A DNA stretch of 64,000 nt from Basidiobolus meristosporus CBS 931.73 (lineage: Eukaryota; Fungi; Basidiobolomycota). The translations under genes and the position numbers were made by a program. This document shows positions 1-64,000 of this stretch, piece by piece (positions within the stretch are counted from its first letter, which is position 1; each line of letters opens with the position of its first letter). The stretch is taken from NCBI GenBank assembly GCA_002104905.1, contig MCFE01000394.1, positions 18,387 to 82,386 of the forward strand, in the 5' to 3' direction. A model generated the notes under the pieces. That model made no database searches. It was not told where the DNA came from and saw only the letters and a program-made list of their open reading frames with translations.

Positions 1-1445
1 TGGGTGTGTGGCATTTATATAGTGTAGTTACCAATAAATTTAATTAAACAATGTTTAGATGACTGCCAAGATGATTTAATGGAATCTATTGATGTTGGAG
101 TCTTTTCCCTTATCCAAACTATGGATATTGAACACATTTATTTTACAATTACAAGTGTTGACAATAGTGGCACGGATCTAGATGAAATCACTCATCTGAT
201 GGGTTTGAGTGCGGTGTTATAATAAGCAAGCTGGATTATAGATTAGATTACGCTCTTTGCTTAAGCACAATTAAATCACTGGCTTCTCTTTCTGGAGGTA
301 AACATTCCTAAAAATGGAAGAGTAGAGAATGTTGCAGCAGTAAGAATTTCTGTCCATAAACATTCTTAATAAATGACTAATACATGCCATGAAGCTAGGC
401 ACAAACTTCTGCATTACTTAGTAACTTTGTTGGAGATGAATGTGCTTACTTCATATGTGCTTGAGGTATGCATGTTGCTGACAGCTGTTAGCTGAGCTTA
501 AGCTCTAAAAGTTGCTAGCACATTAATAATATTGGACACTCTACTAAAGCTCAGCAATATCTCATAGAAATTGCCAGTTGGAGCTTTTTGATAGTATATT
601 GATGTAGAGCAGGTCTTTTGAGCTTGACAGTGAGGACATTCAGACCTTAGTCTTTTGCTTACTCTCTCTGCTAGAAATCAGTAGCTTCAAGTGTTGATAA
701 ATCCCATATAGATGCACCTTTATTGGTATCAACTTATTAGTTAACTAGCTTTACCAAGTTTACAGCTTATGCGTAGTTCTACTTGGAGCCTCTAATATTG
801 AGCATTCCTAACTCTGTTTACTTGTATGGCATTTGACATTTGCTGTTGTGCTTGAGTATTCAAGAAAACTCAAAAGTCATCCTAATATTGCAAGGAGCAA
901 GTCTCACTGGAATTCTTTTTTAGCCATTGGGTGCCCCAGCTCTAAAATCTAATCATACAATTATTTAGCTTGTTTTTTGTGTTGTGTCTACTGGCCACAA
1001 AGCAGACAATATAATGGGACCTCAGTATATCTGCAAAATTAGCTGAAAATAATCTGATCAGATGGTGCATTGCACTTTATCTCTAGGTCTCATTCATGCC
1101 CCCCATTTACTTGTGCTTAAAATGCAATCTCTTGGTGCTAACAAGTTCACTTTACCTTGAGAGCTATTAGTAGGGTGTACAATGCCATTTGGCTGCTTCT
1201 TCAGGTGCTTGGCAAGAAATTAATCTTTTGAGTATTGCCTATAGGTCAAGTCAGCCCAACATCTTAAGAATACCAAGCCTGGCCTGTGTAGCAGATATAT
1301 TTCTTCAATCATAGTAGTAAATCCCAGTTAAACTCTGTTTTGATATTAGTCAGAATCCACGCTGCAGATATCTTCTTGATACTCCAACAGTTCTAAGAAC
1401 CTTTGCTATACTCACTATTGTAAAGTAAGCTTTAGTTCAATACCA

Positions 1446-2850
1446 TCATTCAGCAAGTGTTTCTGCCATAATGCTTGTTTTCCAGGAATATGGTGGGAAC
1501 CATGTGGCTTTATGCCATTGTTCATTCACAAGTTCCTCAATGATTTGGTTTTTGGCCAGTGCAGCAAGGTCTGGCCCCTCATCTGCTAGTTTTTGCAATA
1601 AATCCTTCCAATATGCAAGTATGTTCTCTTGGGCACTGCTCTTGAAAAAGTGCTGCAACCTGTTGGTGTGCCTGTTAATCCACCAAAACTCCACTATAGG
1701 CATTGTGATGAGCTCCTGACTTTTTGACATTGTTGCTTTGCCTGTTTATGAAATCTCTACCTTGTGTACAATGGAAGATGCAAAGGCTGCACTGTATGAG
1801 TTGCCTTTCTCTGTAAACTTGTCTACCTCACTGGAGTGTAGCTCAACAGGCTGTGCTTCAAATTGTTGTGAAAGCAACTGTTGTTTTGTTGGCAATTTTT
1901 CTTAGCTATGATGGGAATCAGTCAGTTGTAGGCTTGCTGCTTCAAGTAGTATGAGCTATCAATTTCTTTCACACAGTCTTACCACTGGCTGTGGTTGATT
2001 CTTCTTCTTTCATTTATACCATGTCTTAGCAATACCTGGTGTTTGACTGCTGCCTCAAATGAGTGTTTTTTGTGATGTACTTCAATTTCTCCTTGATAAG
2101 TATTGTGCTGGTGCCAACATTTCTGCCTGCTTGTCCCTCAATAGCTCTCTTCCAGCTACCTTAAATTCATTTGCCACCAGTTTTTAGCTTAAAACCTTAG
2201 TTGTGAGAGGCTCTTGAGAGTACCACTGGTTTTATTCTAGCCAGGTCCTGCACTGCTCTTTTGGCTAAATGCCTCATGAGCAGAACTTTGTTGTTTCCTT
2301 GATAAATGCTGCATTGATGTATCTGTTTCTGCCTGCTTGTCCCATACTGGCACTCTTCCAGCTTCATGATGCTTCTTCACTACTTGTTTAGAGTTTTTGA
2401 CCCAGCTTGTGATTGGCTTTTAGCTGTGACCCCCTTATACTGTTGCCTATGATAGCTTTGGCTATTTTGCAATACTTCTTAACATTGCATTGCCAGTCCA
2501 AATCTTCTTGCTTGTTTGAATCCAGGGAAATGCTCATGGAGCTAATGATGCACATTCTGCTTGGCCTTGGGTTTCCAATGACTCCATAATATGCTAGCAT
2601 TAAGGTGATGGTGTGTTAGGCTTCTCACAGCCCCTTGAGTATTAGCCCACTGCTCATCAATATACTTAATGGCTTCATAGTTTATCAATGTCTTGTGATT
2701 CTTAGGCTTCAGGATATATATATGGCAGTCTCTCCCTGCCATGCTGTGAAGCGGTTTTTGGTGGGCTTTATCTTTGGGCAAAGTTATTGTGCTTCAAAGA
2801 ATATATGGTCTTCCTCTGCTGTTGCATTGAAAAATGGAGCAAATCTGGAC
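1446..2850 (-). mobile_element. Degenerate copy of unclassified multi-copy element ('family X')
   Basis: ORF fragments LQHFFKSSAQENILAYWKDLLQKLADE and YIDEQWANTQGAVRSL recur at 4138-4404, 26.2-27.7 kb and 37.3-38.5 kb; boundaries approximate. Confidence 0.6.
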
Positions 2851-2999
2851 TGTGATACTGATCTACTAGAGTTTTATCTTTACAACAAGGATTCTGTGCT
2901 CTTGGACTGGGATGTTGATTGCTTCCTAATGAGAATAATTTGGTCCCCCAGATGGATCTGATCTGGATCAAATATCAGGGTCCTGCAAAGAGTCTGTCA

Positions 3000-3900
3000 C
3001 AATGCTGGCAGCTTGGAGTTATTGACACTCCATACAATCTCATGTTGGGACTGTGATGGCATTTTGCTGATTTTACTGCCAAGTAAAGTAAGATACCTAA
3101 TAGTATTTGAGCAGTCTCCTGACAAGAATTGCATGGCATTCTAACAGTCTTAATTAACACCACACCTATTTGAGGGGACCTAGCCAGCCAATACATCTTG
3201 CCATTTATGACAAGAAACTTGAGAGTATTCTAAAGGCCTCTTGGCAACATCAGCTGACATCATTCCAGAAGTAGGGTAGCCTATAGCTAGTTTTGTTTAA
3301 TGCTACCATACTAATTTGCCAAATGATATTTCCTTTTTCAAACTCCTCTTGAGCTATTCATATTACCACTGTAGAATTGCCCCTCCTTATTTGTTTACCC
3401 ACTACCACCTTGGGTACTCCACCTTTAATTCAAATAAAGAAAGCCAGAGCCTCCGACTAAAACCTCAATAAATGTGCACATCTGCCACAATTGAAACACT
3501 TTTATCACCCCAACTTTACAGCTTTTTAGTGTTTTACTTGCAAAGCTGCCATATACCTTGTACTGCTGGTAACAAATACATCTTGAAAACACATGCTTGG
3601 TTGCAGCCACTTTTGCCATGAATGCTACCCAAACACTTGCTAAGAGCTTCCTGGTATTTAGCCAATATATTCCTTCTCCCTGCTGGATTCTAGACCACAT
3701 TGTAGATGAGCACTGGATCTTGTTTGAGTGAATTTTGTATTGAATGGTACAGGAATTGGCTTGTACCTAGTAGAAGCCCAGCATACCTTGATGAAGTTTT
3801 CCTTATAGAAATCAGTTGCTTGTTGCATCCAGCGCAGCCTTTCAAACAGGTGCTTGGTTGCTACCACTTATGCCATGAATACTGCCTGAATATATGCAAA
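3000..3900 (-). pseudogene. Retrotransposon gag/protease-like remnants
   Basis: Minus strand reads KCFNCGRCAH (broken CCHC knuckle) near 3470-3510; protease-like region downstream; many stops. Confidence 0.35.
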
Positions 3901-4089
3901 GAACTCTTGGTATTTAGTCAATATAATCCTTATCTGTGCTAAGTTCTAAATCCCCATCATAGGTGGGCTCTGGCTACACTCCAGTGAGGTAGATGAGTTT
4001 GCAGAGATAAACAATTTGTCTACTACAGCCTCCATGTCCTCCATAGTTGACATAGTGGATATCCCACTGACAGACAAAGTAGTAATGTC

Positions 4090-4700
4090 AAGTACTCAGA
4101 AGGTTATCACAATGCATTTGGTGGAACTTGATCATTAATGTTGCAGCACTTCTTCAAGAGCAGTGCTGAAGAAAATGCATGTGAATATTGCAAGTATTTA
4201 TTACAAAGACTGGCAGACAAGGTGCTAGACCTTGAAGTGCCAGCTGAAGACCAGGATGTGTGGGAACCAGTGAACAAACAGTGGAAGCTGTTGGGTTCCT
4301 GCAGGAGTCATGGAAACATAGTGTTACAGCAGAAATACTTAGTGAGTGGTGGATTTCAATGGTGTTACTTGTTGAGTGTGGGGTTGGGCTTAATGTTAGT
4401 GTAAGGTATAGGGACTTGTATAGGTCAATACAATTGACTGTTGTGGTACTACTGCAGTTTCAACAGAAATAAATCAATTTGTGAGCATGAAATAATAACA
4501 ATATTAGTTAAGTTAGGAAGTAAGGAGTGTGAAAAGAGGCAATAACCAATCAATGCACACAAATGTATGAGGTGATTGAGTGTCAAGGACTAAAACAGGG
4601 TGAACTGGCAGAGGACCAATCAAGAGCCACTGATGTAAAGTTGTGATGAAAAATCTCAACTAAGTTTTTGTGAAATCTGAGGTGTAATTATTTTTCATTG
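4090..4700 (+). mobile_element. Family X 3' fragment, plus orientation
   Basis: ORF 4138-4404 LQHFFKSSAEENACEYCKYLLQRLADKVLDL; 4460-4560 is the reverse complement of ~26470-26580. Confidence 0.6.
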
Positions 4701-4959
4701 GTCTTGGCATAGTATTTGAAGAGGATCAACACCTCTTAGTCACCGGAGTTTAATTATGTGACAGCTTTTTGATGGGATCATCACAATCATCTGAACAGGG
4801 GCTCTACATGTACTATCTTCCCATCCTGTCTCTGGACTATGTCCTGATTTCTACAAGCCATTGCATCTATTCTATTAGTCACTCCACCTAACTGCCTCAC
4901 TATTGCTTTAGTATGAGCTCACAACTTACTTACTAATATAGTTGGCAGTGATGTTATAA

Positions 4960-5345
4960 TGGTCTATTATTGGTGTTCTGCAGGAGGTGTTGCACTTGGT
5001 ACATTCTTATCTGGCAGAGCATCATGATCAGCTGACAGTTCCTCAGATATTCTCAATTGCATCCTTGACTGGCGGCTTGTGGAGTCCATATTTGTACCTG
5101 CAGTAGGCACATTGTCAACATGGTCTTTTTTGGATGTAGCCACTCTTGTTCCACAGAATATCACAGCAAGTCATTGTCCAATTGTTGTTCTGCTGCTGTT
5201 TGCCATGGGACTTGGTTTGCTTTGTTTTTTGGCAACATATATATGGAAGAGAGTCAAGCCAAAAAGGAAATAGTGCTACATATTCCTATGTATGTGGTGC
5301 CACAACTTTATTTATAGTGCTTCCTATGGTATGTTATCATTAAAT
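4960..5345 (-). mobile_element. Family X 5' fragment
   Basis: Colinear with 38540-38790 and 27880-28110 (shared ...atatggaag..ag..aa.ccaaaaggaaa...gt.ccacaacttta). Confidence 0.55.
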
Positions 5346-5349
5346 GTTA

Positions 5350-7400
5350 CATTCATGTGATGCAATATCTTTGATACAAGACTGTCATCCCAAGTATTAA
5401 CAAAAGGTGATACAATAGCATCACATTGTTGAGTATTAAACTGTATGTCCCATGGACAAGACTACCTTGATTCAATTGTGTAAGGGAAGGAAAAAGAGAC
5501 CATGTGGTTATTGTAACATTCCTCTCAGTCATGAAGGATGAAGTCAGCATAGGAAGTATTGTAAGGATGATGGTTAGTGCATTCCCACACAAGTTATACC
5601 TGAGCACTCATCAGTCACTACTGTACCAACAATTTCTTGTCAGCCACTTATACTTTCATAGTGACAACTAGCTGAAGTGGTTGACCATTGCACACTAAGT
5701 CAGGTGAACTTGTTAAGCCATTTGGTGCACTGCAGCCCTCTCAATATGGCCAACAGAGTGATAGCTCAGAAGAAAATGATTCATTAGTTGATTGTAAGCC
5801 TATCTCCCACTACAACTGTGCCCTGTATAAGTCCAGCAAGATCCTATTATGCAATGGGTAATACCCATGGAAAAAATGCCAGCATTACTTTACAAAGTCA
5901 AGGAAGCCCAGCAATCCATACACTGGCAAATTATGTGATTTTGCAGCTAGAAGAGTGGCAAGTAATCTGTAATGGGAACTTTATGGACTTACTGCTACAT
6001 ATTAGACTTGTTCCGTTGGATAGTGCCACATTGAGCCATGAGTGCCAAATGATGCCATTGTGTGCCAGAGAGATCAAGTGGGCCTATACTTGGCCACAGA
6101 GTGTGAAACATAGCTCTGCATCTTCATGTAAAGCAGTCCCTGTGTTTCACCCATTGCGCAGGAGAAAATCCATTTTTTGACCTTTTTTTGTGGATTAATG
6201 TAGCTCAGGATGTGTAACTGCACAGGAGAGCTGAAGATATGCATCTGGTACTCAACACCCATGGCACTTTGACTCTAGCTCCTGTAGCTTGTATCATGTC
6301 ACAAAAATGAATGGCACTATCTTGGTCCACTGGTACTATCTGGCACAATAAGTGCTTTGTATAGATCTTACTTTAGGGCTAATATTTAAATATAGCGCCA
6401 GATAGTACCAGTGGACCAAGAGAGTGCCATTCATTTTTGTGACATGATACAAGCTACAGGAGCTAGATTCAGAGTGCCATGGGTATTGAGTACCAGATGC
6501 ATATCTTCAATCTGCTTGTGCTCTAACACATCCTGCACAACATTGATCCAAAAAAAAAGATCAAAAAATGGATTTTCTCCAACACAATGGGTGAAACACA
6601 GGGGCTGCTTTGCATGAAGATGCAGAGCTATGTTTCACACTCTGTAGCCAGGTAGAGGCTCACTTGGCCTCTTTGGCACACTATGGCATCATTTGGCACT
6701 CATGGCTCAATGTGGCACTATCCAACGGAACAAGTCTATTGCCAAAACCATTTTGATATATTGGACAAACGAATGACCATCAAGCAGCTTGCAACATATC
6801 ATCCAGAGACCATCCTGGTACAAGTATGCATGAACAGTTGAATGGCACTTCTGACCACCCTTGCAAGGTGTCCAGCTTGTCAGGAGTCCACCATCACAAG
6901 AAGAAAACATTGCTCACACTCCAGCAATTATCTAGTAATAACTGTCAAATAAGCTCATGCAGTCCAGTAAATAATCTGAAGTTATCAAGTACTGTAGTTA
7001 GTATGAATCAGGTGCAACCATCTCCAAAATACTTAGTAGCAAAGATTGCAATCAATGAGGAAGCAAGAGCAATTTGAAAATATACATGAACACGCATTCG
7101 CCTTGGCTCTTGATGGATACTCTTGAGACAAGTACTCCACCAGCATATTATGTTGGCCTCTGATTCTCATCAACCTCAAGCTGCCCCTAATTCTACAATA
7201 TAGGAGTAGTGGTTTGATGGTAGTATCACTGATTTTGAGGCTTTTATCACTGTCCAATTAGGGTAGCAACCTGTATCCTTTGCAGAATGAATTTCTATGC
7301 TAACCAACAGGATACCAGTAAGTAGCTGTCATATTAAAATAAATATTCTTATCTGTATTAGAACACATCAGCCATCAGCACAATAGCTTGCTTTTCCCGG
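5350..7400 (-). pseudogene. Eroded Ty3/Gypsy pol remnant (RNase H/integrase) interrupted by a foldback element
   Basis: Minus strand IKPLL...IRGQHNMLVEYLSQ resembles the RNase H end (TDHKPL...G..N..ADYLSR); integrase zinc-finger-like remnant near 6750-6830. Confidence 0.35.
6004..6737. mobile_element. Foldback non-autonomous DNA transposon, ~340-bp inverted arms around a ~50-bp AT-rich spacer
   Basis: Starts agacttgttccgttgg, ends ccaacggaacaagtct; ATT on both flanks (6001-6003, 6738-6740). Confidence 0.9.
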
Positions 7401-8197
7401 TACAATGAACAGTATGGCTGCTGAATGTGTGTGATTCAGGGTATTCACTCCATAGCTCACACATGTTATTGTTATACAAACACTGATACTAAGAGCATCA
7501 TCTTACCATGGATAGTAAATACAGAAGTCAGCATGCATTAGCAGCATGCTGGCAAAATATAAGCTATTGGCCTGAATAAGGAATTAATCATAATTGGAGA
7601 TACTCCAGATAGGGAATACCTGTTTGTGCAAAAGTTTTTCACTAGGAGCAATGCATTTGCTGTTCAATAATATCCCTATACAGATGACCAAATTGTAGAT
7701 GGTGCATATCAAGCTAAATGAGGCCTTTGAGAAACTGGAAAAATTTTAAATAATTGGCAAGATATTACAGAGTATCCACCACTGTAAGTACTTCTCACAG
7801 GCTACACTCAACATTTATACACATATGCAACAATACAAGTGCAAGGACTGAATGAACTGGATATGTATTTATTCAAGTGACCTTCTGAAGTCATTTCCTT
7901 TTGAGTAATAACCCTATACTAAAGACTAAGCTCTATATGCGGCACTTCTAGTTAAACAAACTGTTTGAGGTACCAGAGAAACTTGAAAGAATTGCTCAGA
8001 TGTTGCAGAGTATCCAGTGCCCAAAGTACTTCTCAACAGCTCCAGTTAATATTTGTATGCATATTTGGCAGTGGAGAACATGGACTGGATGAGCTGGGTA
8101 CAGATTTATTGATGTGGCCTTCTGATGCAATATCAGCCTAGAGTACATTGGAAGCCTTGGCTGTCATATGCTGGTATGGTGGGAGTAATTACATAAT

Positions 8198-8408
8198 AGA
8201 CTTGTTCCATTGTGCCATTGATCATAGTGCAAGAAAGTGCTCTATATTTTGTTATTAATTTGATATTTTAGGGTCATATGCATGTCAATTTTGATCCCAA
8301 ATTGGCACTGTATGGCACCTTCTGGCACTCTGTGGCACAATCAGGCACCATCTGGCATGCTAGGGCACTATTGGGCACTATGATCAGCTGGAATGATGGA
8401 ACAAGTCT
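8198..8408. mobile_element. 211-bp MITE of the same terminus family
   Basis: Starts agacttgttcc, ends ggaacaagtct; AAT duplicated on both sides; eight GGCAC-type repeats inside. Confidence 0.85.
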
Positions 8409-11208
8409 AATAGCTGCTCACCAATGCCAACTTATTGCATCTAGAGCTTTTATGCAAGGGTTCTGCAATAGGTTCTGAGTGGGAATACTTCAAGCATAAA
8501 GCTGAATACCTAAACTTTTACTGCTACTGTATTCATTTTCTATTCCATGTTGCCTGGTGTGAGGAGAATATTGAGCCATACTCAACCTTTGGGAATTTTC
8601 TATGGAGCAGATGTATGAGGAGATAGGAGCGCAAGTCAGGTTGCAAGTAAAGACATAGCCTATTGTCATCAAGATTATAACATCCAAGCCCATTACAAAT
8701 ATCATGAGCTGACATTCAGAGAAAAACTAGAAGGATTTGTAGCTACCAGCTTAGATGTGCACCTGCAGACATCAATGCCTTAGCATTAAGAAGCTAAGCA
8801 GCCCCAATGCATGGATAATCAGTTAAGGAATGCAAGGTTGGGTTAAATACAATAAGTAACTAATATTTACTTGGACAACTTATCCATAGTTTGCTTATCA
8901 TACAGAACCAGTTGTAGCTCCTGTAATGCTGTTACAATGACAACAGATGTCTGCATTACAGCTGTCCAGACACTGTGCTATTTCTTCTCATTTACTGCAC
9001 TTGCATGCATTGGCTGGTTAGGCCTGCTCAAACAAATATTGACAACATTGAGAGCTTTAAATGCCATGTAATGCCTGCAAAAGAGCTGTTAAAACACTTT
9101 CCAGTTTCTTACTCCACCTGACAGTAATTGAGCAAAATACTTTCACAATCACACAATACAATTGTGAATAGGGTCAATAGTTCCAAGCTGCTGGTATTAT
9201 GGTTTTCTAGTGGTGGGGCTTTGTCAGCTTATCAGAATTGGATCCACTCAGTAGACCATGCTCCCTTCATAGGGGGGTATAGATTCCACTGCTGTACAAA
9301 GCAAAAATGCTAAGAAAGTTTTGTACTATCACAAAGCCCATAATGGAGTTTAGAGACCATAACAGGCACATCACAATGTCACAGCACTTCTCCAACAGTT
9401 GTACTTAAGAAAACTCCCTTCAATATTACATGGACTCATTGCTAATACTAGCGCATGAGTTGCCAAACCTTGCATTGCTGGCTGAAGACAAGGACTTATA
9501 CAAAATAGTGGAGATACAACATCATAAAGTCATGGGACTCCAGTTAAATTCATGGGCAAATGATACTATGGCAGAGATACTTACCTAATAGTGGATTTGA
9601 ATAAAGTTGCTGGTAGAATTTGAGGTATGGTTAGTTGCTGGTGCTGAGTACAGGGACTTTATAGATCACTTCAGTTAATAATTGATATACAACAAGTGAT
9701 TCAACAGACAGAGGCTAAATTATGTGCATGAAGAGTAAGTGCACTGTTTATCAGGAAATAAGGAATGCAAAAGCAAGGCAATAGCCAGTCAACGTTTACA
9801 TATTTAGATGATGATCAAGTGTTTGGGACTGAAAAGTTAGAGAAATGGTAGAAACCAATTAAAAACAACCTTATGGCTGTTGTAATGAAAAATTTTGACA
9901 ATGTTTTTTGCAAAATCTCAGGTGCAGCTTTTCAACAATCATGAATAGTGTCCTAAAGACTGTAGTACCTCCTAGTCATGGGATTTGAACTGTGTAATGG
10001 CTATTGGATGGCATGATGACAATAATTTCTTAGAGCCTGCCCCAGCTATTCAAGTAGTGAAGCTTTGTCAGCAGTGAAGTCAGATGTTTCTCTGCACTAA
10101 TAGAGTCATAGGTAGCACCAGGGTTGTACACTAGTGCATTCTTGGCATACAGCTCCATAATGTATATACAGATGACATCATGCAAATTAGTACATATACA
10201 AGCTTATACCAGTATACAAACTTTCTAAGCATGCTATTGATGATGAATGTACTAAGCTTCTTGAAGTCTTATTAATGCAAAGTGCATGTGCTGCTGATTC
10301 CACTGAAATATTGCCAGCCAAAGCTGCCATTATCAAGGGTGGGGCAGATATATTAGTTATGTTGGTAAACAACTTACAACCACTGTTTGATGCTTTCCTT
10401 GATGTTTTGAGTTGCTTGGGAATGCCCAGAGTATGCAGGCTCAAAGGATAGATCAAAATTAAAAATATCCAGTATGAAACATAGACTGTAGAAGGTATAG
10501 TTACCGTGGGGATGCAATCAGCAACTGCAGAGTCATTGCTCCTGGAGCTGCAGATAGCAGACTCATCACATGTGTCATGAACATAAGATCTGGGTTATAT
10601 TTTTTGTCAAGAGCTGCAGCAGCTTGGCAAAGGTCTCCATCATCATTGAGATTGCATAGTGAGTTGACCATATGAAAGGTGGCATGTGCTTGGCCTCAAT
10701 GGATAGTAGTAATAAGAACTTTGCATGAGCTACAGTGTAAGTGCAGAGTTAACCTTATTTGATTGCTTTTATCTGCACTTAAAAGGGTGCTTGATTGAAA
10801 GTAGCATAGCACTCCTCTATTGAGGCTGAGTCAATGAAGCAGCTGTGTAACCAAACTCTAATTGAAAAATGGACTAAAGCCTCACTGTAGGAGTTCCTGG
10901 ATACTGTTGAGTTAGAGCAAAGGTGAGATAACATATGTGTTATACACTACTATCATCAAGATATGAAGTGTGAGCATAAACCAACTGTATCTAATATACA
11001 AGGCTGAAGGATTTCATCAATATTGAGTGTAGAAACTAGACTTGCTCTGTTTGATGGTAACACATAGTGCCAGCCTGTTTATGGTGCCAGATTGATCTGG
11101 CACTATCTGCACTATGGTAGAAACCATAGTGCCAGTGTTAGGATATAGTTGCTGGTAATTTTACTCAATCTTACTTTGTTGCTCAGAATAGTACTTTCCT
11201 TGCTTTAT

Positions 11209-11900
11209 TCACTCTTCATAATGCTCCAGACACATATCTCTCAGTGGATGTATTTGGAAATGAATATGCTGTGCACTGATAAGTATCTTAAAAGTTTTAC
11301 TTATTCTGCTGTTTCCTCCTACATATGGCTTGCCTCTGCATTTACCTGCCAATGTGCTGAATGTCTTCAGATATCCATATGTATGCTCTACCCTTGCTCT
11401 GAAATGATTAAACATCTCATTGTAGAGCTTCTGCTTCCGGCTAAGCACACCATTACATGGCTTCCTATAAGCTGTAAAGCATCCTAATCTCTGACAGTCC
11501 TCTTCTATATAAGCTAAGTCTGCCATCACATTTCCCCCCATACTGAATTCTGGTTGATTCTCTACCTAGAGTGCTTTGTCATGCCTAATTCCAGCAAATT
11601 ACCCAGTAAACCAGATAATGACACCCTCAGTATCAGACAGTTCTTGAAACTTCACACAGTGTGCCTTGTACTTGCCTGAATAAAAGTGCCATTGCCCTCT
11701 ATAAGGTCTGTTGATCCTGACTTGGAAGGTATCCAAAATATTCCTTACATGGAACCTACTGCTGAGCACTCTGGGATATGGAAGTCTATTGGTGCTTCTG
11801 AACCTGTTACTCCAAGCTTGCTCTAAATCATTCATACCCTTGGAAAGGAGAATCTTCATTGCTTTCAGCTAGGGATGAAAGCTTCTGCAACTAATGTTGC
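11209..11900 (-). pseudogene. DDE_Tnp_4 (Harbinger/ISL2EU-type) transposase, fragmented
   Basis: ILDTFQVRINRPY...FYSGKYKAHCVKFQ (first D), MADLAY (second D), YNEMFNHFRARVEHTYGYLK (E) match the family pattern; 5' part cut by a solo LTR. Confidence 0.85.
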
Positions 11901-11956
11901 CATGGATAGTGGGATGGAACCTTGCAATGGTTCTTGTAATAGCAGTGAAGCTTAAC

Positions 11957-12323
11957 TGTTACAAGTCTTGGTATAAGAGTTGTAGAGGGATAGAGAGTTC
12001 AGCCAGTCTTGTATTCATTAAAACATGAACTGATCTTTATTGAGGTTCCAGCAGCTCCTTATATACATTATGCCAGATCAATTGCTGACTTATTCTATTT
12101 CCTAATATAGGCTGTGGCTGATACTCATTTGATTGCATCATTATCACCCAATAAGATCCTACTTGATATATCTACTTCTGTCTGGTAAGGATCTGCTGAT
12201 TCATTTGCTGAATAATGCTACTGATTTGATGGATACTATTGATATACTGATAAGGTACACATATAACTAATTGATTTGACTAAAAACTGATCTAACTTAA
12301 ACATTCAGGCAGTAGACCATTAA
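11957..12323. repeat. Solo Ty3/Gypsy LTR inserted in the PHIS element
   Basis: Starts tgttacaag, colinear with the LTR at 36896-37262; flanks ttaac/ttagc (4 of 5 match). Confidence 0.85.
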
Positions 12324-12494
12324 TTAGCAAGGAATCTCCTTGAGTAGGATGCGGTAGATGGTCAACAGTATTTGGTATAGATCTCCTCTAGTGTGCTAAA
12401 AGAGAATCCAGTGCTAGTGATGGGATTGATGAAAAAGGACCATTTGGATGAGTAAGTCATTTTAAGATTAGTAAGTGATTGAACTGAGGTTACT

Positions 12495-13741
12495 ATGGTC
12501 CCAATGCCAAGTCTCAACTCATCATCAGTACCACCTAGCCAAAACCCATCCACCAACTTACAAGCATTGTCCAGACTGAAGAGGTCAATGTTGGATCTGT
12601 TTGCATTCTTGCTAAATAATTATAGTATGGCCCAAGTGTCTATGATGAGCCTTCATACAGATATTTGGGTTCTACTCATTAATCTAGCAGAACCAGATAC
12701 CTCAGAGAGTCAACAGAAATGGAACATCCTGAGTTGAAAGCTGTGGAATGAGTTCTACATCAAGTAGCCAGCATATGTATGTACAAAGATGTATAACCAG
12801 ACAAGTACTGAAATCAAGAATGAGCTGAGAGTGAGGGGATTTGATGATGAAGCCATGCAGGAACACTTTTGCGTGCAATTAGCTCAGTACAGGCCTGGTG
12901 CATCCATTTGTACTTTAACTTTGGGAACCAAAGAGATCTTGAATGAGTTTTTGCCTCAAATGACTGATGTGCTATATGATATATTGGTAGAGTTAAGTGG
13001 CTTCCAAGAGCAATATACACAAAGCTCATCCAGGCAACAGTTCCAAGTATCAGACACAGGGTAGGTGAGTACCTTGAGGAATCAGAAGGTGAGCTTCAAC
13101 AGGAAGAATACAGACTGCAAGCAACAGTGTCCAGATTGTGCCAGCACACCTTGCTGGATTCCTTACTATCCCTTGCAACTTCTGCGTGCTGGCACATGTC
13201 AGTCCACGCTATGCCAACACCCTTCACAAGAGTGCCCTGCATTGAGTCAATGCGTGTTGGGTCCATGTGTGCACTTCTGTGCAAAACCATCAGAACTTGC
13301 CAAACTGCTTATTTAGACACAAGTCCATTAGAGCAGGCCAAGTTGTGTCAACAGACAGCATCATATCAAACTCAGCCAAGGGCCATGCTGGCTCATCATG
13401 TTGTGCCTGCACATGCCATTGAACCTGACCATCAGCAAGTTACTTCCGGGGAACTTACTGATGATGACCAGCACAAAGTGCCTCTACCACCAGAGCCAGT
13501 GGCAAGTAAAAGAACACGTCATCATGTAGCACTGCAGGCCAGTTCAGTAACATCACCTGGAGCAATTAAGCATGGTCAAGCTGCAGCATTGCACTCATCA
13601 ACTAAGAGGCAAAGTACTGACTACAAATATGCAAGTAGCCAAGAGGATAGTCAACAAGGAAGAAGTTTAGGTGTGCAAAGTGAATTACTACCAAATGCTT
13701 CAGTAGTAATCCCTGTGAGAAAAAAACCTAGGAGAAGTTGA
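12495..13741 (+). pseudogene. Second, divergently oriented ORF of the PHIS element, frameshifted, function unknown
   Basis: Fragments at 12495, 12789, 13065 and 13127; homologous fragments at 42259-42974 (-) in the second copy. Confidence 0.6.
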
Positions 13742-14547
13742 AGCAATTGCTATTGTTTGTGATCATCCAATCAATGCTTTTTTTTTTGAGATCCAAATCA
13801 AGCCATTGCAATTCAATGATCACTAAAATTTTGATGTAAGTAATATCAAGGTTGTCTCACATTTCAAACAGAACCCCTTTGAATAAATACCCTGCATTTA
13901 TATACATCATCTGTAGCACCAGTGCAGCCATCTGACATGTTTTGCACCTATCCATTTATTCACTTGCTAGCTATGACACCTTATCCAATCACTAGGATCA
14001 GGGATTTACTTGCTGAATGACCAAAATGGGATATTTGGTGGCAAATCAGGTAGCTTGTATAATGGTCAAAGAGCCAATTGGGGGCTGACAGCTTCATGAT
14101 ATTTTTGGCTCAATTAACCACAGAGATACCATAAAATTGGAGTGATAGTAACCAAAATGATATGTATCAGTGTAGTTTATAGTGTGATATGCATTTATTT
14201 CATTTACATAAAAGAAATACATCCAAATATAGGATCTTACCTACCATATTAGTGGTGTCCAATTGCACATGTGATGTAAATATTACTAGTAGGTGTGATC
14301 ATCCACGCCAACCTCATCATGTCAAATTGTACCATAGCGTACAAGGTTATCCCACTTGGTGCAAAATTGTCCAAGAGTGGTCCTGCATACTGGTAGCTAC
14401 AATATTGCACCCAACTGTTCTTAGAGACTGTGGATTACACTGTGCACCCTGGTATGGTACAATGGATTAAGTCTATTTGCTGAGGGGGTACTATGTGTTG
14501 TAGAAGCTTTAGCACCATAATAATCATACAAATCAATTACTTAAATC

Positions 14548-14916
14548 TGTTACAATTCAAGAACTGATTTGAATATAAGGAACTTATCAAGAAATAGTGA
14601 TGATAGTTAAACTGTTGTTTATTAATAAAGAAGCTCATTATTTATACCTTTGTAGAGGAAATATAGCTCTAACACTAAGCAAGGAGGATTTCTCAATATT
14701 CAGGAGCATTCTGCAACAGTTTCAGGGTTAGTACATAATAGTTAGCATTAGTGCTAATTTGATCCCAACTATAGGGGAATAATCATAAGATTGTAGATCT
14801 GAAGAAAGTGGCAAAGTTAGAGCTGTGAATTAGTCCCACAGTGACCAAGACTATTCCAGAATTGCCAAGTAAACTTTTAGCTGCTGAATGATACCAAATA
14901 GTTCAGTATTCCAGCA
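14548..14916. repeat. Solo Ty1/Copia LTR
   Basis: tgttaca...ccagca, colinear with LTRs at 21846 and 25075; perfect 5-bp TSD AAATC. Confidence 0.9.
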
Positions 14917-15210
14917 AAATCAGTACTAGCTATCCAAGAAAACTTTGGGTGGATTCTTAATAGAACTTACCTAAGACATTTTCACCCAGAAATCAGGTAC
15001 TCTGAACATTGAGCTTCTTGTGATTTCCTAACCTTGAACATATGTTTCTGTGATAAACCTTGACATATTCTGCTTGTTTGATTGTCACGATCTTGTAACA
15101 GTGTAGGCAGTACTTAACATTGTTTTAATCAATATGTGAGCATCTTGCGACCTACTTGCTCTTGGGAGCCGAATATGTGGCTGTCATAATGCCAGCAGCT
15201 TACAATTATT

Positions 15211-15944
15211 AGACTTGATCCGTTGGATAGTACCACATTGAGCTATGAGGGCCAAATGATGCCATAGTGTGCCTGGGAGGCTAAGTGAGCCTAAACTTGG
15301 CCACAGAGTGTGAAACATAGCTCTTCATCTTCATGCAGAGCAGCCCCTGTGTTTCACCCATTGAGTTGGAGAAAATCCATTTTTTGACATTTTTTTTTTG
15401 GATCAATGTTGTGCATGATGTGTAAGAGGACAGAAGGACTGAAGACATGCATCTGGTACTCAATACCCATGGCACTCTGAATCTAGCTCCTGTAGCGTAT
15501 ATCATGTCACAAAAATGAATGGCACTATCTTGGTCCATTGGTACTATCTGGCACTATATTTAAATATTAGCCCTAAAGTAAGACCTATACAAAGCACTTA
15601 TAGTGCCATATAGTACCAGTGAACCAAGATAGTGCCATTCATTTTTGTGACATGATATACGCTACAGGAGCTAGATTCAGAGTGCCATGGGTATTGAGTA
15701 CCAGATGCATGTCTTCAGTCCTTCTGTCCTTTTACACATCATGCACAACATTGATCCAAAAAAAAGGCCAAAAAATGGATTTTCTCCAACACAATGGGTG
15801 AAACACAGGGGCTGCTTTGCATGAAGATGCAGAGCTATGTTCCACACTCTGGGGCCAAGTTTAGGTCTACTATGCCTCTCTGGCACGTAATGGCACTATT
15901 TGGCACTCATGGCTGAATGTGGCACTATCCAACAGAGCAAGTCT
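15211..15944. mobile_element. Foldback element, second copy
   Basis: agacttgatcc...gagcaagtct; ATT on both flanks; long inverted arms. Confidence 0.9.
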
Positions 15945-15949
15945 ATTGA

Positions 15950-16400
15950 CCCTCTACTTAATACTACAGCAGGTTTGTTTTAACATTTTGCTGGTTTATT
16001 GCCCAATAAGCTACAACACTTTATGGTGTCTGAACAGTATTTTGGCTAGACTTATACAACATTTTGATAGTCTTATTGCAATTATATTTGTCTGAGTAGA
16101 CTCAACAGGCTCATCCATACAATTGCCTTATATGACAAAAAATTGGACAGTGTTTTGTCACCTACTTTGTGGATCCTGGCTGACATTTTGAGGGCAGTAC
16201 AACAGCCTACAGCAAGTCCTGTCTTATGCTGCTGTACCAATATATAAATGAAATTCCCTTTTTCTGGCTCTCCATGCACCTTTCAAATGATGCACATTGA
16301 AATCACTTCTCCTTGTATTCCTGCCTACTACTTTCTAGGGTAAGTAACAGATACCTTGAATTAAGAGATGCTAGCACTTCCTGCTAACTACTGCAATTGA
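15950..16400 (-). pseudogene. Eroded Ty3/Gypsy reverse transcriptase fragment
   Basis: ORF 16082-16279 ...DKTLSNFLSYKAIVWMSLL lies in the position of the ...VYMDDIL region; heavily mutated. Confidence 0.35.
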
Positions 16401-18684
16401 CACACTTGGAAACCTCAGCCTTACTGCTCTCAATTTGATACTGGCAAAGTTGCTAAATACCTTGTATGGCTGGTTATATATTAATTTTGCAAACATATGC
16501 TGGATTGCTGTCACTTTAGCCATTAGTACATCCTGAGTTACTGCAAAGTACTCTCTGGCACTTAGCCATAGTATTCCTTCTTCCTGCTGGATCTGGGACT
16601 CTTGTAGGTGCCCTCTGGCTCTTGTTTGTGTGAGTTCTGTATTGAAAGATGTGGAAATTGGTTTGTAATCAGGAAAGACCTAGCATAATATAGTAAAGGC
16701 ATCATAAGAAAATTAGTTGCTTTTTGTGACTGACCCTACCTTGCATTACTTAACTAATTACCCATGTGTTGGGACTGCTTAGCTTCTTAGTCCTATAGGT
16801 ATAAGAATCTCCTTGAACACATTTGTACTGATTAGTTTATAACTGCTACTAGCTGTTCTCTGTTAGCCAACTCATCACATCCATGATGGACTTGAAGGAT
16901 ATATTCTTAATGAGTATAGGATAAGGTAGTATTGTACCTTGTCTTGCCCTCCTATTGACATATGTTCTCTTCATAGGAAACTCCCATAGGGTGATGCAAG
17001 ATGCATTATTCACCACAAACCATGCAAGATGGAGTAAAGAATAACAGTAGTGCCCAAGATCTACACACTTAGGTTCATGCTTTTTTATATTCTTGCTGCT
17101 GCCTAATATCTGCCTGATAGGAGATTAGTATCAGCCAGCTGGGTGAAGCAGCAGAAGTACTTGGCTTGATGGGGTATTTCATCATTGATGAGCATATGAA
17201 CTTACTGACTAAGCCTAATTACCAATTTATTTTTATTGATGCCACTGTGCTTTTTTCCTGGTGTAAAAAATCTTGTCTCCTATATTAGTGACTTGTGTGT
17301 GCAAGGACTTAGCTCCTGATGGGTTTGGATCATCTGGTGGCTCCAGATGAGAAACAAGTCCAGTGTTGTAATGCAAATAATATCAGCAGATCATGTAAGG
17401 ATGGTAACTTGTAAACATTAGTGCTTGAAATTTGCATTAGAGAGCAAGCATATAATCACCTAGGTTACAGAGCTGTCATTTAGAAGTGTTATATTTTGAA
17501 TGATTGAGATATATGTTAATGGGAGTACTAGAACATGTTGAAGCTGAGTGTGATAGTCAGCATTGTTTCTACTTGCAGGAAAGCATAAATCCTTGCAAAT
17601 CTGAGTTGCCCAACACAGTGATGAATTGGACATGACAGCTCTAAATTGTTATTAATTATTATGTTCAAGGCACTTCTGACTATAGTCACTTAGGTTAACA
17701 GCCATCTAGGACTTCTACCAAAGGAATATAGCTCATATGACCCTTTTTGTGAAAGTAGCTGCTCCCTTTATTGGCAGTGAATTTCAGTCCCAAGGTTAAG
17801 CATGGCAGCTGAAGCAAGGCAGTACAATGGGGAGTACAGAGGAGCTGTGTCTGCAAAAACTGCTCCCCATCCTAAGTGTTTTTCAAAAGGTACAATCCCA
17901 ATTTTATTACTATTACCAATGATAAGATTCATAGTCAAAAATTAACTCAAATTTCATCAAAGCTTAATTGCAACATATTTTTCACTGATGTGAAACATAT
18001 GCAGAAAGTGTAGGTTGTTAGCCCTGGTGTACCATGAAGCCAACTTGCCTTGTTCTGCCTTAGAAACAAAGCACTCTGTCTAGTCAGAATACTAAGAGTC
18101 TATATACCCTCAATGATTACATACCTATCAGTTGGCATGTGGTAGTTGGACTGAGCATACTTGGTACATTTCCTGAGCAGCACACTGCCAAGCTATTCTC
18201 CACCATCATCAGCTGTAATGAATGCTCACCAAGTCATATCTCATTTTTCAATTTCTAAGCTGTGCTATTACCTCATCAATGCAAAGAGCTTTCAACAATC
18301 ACATTTATAAGTGCAGTAGAGCTCACTGCAACTTTGTATTCATTTGATTAAGGTACAGGAGTACCTCTACTACACCTGCAGTTGTTTTGGGTTGTATTAT
18401 TAATAAGTGCACACTCTCCTTGAGCATAAAGCTTAGTGCAGAATATGTGACTACCACAATTGCTGGCTCCAATCTGCATATTCAGGAACATCTAAAGCTG
18501 CAGCAAAGAGTGTTTTTTTATCAAACATGTATGAGATATTGCTTCATCACTAGTACTGAGTCCATGTCTCATTGACTTCCCAGCATGAATTTATTCAAAT
18601 ACCCAGTTCCTTCACTATTTTGGTATCTAAGTTGTGCCCTTACACTTGCAATACCCCTTCAATTCTCCACAATACTCAAGATAA

Positions 18685-19067
18685 TATTGCAACTTGAGAA
18701 GTGATTTGAATACAAGGAACTTATCAAGAAATTGTGATCATGGTTGAATTACTGTTTATTCATAAGGAGGCTCAGTATTTATACCTTTGTTGTTGTAATA
18801 CAATTGCAATACCAAGTAAGGAGGGCTTTGCAAAATTCAGGAGTATTCTGTGACAGTTATAGGAGTAGTATATAATGCTTTGTTAAAGTGCTAACTCATC
18901 TTAAGTGTTTTGATCTTGACTATAGAGGAATAATAATAGAATTATAGATCTGAAGAAAGTGGTAAAGTTAGGGCTGTAAGTCAGTCCTAGAATGAACAAG
19001 ACTAGTCCAAAATTTTCAAGTGAGTTCTTTGCTGCTGAACAATACTAAATAGCTCAATATTTCTACA
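18685..19067. repeat. Solo Ty1/Copia LTR, more diverged
   Basis: Colinear with 14548-14916 throughout; TG start mutated to TA; TSD unclear. Confidence 0.8.
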
Positions 19068-22000
19068 GAGACATCCTGCACTGCCAAGTGACCACAGCTG
19101 TGAGTTTCTTTTGAAAAATTGTAATAGAAATCCCACTTTCAAATGTTCAGGGAGCTGTAGATACAGTTTATAGTTGCTATTCTTTTGAGGTGCTATTGCA
19201 TCATAAAGTATCATAATCTGGCAACTAGTCCAAATGTATTCCATAGTAGCACTGTATTCAGCTAAAAACCTACATTACATTCCCTCTTGGTGATGCACAA
19301 CACTGCCTATCTTTGCTATAGCCTTATATATGTGTAGTACCATACCATCTTAATTTTTTGTGTATCCTACAGTACAGTTCCATAGTATACAGCAGCTGAG
19401 CAATGAGTGTTGAGCCAAGAGAAGACTTATGTGCTCATAGTAGCTTGGTAATTTGCACAAGTTTACACTCTACAATGCACTTTCAGTGCTTTGATATTTC
19501 TGTAATATTTAGTTACTGTTAATTAGGATCACCCACAAATTTTCTGCCCTTTCAACAATAGATGTCACAAAACAACTCATTGACTTAACTATGTAGTTGT
19601 GGGACCTAGTACATGAGAGTGCTCAGCAGCCATTGGCTAAGAGGCATCACATGTCATGAGCACTTGGTACATCAGTAAGCCTTTTGTGTCATCAACATCT
19701 CACCTAGACATTAGATCTGAAGAGAATAGGTAACTCAGGCACAAACCAGCAGACATTACAGTAAAAAGGATGGCTTTTGTTTACTAATACAGCTCAGTCA
19801 CATATGCATCATCTCCTAGCTATTTTCTGCAGCTCTGTAATGCTAATACAAGGCAGTACAATGACATTGTATCAGAGCTTGAACAAATCCAAAATTCTAG
19901 TGCTCTAAGCCAAGATGTGCTCTTTCTACTAAGTATTTGGCAGCTTGGTGTGGTTGCATTAGATACTGGCGTTAAGAAAATGGCAATACTTATGATGTCA
20001 AACATCTTTTGGGAATATTTCTCCTGCATTCTTGCAACAATGACAATAGCAGTGCATGAGTAGCAGCTTGGTCTGTATGCTCCAATTTCTTTATCTTGTC
20101 AGCCTAATTATTGTGGGAAGCCTTCACTCAGTGTCCTTGCCTCATAAAGCAGCTATAGCAGTAAAAGTTCCTCTAGTTTTGTTGCTTTTCTTATTTTCTA
20201 AATGCTGCTTGGACACGGGTAACATACTGGTTTTAATTTCCCCACTTGTCTACCTTGTTTAAGTCACTGTAATGTAACCTTTTTTGACAAAGTGCAAAGG
20301 CATGTTGTATTCTCTTCCCTCCAAAGAATGCAGGAGATACTTATGATAGCTATGTTAGCTGCAAGCAAACATAATATGTATACAGTATTCAGAAGGTCTC
20401 TATCAAAGAGTTGCTTGAAATTGGCTCTGATATTATGTCCTTCTCTGAGTCTTCCAAACCTTGTGGGCTAAACTGGAAGCAAATATTTCTTCAGCAATGA
20501 AACCTTACACACCAATACATGCAGCACAAATGGCCCCTGTGGTATAACTTCAAAGCTATACGTATGTGCAAAAGACTTTCAAAATGACAATATTACCTAT
20601 GCTGGAGTTTAGTAATATAATTCCTTGAAAGTATACAAAGCTGAGATGTAACTACTGGATTTGAGGAAATGTAAAATGCTAATGTGGTTAAATAATACAT
20701 AATGTGTAACAATATGCAGATAATATAAGCTTACTAACTTACATATCCAACTATAGACAGTGTATTGGAGTGTACCTGTGATAAAATGCAATTGCAATCT
20801 ACAAACTCAACAATTGGAAGTAAATGTACACATACTTATCATGTCACAAAGGTAATTTGTAGTGACTGTATTAGTGAGTAGATATAAATACAAACAGCAC
20901 GAGACAAGCAAAATCAGCAACCAGAACGGCATTTTGATTTTGTCAGCAGTTTATCCATCCAAGTTGCAAAAGCCATGTTGGAGAATTTCTAAAGGCATAA
21001 TGATGCTGACATCATGCAAAATTGGTTACAAAATGCCAATCTTTGTGTCTTGAAGCATTGCATAAAGTTGGTATATAAGTACCTAACCAGAGAATCTACA
21101 GTATAGAAGTGCAATGGCACTGTATAAGGTTGGCAACAATACGCAAAGTAGCTTGGTGTTCATCTGTCTGTAGGCTTGAAACAGTTGTAGCTGTGTTGGG
21201 TATGCTAAGTAATATAAAAAATTTATTACAACAGCTTCATAGTCCCTATTGAAGTAGGTTAAGGATATGTGCATAGTATTCAATCAATATTCCCATCTAA
21301 TACTGACATCAAGAGATTATTCCTAGAAGCAATGATCTGATTGATGTGACACTGATGAGGCAATCAGTGTGCCTTTCAGTAGCCAAAACTACTCCTGAGT
21401 CTTTAAGTAAGCTCAGATCCTAGTATTACCAAATAGCTCAACATTTCAACTCTTCTACTTTACTCAATTACACATTGATCATATCTTCTTTCAGAGATTT
21501 GATGCTCTGGCTAAGTCAACAGTTTTGCTAATGAATCTGCATATGATTTGTCAGTTTAGCAATGAGCCAAATCTATCACATTATTATCCACCACTTTACT
21601 TACAATGTTCATAATAATTTCAGGTTCTAACTTCTGACATACCTCACAAAATTTTTGGCCGATGAGATAGGGCCCTGCATGTCCTAATGGTGCAATCTAG
21701 TTTCTCTGAATTGAACATCTCAATGTTTGGAGCTACTTGATATATCAAATGTGTACCTATAGGCTACAGTGGAGTACCTCCTCAAATGGTTTGTAACAGC
21801 ATGTGAGTAAATATATCATGCTCTGCTGCTGCAAATTAATCTTACTGTTGCAACTTAGGAAGTGATTTGGATATAAGGAACTTATCAAGATATACTGATA
21901 ATAGTTGAGTTGTTGTTTATTAATAAGGAAGCTCAGTATTTATACCTTTGTAGAAGAAATATAGCTGTAACACTAAGTAAGGAGGGTTTCTCAGTATTTC

Positions 22001-22208
22001 AGGAGCATTCTGTGACAGTTTCAGGGTTGATACATAATGTTTAGTAATAGTGCTAATTTGATCACAACTATAGGGGAATAATCAAAAGATCATAGATCTG
22101 AAAAAAGTGGCAAAGTTAGAGCTGTAAATTAGTCCCATAGTGACCAAGACTAGTCCAGAATTGTTAAGTAAATTTTTGCCGCTAAATGATACCAAATAGT
22201 CCAGTATT

Positions 22209-22970
22209 TCAACACTCTCCCTCAACTGAAAAATTTCTCAATCCTAATTCCTCCCTGAGATTCTCATGTTGTGGCCTAGCAAGTGGTTCTGTCAATATAT
22301 CTGCCACCATTTTGTTAGTTGGGCAGTACACTAACTCTACCAAGCTATTTTCTACAGCTTCCCTCACAGAGTGATGCTGTACATCAATGAGCTTAGTCCT
22401 GGCATGATTAGTAGGATTTCTAGCTAATGAGGTACAACTTTGATTATCCTTGTAAATACATGTAGGTGGATTTGAATAAAAACCTAAGTCATTGCGTAAT
22501 TTTTGTAGCCATACAGCCTCCTTAGTTGCTTGGCATGCAGCCATATATTCTGCTTCAGTTGTAGATAGGGCCAAAGTTGCTTGTTTCTTACAATTCCAAG
22601 TAATAGCTGCAGCAGCATAAAGAAATACATATCCTTTGGTAGAACATATGTTAATCAGATCCCTACCCCAATCTGAATCACTATAACCATTAAACGTTTG
22701 CTTATTAGCTGATCCAGAGTATTCCAGTACCATATTTATGGTACTTTGTAGATGTCTGACAATCAGCGTAACTGCTGCAATTTGATCTGATCCATAATTC
22801 TGCATGAATTGACTGACTATTCCAACTGCCACTGCAATGTCTGGATGTGTAGACACCATCAAGTACATTAGGCTACCAACTATTGATTGATAGGGAGTGT
22901 TTTGCTCAATATTTGAGCTGATTTTGTCTATAACTGGCTTAGATATGCTTGATTTCAGGTTATTGTCCAA
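22209..22970 (-). pseudogene. Copia RT C-terminus/RNase H fragment
   Basis: YQSIVGSLMYLMVSTHPDIA, YSDSDW, STTEAEYMA, KLIDVQHH. Confidence 0.9.
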
Positions 22971-24541
22971 AGGAGAAGCTGCAGGTTTGCAATTTTCCTT
23001 TTTGAAGCATCTAAGAATGTCCCTGGTGTACTTGGACTGATTCAGCTAAATTTTCTGCGTAGGATGAACACACCCTTTTTAAGCTGTTTCACATATATAC
23101 TTTAATCTGCAGTGCTACATGAGAACTCAATTTCCTCTAGATATGTGTCAATCTTCTTATACCATGCACTAGGTGCCTGCTTAAGCCCATACAACAGTTT
23201 TCCAAGTTTGCACACCTTTTGAGGGTCTTTAGGATTGGTAAAACCTTCTGGTTGCTCCATATATATAAAGTTTCTTGCAAATTCCCATTTAGAAAGGCTG
23301 TTTTGACATCCATTTGGTGTAGATATAGACTGTGTACAGCTGCCAGGGCTAGAACTTTCCTAATGGACTCAAACCTGGCAACCAGAGCGGATGTTTCCTT
23401 AAATTCTAGTCCCTGGATCTGGGAATAGCATTTACCCACTAATCTTGCCTTATACTTGTCAATGGCACCATTTGGGGTTATCTTGATCTTTAGACCCATC
23501 TACATCCTATTGGCTTTCTCCCATTTGGAAAATCAACCAGTTCCCATGTTTTTGCCATGATCAGTGATTGGTACTCCTTGTACATAGCTAGTTGCACATT
23601 GTAGCATCTGGACTTTGTATTGCCTGTTCCAGATTCTGAGGTTGGGCAAATCAGGCAAGATAAGCTTCTTCATGATCATTAGATGTCTGCCACCAGGATC
23701 CATGAGCACTTCTTATTCTGGTAGATCTCCTGACTGGGATAATCTGCTCTGATCTGGAACTGGTAGATTTATCAAATATTTGTCTTGGCTCCAAAGGACA
23801 GTGTTTTTGTGGGGCCACATATGTTAGAGTGTACAATAGCCAATATTTGAGTGGTATTGACGCCTTCTGAGCTCTTGAAATGTTGCCTAGCTAATATGCC
23901 ATATGAACATCCCTTACAAGCATTCAATTTGATTGGAATTGAGTATTCTAGGCCCAAGACAAGCTGATTTTTCACCAATTGGCTCATTTTCTGTTCCCCA
24001 ATGTGTCCTTGTCTGCTATACCATGTTTCCCAGTTAGTTTCATCAGCTTTGGCAATGTTGACATACTAAGGTACAATGCTCTTGCATTGTGACTTGTATT
24101 TATTGTGACTTTTGATTCCCAAACCTAATTTTGTCCATTTTCACTCAATATTGAGCAGCTCATCTTAGTAAAAACAAATTTCAGTCCCTGAGCAGTTGCT
24201 GCACTGATTGATTGTGGGTTCTTAGCAATAGCAGGTAAATAGAGTACATCAGTCAATGCAGCCATTGTTGCCCCTGAGCTATTGCTCATATTTAGTTACA
24301 TAGACCCCCCTGCAGTAGCTTCCAGAGCAGAGTTATCTCCCAGATAAACCTTTCTTACAGGAAAAGTTTTTAAGTTGCTGATCCACTCCTTTATTCCAGA
24401 AGTATGCTGTGATGCTCCAGAGACAATATACCATTCATTACTTCAGTTACTTGAACTCTCTTATACGGTTACAAATAACTGTTCATCAGTAATTATATGG
24501 TTTGCCTGCTCTAGTTTCTGTTTTTTGTCTGCTTCTTTCAT

Positions 24542-24916
24542 CTAGCATTCTCTTGCCCAGTGTCCTGGCTTTATACAGTAGTTACAGTAAACAGGTTTTC
24601 TTTGGTTTTGTTGCTTCTCCTTCTTTTCTGAGTGCATTTCTGAGCTGAATAAAGCATTATCTTCAATTTTCTCTGCTTGATCATTATATCTGAGTTCTTC
24701 ATGGAGAAGTCTTCCTTTGACAAAGTCTAAAGTCATATTGTTTTCTTTGCTCTCAAAAGAAAGTAAGAGTGACTCATACTTGTCTGGTAGGCTGCAATGC
24801 AGACAGAGTATCTTTTCTTCATCATCTATACCAGCATTAACGCTGTAGAGTTCTTCTGCAAGTGTCTCCATTCTGGTAATGAGTTGTAGCATGTCACCAT
24901 CTGGCTTTGTCCTCAA
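24542..24916 (-). pseudogene. Copia gag fragment with CCHC zinc knuckle
   Basis: LHCSLPDKYESL...LDFVKGRLLHEE and C-x2-C-x4-H-x4-C. Confidence 0.88.
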
Positions 24917-26149
24917 GTTGGAGAACTTTTGTTTTAAGTAAAGCTTGCTTGATACTTACTTTACTCTAAAGATCTTCTGAGAGGATTCTCATGCTGCTTT
25001 GGAAGTATTTGAGGCATTGATTTGCTGGTCAAAGTCATCTTTAGATTAGATGAAGGCAACAAGGGCTCATAACCTGTTGCAATTTAAGGAGTGATTTGGA
25101 TACAAGGAACCTAACAAGAGATAGTGATAGTAGTTGAATTCTTGTTTATTAATAAGGAAGCTCAGTATTTATACCTTTGTAGAAGAAATATAGCTATAAC
25201 ACTAAGTAACAATGGTTTCTCAGTATTCAGGAGCATTCTGTAACAGTTTCAGGGTTTATACATAATGTTAAGTAATGGTGCTAATTTGATCATGACTATA
25301 GGAGAGTAATCAAAGCATCATAGATCTGAAAAAGTGGCAAAGTTAGAGCTGTAAATAAGTCACACAGTGACCAAGACTATCCATAACTGTTAAGTAAACT
25401 TTTAGCCGCTGAATGATGCCAAATAGTCCAATATTTCAACACTTGTTCAACTCTGCATAAGTTGACAGGCTTTTCTAACTGCTGCTAGAGCACTTCAAAA
25501 TAAAAGTATCACAAGTTCTTTGAGGCTACCATATATCAATTAAAAGCCAGTGATCATGTCCAGAGCTCATGCAAATTGACTACTTCTTGGCAAAGGTTTA
25601 CATATTCCAAGGATATTTTCAATGGTATTTGCACATGTTTGCAGATTGCATTATTGAGATGCTTAAGATTGTGGTCAATATTGTGGTTCTAATTTGGCAC
25701 AGCTTTCTGTCCACATTCTTCAAGTTTGACTTCAATATCAACAACAAAGCTCAAATTGCAATATTATTCTGATTCACCAAGGATACCTTGCAAAGACTGT
25801 CAAAAAGAATTGCTGCTCAGATTTCAAAATGTTGATGCTATAAATCCTCATCACATCAATAAATTGGTACCCTTTGAATGTTCTCCGCCAATTTTTGCAC
25901 TCAATAATGCAAGACCTTGATTCAACTCCTGCATTTGTGTACATTGATTGACTGTTGACTCTTTTACATACTGCTTACTTCCTGACTTGACTCAATATTC
26001 TTCTTAGATGAATATACTGTGGATTTATTTCCATTTAGACTTTGTTAGTACCTCTATTGTCAGTTGTGGTGACCTATAGAAGTTCCTATACCCAGCACCA
26101 AAGTCTATCCCAACACCACACTCAACAAATATCTATGTTAAAATCCACC

Positions 26150-28110
26150 ATTCAATAGTAATTTCTGCTGTGACACCATCTTTTCATAACTCTTTTGGGA
26201 GCCTTGCAGCTTTATGTAACTGTTCATTCACTGGCTGCAATACATCCTGGTGTTCAGCCAGCACTGCAGGTCAAGTACCTTGTCTGCCAGTTTTATCAAT
26301 AAATGCTTGCAATATTTAGATGCATTTTCTTGAGCCCTGCTCTTGAAGTAGTGCTCCAGCCTCTTTGTACTTAGGTTGCATATTCCATCACAACAATACA
26401 CAATTAGTATTTGATTGGTTTTCTGTCAACTTGCACATGTTATGCTCTCTGGCATCTGATCTGCTTCTACGCTTGTGCTCAGTTAGTGGCTATTGCCACT
26501 TTTTCACACTCCTTACTTTCTGACTGAACCAATATTGTTACTTTTCATGCTTATAAATTGGTTGATTTGCATGGACACCCCAGTTTTGACTTAACTGTTA
26601 GTTGTGCTGATCTATATGGATCCTTTTACCCAACACCAAAAATATGCACAGCCTCACACTCAGCATGTAGCTTCATTAAAATTATCTGCTGTTGTCTTGT
26701 TGGCATTTCTAATAGGCTCTTATGGGATTTGGTCTATTCTTGGCTAATGGTGTTGATTGGTGCAAACTGCAGCTTTTCCCTAGTGTTTCCTTGTCTCTGG
26801 TTTCATTATACTCTTCCCTTTCCCTTTACCTTTATCACTACCAGGTTGTTCACTGCTGCTATAAGTGCAGCTTATATTGACTATTGTTTTTCTTTGCTAA
26901 ATGCTGCACTAGTGCATTTGCATTGGCCTGCTTGTCCCTTACTTTGACTCTTCCAGCTACCTAATATTTTTGTGTTGCTTGTTTGGAGCTTTTAGTACTG
27001 CTCTGGATTGACTCTTGAGGAAGCTGCTGGATTTAAGCATTGGTACACTTGTTTTACTGCCTCTAAGAGATTCTGCTATTCTTGAGATATATTTTCAGCA
27101 TACCAATGCTGGTCAAAGTCTGTTTGCTTGCTCAATCCAGCTTTACAGTTATGGAGCAATTTATAGGGTTCTGATTAGCCTTGAGATCCTGATGGTCCAT
27201 TATAATGCAGGCCTTAAAATAATAGCATGCTAGACTTTTACAGCTGCCTGAATATTAGCCCACTCTACATCATTGCACTCAATGGGCTCAGGCATATTGT
27301 ATGTCTTTATATATCAGGCTGTGGAGGATAGACCTTAGTCTCTCCCTCCCATGCTGTAAGATGCTTTTCTGTGGGCTTTATCCTTGGGTACTGTGGTTGC
27401 GCTTTAAAGACTCTGTGGTGTTTCTCTGCAGCTACATATGAAAGTAACTCCATTCTGACCAATGACATTGAGTTATTAGAGCTTCTTCTTAACAGCATAG
27501 ATACTGCATTCTCTACCTGGCATAGTGAATGCATCACATGTATTGTTGCCTCATCCTGTCTCTGAACTACCTGCTGATTTCCCTGGGCCTTTGCATCTAT
27601 CATATTAGCCACTGCACCTAAACCCCAGACTATTGCTTTGATATGAGCAGGCAGCATACTTACAAATGCATGTGGTAGCAATGTTATGATGGGAATATCA
27701 TGGTTGTCTGGCAAGGGCTCTGCATTTGCTACATGCAACCACTTGACTTTTAAGGTCAGCTTGCAGCTATGCAGAGATTCTCTACACCTGGCCTAACAGA
27801 GAGCCTAAAATCTTTACATAATTGCCTTTAGTAAGCACACTGTTCAAATAGTCCTTATTGAATGTATCTGCACCTTGTGTACTAAGTGCCAAAGCAAGTT
27901 GTTGTGCAAACTTTCTCTGCTCTAGTTTGAATTGGGGCTTGGGGGGAAAGCAGGCAGCATTGCTTCATTTTTTGATGACATTCATATGGAAGTGAGTGTG
28001 ACCAAAGGATAAATAGAGCAACATGTACATGTGGATATGATGCCAGAGCTGTATTTATGATATGGTGAGACAATACCAGTAGCAGAAATACCAACAATAC
28101 CTTATAAAAC
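26150..28110 (-). mobile_element. Family X copy
   Basis: ORF 27307-27738 (FKAQPQYPRIKPTEKHLTAWEG) matches 2740-2800 and 38400-38470; minus strand LTSIGMLKIYLKNSR near 27070-27115. Confidence 0.6.
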
Positions 28111-28114
28111 AAAG

Positions 28115-31100
28115 GAGTCATCAGCCACAACCTATATTAGGAAGTACAATCAGTGAGCAATTGATCTGACAAAATGTATATAAGGAGCTGCTGGAACCTC
28201 AATAAAATTAGTTCACGTTTTAGTGAATACAATACTGGCTAAACTCCCTATTCCTCTATAACTCTTTTACCAGGACTTGTAACATTGGTAGCAACAATAA
28301 CCAGAAACCTCCCTCTTTGAGAAAGAAGCAGCCTCCCTCAAAATGCAGAAAATCTGGAATGGAAAAATGCAACACAGCAAATCTTAGTCCAACAGCTACA
28401 GTTACTGCTGATTCTTTGTTGGTGGCAACAAGGAATGACTATTATGGCCCAGAACCAGCAAAGCCTTGTCAAGAGCAACTTCTGTGTCAAAATCAGCCAG
28501 CACCATAGAAAGGTCAATCAAAACCTGGGAACTTGGCACTTTCAAATTGAAGAAGCATTTAAGGCTATATCGGTTGCCTCAGAAAGCACATTAGATGATG
28601 CAGCCTCTTACCTGGTAGATGCAGCTTTGCTATCGTACCACAACAGGATCAGGTCAGCCACTTTGATGGGATGCTCTACTAACTCTACCTGGGATGAGTT
28701 TGTGTAGAAATTCAAGATCCTTTGAACTTCCCCCACCAGCAGACAGTGCTAAGAGGGAAGCTGAAGACATGCAGATGGAAAGGATTTGTTGAAGAATGCA
28801 CATAAGAGTATAGATGTCTACTTCAGCAAATTGAAACCATGGGCCCCTTGGATCAAGTGGAAAACTTTATTGATGGGTTGAAAGAAAGAACTTGCAAGGA
28901 AGTGAATTACTGAAGACTTTACACTATTGAAGAAGCCATCAAGATTACCATTGACTATGACTCAGCTATGTATGAAGTTGGAAAGCCTAGAATGACTAAT
29001 CAGAGGGGCTACAATTGCTATGAAAGAAGTCAGTCAGAGGCAGTGCCAATGAAAATAGACTCTATGCAAAAGAATCCCCCCTCAAAAGAATGCTTGAAGA
29101 AAGGACTTTGTTTTAATTGCCACTGGTAAAGGTATATCTCAAGGTTCTGCCCTCAGAAAAGTAGTGGACACAACTTAACAAGAACCTTCAGCCACAATGT
29201 AGGCCTTGAGCATAGTAACATGGAGGACAAACTTGAAGAAGACCTGGAACTCACTTTCATATAATAAAATAATACTTATCCCAAATGACTCCAAGTTCAG
29301 CAAAGCTTTTATACTTAAATGGAGTTATCATTGTAGCATCCACCATGATTATGATTGACTATGAGCATCACATGAGTACATATCAGAGCAATTTGCCTTG
29401 AAAACTGGAATTGACTAAGAGCCCACAAAAGCAACTTCAGTCTTAACAGCCAATGGGAACTCTCACATAATCAACTCTATTGCTCAGCCAGTAATAGTTA
29501 AGATTGAAGACTATGAAGAAGACCTACAGGCTTATATATCTGGGAACTGCAAGTTTGACCTTGTACCTGGGAAAGCAATGCTATTCCATTTAATCCATCA
29601 ACAAACTGAAGAACCCATGCCACCCAGATACAAAAAGACAACAATACTCATTGGCTCTAACCTGCCAGTCTGGATTTCAACTTGGCCAGTTCCAGTGTGT
29701 GTGAAACAATTAAAACTAGCAAGACCTAGTCCTGTAAAGTAATTGGAAAACTTACCCAGGCGTTTCTCATGGCTGTGTTAGAGGAGGAATCTTTTACTCC
29801 AGCATCTTGATAGGTCCAGACTGTCTTGAAGGAATATTCAGACATCTTTCCCAATGAACTTGAAAGCCTACAACCAGTCAGAGATAGGGACTATGCTATT
29901 GATACAGGAGATAGCCCTTCAGTGAGCAAGACATCATACCGAATGAGTCCATTGGAATTGAACAAGATGAAGAGACATATAGTTCAGTTGTTGGAGCAAG
30001 GATATATCAGACCTAGCAAGTCACCTTAGGGAGCACTATTGCTTTTTGTGAAAAAGAAGGATGGAACACCTAGGATGTGCATTGACTACTGAGAGCTCTG
30101 TTTCAATTACTGTCAGGAAAAAGTACCCTATACCCTGGAATGATGAGCTATTGGACCAACTTAATGGAGCCATCAAGATATAACCAGATTGGGGTGAAAC
30201 TAGAAGATATCCCTAAGACAGCATTCAGTACCAGATATGGATGTTACATGTAATTGGTCAGGAGCTTTAACCCCACCAATGCCCCTGCAATATTCATGAC
30301 CTTGAGGCAAGCAGTCTTTCAGGAGCTCTTAAAGTTGATGGTAGTCTACCTAGATGATTTATTGATCTATAGCAAGACAGAAGGGCACTTGGTGCACATT
30401 AAAGTGATCTTGAGGAAGCTAAGAGAGAACAAGCTGTATGGCAAGCTAGTAAAGTGCAAATTCTTGAAGGAGCATGTTGAATACCTGGAAAACATAGTGA
30501 CTAGCACAAGAGTGACTTTAAGGCCAAGAAGGTTGAGGTCATCAAGAGTCCAAAGCAGCCCCATAGCATTTCAGAACTCTGATCATTCCTAGGAATGATT
30601 TCATATAATTAGACATTTGTCAAGTCCTTTGCAAGTATTACAGCCCCTTTAACTGATGTTCTCAAGAAAGACAACACCATGAAGTAGGACATAGCCTGTG
30701 AGACTGCCTTTCAGATGCTCAAGAATGAACTTGCTAACCTGCCAAGCTTCAGAACTACAGGCTTCAGAAAAGGGCTTAATCTGTTTACAGATGCTTCAGA
30801 CTATGCAATTGGTAGAGTACTGAGTAAAGAACATGAGGGAAAGGACTACCCAGTTGCTTCTGAGTCCAAGAAGCTGAATTCAGTAGAACAAAGCTATCAG
30901 TGCATGAGAAGGAGATACTTGCTTTCAATATACTGCTTGAAGATCTGGAGATGCTGCATTGAAGGAGTTAAGTGCAATGTAAAGACTGATCATACCAAAC
31001 TTAGGTATATATAAGCTTGGAAGGTACTATCCAAAAGAATGACAAGATGGACAGAATATACTCAGCAATTTGATATGGATATTTTCTACTGCACTGGTAA

Positions 31101-31210
31101 AAACAACATGGTTGCTGATGTCTTACCAATACAAGAACAAGTTGACAACTCAACTGGGTGCATGAATCAGATTGGCCTAGAGTATTAACAAAGTAATTGG
31201 AGAGCCAAGC
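28115..31210 (+). mobile_element. Ty3/Gypsy element, partial 5' LTR plus gag-protease-RT-RNase H, truncated before integrase
   Basis: LTR part 28115-28284 ends ...ttgtaaca; PBS tggtagcaac; gag QIEEAFKA; RT YLDDLLIYS; RNase H FTDASDYAIG and KTDH; many stops. Confidence 0.9.
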
Positions 31211-31565
31211 TGTTGTATCCAAGAGAAAAGTTCAAAATGACCCTTGAGTAGTTTAACTGAGCCTTAGTGACAACTATGTGCAGAATCTTAGAATTGTTAG
31301 AGAGTGGTGAAAATATTAGCAGAGGGGTTCTAGTCTAGAATTGGTCTTGTATATAGCTGCATTTGGCTATAAGGCAGCAGGGTTTGTTTGCTGTGCAGGC
31401 TAGGCTTAGTGTTCTTGGGAGTGCCAGATATGCTAGGCTTGGGTAGAAACTAGAATAGAGTTGTGAGTTCTCCATCTTACTGAGACATAACCCTAATTTT
31501 GTTGAGACACACACTAAACCAAAAGACTCAGTAAGCTTTATTTATACTTTTTGATCAAGTTGAAT

Positions 31566-32717
31566 AGACTTGTTCCGTTTGATAGTGGCACATTGAGCCA
31601 TGAGTGCCAAATGATGCCATAGTGTGCCAGAGAGGCCAAGTGAGCCTCTAACTGGCCACAGAGTGTGAAACATAGCTCTGCATCTTCATGCAAAGCAGCC
31701 CCTGTGTTTCACCCATTGTGTTGAAGAAAATCCATTTTTTGACCTTTTTTTTGGATCAATGTTGTGCAGGATGTGTTAGAGCACAAGCAGATTGAAGATA
31801 TGCATCTAGTACTCAATAGACTTGTTCCGTTGGATAGTGCCACATTGAGCCATGAGTGCCAAGTGATGCCATAGTGTGCCAGAGATGCCAATTGAGCCTC
31901 TACCTGGCCACAGAGTGTGAAACATAGCTCTGCATCTTCATGCAAAGCAGCCCCTGTGTTTTACCCAGTGTGTTGGAGAAAATCCATTTTTTGACCTTTT
32001 TTCTTGGATCAATGTTGTGCAGGATGTGTTAGAGCACAAGCAGATGGAAGATATGCATCTGGTACTCAATACCCATGGCACTCTGAATCTAGCTCCTGTA
32101 GCTTGTATCATGTCACAAAAATGAATGGCACTATCTTGGTCCACTGGTACTATCTGGCACTATAAGTGCTTTGTATAGATCTTACTTTAGGTCTAATATT
32201 TAAATATAGTGCTAGATAGTACCAGTGGACCAAGATAGTGCCGTTTGTTTTTGTGACATGATACAAGCTACAGGAGCTAGACTCAGAGTGCCATGGGTAT
32301 TGAGTACTAGATGCATATCTTCAGTTCTCCTGTGCTCTTACACATCCTGAGCTACATTGATCCACAAAAAAAGGTCAAAAAATGGATTTTCTCCTGCGCA
32401 ATGGGTGAAACACAGGGGCTACTTTACATGAAGATGCAGAGCTATGTTTCACACTTGGTGGCCAAGTATAGGCTCACTTGACCTCTCTGGCACACTATGG
32501 CATCATTTGGCACACATGGCTCAATGTGGCACTATCCAACGGAACAAGTCTAATACCCATGGCACTCTGAATCTAGCTCCTGTAGCTTGTATCATGTCAC
32601 AAAAATGAATGGCACTATCTTGGTCCACTGGTACTATCTTGTACTATATTTAAATATTAGACCTAAAGTAAGATATATACAAAGCACTTATAGTGCCAGA
32701 TAGTACCAGTGGACCAA
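31566..32717. mobile_element. Foldback element (outer), right arm truncated, carrying a nested copy
   Basis: Left arm from agacttgttcc is interrupted at actcAAT and resumes AATacccat at 32552; right arm stops after ~25 bp. Confidence 0.88.
31818..32551. mobile_element. Foldback element (inner), complete
   Basis: Both termini intact; AAT duplicated at 31815-31817 and 32552-32554; the empty site is known from sister copies. Confidence 0.93.
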
Positions 32718-35700
32718 TCATCATAACCCAATAAGGTCCTACTTGATATACATATTTCTGTCTGACAGGTATCTGCTGATTCATTTGCTCACTAATGGTA
32801 CTGGTTTGACTGATAACACTGGTATAATGATAGGCTAAGCATATAACTAGTTGATTTGACTAAAAACTGATCTAACTTAAACATTCAAGTGGTAGATCAT
32901 TACAGCCTCCCCTACTAAGGTTGAGAGGGTTCTGCTTAATCCCATTTCCTGTGACACCAATATCCAGATAGTTCATTATTGTTGGCAAGTCTTGTAAGCT
33001 AGAGTCTGTCACTATGAGCTAAATCTTGCCAGATGTTCCCTTGTTTATCATCTAGATGGTAAGTTGCAAATGGACATTGTCTCATGATCTTAAGGGGTCC
33101 TGTCCATTGTGGCTCCAGCTTCTTCCAAGAGTTATTTCTCAGCAATACAAAGCTCTCAAGTGCCAATGCTTCTGGTGATATAGTTTCATTAAATCTCTGC
33201 TTCATCTTTTTAGCACTTTGTGATGCTTTGGCCTGTGTCTGTTGTTGTCTATGTTCCAGTTGCTGGTGTCCACTTGGCTGGCAGAACCCATTTTCTAAGG
33301 CATATGTAAGCTTTGGTTGTGTAACATCTCATGGAGTTCTTAGCTCACATCCATACACTAAGTAAAATGACAGTTGCTGGGTGGTGTTGTGTACTCTAAC
33401 TCTGCATGCAAAAGTGCTTGGTCTATTTACTTATCCCATATACTAACAACTACATTAGTACACTTGGTGAATATTTTTCCAAATATGTCATTAAACCACT
33501 CAGTGACTCCATTCATTCTAGGATGACATGCCATGATTTTCAGGTGTTTGATCTAAAACATTTTCAGTTACTCTTCCAATATCTTTACCATAGTGTTTAC
33601 TCCTCAATTGGATAGAATCTCTAAAGGCCATCCAAACTTCATTAGGATCTCATGGCAGATGAGACTTTCAACTGCTTGTTCACTAGCTACAGGTACTGCT
33701 TTTCAAACTGTCTTACAGGCTCCAAGTGAAAGAGTTTGGAAATTCTCTGTGGTTGGCCTTGGTTAATTTGGCAAATTGGACATGTTTTCACTAGCTTCTC
33801 AATGTCTTGTTTCATTCTGAGCCACCATGCTCTGGCTTTCACAAGGCTACAGGTTCCTTCAAGTCCAGGATGTCTATATCCATTGAGTAGCCTATGTACT
33901 AAATCCAGGAAACCAATATAAGGGCAATAGACAATAGGCAATAGGGCTTCCATCAGCAATTTGGTAGAGTGCTCATCCTGTACCACAAATATGCTAGCTT
34001 CATCCCAGATTATCTTCTTGATCTCTTCATCCACCTTATTAGGAATATCTTAGGCTTCAAGTACTTTGGTAATAAGCTAGGCCAATCTGATATATGCACC
34101 AAGTTAAGTTGTGCAACTTGTTCTAATCTTTATAAGGTATCAGCAACCATGTTGCTTTTGCTAGAGCAGTAAGCAATCTCCAAGTCAAATTGCTGAATGT
34201 ATTCACTCCTTCAACTCATTCTTCTGGAGAGTACCTTCTGAGCAAATGCACACTTGAGTGAGGTATGATCAGTCCTCAGAGTGCACTTGACTCCTTTAAT
34301 GTGGCATCCACAGGTCTTCAAGCAGTGTATTATGGCAAGGATCTCCTTTTCATGCACTGGATAGTACTGCTCTGCTGAGTTCAGCCTCTTGGACCTAAAA
34401 GCAACTGGATAGTCTGTTCCCTCTTGTTCTTAGCTGAGTATTCCACCAATTGCATAGTTTGAAGCATCTTTGCATAAAGTAAACTCTTTTCTGAAGCCTG
34501 GAGTTCTGAAGCTTGGCAACTTAGCAAGTTCATTCTTGAGCATCTGAAAGGCAGTCTCACAGGCTATGTCCTACTTCATAGTGTTGTCTTTCTTGAGAAT
34601 ATTAGTTAAAGGGGCTGCAATACTTCCAAAGAACTTGACAAATGTCCAATAAGAGGAAACCATTCCAAGAAATGAACAGAGTTTTGATATGCTATGGGGC
34701 TGCTTCAGATTCTTGATGGATTCAACCTTCTTGAGGTCTAAAGTCACTCCTATGCTAGCCACTAGGTGTCCCAGGTATTCAACATGTTCCTTCAGGAATT
34801 TACACTTTGCTAGCTTGCCCTAAAGCTTGCTCTCTCTTTGCTTTCTCAAGACCTTTTCAATATGTACCAAGTGTTCTTCTTCTGTCTTGCTGAATATCAA
34901 TATGTCATCTAGGTAGAGTACAACAAACATGTCTAAGTATTCTTGGAAGACTCTTTGCATCAAGGTCATGAATGTTGCAGGGGCATTGGTGAGGCCAAAA
35001 CCTATGATTAGGTACTTGTAATGTCCATATCTGGTCCTGAATGTTGTCTTAGGGATGTCTTTGGGTTTCACCCTAATGTGATTGTATCCTGACATAAGGT
35101 CAATATTGCTTAATAAGGTAGCTCCATTGAGTTGGTCCAAAAGCTCATCAATCCAAGGTATAGGGTACTTATTCTTCATGGTAACTGAGTTAAGAGCTCT
35201 GTAGTCAGTGTACGTCCTAAGTGTTGCATCCTTCTTTTTACAAAAAGTACTGGTGCTCCCCAAGGTGACTTGCTGGGTTTAGTATATCCTTGCTCCAATT
35301 GCTGATCTATTTGTCTTTTCATCTCTTCCAATTCCAACAGACTTATTCTGTAAGGTGTCCAACTCACTGGAGGGCTATCTCCTGCATGAAGGGCATGATC
35401 CTTGTCTCTGACCGGTGGTAGGCTTGCAAGTTCTTCTGGAAATACATCTGCATATTCCTTCAAAAGAGTCTGCACCTTCTGGGGTACTGAAGTAGCAAAA
35501 TCCTCCTGTAATACTGCCATGAGAAACATATGGGTACCTTTTCTAAGAGCTCTACATAAATGTGTCCTGCTAAGTTCACTTGTTTCACACATGCTGGAAT
35601 TGACAAAGTTAAAATCCAGTCTGGCAGGTAATAGCTCATAGGTCTTGTTGTCCTGGATCTGAGTAGCATGGGTTCTCTGGTTGATTGACCAATTACAACA

Positions 35701-37262
35701 AAATAGCCAGGTTTTCATGTACAAGGTCAAACTTGCAGTTCCTAAATATATAGGCCTGTAGGTCTTCTTCATAGTCATCAATGTTAACTGCTACTGGCTG
35801 AGTAATAGAGTTGATTATGTGAGAGTTCCCACCACCTGTTGAGATTGAAGTTGATTTGGTGGGTTCCAAGTTGATTGCAGCTTTCAAAGCAAATTGCTCT
35901 GACATGTACTCATGTAATGCTCCTGAGTGAATTATGATCTTGGCAGGTACTCCATTGATTACTCCATTGAAGTATAATAGCTTTCCTGAGTTTGAGGTCA
36001 TCTGGGATAGGTATGCTTCTGTCATATTGAAGATGAGTTCTGAGTCTTTGTCAAGTTCATCCTTCATGTTACTATGCTTAAGGGCTTCAATATAGTTGAA
36101 GATTCTTAATGGCTGGTATCCATTTCTTCTCTGAGGGCAGTACTTTACAATATGTCCCTGCTGGTGGCAGTTAAAGCAAAGTCCTCTTTTCTTACATTCT
36201 TCTGAGGTAGGATTTTTCTGCATAGCATCTATTTCCATTGTCACTGCTTCTGATTGTCTTCTTATATAGTGATTGTAGCTTCTCTGATTAGTCACTGTAG
36301 GCTTTCCAACTTCAAACATAGCCAAGTCATAGTCAATGGCAATCTTGATAGCTTCTTTGATGGTCTGAAATCTTCAATAATTCACTTCCTTGCAAGTTCT
36401 TTCTTTCAACCCATCAATAGAGTATTCCACATGATGCAGGGGCTCCATTCTTTCAGTTTGTCTAAGTAGACATCTATATTCATAGATGTACACCTGAACC
36501 ATTCCTTTACTCCTGAGTGCCTATAACTTTCATCTTAGTAGTGTCTGCTGGTGTAGGGGTGCAAATCCATCCTTGATTTCTGATGCAAACTCATCCCAGG
36601 TACAGATAGTAGAGCATCCCATCATGGTGGCTGACATGATCTTGCTGTCATACCACTGTAAAGCTGCACCTACCAGGTAAGAGGCTGCATAGTGTGACTT
36701 GCTTTCTGGAGTAATTCCCTTAGCATTGAAAGCTTCTTCAATCTGGAGGAGCCAAGCTCTCAGGTTTTCATTGACTCCACCATGGTACCGGTTGACCTTC
36801 ACACTAAAGTTGCTCTTGACAGGGTTTTGCTAGCTTTGGGCCATGGTAGATTTTCAGACATCTTGAGGGAGGTTTCTGGTTGTTGCTGCTACCAATGTTA
36901 CAAGTGTTAATATAAGAGTTGTAGAAGAATAGGAAGTTTATCTAGTGTTGTATTCAATAAAATTTGGACTGATCTTTATTGAGGTTCCAGAGGCCCCTTA
37001 TATACATTTTGCCAGATCAATTCCTGAATAATTGTGTTTCCTAATGTAGGTTGTGGCTGATGACTCACTTGATTGCATCATCATCACCCAATATGATCCT
37101 ACTTGATATATCTATTTCTGTCTGATAAGGATCTGCTGATTCATTTGCTGACTAATGCCACTGATTTGATAGATAACACTAATACATTGATTGGCTAAGC
37201 ATATAGCTAATTGATTTGACTAAAAATGATCTAATTGAAACATTCAAGCTGCAGATCACAAA
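32718..37262 (-). mobile_element. Near full-length Ty3/Gypsy LTR retrotransposon, inactivated
   Basis: 5' LTR ~36896-37262; PBS tggtagcagc (tRNA-iMet-like); gag CFNCHQQGHIVKYC; RT YLDDILIFS; integrase HPG...WWLRM...CPICQ; GP-F/Y motif; PPT agtaggggaggc; partial 3' LTR ~32718-32904. Confidence 0.93.
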
Positions 37263-37269
37263 ACAAGTC

Positions 37270-38790
37270 CCTATACCCTACAGCTTTATGCTATTGTTCA
37301 TTCATTGGTTCCCATATATCCTGGTCTTCAGCTGGCACTGCAAGGTCTAGCACCTCATCTGCCAGTATTTGCAATAAATCCATGCAATATTCAGGTGAGT
37401 TTTCCTGAGCACTGCTGTTGTAGAAGTACTGCAACTTCTTGGTGTACCTATCAATGTTCCAAAATTCCACAGAAGGCATTGTGATTGTCTCTTGAGTTCT
37501 TTACATTGTTGCTTTGTCTGTCAATGGGATCTCCACTCTGTCAACAATGGATGATGTGGAGGCTGTGGTGGACAAATTGCCTTTCTCTACAAACTCATCC
37601 ACCTTGCTGGAGTGTAGCCTAACTGCCTGTGCTTTCAACTCTTGTGAAAAAGCTGTTTTCTTGTTTATAATTTTTCTTGGCTATGATGGGACTCAGTCTT
37701 CTCAAGGCATGTGGCATTAATTAGTAAGAACTGCAGTTTTCTTCTAGTGCTTCACCGTCTCAGGCTGGGTAGACATTTTCCTACTACCTTTTTCCTTTTA
37801 CACTGCCCGGATCACTCACTGCTACATTTTCTGAGTGCTTCATGTATTGAACCACATTTTCTTCTTGATAAATGCTGTTCTGATGCATCTGTTTTGGCCT
37901 GTTTGTCCCTTGCTGGCACTCTCCTGGCAACCTGAGGTTTTTTTCTGGTTGTTTTAAGCTCTCAGTTGTAATTGTGGTAAGCTGCTGCAAAAGCTGCCAG
38001 TTTTTAGTGCTGCCAGGTCCTTGACTCTTACTCTGACTGAGTAGTTCTTGAATAACACTACGCTTTTTCATTGATCAACTTTGTGCTGATGTATCTGTGT
38101 CTGCCTGCTTGTCCCTTTTTGGCACTCTTACAGCTACTCTTGAGATACTCTCTTAGCATACCAATGGTGACCCAAAACCATTTTCCTGCTTGAATCCAGG
38201 ATTATACTCATTGTGCAGGTCATGTGCATTATGTTTGGCCCTAAGTTCCTGATGGTCCCATGGTATGCTGGACCTATGGTGATGGCATGCTAGACTTCTC
38301 ATGGCCTCTTGAATATTAGCCCACTCTTCATCATTGCACTCAATGGCTTCACAGATCTTAAGTATCTTTTAATTTCTTGGCTTTGGTCCAAAACACCACA
38401 GTGCCACCCTCCCATGCTGTGATAGGATTTCTGTGGGCTTTATCTTTGGGCACTGTTGTTGTGCTTCAAAACTGTGCAGCATTCTTCAGTTGCCTACTTG
38501 ACTGAAAGCTTGAGGAGTCCACATTATTACCTTCAGTGGGCACACTGCCAACATGGCCTTTTTTGGATGTAGCCTTGCTTGTAGCACTAAATGCCAAAGC
38601 AAGCTATAGTCTAGCCAATCTTTTGCTGCTGTTAGCAGTGGGGCACAGTTGGGAATTAGATGACTTTGCTTTTCTTTTTGGCAGCATACATATGGAAGTG
38701 AGTCAAACCAAAAGGAAAATGGTGTTTCATATACATGTGTATGTTGTACCACAACTTTATTCATAATGCTTACTATGGCAGGTCATCATT
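37270..38790 (-). mobile_element. Family X copy, best preserved
   Basis: Minus strand EEWANIQEAMRSLACHHHRSSIPWDHQ, then after a frameshift WVTIGMLREYLKSS, a low-complexity linker and the KLQYFYNSSAQEN...LADEV segment. Confidence 0.6.
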
Positions 38791-39280
38791 GTGATAGAAG
38801 TGTGTCTATTGCACCTGGTGTGCATTTTTGCAGTGGCTAGTAAGCAGGAGGCCATAGTATTTTTGGACTCATACTATATGTGGAACAACTAAGGTAGTAG
38901 TAGGTAAGCAAATAAAGAGGGGTGATTCTACAATGGAAATATGAATGGCTCAGGGGGGCTAAAAAAATGAAAACCCACTTGGTAAATTGGTACAGTAGCA
39001 TTATACCAAACTAGTTGTAGGCTGCTGTACTACTGTCAAAATACCATCAGTGGCTTGCAATGAGATTGTCAAACACTGTCAAGTTTCTTGCCATATAAGG
39101 CAACTGATTTACTGACTAGTAAGGTCCACTTAAATAGATGTAGGGCACATTGAGACCACCATAATTCCATGCAACAATTGTCAAAAGACCACCAAACCCT
39201 GTCATGGTTTTAACTTTATTTGGCAGCAAAATAAGCAAAAGCTATTGTGATCCAATCATAAGATCATATAGAGGGTCATT

Positions 39281-40009
39281 AGGCTTGTCCTGTTGGACAA
39301 TACCTCATTGAGCCATGAGTGCCACACAATGCCTTAGTATGCCAGGGAAACAAAGCGGACTTGTACTTGGCCACAGAGTATGAAATTTAGATCTTCATCT
39401 TCAGGCAAAGCAGCCTCTGTGATTTGCCCATTGTGCAGGAGAAAATCCATTTTTTGCCTTTTTTTCAGATCAATTTTGTGCATGATATGTAAGAGCACAC
39501 AAGGACTGAAGACATGCATCTTGTACTAAACACCAGTGACACTCTGAGTCTGGCTCTGGTGGCTTGTAACATGTCATAAAATGCATGGCACTATCTTGGA
39601 CAACTGGCACTATCAGGCACTATATTTAATTATTAGACCTAAAGTAAAACCAATACAAAGCACTTATTGTGCCAGATAGTACCAGCGGACCAAGATAGTG
39701 CCATGCATTTTTGTGACGTGATACAAGCCTCAGGAGTTAGATATAGAATGCAATGGGTGTTTAGTACTAGTTGCATGTCTTCAGTCCCTCAGTCCTCTTA
39801 CAGATCATGCACAACACTCATCCCAAAACAATGGTCAAAAATGGATTTTCTCCTGCACAATGGGTGATACACTGGGGCTGCTTTGCATGAAGATTAGTAA
39901 CTATTTTTCACACTCTGTGGCCAAGAATAGGTCCACTTGGCCTCACGGGCCACTAAGGCATCATTTGGCACTAATGGCTCAATGTGGCACTATCCAATGG
40001 AATAAGTCT
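39281..40009. mobile_element. Foldback element, older diverged copy
   Basis: aggcttgtcc...aataagtct; flanks ATT/ATC; same arms and spacer. Confidence 0.85.
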
Positions 40010-41289
40010 ATCAATTCCAAGCTGCTGGTATTATCATGGTCTCTTGATGGGATCCTGATGGCTGATCTGGATTGGATCCTCCTTCTGGAACAAATTATTT
40101 TTCATACGGTACATAGAGGACAGCCAGGAAGTGTGAGTAAATACTGAGTGCCAATAGGAAATTGGATACACACATGTCTTTGGTACCAAGAAGTTAAGCT
40201 ACCGCAATGTGTTGGTTATCATTTAAGTCAGGCAAGACTGGGCTGAATGCAACAGGCAGCTAATCTTTATAAGGAAAACTTCATCAAGGTAGGCTGGGCT
40301 TCTACTGGATTGAAGCTAATTGCTAAACCACTCAATAAAGAATTCATATAAGTACAAACCAGATGACACCTATGATGAAAATAGGATACTACATGGCAAG
40401 TGAACATATTTGCCTAGTACCAGGAAGTATTTTGCAGATATTTAAGAGGTGTTCATTGCAAGAGTGCCACCACCAAGCATATACATGCAAGATATATATC
40501 CTACCAGCAATACAAGGTATATGCAAGATTTGCAAGTGTTAAACTGAGAAGCTGTAAAGTTGAGGCCATAGAAATGGGTCAGCTGCAGCAGGTGTGTGCA
40601 CATGTAGAAGTTAGCAAGCACAAGGCCATAGTGTTCTTATTCAAAATATATGTGGCATACCTGTGGCAATTGTGTGTAAGCATATATATAGGGTGAAGCT
40701 ACAGAGGAATGTATGGATGGCCTATGAAGAGGTAGAAAAAGGTAATACAATTGTACAACTTGATACATTTGCATTATACAGGACAAGCTGAAGGCTGTGG
40801 TACAGCATGCTAAAATGGCAAAAGTGTGTTGCAGCAAGGCCATCAAGTTTTTGCCGTATTATTCAATTGGATATACTTGTCTGTTAGGTCTGTCCAAACA
40901 GATGTGGACCACATCAAAACCATCAATATGCCATGCAATTCTTGCCAAAGGAGCACCTAAATATTGTCAAGTTTGCTACTTTATTTATCTATGTAACATA
41001 GGGACAGCATATCCAGGATGAAGATGATAGAGATGATGATATGGCTTGGTCATGTGTCACAGGTACTGGTATGGGCACTTGCCTAATATAGAAGTACTTA
41101 CATCTAGTAATCATACATAGAGTGAAGGATAAATAATGCTGTAAATATGCATGTGAGTTAGTCAGCCAGCTTTTGGGGAGGTAATGATCAAACAAGACAA
41201 ATGAGGTAAGCTAAGATAAAGGTAGTAGGAAATAAGCTAGTAGTAAATATGGGAATGAGCACATTGATTGGTGGGTGGCACTATGCCTG

Positions 41290-41606
41290 CAATGCAGAGC
41301 ATTGCACTTATCACACATGTTGCAGACCCTGGTAGCCAGATTTACAGTGCTAAGGGTGTTGAGTACCAAATGCTTGTCTTCAAGTGATTTGTACACTGGC
41401 ACCTTGTGCATAATATCAGACATAGAAATTAGACCAAAAAATGGATTTTACCAGCACTATGAGCAAAGCAAAGCAGTTACTTTGCATGTAATTATAAACT
41501 ATGTTTCATAGTCTATAGCTAGACTTTGGTTGGCCATGCTTCTCTGGCTTACTATAGCATGGATTGATGCCTGTGACTCATATAGCTCTATTCAACAGAA
41601 CAGGTT
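41290..41606. repeat. Highly diverged single arm of the foldback family
   Basis: gtgttgagtaccaaatgc...aaaaaatggatttt...caacagaacaggttt aligns with a right arm. Confidence 0.55.
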
Positions 41607-42199
41607 TGTTGTAAAGTTACACCTACTGAAGCAAGCTGGTTGTCAGAATGAAGCTAAAGTTAAGCTTCATTGTGAAAGTGTTACTCTTGTTAAATAATTG
41701 GGCTTCTCATTTGGGCCCTCCTACAGGTACCAAGTAGCAGTAATGGTGCTTCTTTACAGCTTCAACTCTGGGTGCACTAATAGTGTAGTGGGTGAAGAGT
41801 CAAATAGAAATCTATTTATGACTTTTGACACATGATGAACTAGTTATGTGCAACTTTTGTTTTGTCCAAAAGAATAGATATATCTTTCACACTACTGTGT
41901 TCTGAGCAATCAACTGCTAAGTATGTAATGATCAGACACAAGGCAGGAGGGTAGAGCTAGGCAAGGCAGGACCAGCAAAAGAATTAGGTGTGGATTGACA
42001 AGGCAAGGTGGATTCCAAGGCAAGGCTGTTTATTCAAGACCTGTGCTTATCAGACTGAGGAATACATAAGGGGGGATAGCACTATGTATACTTTCTAATA
42101 ATATGGATGCCAAGGGATATTGGCTAATACTGATGGGGCTCTGGGGTGAGGCACAGTGAGTTTGCCAAGATAGTAATATACTAAAGAATAGACTATAAC

Positions 42200-44370
42200 A
42201 TTAAATGAGGATATGCCAAGAATAAGCAGATCATGTGACTAGTTCATGTGAGCTGCAGTCACCATTTATGGTATTGAGCTACATAGATTCCAAAGGGAAG
42301 CTTTGATAGATATTCACTTGTAAAAAATATTGCCATGAATTGGACTGATGTGCACCTGCAGGCTGGTGTTGCAAGGCTTGATAAAAAATCCAACAAGGTG
42401 GGCTGGTGCAATCTTGATGCAGTTGCCAGTGGTCTATATTCTTCCTCTTGAATTTCATCCTCTGAGTCTTTAAGGTATTCACTTACATAATGTCTTATAT
42501 TGCCTTGATGAGTCCTATGTGCATTGCTCTTGGCAACCACTTAACCTTATTAATATGTTAAGCAGTACATTAGTCACTTGAGGCAAAGAGCTGTTCAACA
42601 TCTCCTTGGATGGCAAAGTAGAGGCACAAACACAAGTATCTGGACCATACTGTGCAAATTGCATGCTAAATTGTTTTCATTTAGCCTCCTCACCAAGTCC
42701 TCTCACTGTCAGCTCATTCTTGACTTCAAAACTTGTCTTATTAACTATTTTCTTATATACACCTGCAGGCAACTTGATGTAGAGCTCATGCCACAACTTT
42801 CAGCTCATATTCTTCCATCCCTGTCAACTCTCTGAGGTATTGGAGTTCTGCTAGATTAATGAGTAGTGCCCTAATATTAGTATGAAGGCTTACCATAGAG
42901 ACTTGGGCTATACTAAGATCATTTGTCATGATCTCAAGCAAATCCAACATTGACTTTTCTGGTCCAGACCACACTTGTAAGCTATGGAATGGATCCTATC
43001 TGGGTTGTACTAGCTATGAGTTGAAATTTGGAATAGGGACCATAGTGATAGATTACAATACTCATATAGAAGTATAATGCACAAGCCTGATTTTATGTGT
43101 GATATATATGACAACCAACATGATTATTGGAATTTGCATGTATTATGCATGATTCATCACAGATTGCATTGGCATGGATGTGATTCCATCAGCTGCAGAT
43201 TCCCTATTTGATTTTAGACTTGTGTGCAATTCATCAATAAAATCACCAAGTCATTATTTGAGGATAATTTTTGCAATATCATGATGGGATGCATGGCAAT
43301 TGATGGAGATTTAATCATAATACAATCAGAATGAGATAAATTAAGCAAATTGAGCCAAATCAATTCAACTTATTTGCACACATATACTTTTTAATATTGA
43401 TATAACTTACTCATCTTAGTAGTCTTTTCTTATCAATCCCATCCCTACTGCTGGATTTACTTTTGACATATTAGAGGAGATCCATACCAAGTACTGTGGG
43501 CCATTAAGCCCTATTTACTCCAGGGGATTGCTTATGAGCTTCTCTGCTATGACAAGAACTATTGTCTTAAAAGGTTTCATCCCACCATCCATGGCAATAA
43601 AAGCCAAAGAAGTTTTCACTCCCATCTGAAAGCAATGAAGAACCACCTTGCAGAGTGTTTGAATGACTTGGAACAAGCTTAGAACTCTAGGTTCAGAAGC
43701 TCCAGTAGGCTTCCGTATCTCTGTGTGTACAGCAACAGGTCTCATATCAAGAGTATTTTGGATACCTTCACAGCAAAAATCAAAGACCTTCTAGAGGGCA
43801 GAGGTACCATTATTCTATCATAAATAAGGCACACTGTATGAGGTTTGATCCACTGTATGACATTGTGGGTAAAATCATCTGGCTTGGTGGGCCATTTGCA
43901 GGTAGTAGGCACAACAAAACATTGTGGGATTACAATCATCCAGAGTTCAGTAATGAGAAGAAGTATATGGCACCCTTAGTTTATATTGGACAGGATTTTT
44001 GGAGATCAGGATATATTATGGCTAATAGGAAGCTAGGGAATGGTGACCTTAGTAGGAAGCAGAAGCTGTAAAATGAGATATTTAATCATTTTGAAGTGAA
44101 AATAGAACATGCACTTAGATTTATAAGAAGATTCAGTATATTGGCAGGGAAGTAGAGAATAAAGACACATACAGGAGAAAACAGCAGAATAGGTAATATA
44201 GTCAGCATACTTATTAATGCACAGTATATTCATACAAGGTGACATCCACTAAGAGAAATGTGTTTGGAGCATTATGATGAGTAAAAGAAGTAAGAAAAGT
44301 TATATTCTGGGAATTATAAGTAAGATTGTGTAAAGTTACCAGTAATGGCTTCTTAACACTGGCATCACTG
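42200..44370 (+). mobile_element. Second decayed PHIS element, inverted relative to the first
   Basis: Transposase fragment IIWLGGPFAGSRHNK...LSRKQKL (43838-44071 +); ORF2 homologues on minus (42259-42974); 44315-44365 matches the reverse complement of 11130-11180; termini not found. Confidence 0.75.
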
Positions 44371-45249
44371 TAGTTGAGGTATAAAAGTTATGATTGTCAC
44401 TGCAATTCTGCTCCCTCTTGTATTGGAAACCTGGAGAGAATGATGCTGATCTGCTTGTGCAGAGGCTTGTGGCAGTCATGCACAAGTCTTCTTGGTTCAT
44501 TCAAGCTCTGCTATAGTATGCTCAGAAGTTAGATATCAACTGAGGTTTATGGCCCAATACAAGGATCTTTGAGTAATATAAGCTTTTAGAGCAATAAGAT
44601 CATAAAGCCTTCCATCAAATACATAAAAGTCTACTAAGCATTTTAGGTAATCCATATATGAGCTTCTACATCAACATTTTCAAGATAAGCAATATATATA
44701 CTGATGACAACACTGCCCTGTGTCAAACCTTCCCATTAGAGGCATCTCAGGGTTTTTGCAGAGCACTTCCTTGTCAAAATTGTCCAGCATCTGATGCACA
44801 CTATGGCACTTCTACTAATATATTGCCAGTTCTGAATAGTCCCAATTAATTCATGGAATGCTGATGCATACTGACTGCAGGTGTTTTCCTGTTAGTATTA
44901 CTGAGTACAGGCATTTTATAATGATTAGGAGATTTGGCTTAGGCAGATTAAGTTAGCTTGAGAACCTAGGTTCAGTCAAGAGATCCCCAGAACCTTCCTG
45001 CAGTCCATCCACAATCTTTTTGGGCCAGGAGATTTAGGTAACACCATGGTGTATAATCATTCCTGTGCCAATCTGATCCCAAACATCATTAGCTCCCCCC
45101 CCAAAATTCTACAACAATCTCTGGAGTCTTTCTACTGTCTGCAAAGTCTACTACTGCTGTTTCTGGAGCTTTTCCCTCTGCTGAAAAGTTGCATGGATCA
45201 AGTTACCAAGTCTGGAAGGCTAAGAAGTATATGCTGCTACATGAAAGAG

Positions 45250-48200
45250 GTCTTTGAGATATTTTTATGGGAGAAGAATTCCCTCTTAAAAGTGTAAGAC
45301 AAGAAGTCTTAACATATTAGAAGAAAGTTTGAGGTGCCTTTAATTGCATTGCCTTAATGTTACAATAAATGCTAATTCCATATCTATAGAGCAAGAACAA
45401 TCAAATGCCTGGAAGGCACTAGAAGACACCTACCAGGTATGTTCAGCTGAACAGCAAATGCATTTTAGACAAAGATTCTTTAAAACAGAAATACTCCCTG
45501 GAGAAAAGGTAAATAATCTAAAAAACATATTTACCCTTTTAATTGATGACATGAAATCCACAGACATACATACTACTCAAGAAAATGTGATATTTACTCT
45601 CCTGAATAGCCTGATAGACTAGTTTGGTGCCTTGTATGAGCCCTACAGGTCAGAACTAATGATTTTACTTTATTTATGTATGCAGCAGGCTCCTGAATAA
45701 GTAATCAAGTAAATCAAGTGCCAGTAAGAAGGAAGACAAAAATGCTTTAATACGCAACAATAACCAACAAAGGAGGCACTCCAGACCCTTGGAAGGCAGC
45801 TGCCATCTCTTTGGCTGCCACTGCAGGAGGGAAGGATGCACATTAGACCATAGCATCAAAAACAGTTCCTAGGAAAAAAAGCCAAGAAAAGGCCAGCAGA
45901 ATACCATCATAATATCAGCTGAAATTCAAATTTCCCAAAGTGAAAAACTCTGAATATCATAGAAACTGGATTCACAGTAGACAAGCACACATCTTCTAAT
46001 GGGGAGACTAAACTAACCAGCATTTATACCAAATTTGGTCATCAGCTGCTTATTACCTCAACCAAAATTTGCAACTGAAAAAATGAGGCAAAAACACCAG
46101 CTGAATACCAGCAAAGAACCATTGGAATACTAGCTGAATATTAGCTGAAAATTTGATGAATTCCACCTCTGGGATTTCTCATAGGGAGTAATAATCAATG
46201 AAAAAGCCTGAATATGGAGATTCTTTGGCAGCATAAGTTAGACTACTCATATCTCCACTAAATATGCTCACAAACAAAAGCTTTTAGATGTGGTATATTA
46301 ACTCTGGAATATCCCAGCACTATGTATATCAAATGGATCTTTTACCAAAGGTCAAGATATTCTAATTGGAAAGGTTTTCATGGATGATAATAGAGCACTT
46401 GATGCAGCTGGGTAAGGAACTATCCAAGTAGGTATCTAAAGTAGTAAAGGAGGCCATACAGAGAAGTACTTTATGAACCAATAATAGCCAAAAACATACT
46501 ATCTGCAAGAAAGGTCACAACAGAAAGACTCAGTTTCAGTTTAATAAGAAACTAGAGCAAACAATCTCAGATCAGAGTGGACCTATGTAGCATTTATCCT
46601 TAGGTAGAATGAAGTATTTAATCACATGTATTGTTGATTATACATGATGCACAACAGTGTAGAGAGAAACTAATAAAAATTAGTAAAATATGTGCTGACA
46701 ACAGTGGAGAATATATCTCAAAACATTTCATCCATTTGTGCAAGACTCATACAATGAAGCAAGAGACAACTATACTATATGCTCCCCAGCAAAAGAAGTG
46801 TCAGAAGCTGCAAACTACTCCATTATGGATACAATATGATTAGTGATCCATGATCAAAAACCTTCCTGTAATTTTTGGGTAGGATCAGTTGCAGCAACTT
46901 TTTATCTCAGGGATAAGAGTTATAACCAAATGCTTTGTGTCTCTACTTCATTTGGTGCATGGCATTGATACTGATCAAGTGCATAGCATCTGAAAATATC
47001 TGGTTGCCCAGCATGTGCCCCATAACTGCCCCATTATCAGTTAAAATTTGAACCAAATATTGTCAAATGCATATATTGGGGTGACTGCCAATTGCTAAGA
47101 GCCTGGTATTGTAAGATAAGATTGTATTTGAAATCTATGAATCCCTAAAGTAGTACTTATAATTATAATATCTACTATAAGCCAGATAGAGAAAATCCAA
47201 TTCTATCAGCTCTATATGTGGATGATCTTGATATAGCCACTCACAACCAATAAACATTAGTAGAGACTAGGTACAGTACATCTGAGGAGTTTAAAATGTC
47301 CAATCTAGAAGAGCTCAGTTACTACATAGGGATAAAGTTCTCCCTTGACAGAAGTACCCAACTTATAACTCTAGGCCAGTCCAAGTATTTTCAAGATATA
47401 CTTGAGAAGTATCAAATGGAAGGGTTGCACACTACTAGCTATCCCAAAAGAGACAATCCTTAGCTAGGTCAAACCTCAATTAAATCAAGAAAGTATAGTG
47501 CCATCTGAAAGCTCTGCCTTTACTTATCAACCTATGGCTAATAGTCTGATGTGCACCATACTAGGAATGTGTACAGATATCTCACTTTCAGTGGGAGCTG
47601 TCAGTCAGCATATTAAGTACTATGGATCTGATCATAGTGCAGCAGTTATGAGGATTTTTAGATGTCTAAATGGAACTGCTGATATCTGCTTAAGGTACAC
47701 CTAAAATGAATCAGAATTGGATCCTGTGGGGTACTCTGATACTAATTGGGGAAAAGAGTTAGAAGACAGATGATCTATCACAGGATACAACTTTCTTGAC
47801 TGTGAAGGAGCTGTTTCTTGGAATTCAATAAAGAAACCAACTGAAGCACTTGCCATCACAGAGGCAGATTAGCTGGATGTCTGTATGGCCACAAAAGAAT
47901 CAATGTGACTAAGAAAGATTTTGAAAGACTTTGGCTTATGTCAAAAAGTACCAATAATATAATTTCAAAATGATGAAGGGTTAACATACTCAGGTGGAGA
48001 TCCAACTTTTTATGCTAGAACTAACCACATATGTATTCAACATCCTTAAATACATGAAACTATAGAGAATAGCTTAGGTTGCATAGCTTACCATCCCAGA
48101 TATGAAATGATTGTTGACATATTTACCAAACCAGTAGCTAATGACAAATTTGAATATCTTAGGTCACAGTTACAACCAGTTAGTATGAGCATTGAGTTGA

Positions 48201-48554
48201 GCAGGAATGTTGTAAAATTTGTAGTTACACCTAAATACTGACCTAACTTGGGTGTTTAGACCATGACATACAAATTTTAGAAAATTACTGTCCAAATTCC
48301 TCATTGGAATTTAACTGGAATATATTCAGTAAAATGTCAGGTACCCAGAGCACAAGATTTCTCATATTGTCCAAATAGCTGCAAACATTGCATATATGTT
48401 ATTGAGACATTCCTAAGCATATCCTACAAGCTCATTTTGCCAGGACCATGTAAAAGTGTAAATATTACTTTTACATTCAATAAACCACCAAGTGAAATCC
48501 ACATAATCTACTTTTTCTCCTAATCACTTCCAATATATTCTAACTCTCACAACA
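45250..48554 (+). mobile_element. Second Ty1/Copia element, eroded
   Basis: gag AWKALEDTY...TLLNSL; protease WYINSG; integrase ICADNSGEY...YAPQQ; RT YVDDL; RNase H GYSDTNWG and IVDIFTKP; candidate 3' LTR 48208-48554 (tgtt...aaca) after a purine tract; 5' LTR not found. Confidence 0.8.
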
Positions 48555-49633
48555 CCAACCAGAGTCTTCCCCTGAGCAATGTTGACAAGATTCTAAGGGA
48601 CCTGATTCACATGGCAGACCTAGCCCCCAAGGATTTGGAGGTGGCCAATGTGGTCAAGCCAGGAAAAGCTGCATAGTAATAAACCACTTGAGGCAGATCC
48701 CTAGAAGGGCATGATGAATGCATGCATTCCAAAGTTTTATTCACTTAAGAATCTCAAAAAATTTGTGACTTGTTCCTTTCAGGAGAAGCCAGTGATTTAT
48801 TGTGTTTAAGCAAAGTGCGTAATCAAATCCACAATCAAGCTAGCTTATTATAAACCGCACTCAAACCCATCAGAAGTGCAATTTCATCTAGATCCATGAC
48901 ACATTTGTCAACGCTTGTAATTGTAAGATGAATGCTTTCATCATCAATAGTTTGGACAAGGGAAAAGACTTCAACATCAATAAATTCCATTAAATCATCC
49001 TAGCAGTCATCTAAACATTACTTTAATTAAATTTATTGTAGCTTACACTATATAAGCACTATATACCCACCCACTCACCCTCATCATCCACCATATGACT
49101 GCCCAAAATACCGCTGATACATCTACCCGCACTTATCCGCACCTGCCCAGCACTTGAGCTGTCCGTATAGTGGCTTGGCCAGCCTTTAGCAAATTTACCG
49201 GAATTTGCATATACAGGATTGCATCACTGGCTGTTTGGGATTGAGGCCTTGCTCCTGGTTGGTAGACCTGGTTGGTAAATATAGTGTATACATCTTGAAC
49301 CTTTCTAGTGCGCTAATGACTTGATCAACCCGTAGTGTGCATGGAGGATCCGGATTGCTTTTATTATGTAAATGTATGTTGATGACTTGATCAACCATTA
49401 ATATGCATGTTTTTCTTCACATTATCCCCTCCGTTTACCAGTTTGGCCCGGTTGTATTGTTATGAGGGCATGATTAACCTTTATAGCAGGCACTAGGCCG
49501 CTTCCCTTTTCTTCTTTACATATATGGTTAGGTTCCTTTGGTGTGTGTCGAGAACTTGATCAATCCTTGATGCATCCACTGGCGCTCAACCTTTCTTTTC
49601 CTTTCCTTTCCTCCCCCCATCATGTACACGTTT

Positions 49634-50005
49634 GGCTTCTCTGGGCACAGTGATGACTTGGTCAACCGCCATTGTAAACATAGGAGGCAAGCGTTTCCCT
49701 TTTTCCCTTCTCCTCTTTTCTTTTTATTTGACTTCTTCGGGTGCAGTGGTGACTTGACCAACCACCATTGTACACGCAGGAGGCAAGCATTTTCCTTTAT
49801 CCCTTCTCCCTTTGCCCTTTTGCTTGGCTTCTTTGGGCGCAGTGGTGACTTGGTCAACCACCATTGTAAACACAGGAGGCAAGCGTTTCCCTTTTCCCTT
49901 CTCGTTTTTTCTTTCTGTTTGACTTCTTTGGGTGCAGTGGTGACTCGACCAACCACCATTGTACACACAGGAGGCAAGCGTTTCCCCCTTCTTCTTTTTC
50001 CCCTA
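49634..50005. repeat. Minisatellite of four ~96-bp units in an alternating (2 x ~192 bp) arrangement
   Basis: Unit starts at 49634, 49730, 49826, 49921; conserved ~55-bp core plus a pyrimidine tract. Confidence 0.9.
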
Positions 50006-52120
50006 CACCATGGTATTTACGAACACCAACCACCTTGATCCCAAGAACATCCCGCAACTGATTCCAATATAAAAGCATTTGTTTATTCCTTCTCCACAAA
50101 ATTGACTACATAATATGCACAAACAACTCACCGTATCTGCTATTAAAAGGCCGGGCTATTGGGGAGGCAGACGGTAGAGGGAAAGATACTGGGGACAAGG
50201 GCGTTATGGGCATTACGGAGGCTACGGAGATCATCGGGGATATGGAGGGAAATATTTTCCACTATGCGTCATAGTATCTTGTACACTCTGGTAAGTGTAA
50301 GTTTGCCTTTATGCTTGGCCACGACTTGCGCCTTTGAAGAGAAGCCGGTGGTTCCGTTGTATTGGAGTAATGGTTGTATTGCCGTCTATAGAACTCTATT
50401 TGCTTGAAAAATTGAAAATTGGCATTTGTTCCTTTCAAGAGAGGCGTTGTATTTGAGCAATGATTGTATTGCCGTCGTTTTTTATCTATTCTTCGGTCAA
50501 TAGAGGAGTTACCAGAGTGAAAGGTAGCTGGGTAACTCATTACCAGTGCCAGTGCCAGTACCATGACCATCACATTTGTTGCAGCGTTGCAAGACTTTGA
50601 TCACGTGGAATAGGAGTGCTATGGTGAGTGCGATTAGGGCTTCTATGGATAAATGAAGTGACGTTATTGCTCATCCTGTTCAGCTACGAATGCTAAACCG
50701 GATTGAATGCATGCATCGAGGTATAAGAATGGAGGATAGTATTAAGTTATTGCAAGAGCGGTTCAAAACACACAAGCAACCATATCGATCCATTTTCACA
50801 GGCACCCTACCAATGGTGAGAGGAAGATGGCTAGTATGTGGTGGACCGGATGAGAGGTTTTGCTGCTTGCCCAATTGCATTCCTTTACAAGAGCAATATT
50901 CGACATTTTCACATAAGAATCTCTCTGCTATGGATAGCTTAGTCGCTTATTGCTGCGGAATGTTAGTTGTGGTGTTTGCCTCCGAAATACACCACTTGAT
51001 TCGACTGAAACGCATCAATTCCATCAAGTTTCCTAGATGCGATATCAATTGATCTCCATCTTGGCCAAAACAGTGTCCGAAGACAAAAGCTGGATATCAA
51101 TTAATCCTGCATGTAAGCTAATGCCGAGCATTCAATATTCACAATTTACATCAACTCATCTGCTAATTGAACACAACGGTAGCAAGCCCCTCTCCAACGG
51201 ATCGGTGACTCAGTTCCCGTGCCCCAATCGACTCAAGCTATATAAATAAAGTTCAGCATCATCAGCACTTGCCTCATATTGTTGTTGATTGTTGGCATAT
51301 TATCAATACCAAACAATGGTTGAAACAATGGTTGAAATCCAGATCTAATCCAACTTACGAAGGGCCATTGTTCGAGCCGTCATCTGATCATATTGGACTA
51401 TAAAGGGAAAATGGCTTGATACTATTATGCAAACCATGGTGCAAGCCCAGGACCGTATCCATCGAGAAAGAGTCACGCTGGCACTTCGCGTGATGTGCGA
51501 GGTATTCTCAGTGACACATGGGCTGCAGGAGCTAACGATGGAGAGTGGTAAAGTTTAAAGGAAAGCCAGTTATGTGTAGGAATATAAGTGAGCCTCTGGA
51601 GCCTTCGCCTGCTTGTGTTTGAAGCTAAAACTAGCACATCCTAGGTTTAGAAGATGGTTATGGCAAGTGAATAAACATTATGTTGTAGAAGGAGCAATGT
51701 TGTGCTTTATAGAATTTGAGTGACTCGGAGTATATCACAAAGAGGAACTTTTGTTATATGGTGCGTGCCCAGAGAAGTATTGATAGAGAATAATCGAGCT
51801 AATTTGGGGTAATTAGCCTGTGAATTCCTGCTCTATAATGGGATGCAGGTTGTTCAGCGATTTTGACAACTATATGAGCCAGTCAACACTTGGCGCTAAA
51901 CAGTGCATTCTCTACTGTTGAAATCTTAAGCATCATCGGGTAGCTTAAAAGTCTATATATAATACGTATATATAGTGTGTAGTGTGTATAAATAGATGCA
52001 CCACGTGACCGGTGCAACTTACCACAATATAGCCATTAGATAGAGCCACAAGCCACAATTGATTCAAGCCGAATAAATACCATTCAACATATCAGTGCAT
52101 AGTTGGTACTGTTAACTGGT

Positions 52121-52156
52121 CTGTGTACTGTGCTGTGTACTGTGCTGTGTACTGTG
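52121..52156. repeat. Three copies of ctgtgtactgtg
   Basis: Perfect 12-bp tandem read directly. Confidence 0.9.
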
Positions 52157-52409
52157 AAACAATCGTCAATCTTACATACAAAGTCTGATCGTAGTGAAGC
52201 TTTACTATGACTGTTGGAAGTTGGTTTATAAAATTCAAGTTACGCAGAGCAGTAATCATATAAATTTTGCCAACTCACGGATAGACTATGCTTTCCCGTA
52301 CGCTACTGAGAACTCGGTATAGTCAATAGACAACCTACCCTACAATTCCGAAAATAGGAGAAAAGGGTGCCAACTGCCCTATGCTTGATATCCTACTCAA
52401 GCAAGCAAT

Positions 52410-52454
52410 TCGTAAACTTGCCACAACATAAGATACAGAGACAGCTATCGATAA
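52410..52454 (+). pseudogene. 3' remnant of a family B gene marking the left edge of the array
   Basis: agatacagagacagctatcga matches the end of 62094-62411 (RYRDSYR); downstream flank colinear with 62470-62570. Confidence 0.65.
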
Positions 52455-52687
52455 GAATAGGTTTAATAAACAAGATAATGTATCGTATAATCGACATCAC
52501 TCTAGTTTCCCTGTTGATGTAAGCTATCAAATGCACACAATTCTTCTGTGAACCAGTGTCTGGTCTTGAGTTTGTCAAATACCCTTGTTTTCATAATGGT
52601 AACGGCTATATTTCTGCTATCACGTATAAGGCGAAAATGAATAATGGAACTTTATTGGATTTGGGTTCAAGTGCAGTCGGTGGTATA

Positions 52688-53263
52688 TTAAGTGTCACCC
52701 ATGGGCTCAGTATACTGTGAGTCCTGATCAGCACAGTCATCACCACGTTGAACATCTTCCATGGGCTCAGAGTACTGTGTATCTTGGTCAGAGCATCCTT
52801 CGATGCATTGGGTGTCCACTACTGGTGTGGAGTATGTCTCATCTTGTGCAGGCTGAGCCATAACAATGGGGTAACCAGAGCCATTGTCTGAGTATTCAGC
52901 ACCCTTCTGTTTGGCATACTCGGATGCGCTGGCTGAACATTCTACTTCAAGGCTAGGGCCTGCTTGAAACTGAACATCGAGACTCTTATCACTGTTGGCG
53001 TTGGCAGTATTTAGATTGTCATGCTTTCTGGTCACGGTGGTGAGCACCTGACGTAACAATGGCACTTGGACGTTTGGCGTTTCAACAGTGGGCTGAACCT
53101 GGACTTGCTGGTAGCAGTTGCTTGCTTGGTCCGAGCATGAATACCTGCGATAACGGACTCTTCTATGCTCACGGTTGCATGATTCGGAGCATGGGACTGG
53201 AGCAGCAATGGTGGCTTGAAGAGAGGCAAGGCCCAAGATCAGTGATACAATGAATGCACGCAT
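52688..53263 (-). CDS. Family A secreted protein, copy A1 (191 aa)
   Basis: Signal-peptide-like N-terminus, Cys/Arg/Tyr N-terminal block, acidic 20-aa repeats, TATA-like element upstream, AATAAA downstream; three close paralogues. Confidence 0.85.
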   Translation of the reverse strand: MRAFIVSLILGLASLQATIAAPVPCSESCNREHRRVRYRRYSCSDQASNCYQQVQVQPTVETPNVQVPLLRQVLTTVTRKHDNLNTANANSDKSLDVQFQAGPSLEVECSASASEYAKQKGAEYSDNGSGYPIVMAQPAQDETYSTPVVDTQCIEGCSDQDTQYSEPMEDVQRGDDCADQDSQYTEPMGDT

Positions 53264-53564
53264 CTTTGAGAACTACTGAGTTCATTGCTAAGTACGCTCG
53301 GGAATGTATAGCGTGGGAACCATTATAACATGGTTACAACACTGATGGTAGCAATAGTTAGTTAACTTTGATCAGATCTCAAATTAGCATTCTCTCTACC
53401 ATCATCGACTCAATTGCATTGATATCGCGTACTTTATTTGGTTACAGTACGATAAATACACCAATACGTACACCAATACGTACACCAATATATACACATA
53501 TGCTTTTGATAATATTTCAGCTGTAGTATAGTAACTTACGAATCAATGCTAATGACGTTACATT

Positions 53565-54007
53565 TTAATATAAGGAGTTCAAATGAAATGATTGTTTATT
53601 GTGTCTATATCTACTAGAATATCTGGGCCAATCTCTTGTATTACTTCCGGTATCCTGATCAGCGCATCCTTCAACGCATTGGGTGTCTACTACTGGTGTA
53701 GTGTATGTCTCATCTTGTACAGGCTAAATCATAACAATGGGGTAATTAGAGTCATCTTCTGAGTGTCCAGCACCCTTCTGTTTGGCATACTCGGATGCGC
53801 TGGCTGAACATTCTACTTCGAGGCTAGGGCCTGCTTGAAACTGAACATCGAGACTCTTGTCACTGCTGGCGTTTGCAGTGTTTAGATTGTCATGCTTTTT
53901 GGTAACGGTGGTGAACATCTGACGCAACAATGGCACTTGGACGTTTGGCGTTTCAACAGTGGGCTGAACCTGGACTTGCTGGTAGCAGTTACTTGGTTGG
54001 TCCGAGC
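53565..54007 (-). pseudogene. A' pseudogene: family A body with a family C-like tail, 5' deleted
   Basis: Lacks first ~43 codons; CAG>TAG at 53724-53726; frame continues GCADQDTGSNTRDWPRYSSRYRHNK...*. Confidence 0.8.
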
Positions 54008-54550
54008 GGGTTTACAACTTATAACCACATGTTGATAGTCACTGATAAATACACAATAATACCCTTAACAGTCACTATTCCTATGACCCTTCAATTTCAG
54101 ATCAACACAACTCGAAGATTCACCTGCTACACTGGAGATCACTTGGATAGAGGTGATGGTGACGTAAGTTGATTGGTGCAATGCATAATGCTAAATCGTA
54201 AATTTAGCTATTAACCAGAGTAGCTTAGCGATCAACGACTATGAAATCAAGAACTACGTAAGAACGAAGCCATTCCTGTGTGCTCATCTCAAGCCATAGT
54301 ATGAGTCGTTTTGGTTTGTTCCTTCACTACCGCTTATGTCATTCCCAAGTGGAATAGCAAACCCAGAATTGAAGAATGTTTATTTACTTTTCTACATGTA
54401 CTAATCAACTCAGTGAAATGCTGATTAAATTTACTCACCTTTGCTTCATAATTTAGTAAACTGGGTTTGGTTGCTGATGATCGCTGATGAATCTAGCAAA
54501 CCATACATAAAAGCAACTGTTTGCCTTGCAGTGTGTCATCAAGAGCCAAC

Positions 54551-55003
54551 ATGCAACGTACTTTCCGCATTCTATCAGCCCTAGTATTCCTATTCGGGGT
54601 ATCTTATGCATCGCCCATTGCAACGTATGACAACCAGCAAATAGAACAGCCTCCGTATTTCGACCAGGGTATCCAAGCGGACTTTGGTGGCAACACCGAC
54701 AATGAACCATCAATATCATTCACTCCAACATACAATCAACTAGAGTCCCCAGAAGCCTATCCATTGCTAGACAACGCTCAGACGAATTCTGCACAGAACG
54801 CTCAGGCACTTTCCAACCAAAATCAATTTGAGCAAGTGCAGCTAGTCGATCAGACATTGTACCAACCATCTGCGCCGACATATGTACAATCAATTACTCC
54901 CGACGAGGATGACACTGAAGACTCTAGTGAAGATGACGATCAACCATCGTGTAAACGTTGTCAACGACGCTATCGTAGACGTAGATACAGAGGCGGCTTT
55001 TGA
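54551..55003 (+). CDS. Family B secreted protein, copy B1 (150 aa from the ATG)
   Basis: MQRTFRILSALVFLFGVSYA signal, acidic body, CKRCQRRYRRRRYRGGF tail; tacataaaa about 40 nt upstream. Confidence 0.85.
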   Translation: MQRTFRILSALVFLFGVSYASPIATYDNQQIEQPPYFDQGIQADFGGNTDNEPSISFTPTYNQLESPEAYPLLDNAQTNSAQNAQALSNQNQFEQVQLVDQTLYQPSAPTYVQSITPDEDDTEDSSEDDDQPSCKRCQRRYRRRRYRGGF

Positions 55004-55645
55004 CTCAATCGGATCATGTAAACACTAGTTTGGCATTCATAATAAATCCTATCAAATAGTCGCTGCCTCTGTAAGCTATCCAATACACACATTTCTTCTG
55101 CAAACAAGATTACACCAACTGACATCAGAGGAGACGTGACCACAGGGATGAGTGGAATGAGCATCATGAACATTCTGGCAATGACTCCTCAAACGATAGT
55201 GTGAATCATTTTGATTTTGTTCCCACCGATTTGGGAACAATAACGGAAAATCTACTAAAATGGAATGGTGGTGAGCAACTTGAATCACATAAATGGATGA
55301 GAGTATAGGTAATGAAGTACATAGATCGATGATACACAGGTTTGATTGGCTGTGGATTGTTTTTATTCATATTTTTGTGGTCTGATGATTGGACACATAG
55401 AATAGCTATCGACATAGGATTGATTTTACTCAAGTTAGTTCAATAATATAGTATACCCTTCTCCTGAATTGGTGACTGGACTTCGGATCATCAGAGGGGA
55501 GTATGGAAATTGGCGTGGTGTTGAGTTTGTCAAACGCTCTTGTTCCCATGCTTGTAATGGCTATACTTCTGCTATCACATATGAATCAAAAAATAACATG
55601 AATAATGAAACTTTATTGCATTTGGGCTCAAGTGCAATCGTTGGT

Positions 55646-56224
55646 TCATTGATTGTCTTCCATGGGCTCAGTATACTGTGAGTCCTGATTAGCACAGTCA
55701 TCGCCACATTGAGCATCTTCCATGGGCTCAGTGTACTGTGTATCTTGGTCAGAGCATCCTTCGATGCATTGGGTGTCCACTACTGGTGTGGAGTATGTCT
55801 CATCTTGTGCAGGCTGAACCATAACAATGGGGTAACCAGAGCCATCGTCTGAGTGCTCAGCACCCTTCTGTTTGGCGTACTCGGATGCGCTGGCTGAACC
55901 CTCTACCTCGAGGCTAGGGCCTGCTTGAAACTGAACATCGAGACTCTTGTCACTGTTGGCGTTGGCAGTGTTCAGATTGTCATGCTTTCTGGTCACGGTG
56001 GTGAACACCTGACGCAACAATGGCACTTGGACGTTTGGCGTTTCAACAGTGGGCTGAACCTGGACTTGCTGGTAGCAGTTGCTTGCTTGGTCCGAGCATG
56101 AATACCTGCGATAACGGACTCTTCCATGCTCACGGTTGCATGATTCGGAGCATGGGACTGGAGCAGCAACGGCGGCTTGAAGAGAGGCAAGGCCCAAGAT
56201 CAATGATGCAATGAATGTACGCAT
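55646..56224 (-). CDS. Family A secreted protein, copy A2 (192 aa)
   Basis: Intact ORF, paralogue of A1, A3 and A4. Confidence 0.87.
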   Translation of the reverse strand: MRTFIASLILGLASLQAAVAAPVPCSESCNREHGRVRYRRYSCSDQASNCYQQVQVQPTVETPNVQVPLLRQVFTTVTRKHDNLNTANANSDKSLDVQFQAGPSLEVEGSASASEYAKQKGAEHSDDGSGYPIVMVQPAQDETYSTPVVDTQCIEGCSDQDTQYTEPMEDAQCGDDCANQDSQYTEPMEDNQ

Positions 56225-56565
56225 CTTTGAGAACTACTGAGTTCATTGCTGAATTCCCTCTGGAATATATAGCATGGGAACCATTATAACGAGGTTACAA
56301 CGTTGATGGTAGCAATAGTTAGTTAACTTTGATGAACTCACACCTTGTCAGATTGAAAAGCAGCATTTGCTCTGCCATCATCGGCTCAATCGCATTGATA
56401 TCGCGTAGTTTATATGGTTACAGTACGATAAATAAACTGATAAATACACCAATATATATATCAATATATACACATATGCTTTTGATATTTCAGCTGTAGT
56501 GTGGTAATTCACGAATTACGGCTGATGTTTCATATTAATATAGGGTGGCCAAATGACATGTTTAT

Positions 56566-56940
56566 TTAATCAATGTATCGATTCCCACTGAAATATCTGA
56601 TCTTGAAGTACTTATGTGCCGACCTCTTGTACTTCTTCTGGCCTCCACCATAGCTACGGGTGGCTGGCTGGGTAATGATGATCCGTGGCTGTTGCTGCTT
56701 AGGCTGATAAAAGGTTTGATCAACTACCTGCGCTTGGTCAAACTGATTAGAGTTCGACAGGGCATCAGGATTACTGGATGAGTGAGCGTTCACTCTGTCC
56801 AACAGGGCCTGTCTTGGTTGCATGTCGGCTATATTGAAGTTTGGCATGTCGTAGGATGACTCTGGCTGAGTTGAAGTGTCATCCATCGAGTCCTCACCTT
56901 CGCCCTCATTCTCATCCATATAGTGATCACCCTCGTCCTG
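56566..56940 (-). pseudogene. Family C copy with 5' end, signal peptide and promoter deleted
   Basis: Colinear with 59471-59860, then joins at ~56940 to sequence matching ~60830. Confidence 0.8.
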
Positions 56941-57209
56941 TCATACCAAAGTGGTTTAGCACGCCCAGAATTGAAGAGAAATGTTGATTTATATTTCTTG
57001 ATGTACTGAAGTGATTGATCATCTGGATTACGATGTTACTCAACTCTTACTCACTGATCATTGCAATGAAAGTGAAATGCTGATTAACTTTACTTACCTT
57101 TGCTTCATAATTTAGTAAACTGGGTTTGGTTGATGATGATCGTTGATGGATCTAGCAAACCATACATAAAAGCAACTATTTGCCTTCCAGTGTGTCATCA
57201 AGAGCCAAC

Positions 57210-57644
57210 ATGCTATGCACTTTCCACATTCTATCCGTCTTAGTATTCCTATTCGGTGCATCTTATGCATCGCCCATTGCAACGTATGACAACCAGCAAG
57301 TAGATCAGGGCATCCCGGTGGATTTTGGTGACAATGCCGACAATGATCCATTAATGTCATACACACCAACATACTATCAACTAGAGTCTCCAGACACCTA
57401 TCCATTGTTGGACAACGCTCAGACTAATTCTGCACAGAATGCTCAGGCACTTTCCAACCAGAATCAATTTGAGCAAGTGCAGCAAGTAGATCAGACATTG
57501 TACCAACCATCTGCACCGACATATATGCAATCAATTACTCCCGACGAGGATGACACTGAAGACTCGAGTGACGACGACGATCAGCCATCGTGCAAACGTT
57601 GTCAACGACGCTACCGTAGACGTGGATACAGAGGCAGCTCTTGA
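57210..57644 (+). CDS. Family B secreted protein, copy B2 (144 aa)
   Basis: Intact ORF with an in-frame 18-bp deletion relative to B1/B3; same tail. Confidence 0.8.
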   Translation: MLCTFHILSVLVFLFGASYASPIATYDNQQVDQGIPVDFGDNADNDPLMSYTPTYYQLESPDTYPLLDNAQTNSAQNAQALSNQNQFEQVQQVDQTLYQPSAPTYMQSITPDEDDTEDSSDDDDQPSCKRCQRRYRRRGYRGSS

Positions 57645-58125
57645 TGAAATCAGATCATGTAAACACTAGTTTGGCATTCATAATAAATCCCATCATATAA
57701 TCGTTATTTCTGCAAGCTATAAAACACACACATTTCTTCTGCAAACAAGATTATAACAACTGATATCCGGAAGAAACAGCGGAGACGTGACCACTGGGAT
57801 GAGTGGAATGAGCATCATGAACATACTGGTAATGAACCCTTAAACAATAGTGTGAATCATTTTGGTTTTGTACCCTCCAATTTGCGAGCAATATTGAACA
57901 AACTACTAAAATGAAATAGTGGTGAGCATCGTGGATAGCAATAAATGGATGATGGTATAGCTAATGAAATACGTAGATCGATGATACATAGGTTCAATTG
58001 GCTGTGGATTGTTTTTATTGATGATTGGCCACATAGAATAGCTATCAACTGAGCTTCGGCTGCTGATGATTGTTGATAAAAACAAAAGCAACTTTTCGTA
58101 TTCCAGTGTGTAACTAAGTGCCAAT

Positions 58126-58234
58126 ATGCAACGTAATTTCCGCATTTTATCCACACATCTACGTCGACATATGTGTAACCATTTACTCCCCACGAGGATG
58201 AAGACCAAGACTTGAGTGACGATGACGGTCAGCC
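58126..58234 (+). pseudogene. Doubly deleted family B remnant
   Basis: atgcaacgtaatttccgcattttatccac fused to the PSASTYV/DEDED region, then fused at cagcc to sequence matching ~62790. Confidence 0.75.
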
Positions 58235-58544
58235 ACACTCTAGGATGTCCGATCTCCATATTGACTAAGCCCTCGTTGAGCATATTAAATGAGCCACCCA
58301 CTACCTCCAAGCAGGACTTAAACACGTTTATAGCCAAGCTTTACCAGCTTCTTACCCCTCTCCTCAATTGGTGGCTGGACTTCGGGTCATCAGAGGGAAG
58401 TATGGAGATTGGCGTGGTGTTGAGTTTGTCAAATGCTCTTGTTCCCATGCTGGTAATGGCTATATCTCTGCTATCACATATGAGACGAAAAATAAAATGA
58501 ATAATGGTGCTTTATTGGATTTATGCTCAAGTGCAGTCGTTGGT

Positions 58545-59123
58545 TCATTGAGCGTCTTCCATGGGCTCAGTATACTGTGAGTCCTGATTAGCACAGTCAT
58601 CGCCACATTGAGCATCTTCCATGGGCTCAGTGTACTGTGTATCTTGGTCAGAGCATCCTTCGATGCATTGGGTGTCCACTACTGGTGTGGAGTATGTCTC
58701 ATCTTGTGCAGGCTGAACCATAACAATGGGGTAACCAGAGCCATCGTCTGAGTGCTCAGCACCCTTCTGTTTGGCGTACTCGGATGCGCTGGCTGAACCC
58801 TCTACCTCGAGGCTAGGGCCTGCTTGAAACTGAACATCGAGACTCTTGTCACTGTTGGCGTTGGCAGTGTTCAGATTGTCATGCTTTCTGGTCACGGTGG
58901 TGAACACCTGACGCAACAATGGCACTTGGACGTTTGGCGTTTCAACAGTGGGCTGAACCTGGACTTGCTGGTAGCAGTTGCTTGCTTGGTCCGAGCATGA
59001 ATACCTGCGATAACGGACTCTTCCATGCTCACGGTTGCATGATTCGGAGCATGGGACTGGAGCAGCAACGGCGGCTTGAAGAGAGGCAAGGCCCAAGATC
59101 AATGATGCAATGAATGTACGCAT
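58545..59123 (-). CDS. Family A secreted protein, copy A3 (192 aa)
   Basis: Intact ORF; identical to A2 except the penultimate residue. Confidence 0.87.
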   Translation of the reverse strand: MRTFIASLILGLASLQAAVAAPVPCSESCNREHGRVRYRRYSCSDQASNCYQQVQVQPTVETPNVQVPLLRQVFTTVTRKHDNLNTANANSDKSLDVQFQAGPSLEVEGSASASEYAKQKGAEHSDDGSGYPIVMVQPAQDETYSTPVVDTQCIEGCSDQDTQYTEPMEDAQCGDDCANQDSQYTEPMEDAQ

Positions 59124-59470
59124 CTTTGAGAACTACTGAGTTCATTGCTGAATTCCCTCTGGAATATATAGCAGGGGAACCATTATAACATGGTTACAAC
59201 ACTGATGGTAGCAATAGTTCGCTAACTTTGATGAACTCACACCTTGTCAGATTGAAAAGCACCATTCACTCTACCATCATCGGCTCAATCGCATTGATGT
59301 CGCGTAGTTTATATGGTTACAACACGACAAATACACTGATAAATACACCAATATATACCCTAATATATACGCATATGCTTTTGATAAAATTTCAGCTTTG
59401 GTGTGGTAATTCACGAATTACGGCTGATGATGTTTCATATTAATATAGGGTGACCAAATGAAATGTTTAT

Positions 59471-60025
59471 TTATTCAATGTATCTGTTCCCACTGAAATA
59501 TCTGATCTTGAAGTACTTATGTGCCGACCTCTTGTACTTCTTCTGGCCTTCACCATAGCTACGGGCGGCTGGCTGAGTGATGATGATCCGCGGCTGTTGC
59601 TGCTTAGGCTGATAGAGGGTTTGGTCGATAACCTGCGCTTGGTCAAACTGATTGGAGTTCGACAGAGCATCAGCATCACTGGATGAGTGAGCGTTCACTC
59701 TGTCCAACAAGGCCTGTCTTGGTTGCATGTCGGCTATATTGAAGTTTGGCATGTTGTAGGATGACTCTGGCTGAGTTGAAGTATCATCCATTGAGTCCTC
59801 ACCTTTGCCTTCATCTTCGCCCTCATTCTCATCCATATAGCTATCACCCTCATCCTGTTCCGGCTGATAGTCATATGCAGGCGATTGAGTTTCTAGGTAG
59901 CAAGGACTTATTTGCTCCCCGCACAAGTTGTTGTCGTTGCTAACCTGAGAAAAGGTACCTTCTGTGGCGGTTAATGCATGGATAGATGCAAAGTACAAAG
60001 CGAACAAAGCGAGAGTAAGCTGCAT
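59471..60025 (-). CDS. Family C secreted protein, only intact copy (184 aa)
   Basis: MQLTLALFALYFASIHA signal, aaaATG context, ctataaag about 40 nt upstream, acidic body, Lys/Arg/Tyr-rich tail, stop overlapping AATAAA. Confidence 0.83.
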   Translation of the reverse strand: MQLTLALFALYFASIHALTATEGTFSQVSNDNNLCGEQISPCYLETQSPAYDYQPEQDEGDSYMDENEGEDEGKGEDSMDDTSTQPESSYNMPNFNIADMQPRQALLDRVNAHSSSDADALSNSNQFDQAQVIDQTLYQPKQQQPRIIITQPAARSYGEGQKKYKRSAHKYFKIRYFSGNRYIE

Positions 60026-61096
60026 TTTGATGAATAGCGTAAAACTAGTCGTAAGCTCACTTTATAGTGGTATTTGGCGTAGTCTATTATACTGCATCCT
60101 ATATCTGACTCACTTGAAGCCATGAATTCACATTCCATGTCCAGCCGTGGTTGACTATCCACTAAGTACTTGTGAAGATATGGGCTCATATGGATAATCG
60201 AGATTCGTTGAATTAAGTGCACTTATCGGTACATTAAGTGTCATCCATAAAGTCTGCAGTCGGTGAGTCCTGCTAAGCACAATCATTACAACACTGAGCA
60301 TATTCCGTGGGCACAGTGTATTGAAGCAGCAACGACGGCCAAAAGAAAAAGTAGCTACGTCATTGAGCATTTGGAAAGCCATATGTTAATAGTCGCAGTG
60401 ATATATTCACACTAATACCCTTAGCAACCACGATTCCTATGAATCTACAATTTGAAATCAACGCAAATCTAGGTTCATGTTTCGACTTGAAGTTCATCCG
60501 CGGCAATAGAGATCCCTTGGATAGAGGCGCTGTATCAAGCCAGCAAAGTGATGCCGACTTGTGGTGGTTGATGCAATGCTTGATGCTAAATCGTTACTCT
60601 AGCTCAGTATGCTACCGAATGATGACTGGTAAAATATGAATTCATTCATAATCCCATAATACGCATTAAAATAGCTACAGATCGCTATATAACCTGTGCA
60701 GGTTACAATTCTATGACTATGAAATCAAGAACTACGTAAGAACGAAGCCATTCCTGTGTGCTCACCTCAAGCCATAGCTTGAAAAGGCGTAGTGTGAGTC
60801 ATTTTGGTTTGTCTCTTCACAACCGCTAATATCATTCCCAAATCGTGCGGCAGCGCAGAATTGAAGAATGTTTATTTATTTTTCTTCATGTACTGAAGTG
60901 ATTGGTCGCCGGAATTACGGTGTTAATCAGCACCTATTCACTGATCATTACAATGAAAGTGAAATGCTGATTAACTTTACTCACCTTTGCTTCATAATTT
61001 AGTAAGCTGGGTTCGGTAGCTGATGATCGCTGATGAATCTAGCAAACCATACATAAAAGCAACTGTTTGCCTTCCACTGCGTCATCAAGAGCCAAC
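60026..61096. promoter_or_regulatory. Divergent intergenic region between C (-) and B (+)
   Basis: TATA-like elements ~40 nt upstream of each ATG; the B-proximal part is conserved upstream of B1, B2 and B3. Confidence 0.5.
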
Positions 61097-61549
61097 ATGC
61101 AACGCACTTTCCGCATTCTATCCGCCTCGGTATTCCTATTCGGTGTATCTTCTGCGTCGCCCATTACAACGTATGACAACCAGCAAATAGAACAGTATCC
61201 GTACTTCGACCAGGGTATCCAAGCGGACTTTGGTGGCAACACCGACAATGAACCGTCAATGTCATACACTCCAACATACTATCAACTAGAGTCCTCAGAC
61301 GCCTATCCATTGCTAGACAACGCTCAGACGAATTCCGCACAGAACGCTCAAGCACTTTCCAACCAGAATCAGTACGACCAGGTGCAGCAAGTAGATCAGA
61401 CATTGTACCAACCATCTGCACCGACATATATGCAATCAATTACTCCCGACGAGGATGACACTGAAGACTCGAGTGACGACGACGATCAGCCATCGTGTAA
61501 ACGTTGTCAACGACGCTACCGTAGAAGTAGATACAGCGGCCGCTTTTGA
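61097..61549 (+). CDS. Family B secreted protein, copy B3 (150 aa)
   Basis: Intact ORF, paralogue of B1. Confidence 0.85.
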   Translation: MQRTFRILSASVFLFGVSSASPITTYDNQQIEQYPYFDQGIQADFGGNTDNEPSMSYTPTYYQLESSDAYPLLDNAQTNSAQNAQALSNQNQYDQVQQVDQTLYQPSAPTYMQSITPDEDDTEDSSDDDDQPSCKRCQRRYRRSRYSGRF

Positions 61550-61959
61550 TTCAATCGGGTCATGATAACGCTAGTTTGGCATTCACAATAAATCCTATAA
61601 AATAATCGCTACTTCTGTAAGCTATCCAACACACACATTACACCAACTGACATCAGAGGAGACGTGACCACAGGGATGTGTGGAATGAGCAATGACTCCT
61701 CACATCAAACATTTTGGTTTTGTTCTCTCCAATTTGCGAACAATAATGAATAATGGCAAGCAGTCGTGGTGAGCACTAAATGGATGATGGTATAGGTAAT
61801 GAAGTGCGTAGATCGATGATACATAGGTTCAATTGGCTGCGGATTGTTTTTATTGATGATTGGCCACATAGAACAGCTATCAACATAGGATTAATTTTAC
61901 TCAACTGAGCTTTGGTTGCTGATGATCGTAGATAAACACAAAAGCAACTAAGAGCCAAT

Positions 61960-62411
61960 ATGCGACGTAATTTCCGAATTTTATCCACGCATTTTATCCA
62001 CGCATTTTATCCACCTTAGTATTCCTTTTCGGTGTATTCTATGCATCGCCTATTGTTACATATGGCAACCAATAAGTAGACCAGGGTGTCCAAGTGGACT
62101 ATGAGACTGAACCATCGATATCACATGCGCCGGGAGATTACCAGCTAGAGTCCCTAATTACCTATCCCTTGTTGAACAATATTCAAACCAACTCCGTACA
62201 GAATGCTCAGGCACTTCCCAACCAGAATCAGTATGGCCAGGTGCAGCAAAGAGATCAGACATTGTACCAACCATCTGCGTCGACGTATGTGCAATCATTG
62301 ACTCCCGACGAGGATGAAGACCAAGACTCTGGTGATGATGACGATCAGCCATCGTGTAAACGTTGTCAACGACGCCACCGTAGACGTAGATACAGAGACA
62401 GCTATCGATGA
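61960..62411 (+). pseudogene. Family B pseudogene B4
   Basis: 13-bp unit attttatccacgc triplicated in the signal peptide (frameshift) plus an in-frame CAA>TAA; 3' part still open (62094-62411). Confidence 0.82.
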
Positions 62412-63097
62412 GAACAGGTTGTTGGCCTTTCTACATTTTATGACTATTGTGATCTCAGCAAAATAAATAGGTTAATGTATCATACAATTGATTTTACTCC
62501 AGTGTCCCTGTTCATGTAGGCTATCAAGTACACCCAATTCTTCTGTAAACAAGCTTTCAAGTATAAACACTAGGAAAAAAAGATACACAAGAGATGTGCC
62601 CACAGGGATGGGTGGAATAATGGCGAGTATCAACAGAGATTGAAGTAAGGGAAAGAGCCGATCAAGCGCTAATTTTCTCAATTATAATAAGAATCACTCG
62701 TCTGTGGTGCATGTTATATGTGCGCTCAGGATACTATGTTTTCTGGCAATGGTAGTGAGTAATAGTTGGACTTCTTGAGATAGCGATACACTCTAGGATG
62801 CCCGATCTCCATATTGACTCGGCCCGGGTTGAGCTTATTAATTAAGCCACCCAATACCTCCAAGCAGTACTTAAACACGTGCATAGCCAAGCTTTACCAG
62901 CTTCTTACTCTTCTCCTGAATTGGTAGCTGGACTTCGGGTCATCGGAGGGAAGTATGGAGATTGGCGTGGCGTTGAGTTTGTCAAACGCTCTTGTTCCCA
63001 TGCTGGTAATGGCTATATTTCTGCTATCACATATGAGACGAAAAATAACATGAATAATGAAACTTTATTGGATTTGGGCTTAAGTGCAGTCGTTGGT

Positions 63098-63676
63098 TCA
63101 TTGAGTGTCTTCCATGGGCTCAGTATACTGTGGGTCCTGATTAGCACAGTTATCGCCACATTGAACATCTTCCATGGGCTCAGTGTACTGTGCATCTTGG
63201 TCAGAGCATCCTTCGATGCATTGGGTGTCCACTACTGGTGTGGAGTATGTCTCATCTTGTGCAGGCTGAATCATAACAGTGGGGTAATCAGTGCCATTGT
63301 CTGAGTGTTCAGCACCCTTCTGTTTGGCGTACTCGGATGCGCTGGCTGAACCTTCTACCTCGAGGCTAGGGCCTGCTTGAAACTGAACATCGAGACTCTT
63401 GTCACTGTTGGCGTTGGCAGTGTTCAGATTGTCATGCTTTCTGGTCACGGTGGTGAACACCTGACGCAACAGTGGCACTTGAACATTTGACGTTTCAACA
63501 GTGGGCTGAACCTGGGATTGCTGGTAGCAGTTGCTTGCTTGGTCCGAGCATGAATACCTGCGATAACGGACTCTTCTATGCTCACGGTTGCATGATTCGG
63601 AGCATGGGACTGGAGCAGCAACGGCGGCTTGAAGAGAGGCAAGGCCCAAGATCAAGGATACAATGAATGTACGCAT
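63098..63676 (-). CDS. Family A secreted protein, copy A4 (192 aa)
   Basis: Intact ORF, paralogue of A1-A3. Confidence 0.87.
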   Translation of the reverse strand: MRTFIVSLILGLASLQAAVAAPVPCSESCNREHRRVRYRRYSCSDQASNCYQQSQVQPTVETSNVQVPLLRQVFTTVTRKHDNLNTANANSDKSLDVQFQAGPSLEVEGSASASEYAKQKGAEHSDNGTDYPTVMIQPAQDETYSTPVVDTQCIEGCSDQDAQYTEPMEDVQCGDNCANQDPQYTEPMEDTQ

Positions 63677-63952
63677 CTGTAAGAACTACTGAGTTCATTG
63701 CTGAATTCACTCTGGAATATATAGCATGGGAGCCAGTATAATATGGTTTTAACATTGATGGCAGCAATAGTTAGTTAACTTTGATCAGATTGAAAATTTG
63801 CATTCTGTCTACCATCATCGCGTAGTTTGCATGATTACAGGAGGATAAATACACTGATAAATACACCAATAAGTGCACATATGCTTTTGATACTCCAGCT
63901 GTAGTATAGTGATTTAGAATCAATGCTGATGTTTCATTTTAATATAAGGTGG

Positions 63953-64000
63953 TCAAGTGAAATGATGTTCATTGTGTCTATTTCCACTATAATATCCGAG
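63953..64000 (-). CDS. 3' end of the next A'/C-type gene; continues beyond the window
   Basis: Reads LGYYSGNRHNEHHFT*, homologous to the C tail IRYFSGNRYIE*; flank matches 53500-53600. Confidence 0.6.
   Translation of the reverse strand, partial: LGYYSGNRHNEHHFT

Follow-up and report, generated by a model that had tools for sequence, protein, structure and literature searches.

The genes A, B and C form a tandem array at the end of a scaffold of the frog-gut fungus Basidiobolus meristosporus CBS 931.73. Their products belong to a single modular system, specific to Basidiobolus, of small proteins that are predicted to be exported and largely disordered. Comparison of sequences and profiles indicates that the three genes are the split pieces of a two-part protein, which is apparently still encoded by a single gene in the sister species B. 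ranarum.

Organization of the array

The window is the whole stretch of 64,000 nt that was analysed, and its region at 52.4-64.0 kb is the terminal part of the 82-kb source scaffold. Repeat families, the tblastn map and the scaffold end together define four tandem units of 2.9 or 4.5 kb in this region (52410..64000), each with A and then C or a broken A copy (A') on the minus strand, followed by B and a broken B on the plus strand. In a repeat-family search, 300-nt A segments came up five times at 90-93% identity and were spaced by 2961, 2899 and 4553 nt, and the repeat structure of the window is far beyond chance. Open reading frames (ORFs) and tblastn placed four intact copies of A on the minus strand, at 52688..53263 (A1, 191 aa), 55646..56224 (A2, 192 aa, whose DNA is 99.7% identical to that of A3), 58545..59123 (A3, 192 aa) and 63098..63676 (A4, 192 aa). 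Three intact copies of B lie on the plus strand at 54551..55003 (B1, 150 aa), 57210..57644 (B2, 144 aa) and 61097..61549 (B3, 150 aa), and the only intact C of the window is C2 (59471..60025, minus strand, 184 aa). The tandem cassette with its four A positions and the intronless genes of 144-192 aa, as described in the initial annotation, agree with this map, in which every intact gene is a single ORF. The array was also said to run off the window. It does reach position 64000, but this is the end of the scaffold as well, 324 nt away from A4.

Broken copies in the window comprise A', C1, B4 and two fragments, all located by tblastn. A' (53649..54023, minus strand; A residues 38-162 at 84% identity) is without a start codon and a signal peptide, carries an in-frame stop and has a diverged basic C-terminal end. 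The 5′-truncated C1 (56566..56940, minus strand; residues 57-184 at 90%) lacks the first 56 codons and the signal peptide, with stops upstream, and is spliced to A2 in the public gene model P0007. B4 (62001..62411, plus strand; 67% identity) has no start codon and has an in-frame stop after the signal-peptide region. The two fragments are a B remnant (58092..58316, plus strand), which has a start codon at 58126 and lacks a large internal stretch, and a short piece of A (residues 163-190; 60240..60323, minus strand) in the C2-B3 spacer. The annotated unit content of A, C or A', B and a B pseudogene is thus correct as a layout, except that A' and C1 are themselves broken. The spacer between C and B is about 270 nt or about 1.07 kb in the window. 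An Rfam search of 50-64 kb gave no match, and on comparing the 400 nt upstream of A, B and C, no 8-mer was found in common. The flank of the array is rich in transposable elements, as had been noted for the neighbourhood.

Modular relationship of A, B and C

The genes had been taken as three separate families, which does not hold when their products are compared. B matches C in BLASTP (5e-14), hhalign matches their cores over 35 columns (97.9%, 60% identity), and their basic tails also align and are similar; B and C are thus judged homologous from a 35-residue core in common and a similar tail. The N-termini of A and C align with an hhalign probability of 82%, which points to an N-terminal module common to the two. 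One core common to all three proteins was also considered, and this idea was dropped as the A core gave an hhalign probability of <1% against the B/C core.

In B. ranarum, the three gene models P0080, P0084 and P0088 and the ORF L007:860-1642(-) are uninterrupted ORFs that contain both the A core and the B/C core. The full layout there starts with a predicted signal peptide, a short Cys-x6-Cys N-module and the A core (PLLRQVFTTVTRK...YQAGPS), and goes on with a spacer of variable type (acidic, Met-rich or His-rich), the B/C core (ALLD...ALSNSNQFDQAQ..DQTLYQP) and an Arg/Lys/Tyr tail. The A genes of B. meristosporus retain the N-module, the A core and an acidic tail, and its B and C genes retain the acidic block, the B/C core and the basic tail. 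It may be noted that the merged B. meristosporus models P0007, P0013, P0015, P0021, P0022 and P0066 were left out of the fusion evidence because they need modelled introns or cross a frameshift. The single-exon B. ranarum genes joining the A core to the B/C core and tail give independent support to the earlier suggestion that the proteins act together.

Copy number, selection and expression

The A/C/B unit of the window is also arrayed on the scaffolds L003-L006, hence on at least five scaffolds including that of the window. The genome encodes about 180 distinct predicted proteins of the A/B/C kind (90% clusters), about 1% of the predicted proteome; the copy number per haploid genome is uncertain since some scaffolds are possibly allelic or homeologous. 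A second, diverged A/C subfamily occurs as adjacent gene pairs on at least 10 scaffolds, as judged by consecutive accession numbers. The proposed co-amplification of the three genes stands for B. meristosporus, where they travel as one unit, but B. ranarum has A-only arrays and C-only arrays. Therefore strict three-gene co-amplification is specific to B. meristosporus, and a fixed three-gene ratio is not needed in the genus.

The intact copies are under purifying selection, with pooled dN/dS values of 0.42 (A), 0.21 (B) and 0.29 (C), and 0.08-0.12 in the cores. Paralogues differ little from one another (92-99% DNA identity). Between the two species, the cores are conserved against an overall identity of about 40%; in C the core and the tail are nearly invariant, and variation falls in the acidic block. 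Constraint is strongest in the neutral Gln/Asn-rich cores, not in the tails.

Run X3 yields contigs over A3 and B3 whose sequence is identical to that of the window, and those over B3 span 60908-61411 with a word depth of 53-94. Also, an X3 contig covers the B remnant and skips 58133-58203, a stretch of 71 nt with GT..AG ends. The patchy coverage together with this skip makes X3 probably RNA, so that A3 and B3 are probably transcribed; the type of the run is a guess of the tool ('DNA?'), a search for RNA runs listed none, and this run, from a culture-derived library, is the only evidence for expression.

These data bear on whether the arrays are mostly non-functional amplified DNA, that is a segmental repeat with decaying ORFs called as genes by annotation pipelines. 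Every array does have many broken copies (A', C1, B4 and fragments here), and several of the public models of the arrayed genes seem to be merged in error, among them P0007 and P0013, which join neighbouring genes. Such decay would not leave dN/dS well below 1 with strong constraint on the cores, cores that persist across two species otherwise so diverged, intact ORFs retained on many scaffolds and probable transcripts, and we consider this explanation very improbable.

Predicted export signal, charge and disorder

The N-termini of A, B and C have a basic n-region, a stretch of 10 residues whose Kyte-Doolittle values average 2.2-2.6, and small residues ahead of the presumed cleavage site, which fits a signal peptide, as had been suggested, and export is predicted. 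The n-, h- and c-regions and the small residues at -3/-1 would be those of such a peptide. With a mature length below about 300 aa, a hydrophobic maximum within the first 20 residues and no Pfam domain, the proteins have the size of fungal small secreted proteins and, like these, neither a transmembrane nor a known enzyme domain. The mature proteins are hydrophilic (mean hydropathy -0.9 to -1.2). Charge computation bears out the pairing of an acidic with a cationic block, N-terminal in A and C-terminal in B and C: in A the cationic block occupies residues 31-45 and the C-terminal half is acidic, the last 15 residues of B carry +8 and the last 45 of C carry +9. On the whole, A, B and C are all net acidic block polyampholytes (-12 to -17, pI 4.1-4.4). 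This leaves no polycation/polyanion pairing between the genes, and the description of the proteins as charge-complementary had to be given up. AF2 models of A and C have no confidently predicted fold (mean pLDDT 39.6 and 50.2, respectively; pTM 0.10-0.11), which is consistent with disorder, while the shallow alignments of 15-17 sequences could also cause the low confidence.

Homology searches

Sequence and profile searches found no relatives of A, B or C outside Basidiobolus, in keeping with the initial annotation, which recognized no homologue. Pfam on A, B, C and 17 A members gave only sub-threshold matches (ProSAAS, Myticin-prepro, Evasin), and profile searches of the PDB, run with each of the three alignments, returned no match up to E = 1. 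Myticin prepro-protein (PF10690) was rejected with a best score of 18.4 bits against a gathering threshold of 28.5, in 2 of the 17 A members, and with no match for the A of the window. ProSAAS (PF07259) was rejected with 18.9 bits for B1 and 12.3 bits for B3 against a threshold of 23; it is an animal neuroendocrine family, so the match of B is taken as compositional. The UniRef name 'CBM1' on a few A members has no Pfam CBM_1 match at E up to 5 in any of the 17, and like 'SCP', 'C2H2-type' and 'C3H1-type' it is without Pfam support and was treated as spurious. In the ESM Atlas the best scores (0.69-0.81) are at chance level; these matches are reminiscent of disordered matrix proteins that are secreted, casein and MEPE among them.

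Possible peptide precursors or effectors

Charge-masked cationic precursors are known in mussel myticin, amphibian skin peptides and the propieces of defensins or cathelicidins. They share with A/B/C a signal peptide (predicted in the latter), an anionic block balancing a cationic Cys/Arg/Tyr segment and an arrangement in multigene clusters. By analogy, the acidic block may neutralize a cationic Arg/Lys/Tyr peptide (the B/C tails and the N-terminal block of A), which a Kex2-like protease would free against bacteria or other microbes in gut or dung. The order of signal, acidic block and basic tail, where the last 15-45 residues carry +8 or +9, is as such a precursor would have it, dibasic sites precede the tails (KR in B and C of the window, KK or RK in most C-type proteins of B. 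ranarum), and two A members have sub-threshold Pfam matches to Myticin-prepro and B has one to ProSAAS. But the KR of B falls inside a conserved CxxC, which appears in B. ranarum as CRGC, CSRC or CSGC, and is therefore no conserved cleavage site; P0079 and P0076 are without a dibasic pair before the C tail, the cationic block is weak in the A protein P0020 of B. ranarum, and Myticin-prepro stays below its cut-off. Moreover, the strongest constraint falls on the neutral cores instead of the tails, and the fusion of the A core to B/C proteins is left unexplained. We regard this possibility as unlikely, though it is the chief alternative to the reading preferred below. Fungal KEPs are secreted precursors with at least 3 repeated cores parted by KEX2 sites within one protein (PMC6339444), and resemble A/B/C in their dibasic sites and in often forming lineage-specific families (PMC6339444, PMC7329392). 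Membership was rejected from the alignments, as none of the three proteins has internal repeats bordered by dibasic sites (the two acidic QYTEPMED repeats of A are without KR flanks) and the repetition is at the gene level.

Host- or insect-directed effectors, secreted in the herptile gut or infected tissue with Arg-rich tails serving host-cell uptake or host polyanion binding, were also considered. Arg-rich tails resemble cell-penetrating motifs, and the proteins are small, predicted to be secreted, genus-specific and encoded next to a transposon-rich stretch, in a genus of animal-gut inhabitants and opportunistic pathogens (PMC9391592). Against this, the near-identical paralogues are under purifying and not diversifying selection and the probable RNA signal comes from culture, making this role improbable.

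A possible extracellular material

The reading that we tentatively prefer is that A, B and C are produced in large amounts and at a constant ratio to one another, and associate extracellularly as wall, spore-surface or adhesive material. In B. meristosporus, the full two-part layout is split into A and B/C genes, and the pieces have been amplified jointly, as a unit of C followed by A with B on the opposite strand, into arrays on many scaffolds whose intact copies are kept by purifying selection. Products accumulating outside the cell would associate via basic Tyr-rich tails binding acidic blocks, and via the conserved Gln/Asn-rich cores with their short beta-prone stretches (QIIITQ, QVFTTVT). 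Gene number would serve dosage, as in the gene-pair arrays of the silkmoth eggshell. Silkmoth chorion genes are paired head-to-head in tandem with interspersed pseudogenes, and the Hc pairs are about 330 nt apart (PMC4639761). The chorion A/B genes (PMC4639761) and the present cassette are alike in having two related small families, secreted in chorion and predicted to be so here, in head-to-head pairs with many tandem repeats, near-identical copies and pseudogenes in between. Only the cassette has a third gene (A) downstream of C, and no shared promoter element was found in it. The likeness is of gene arrangement only, as Pfam, PDB and profile searches gave no match outside Basidiobolus, and the structural role, demonstrated for chorion, is putative for the cassette.

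Polyampholyte or coacervate adhesives are found in marine animals, as in sandcastle-worm cement and mussel foot proteins. Like these, A/B/C are multigene sets of disordered proteins, here predicted to be secreted, in which acidic blocks are kept apart from basic Tyr-rich ones; unlike them, they have no net-cationic partner and no sign of DOPA or phosphoserine, and there is no homology. The capilliconidia of Basidiobolaceae bear an apical adhesive (PMC13370150), for which A/B/C are candidates by analogy. A more specific and rather doubtful version of the extracellular-material reading takes the A core and the B/C core as the halves of a fungal material that assembles itself and has not been known before. 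It could for example be the glue of the capilliconidia or a layer of the conidial or zygospore wall, and would be held together by electrostatic block interactions and Gln/Asn-rich beta-prone cores. Gene fission and cassette amplification would then have made a system of several components, tuned in dosage, out of one ancestral protein.

Whichever reading holds, about 180 'hypothetical' predicted proteins collapse into one modular family. If the precursor reading is true, this would be an amplified cationic-peptide family in a fungus living among gut bacteria. If the bulk material is real, the family would offer the first molecular handle on the sticky or resistant spore surfaces of an early-diverging, insect-dispersed gut fungus, and would clearly illustrate how a protein can be divided among co-amplified genes to tune dosage.

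Structure of the array in the window

In a repeat search of the window, 300-nt A-derived segments appeared five times (90-93% identity) and B-derived segments four times, the repeat copies being 2961, 2899 and 4553 nt apart, and tblastn with A3, B1 and C2 as queries was used to make the element map. Both bear out the tandem A/C/B cassette proposed in the initial annotation, with A copies at 52688, 55646, 58545 and 63098. The intact genes are all single ORFs of 144-192 aa, of which A1 (52688-53263), A2 (55646-56224), A3 (58545-59123), A4 (63098-63676) and C2 (59471-60025) lie on the minus strand and B1 (54551-55003), B2 (57210-57644) and B3 (61097-61549) on the plus strand. Broken copies were translated directly, unrepaired and unjoined: A' (53649-54023, minus) is without a start and has a stop in frame, C1 (56566-56940, minus) has lost its first 56 codons and has upstream stops, and B4 (62001-62411, plus) is without a start codon and has a stop in frame. 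A B remnant (about 58126-58235, within 58092-58316, plus) is internally deleted with its start at 58126, and an A fragment is found at 60240-60323 (minus). The array was said to run off the window; it does reach the window end, but a look-up of A4 showed position 64000 to be the last base of scaffold MCFE01000394.1, so the array stops at an assembly break and may extend beyond it. All that the 52 kb upstream of the array contain is decayed retroelement ORFs of the copia and gypsy types (RVT_2, copia gag, RVT_1, RVP_2), with just four ORFs of at least 150 aa, and the description of a TE-rich neighbourhood holds. On the minus strand, ORFs of decayed LTR retrotransposons were seen at 22209-24916 and 34820-36325 (copia-type RVT_2 with gag; gypsy-type RVT_1 with aspartyl protease).

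Properties and relationship of the proteins

Each intact A, B and C protein has a signal-peptide-like N-terminus, and sequence composition bears out the acidic and cationic blocks in the intact copies. The mature proteins are all net acidic (-17, -12 and -14; pI 4.1-4.4), and hence they are block polyampholytes rather than the charge-complementary partners first proposed. They are hydrophilic and Tyr-rich with 16-21% Gln/Asn. AlphaFold2 gave a mean pLDDT of 39.6 for A and 50.2 for C with hardly any secondary structure outside the signal peptide, and we read the proteins as probably disordered, the alignments behind these models being shallow.

Word-indexed searches for which A, B and C served as protein queries recovered the window's own proteins and found relatives in B. 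meristosporus and B. ranarum only, many of those from B. meristosporus CBS 931.73 being named 'hypothetical proteins'. With the C alignment as its profile, HMMER picked out 28 proteins among 1.84 billion representatives, and every source looked up was Basidiobolus. No usable Pfam, PDB or Atlas match was obtained for A, B or C, in agreement with the earlier remark that no homologue was recognised. The division into three families did not survive comparison. B and C match in BLASTP (5e-14) and have a common core, ALLD...ALSN.NQF.Q.Q..DQTLYQP (profile comparison 97.9% probability, 35 columns, 60% identity), and their Arg/Lys/Tyr tails can also be aligned. A and C have in common the signal peptide and a Cys-x6-Cys-Tyr-Gln module (hhalign 82%, part of the score being supplied by the signal peptide), while profile comparison detected no relation between the A core and the B/C core (probability under 1%).

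Joined genes in B. ranarum

B. ranarum possesses uninterrupted ORFs (the gene is as long as its protein times three, with a stop codon added) in which the A core occupies the first half and is followed in the second by a core and tail of B or C type: P0080 (L007:5900-6985, 361 aa), P0084 (L008:6001-6879, 292 aa), P0088 (L009:86-856, 256 aa) and a 260-aa ORF (L007:860-1642, minus). With HMMs made from window-type modules, seven B. ranarum proteins were assigned the architecture Acore-BCcore(-Ctail), as against N-terminal module-Acore-Atail for A genes, BCcore-Btail for B genes and BCcore-Ctail for C genes, and a joint alignment places the two halves adjacent in the B. ranarum proteins. At the L007 locus, amid housekeeping genes, an A-B type gene on one strand is separated by 4 kb from an A-C type gene on the other, which agrees with the divergent orientation of B versus C-A in the amplified unit. 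Arrays made up of C alone (nine copies over 11.7 kb) and of A alone (five copies over 8.7 kb) occur in B. ranarum as well.

It may be noted that L007:3189-4070 (plus), between the A-B and A-C genes, encodes a secreted protein of 293 aa that is rich in Thr/Val/Ile/Ser and ends in a Cys/Lys/Pro-rich segment; it resembles proteins of the wall or of adhesin type, and no Pfam hit is recorded for it. In P0080 and in P0079/P0095 (from a B. meristosporus scaffold 50,325 bp long) the cores are separated by a non-acidic spacer, which consists of His-rich KPKKHHT-type and Met-rich MEMP-type repeats and so has the make-up usual in segments that bind metals. Apparent fusions in B. meristosporus (P0007, P0013 and others) were not counted since they require modelled introns or cross a frameshift. 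P0007, a public gene model of 243 aa (55646-56940, minus), splices the 5'-truncated C1 onto A2 and leaves out the tail of C, the signal peptide of A and the spacer; no such joint was seen in the reads of X3, a run of guessed kind. Similar merged models occur at other arrays (P0015, P0021, P0022, P0066, P0100, P0101).

Amplification

The tandem unit, with C and A facing a broken B and a B, is also found on four other B. meristosporus scaffolds (L003-L006), in the same types as in the window, namely with a full C (about 4.5 kb) or a 5'-truncated C (about 2.9 kb). The cluster members bear different locus tags and are spread over at least ten scaffolds, and when the 90% clusters are summed, some merged models included, the distinct predicted sequences number about 89 (A-containing), 35 (B) and 56 (C). 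A second diverged subfamily of A (165 aa) and C (174 aa) has 23 and 22 distinct sequences (P0010/P0057 clusters), its genes being adjacent, as judged from consecutive accessions, on many further scaffolds (73,629, 157,485, 104,839, 160,168, 41,650 bp and others). DNA identity between copies is 92-99%, and a copy often has its closest relative on a different scaffold, so either whole arrays were duplicated or some scaffolds are allelic. Such homogeneity speaks against A, B and C being host effectors, a role that would suit the ecology and that we consider improbable.

DNA runs X1 and X2 each place more than 1000 short contigs on a 5.6-kb stretch, about half at 95-99% identity, which fits many near-copies. 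Summed contig depth in these runs is 15,000-19,000 at 60740-61113, upstream of B3, versus 3,200-10,200 over most B3 coding sequence, and the B upstream segment may be more numerous than the gene. Runs X5-X7, from another sample under the same species label, gave only 31-54-nt pieces with 1-2 differences, several of which, among them the deepest in C and B (59595-59648 and 61378-61410; word depths 486 and 513), fall in or beside the conserved B/C core; this suggests that the family is multi-copy in another isolate too.

Selection and transcription

Nei-Gojobori dN/dS, pooled over the intact copies (15 of A, 8 of B and 10 of C), was 0.42, 0.21 and 0.29 for whole genes and 0.08, 0.12 and 0.11 for the cores; pairs are non-independent and gene conversion is likely, but the direction, below 1 and lowest in the cores, is clear. 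These values contradict junk amplification, which we regard as very improbable. The C core and tail are almost invariant between species, and the acidic block differs in length and composition, the block being Met-rich or His-rich in some relatives. Judged from sequence comparison, selective constraint is shown to centre on both neutral cores together with the basic tail. An acidic front, a basic tail and dibasic sites are what charge-masked precursors of cationic peptides would have, but the strongest constraint falls on the cores and not the tails, the KR of B lies inside a conserved CxxC which is non-dibasic in B. ranarum, some C-type proteins have no dibasic pair, and the cationic block of A is unconserved, all of which makes such precursors, the chief alternative to the reading given below, rather unlikely.

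The X3 contigs (27 Mb; kind guessed by the database as 'DNA?') are patchy at 100% identity, and one joins 58132 to 58204, skipping 58133-58203 (71 nt, GT..AG ends), on both of which counts the run behaves like RNA. Its contigs cover A3, a C paralogue, the B remnant, and B3 together with the 190 nt before it (word depth 53-94), but none covers B2. Transcription is therefore probable, and the B remnant, with only a short ORF remaining, seems to be transcribed and spliced.

Biological implications

The sequence relationships show A, B and C as a modular, putatively secreted family with genes split or fused between sister species and an amplified cassette. Parts that are joined in one species but encoded apart in another would be partners, so the A and B/C parts may cooperate, and the high gene number would serve to make them in bulk and in fixed proportion. 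As a gene arrangement, the A/B pair arrays of silkmoth chorion (PMC4639761) come closest. A capilliconidial adhesive has been described (PMC13370150), and we tentatively favour the view that A, B and C associate with one another as an extracellular material, be it of the wall, the spore surface or such an adhesive.
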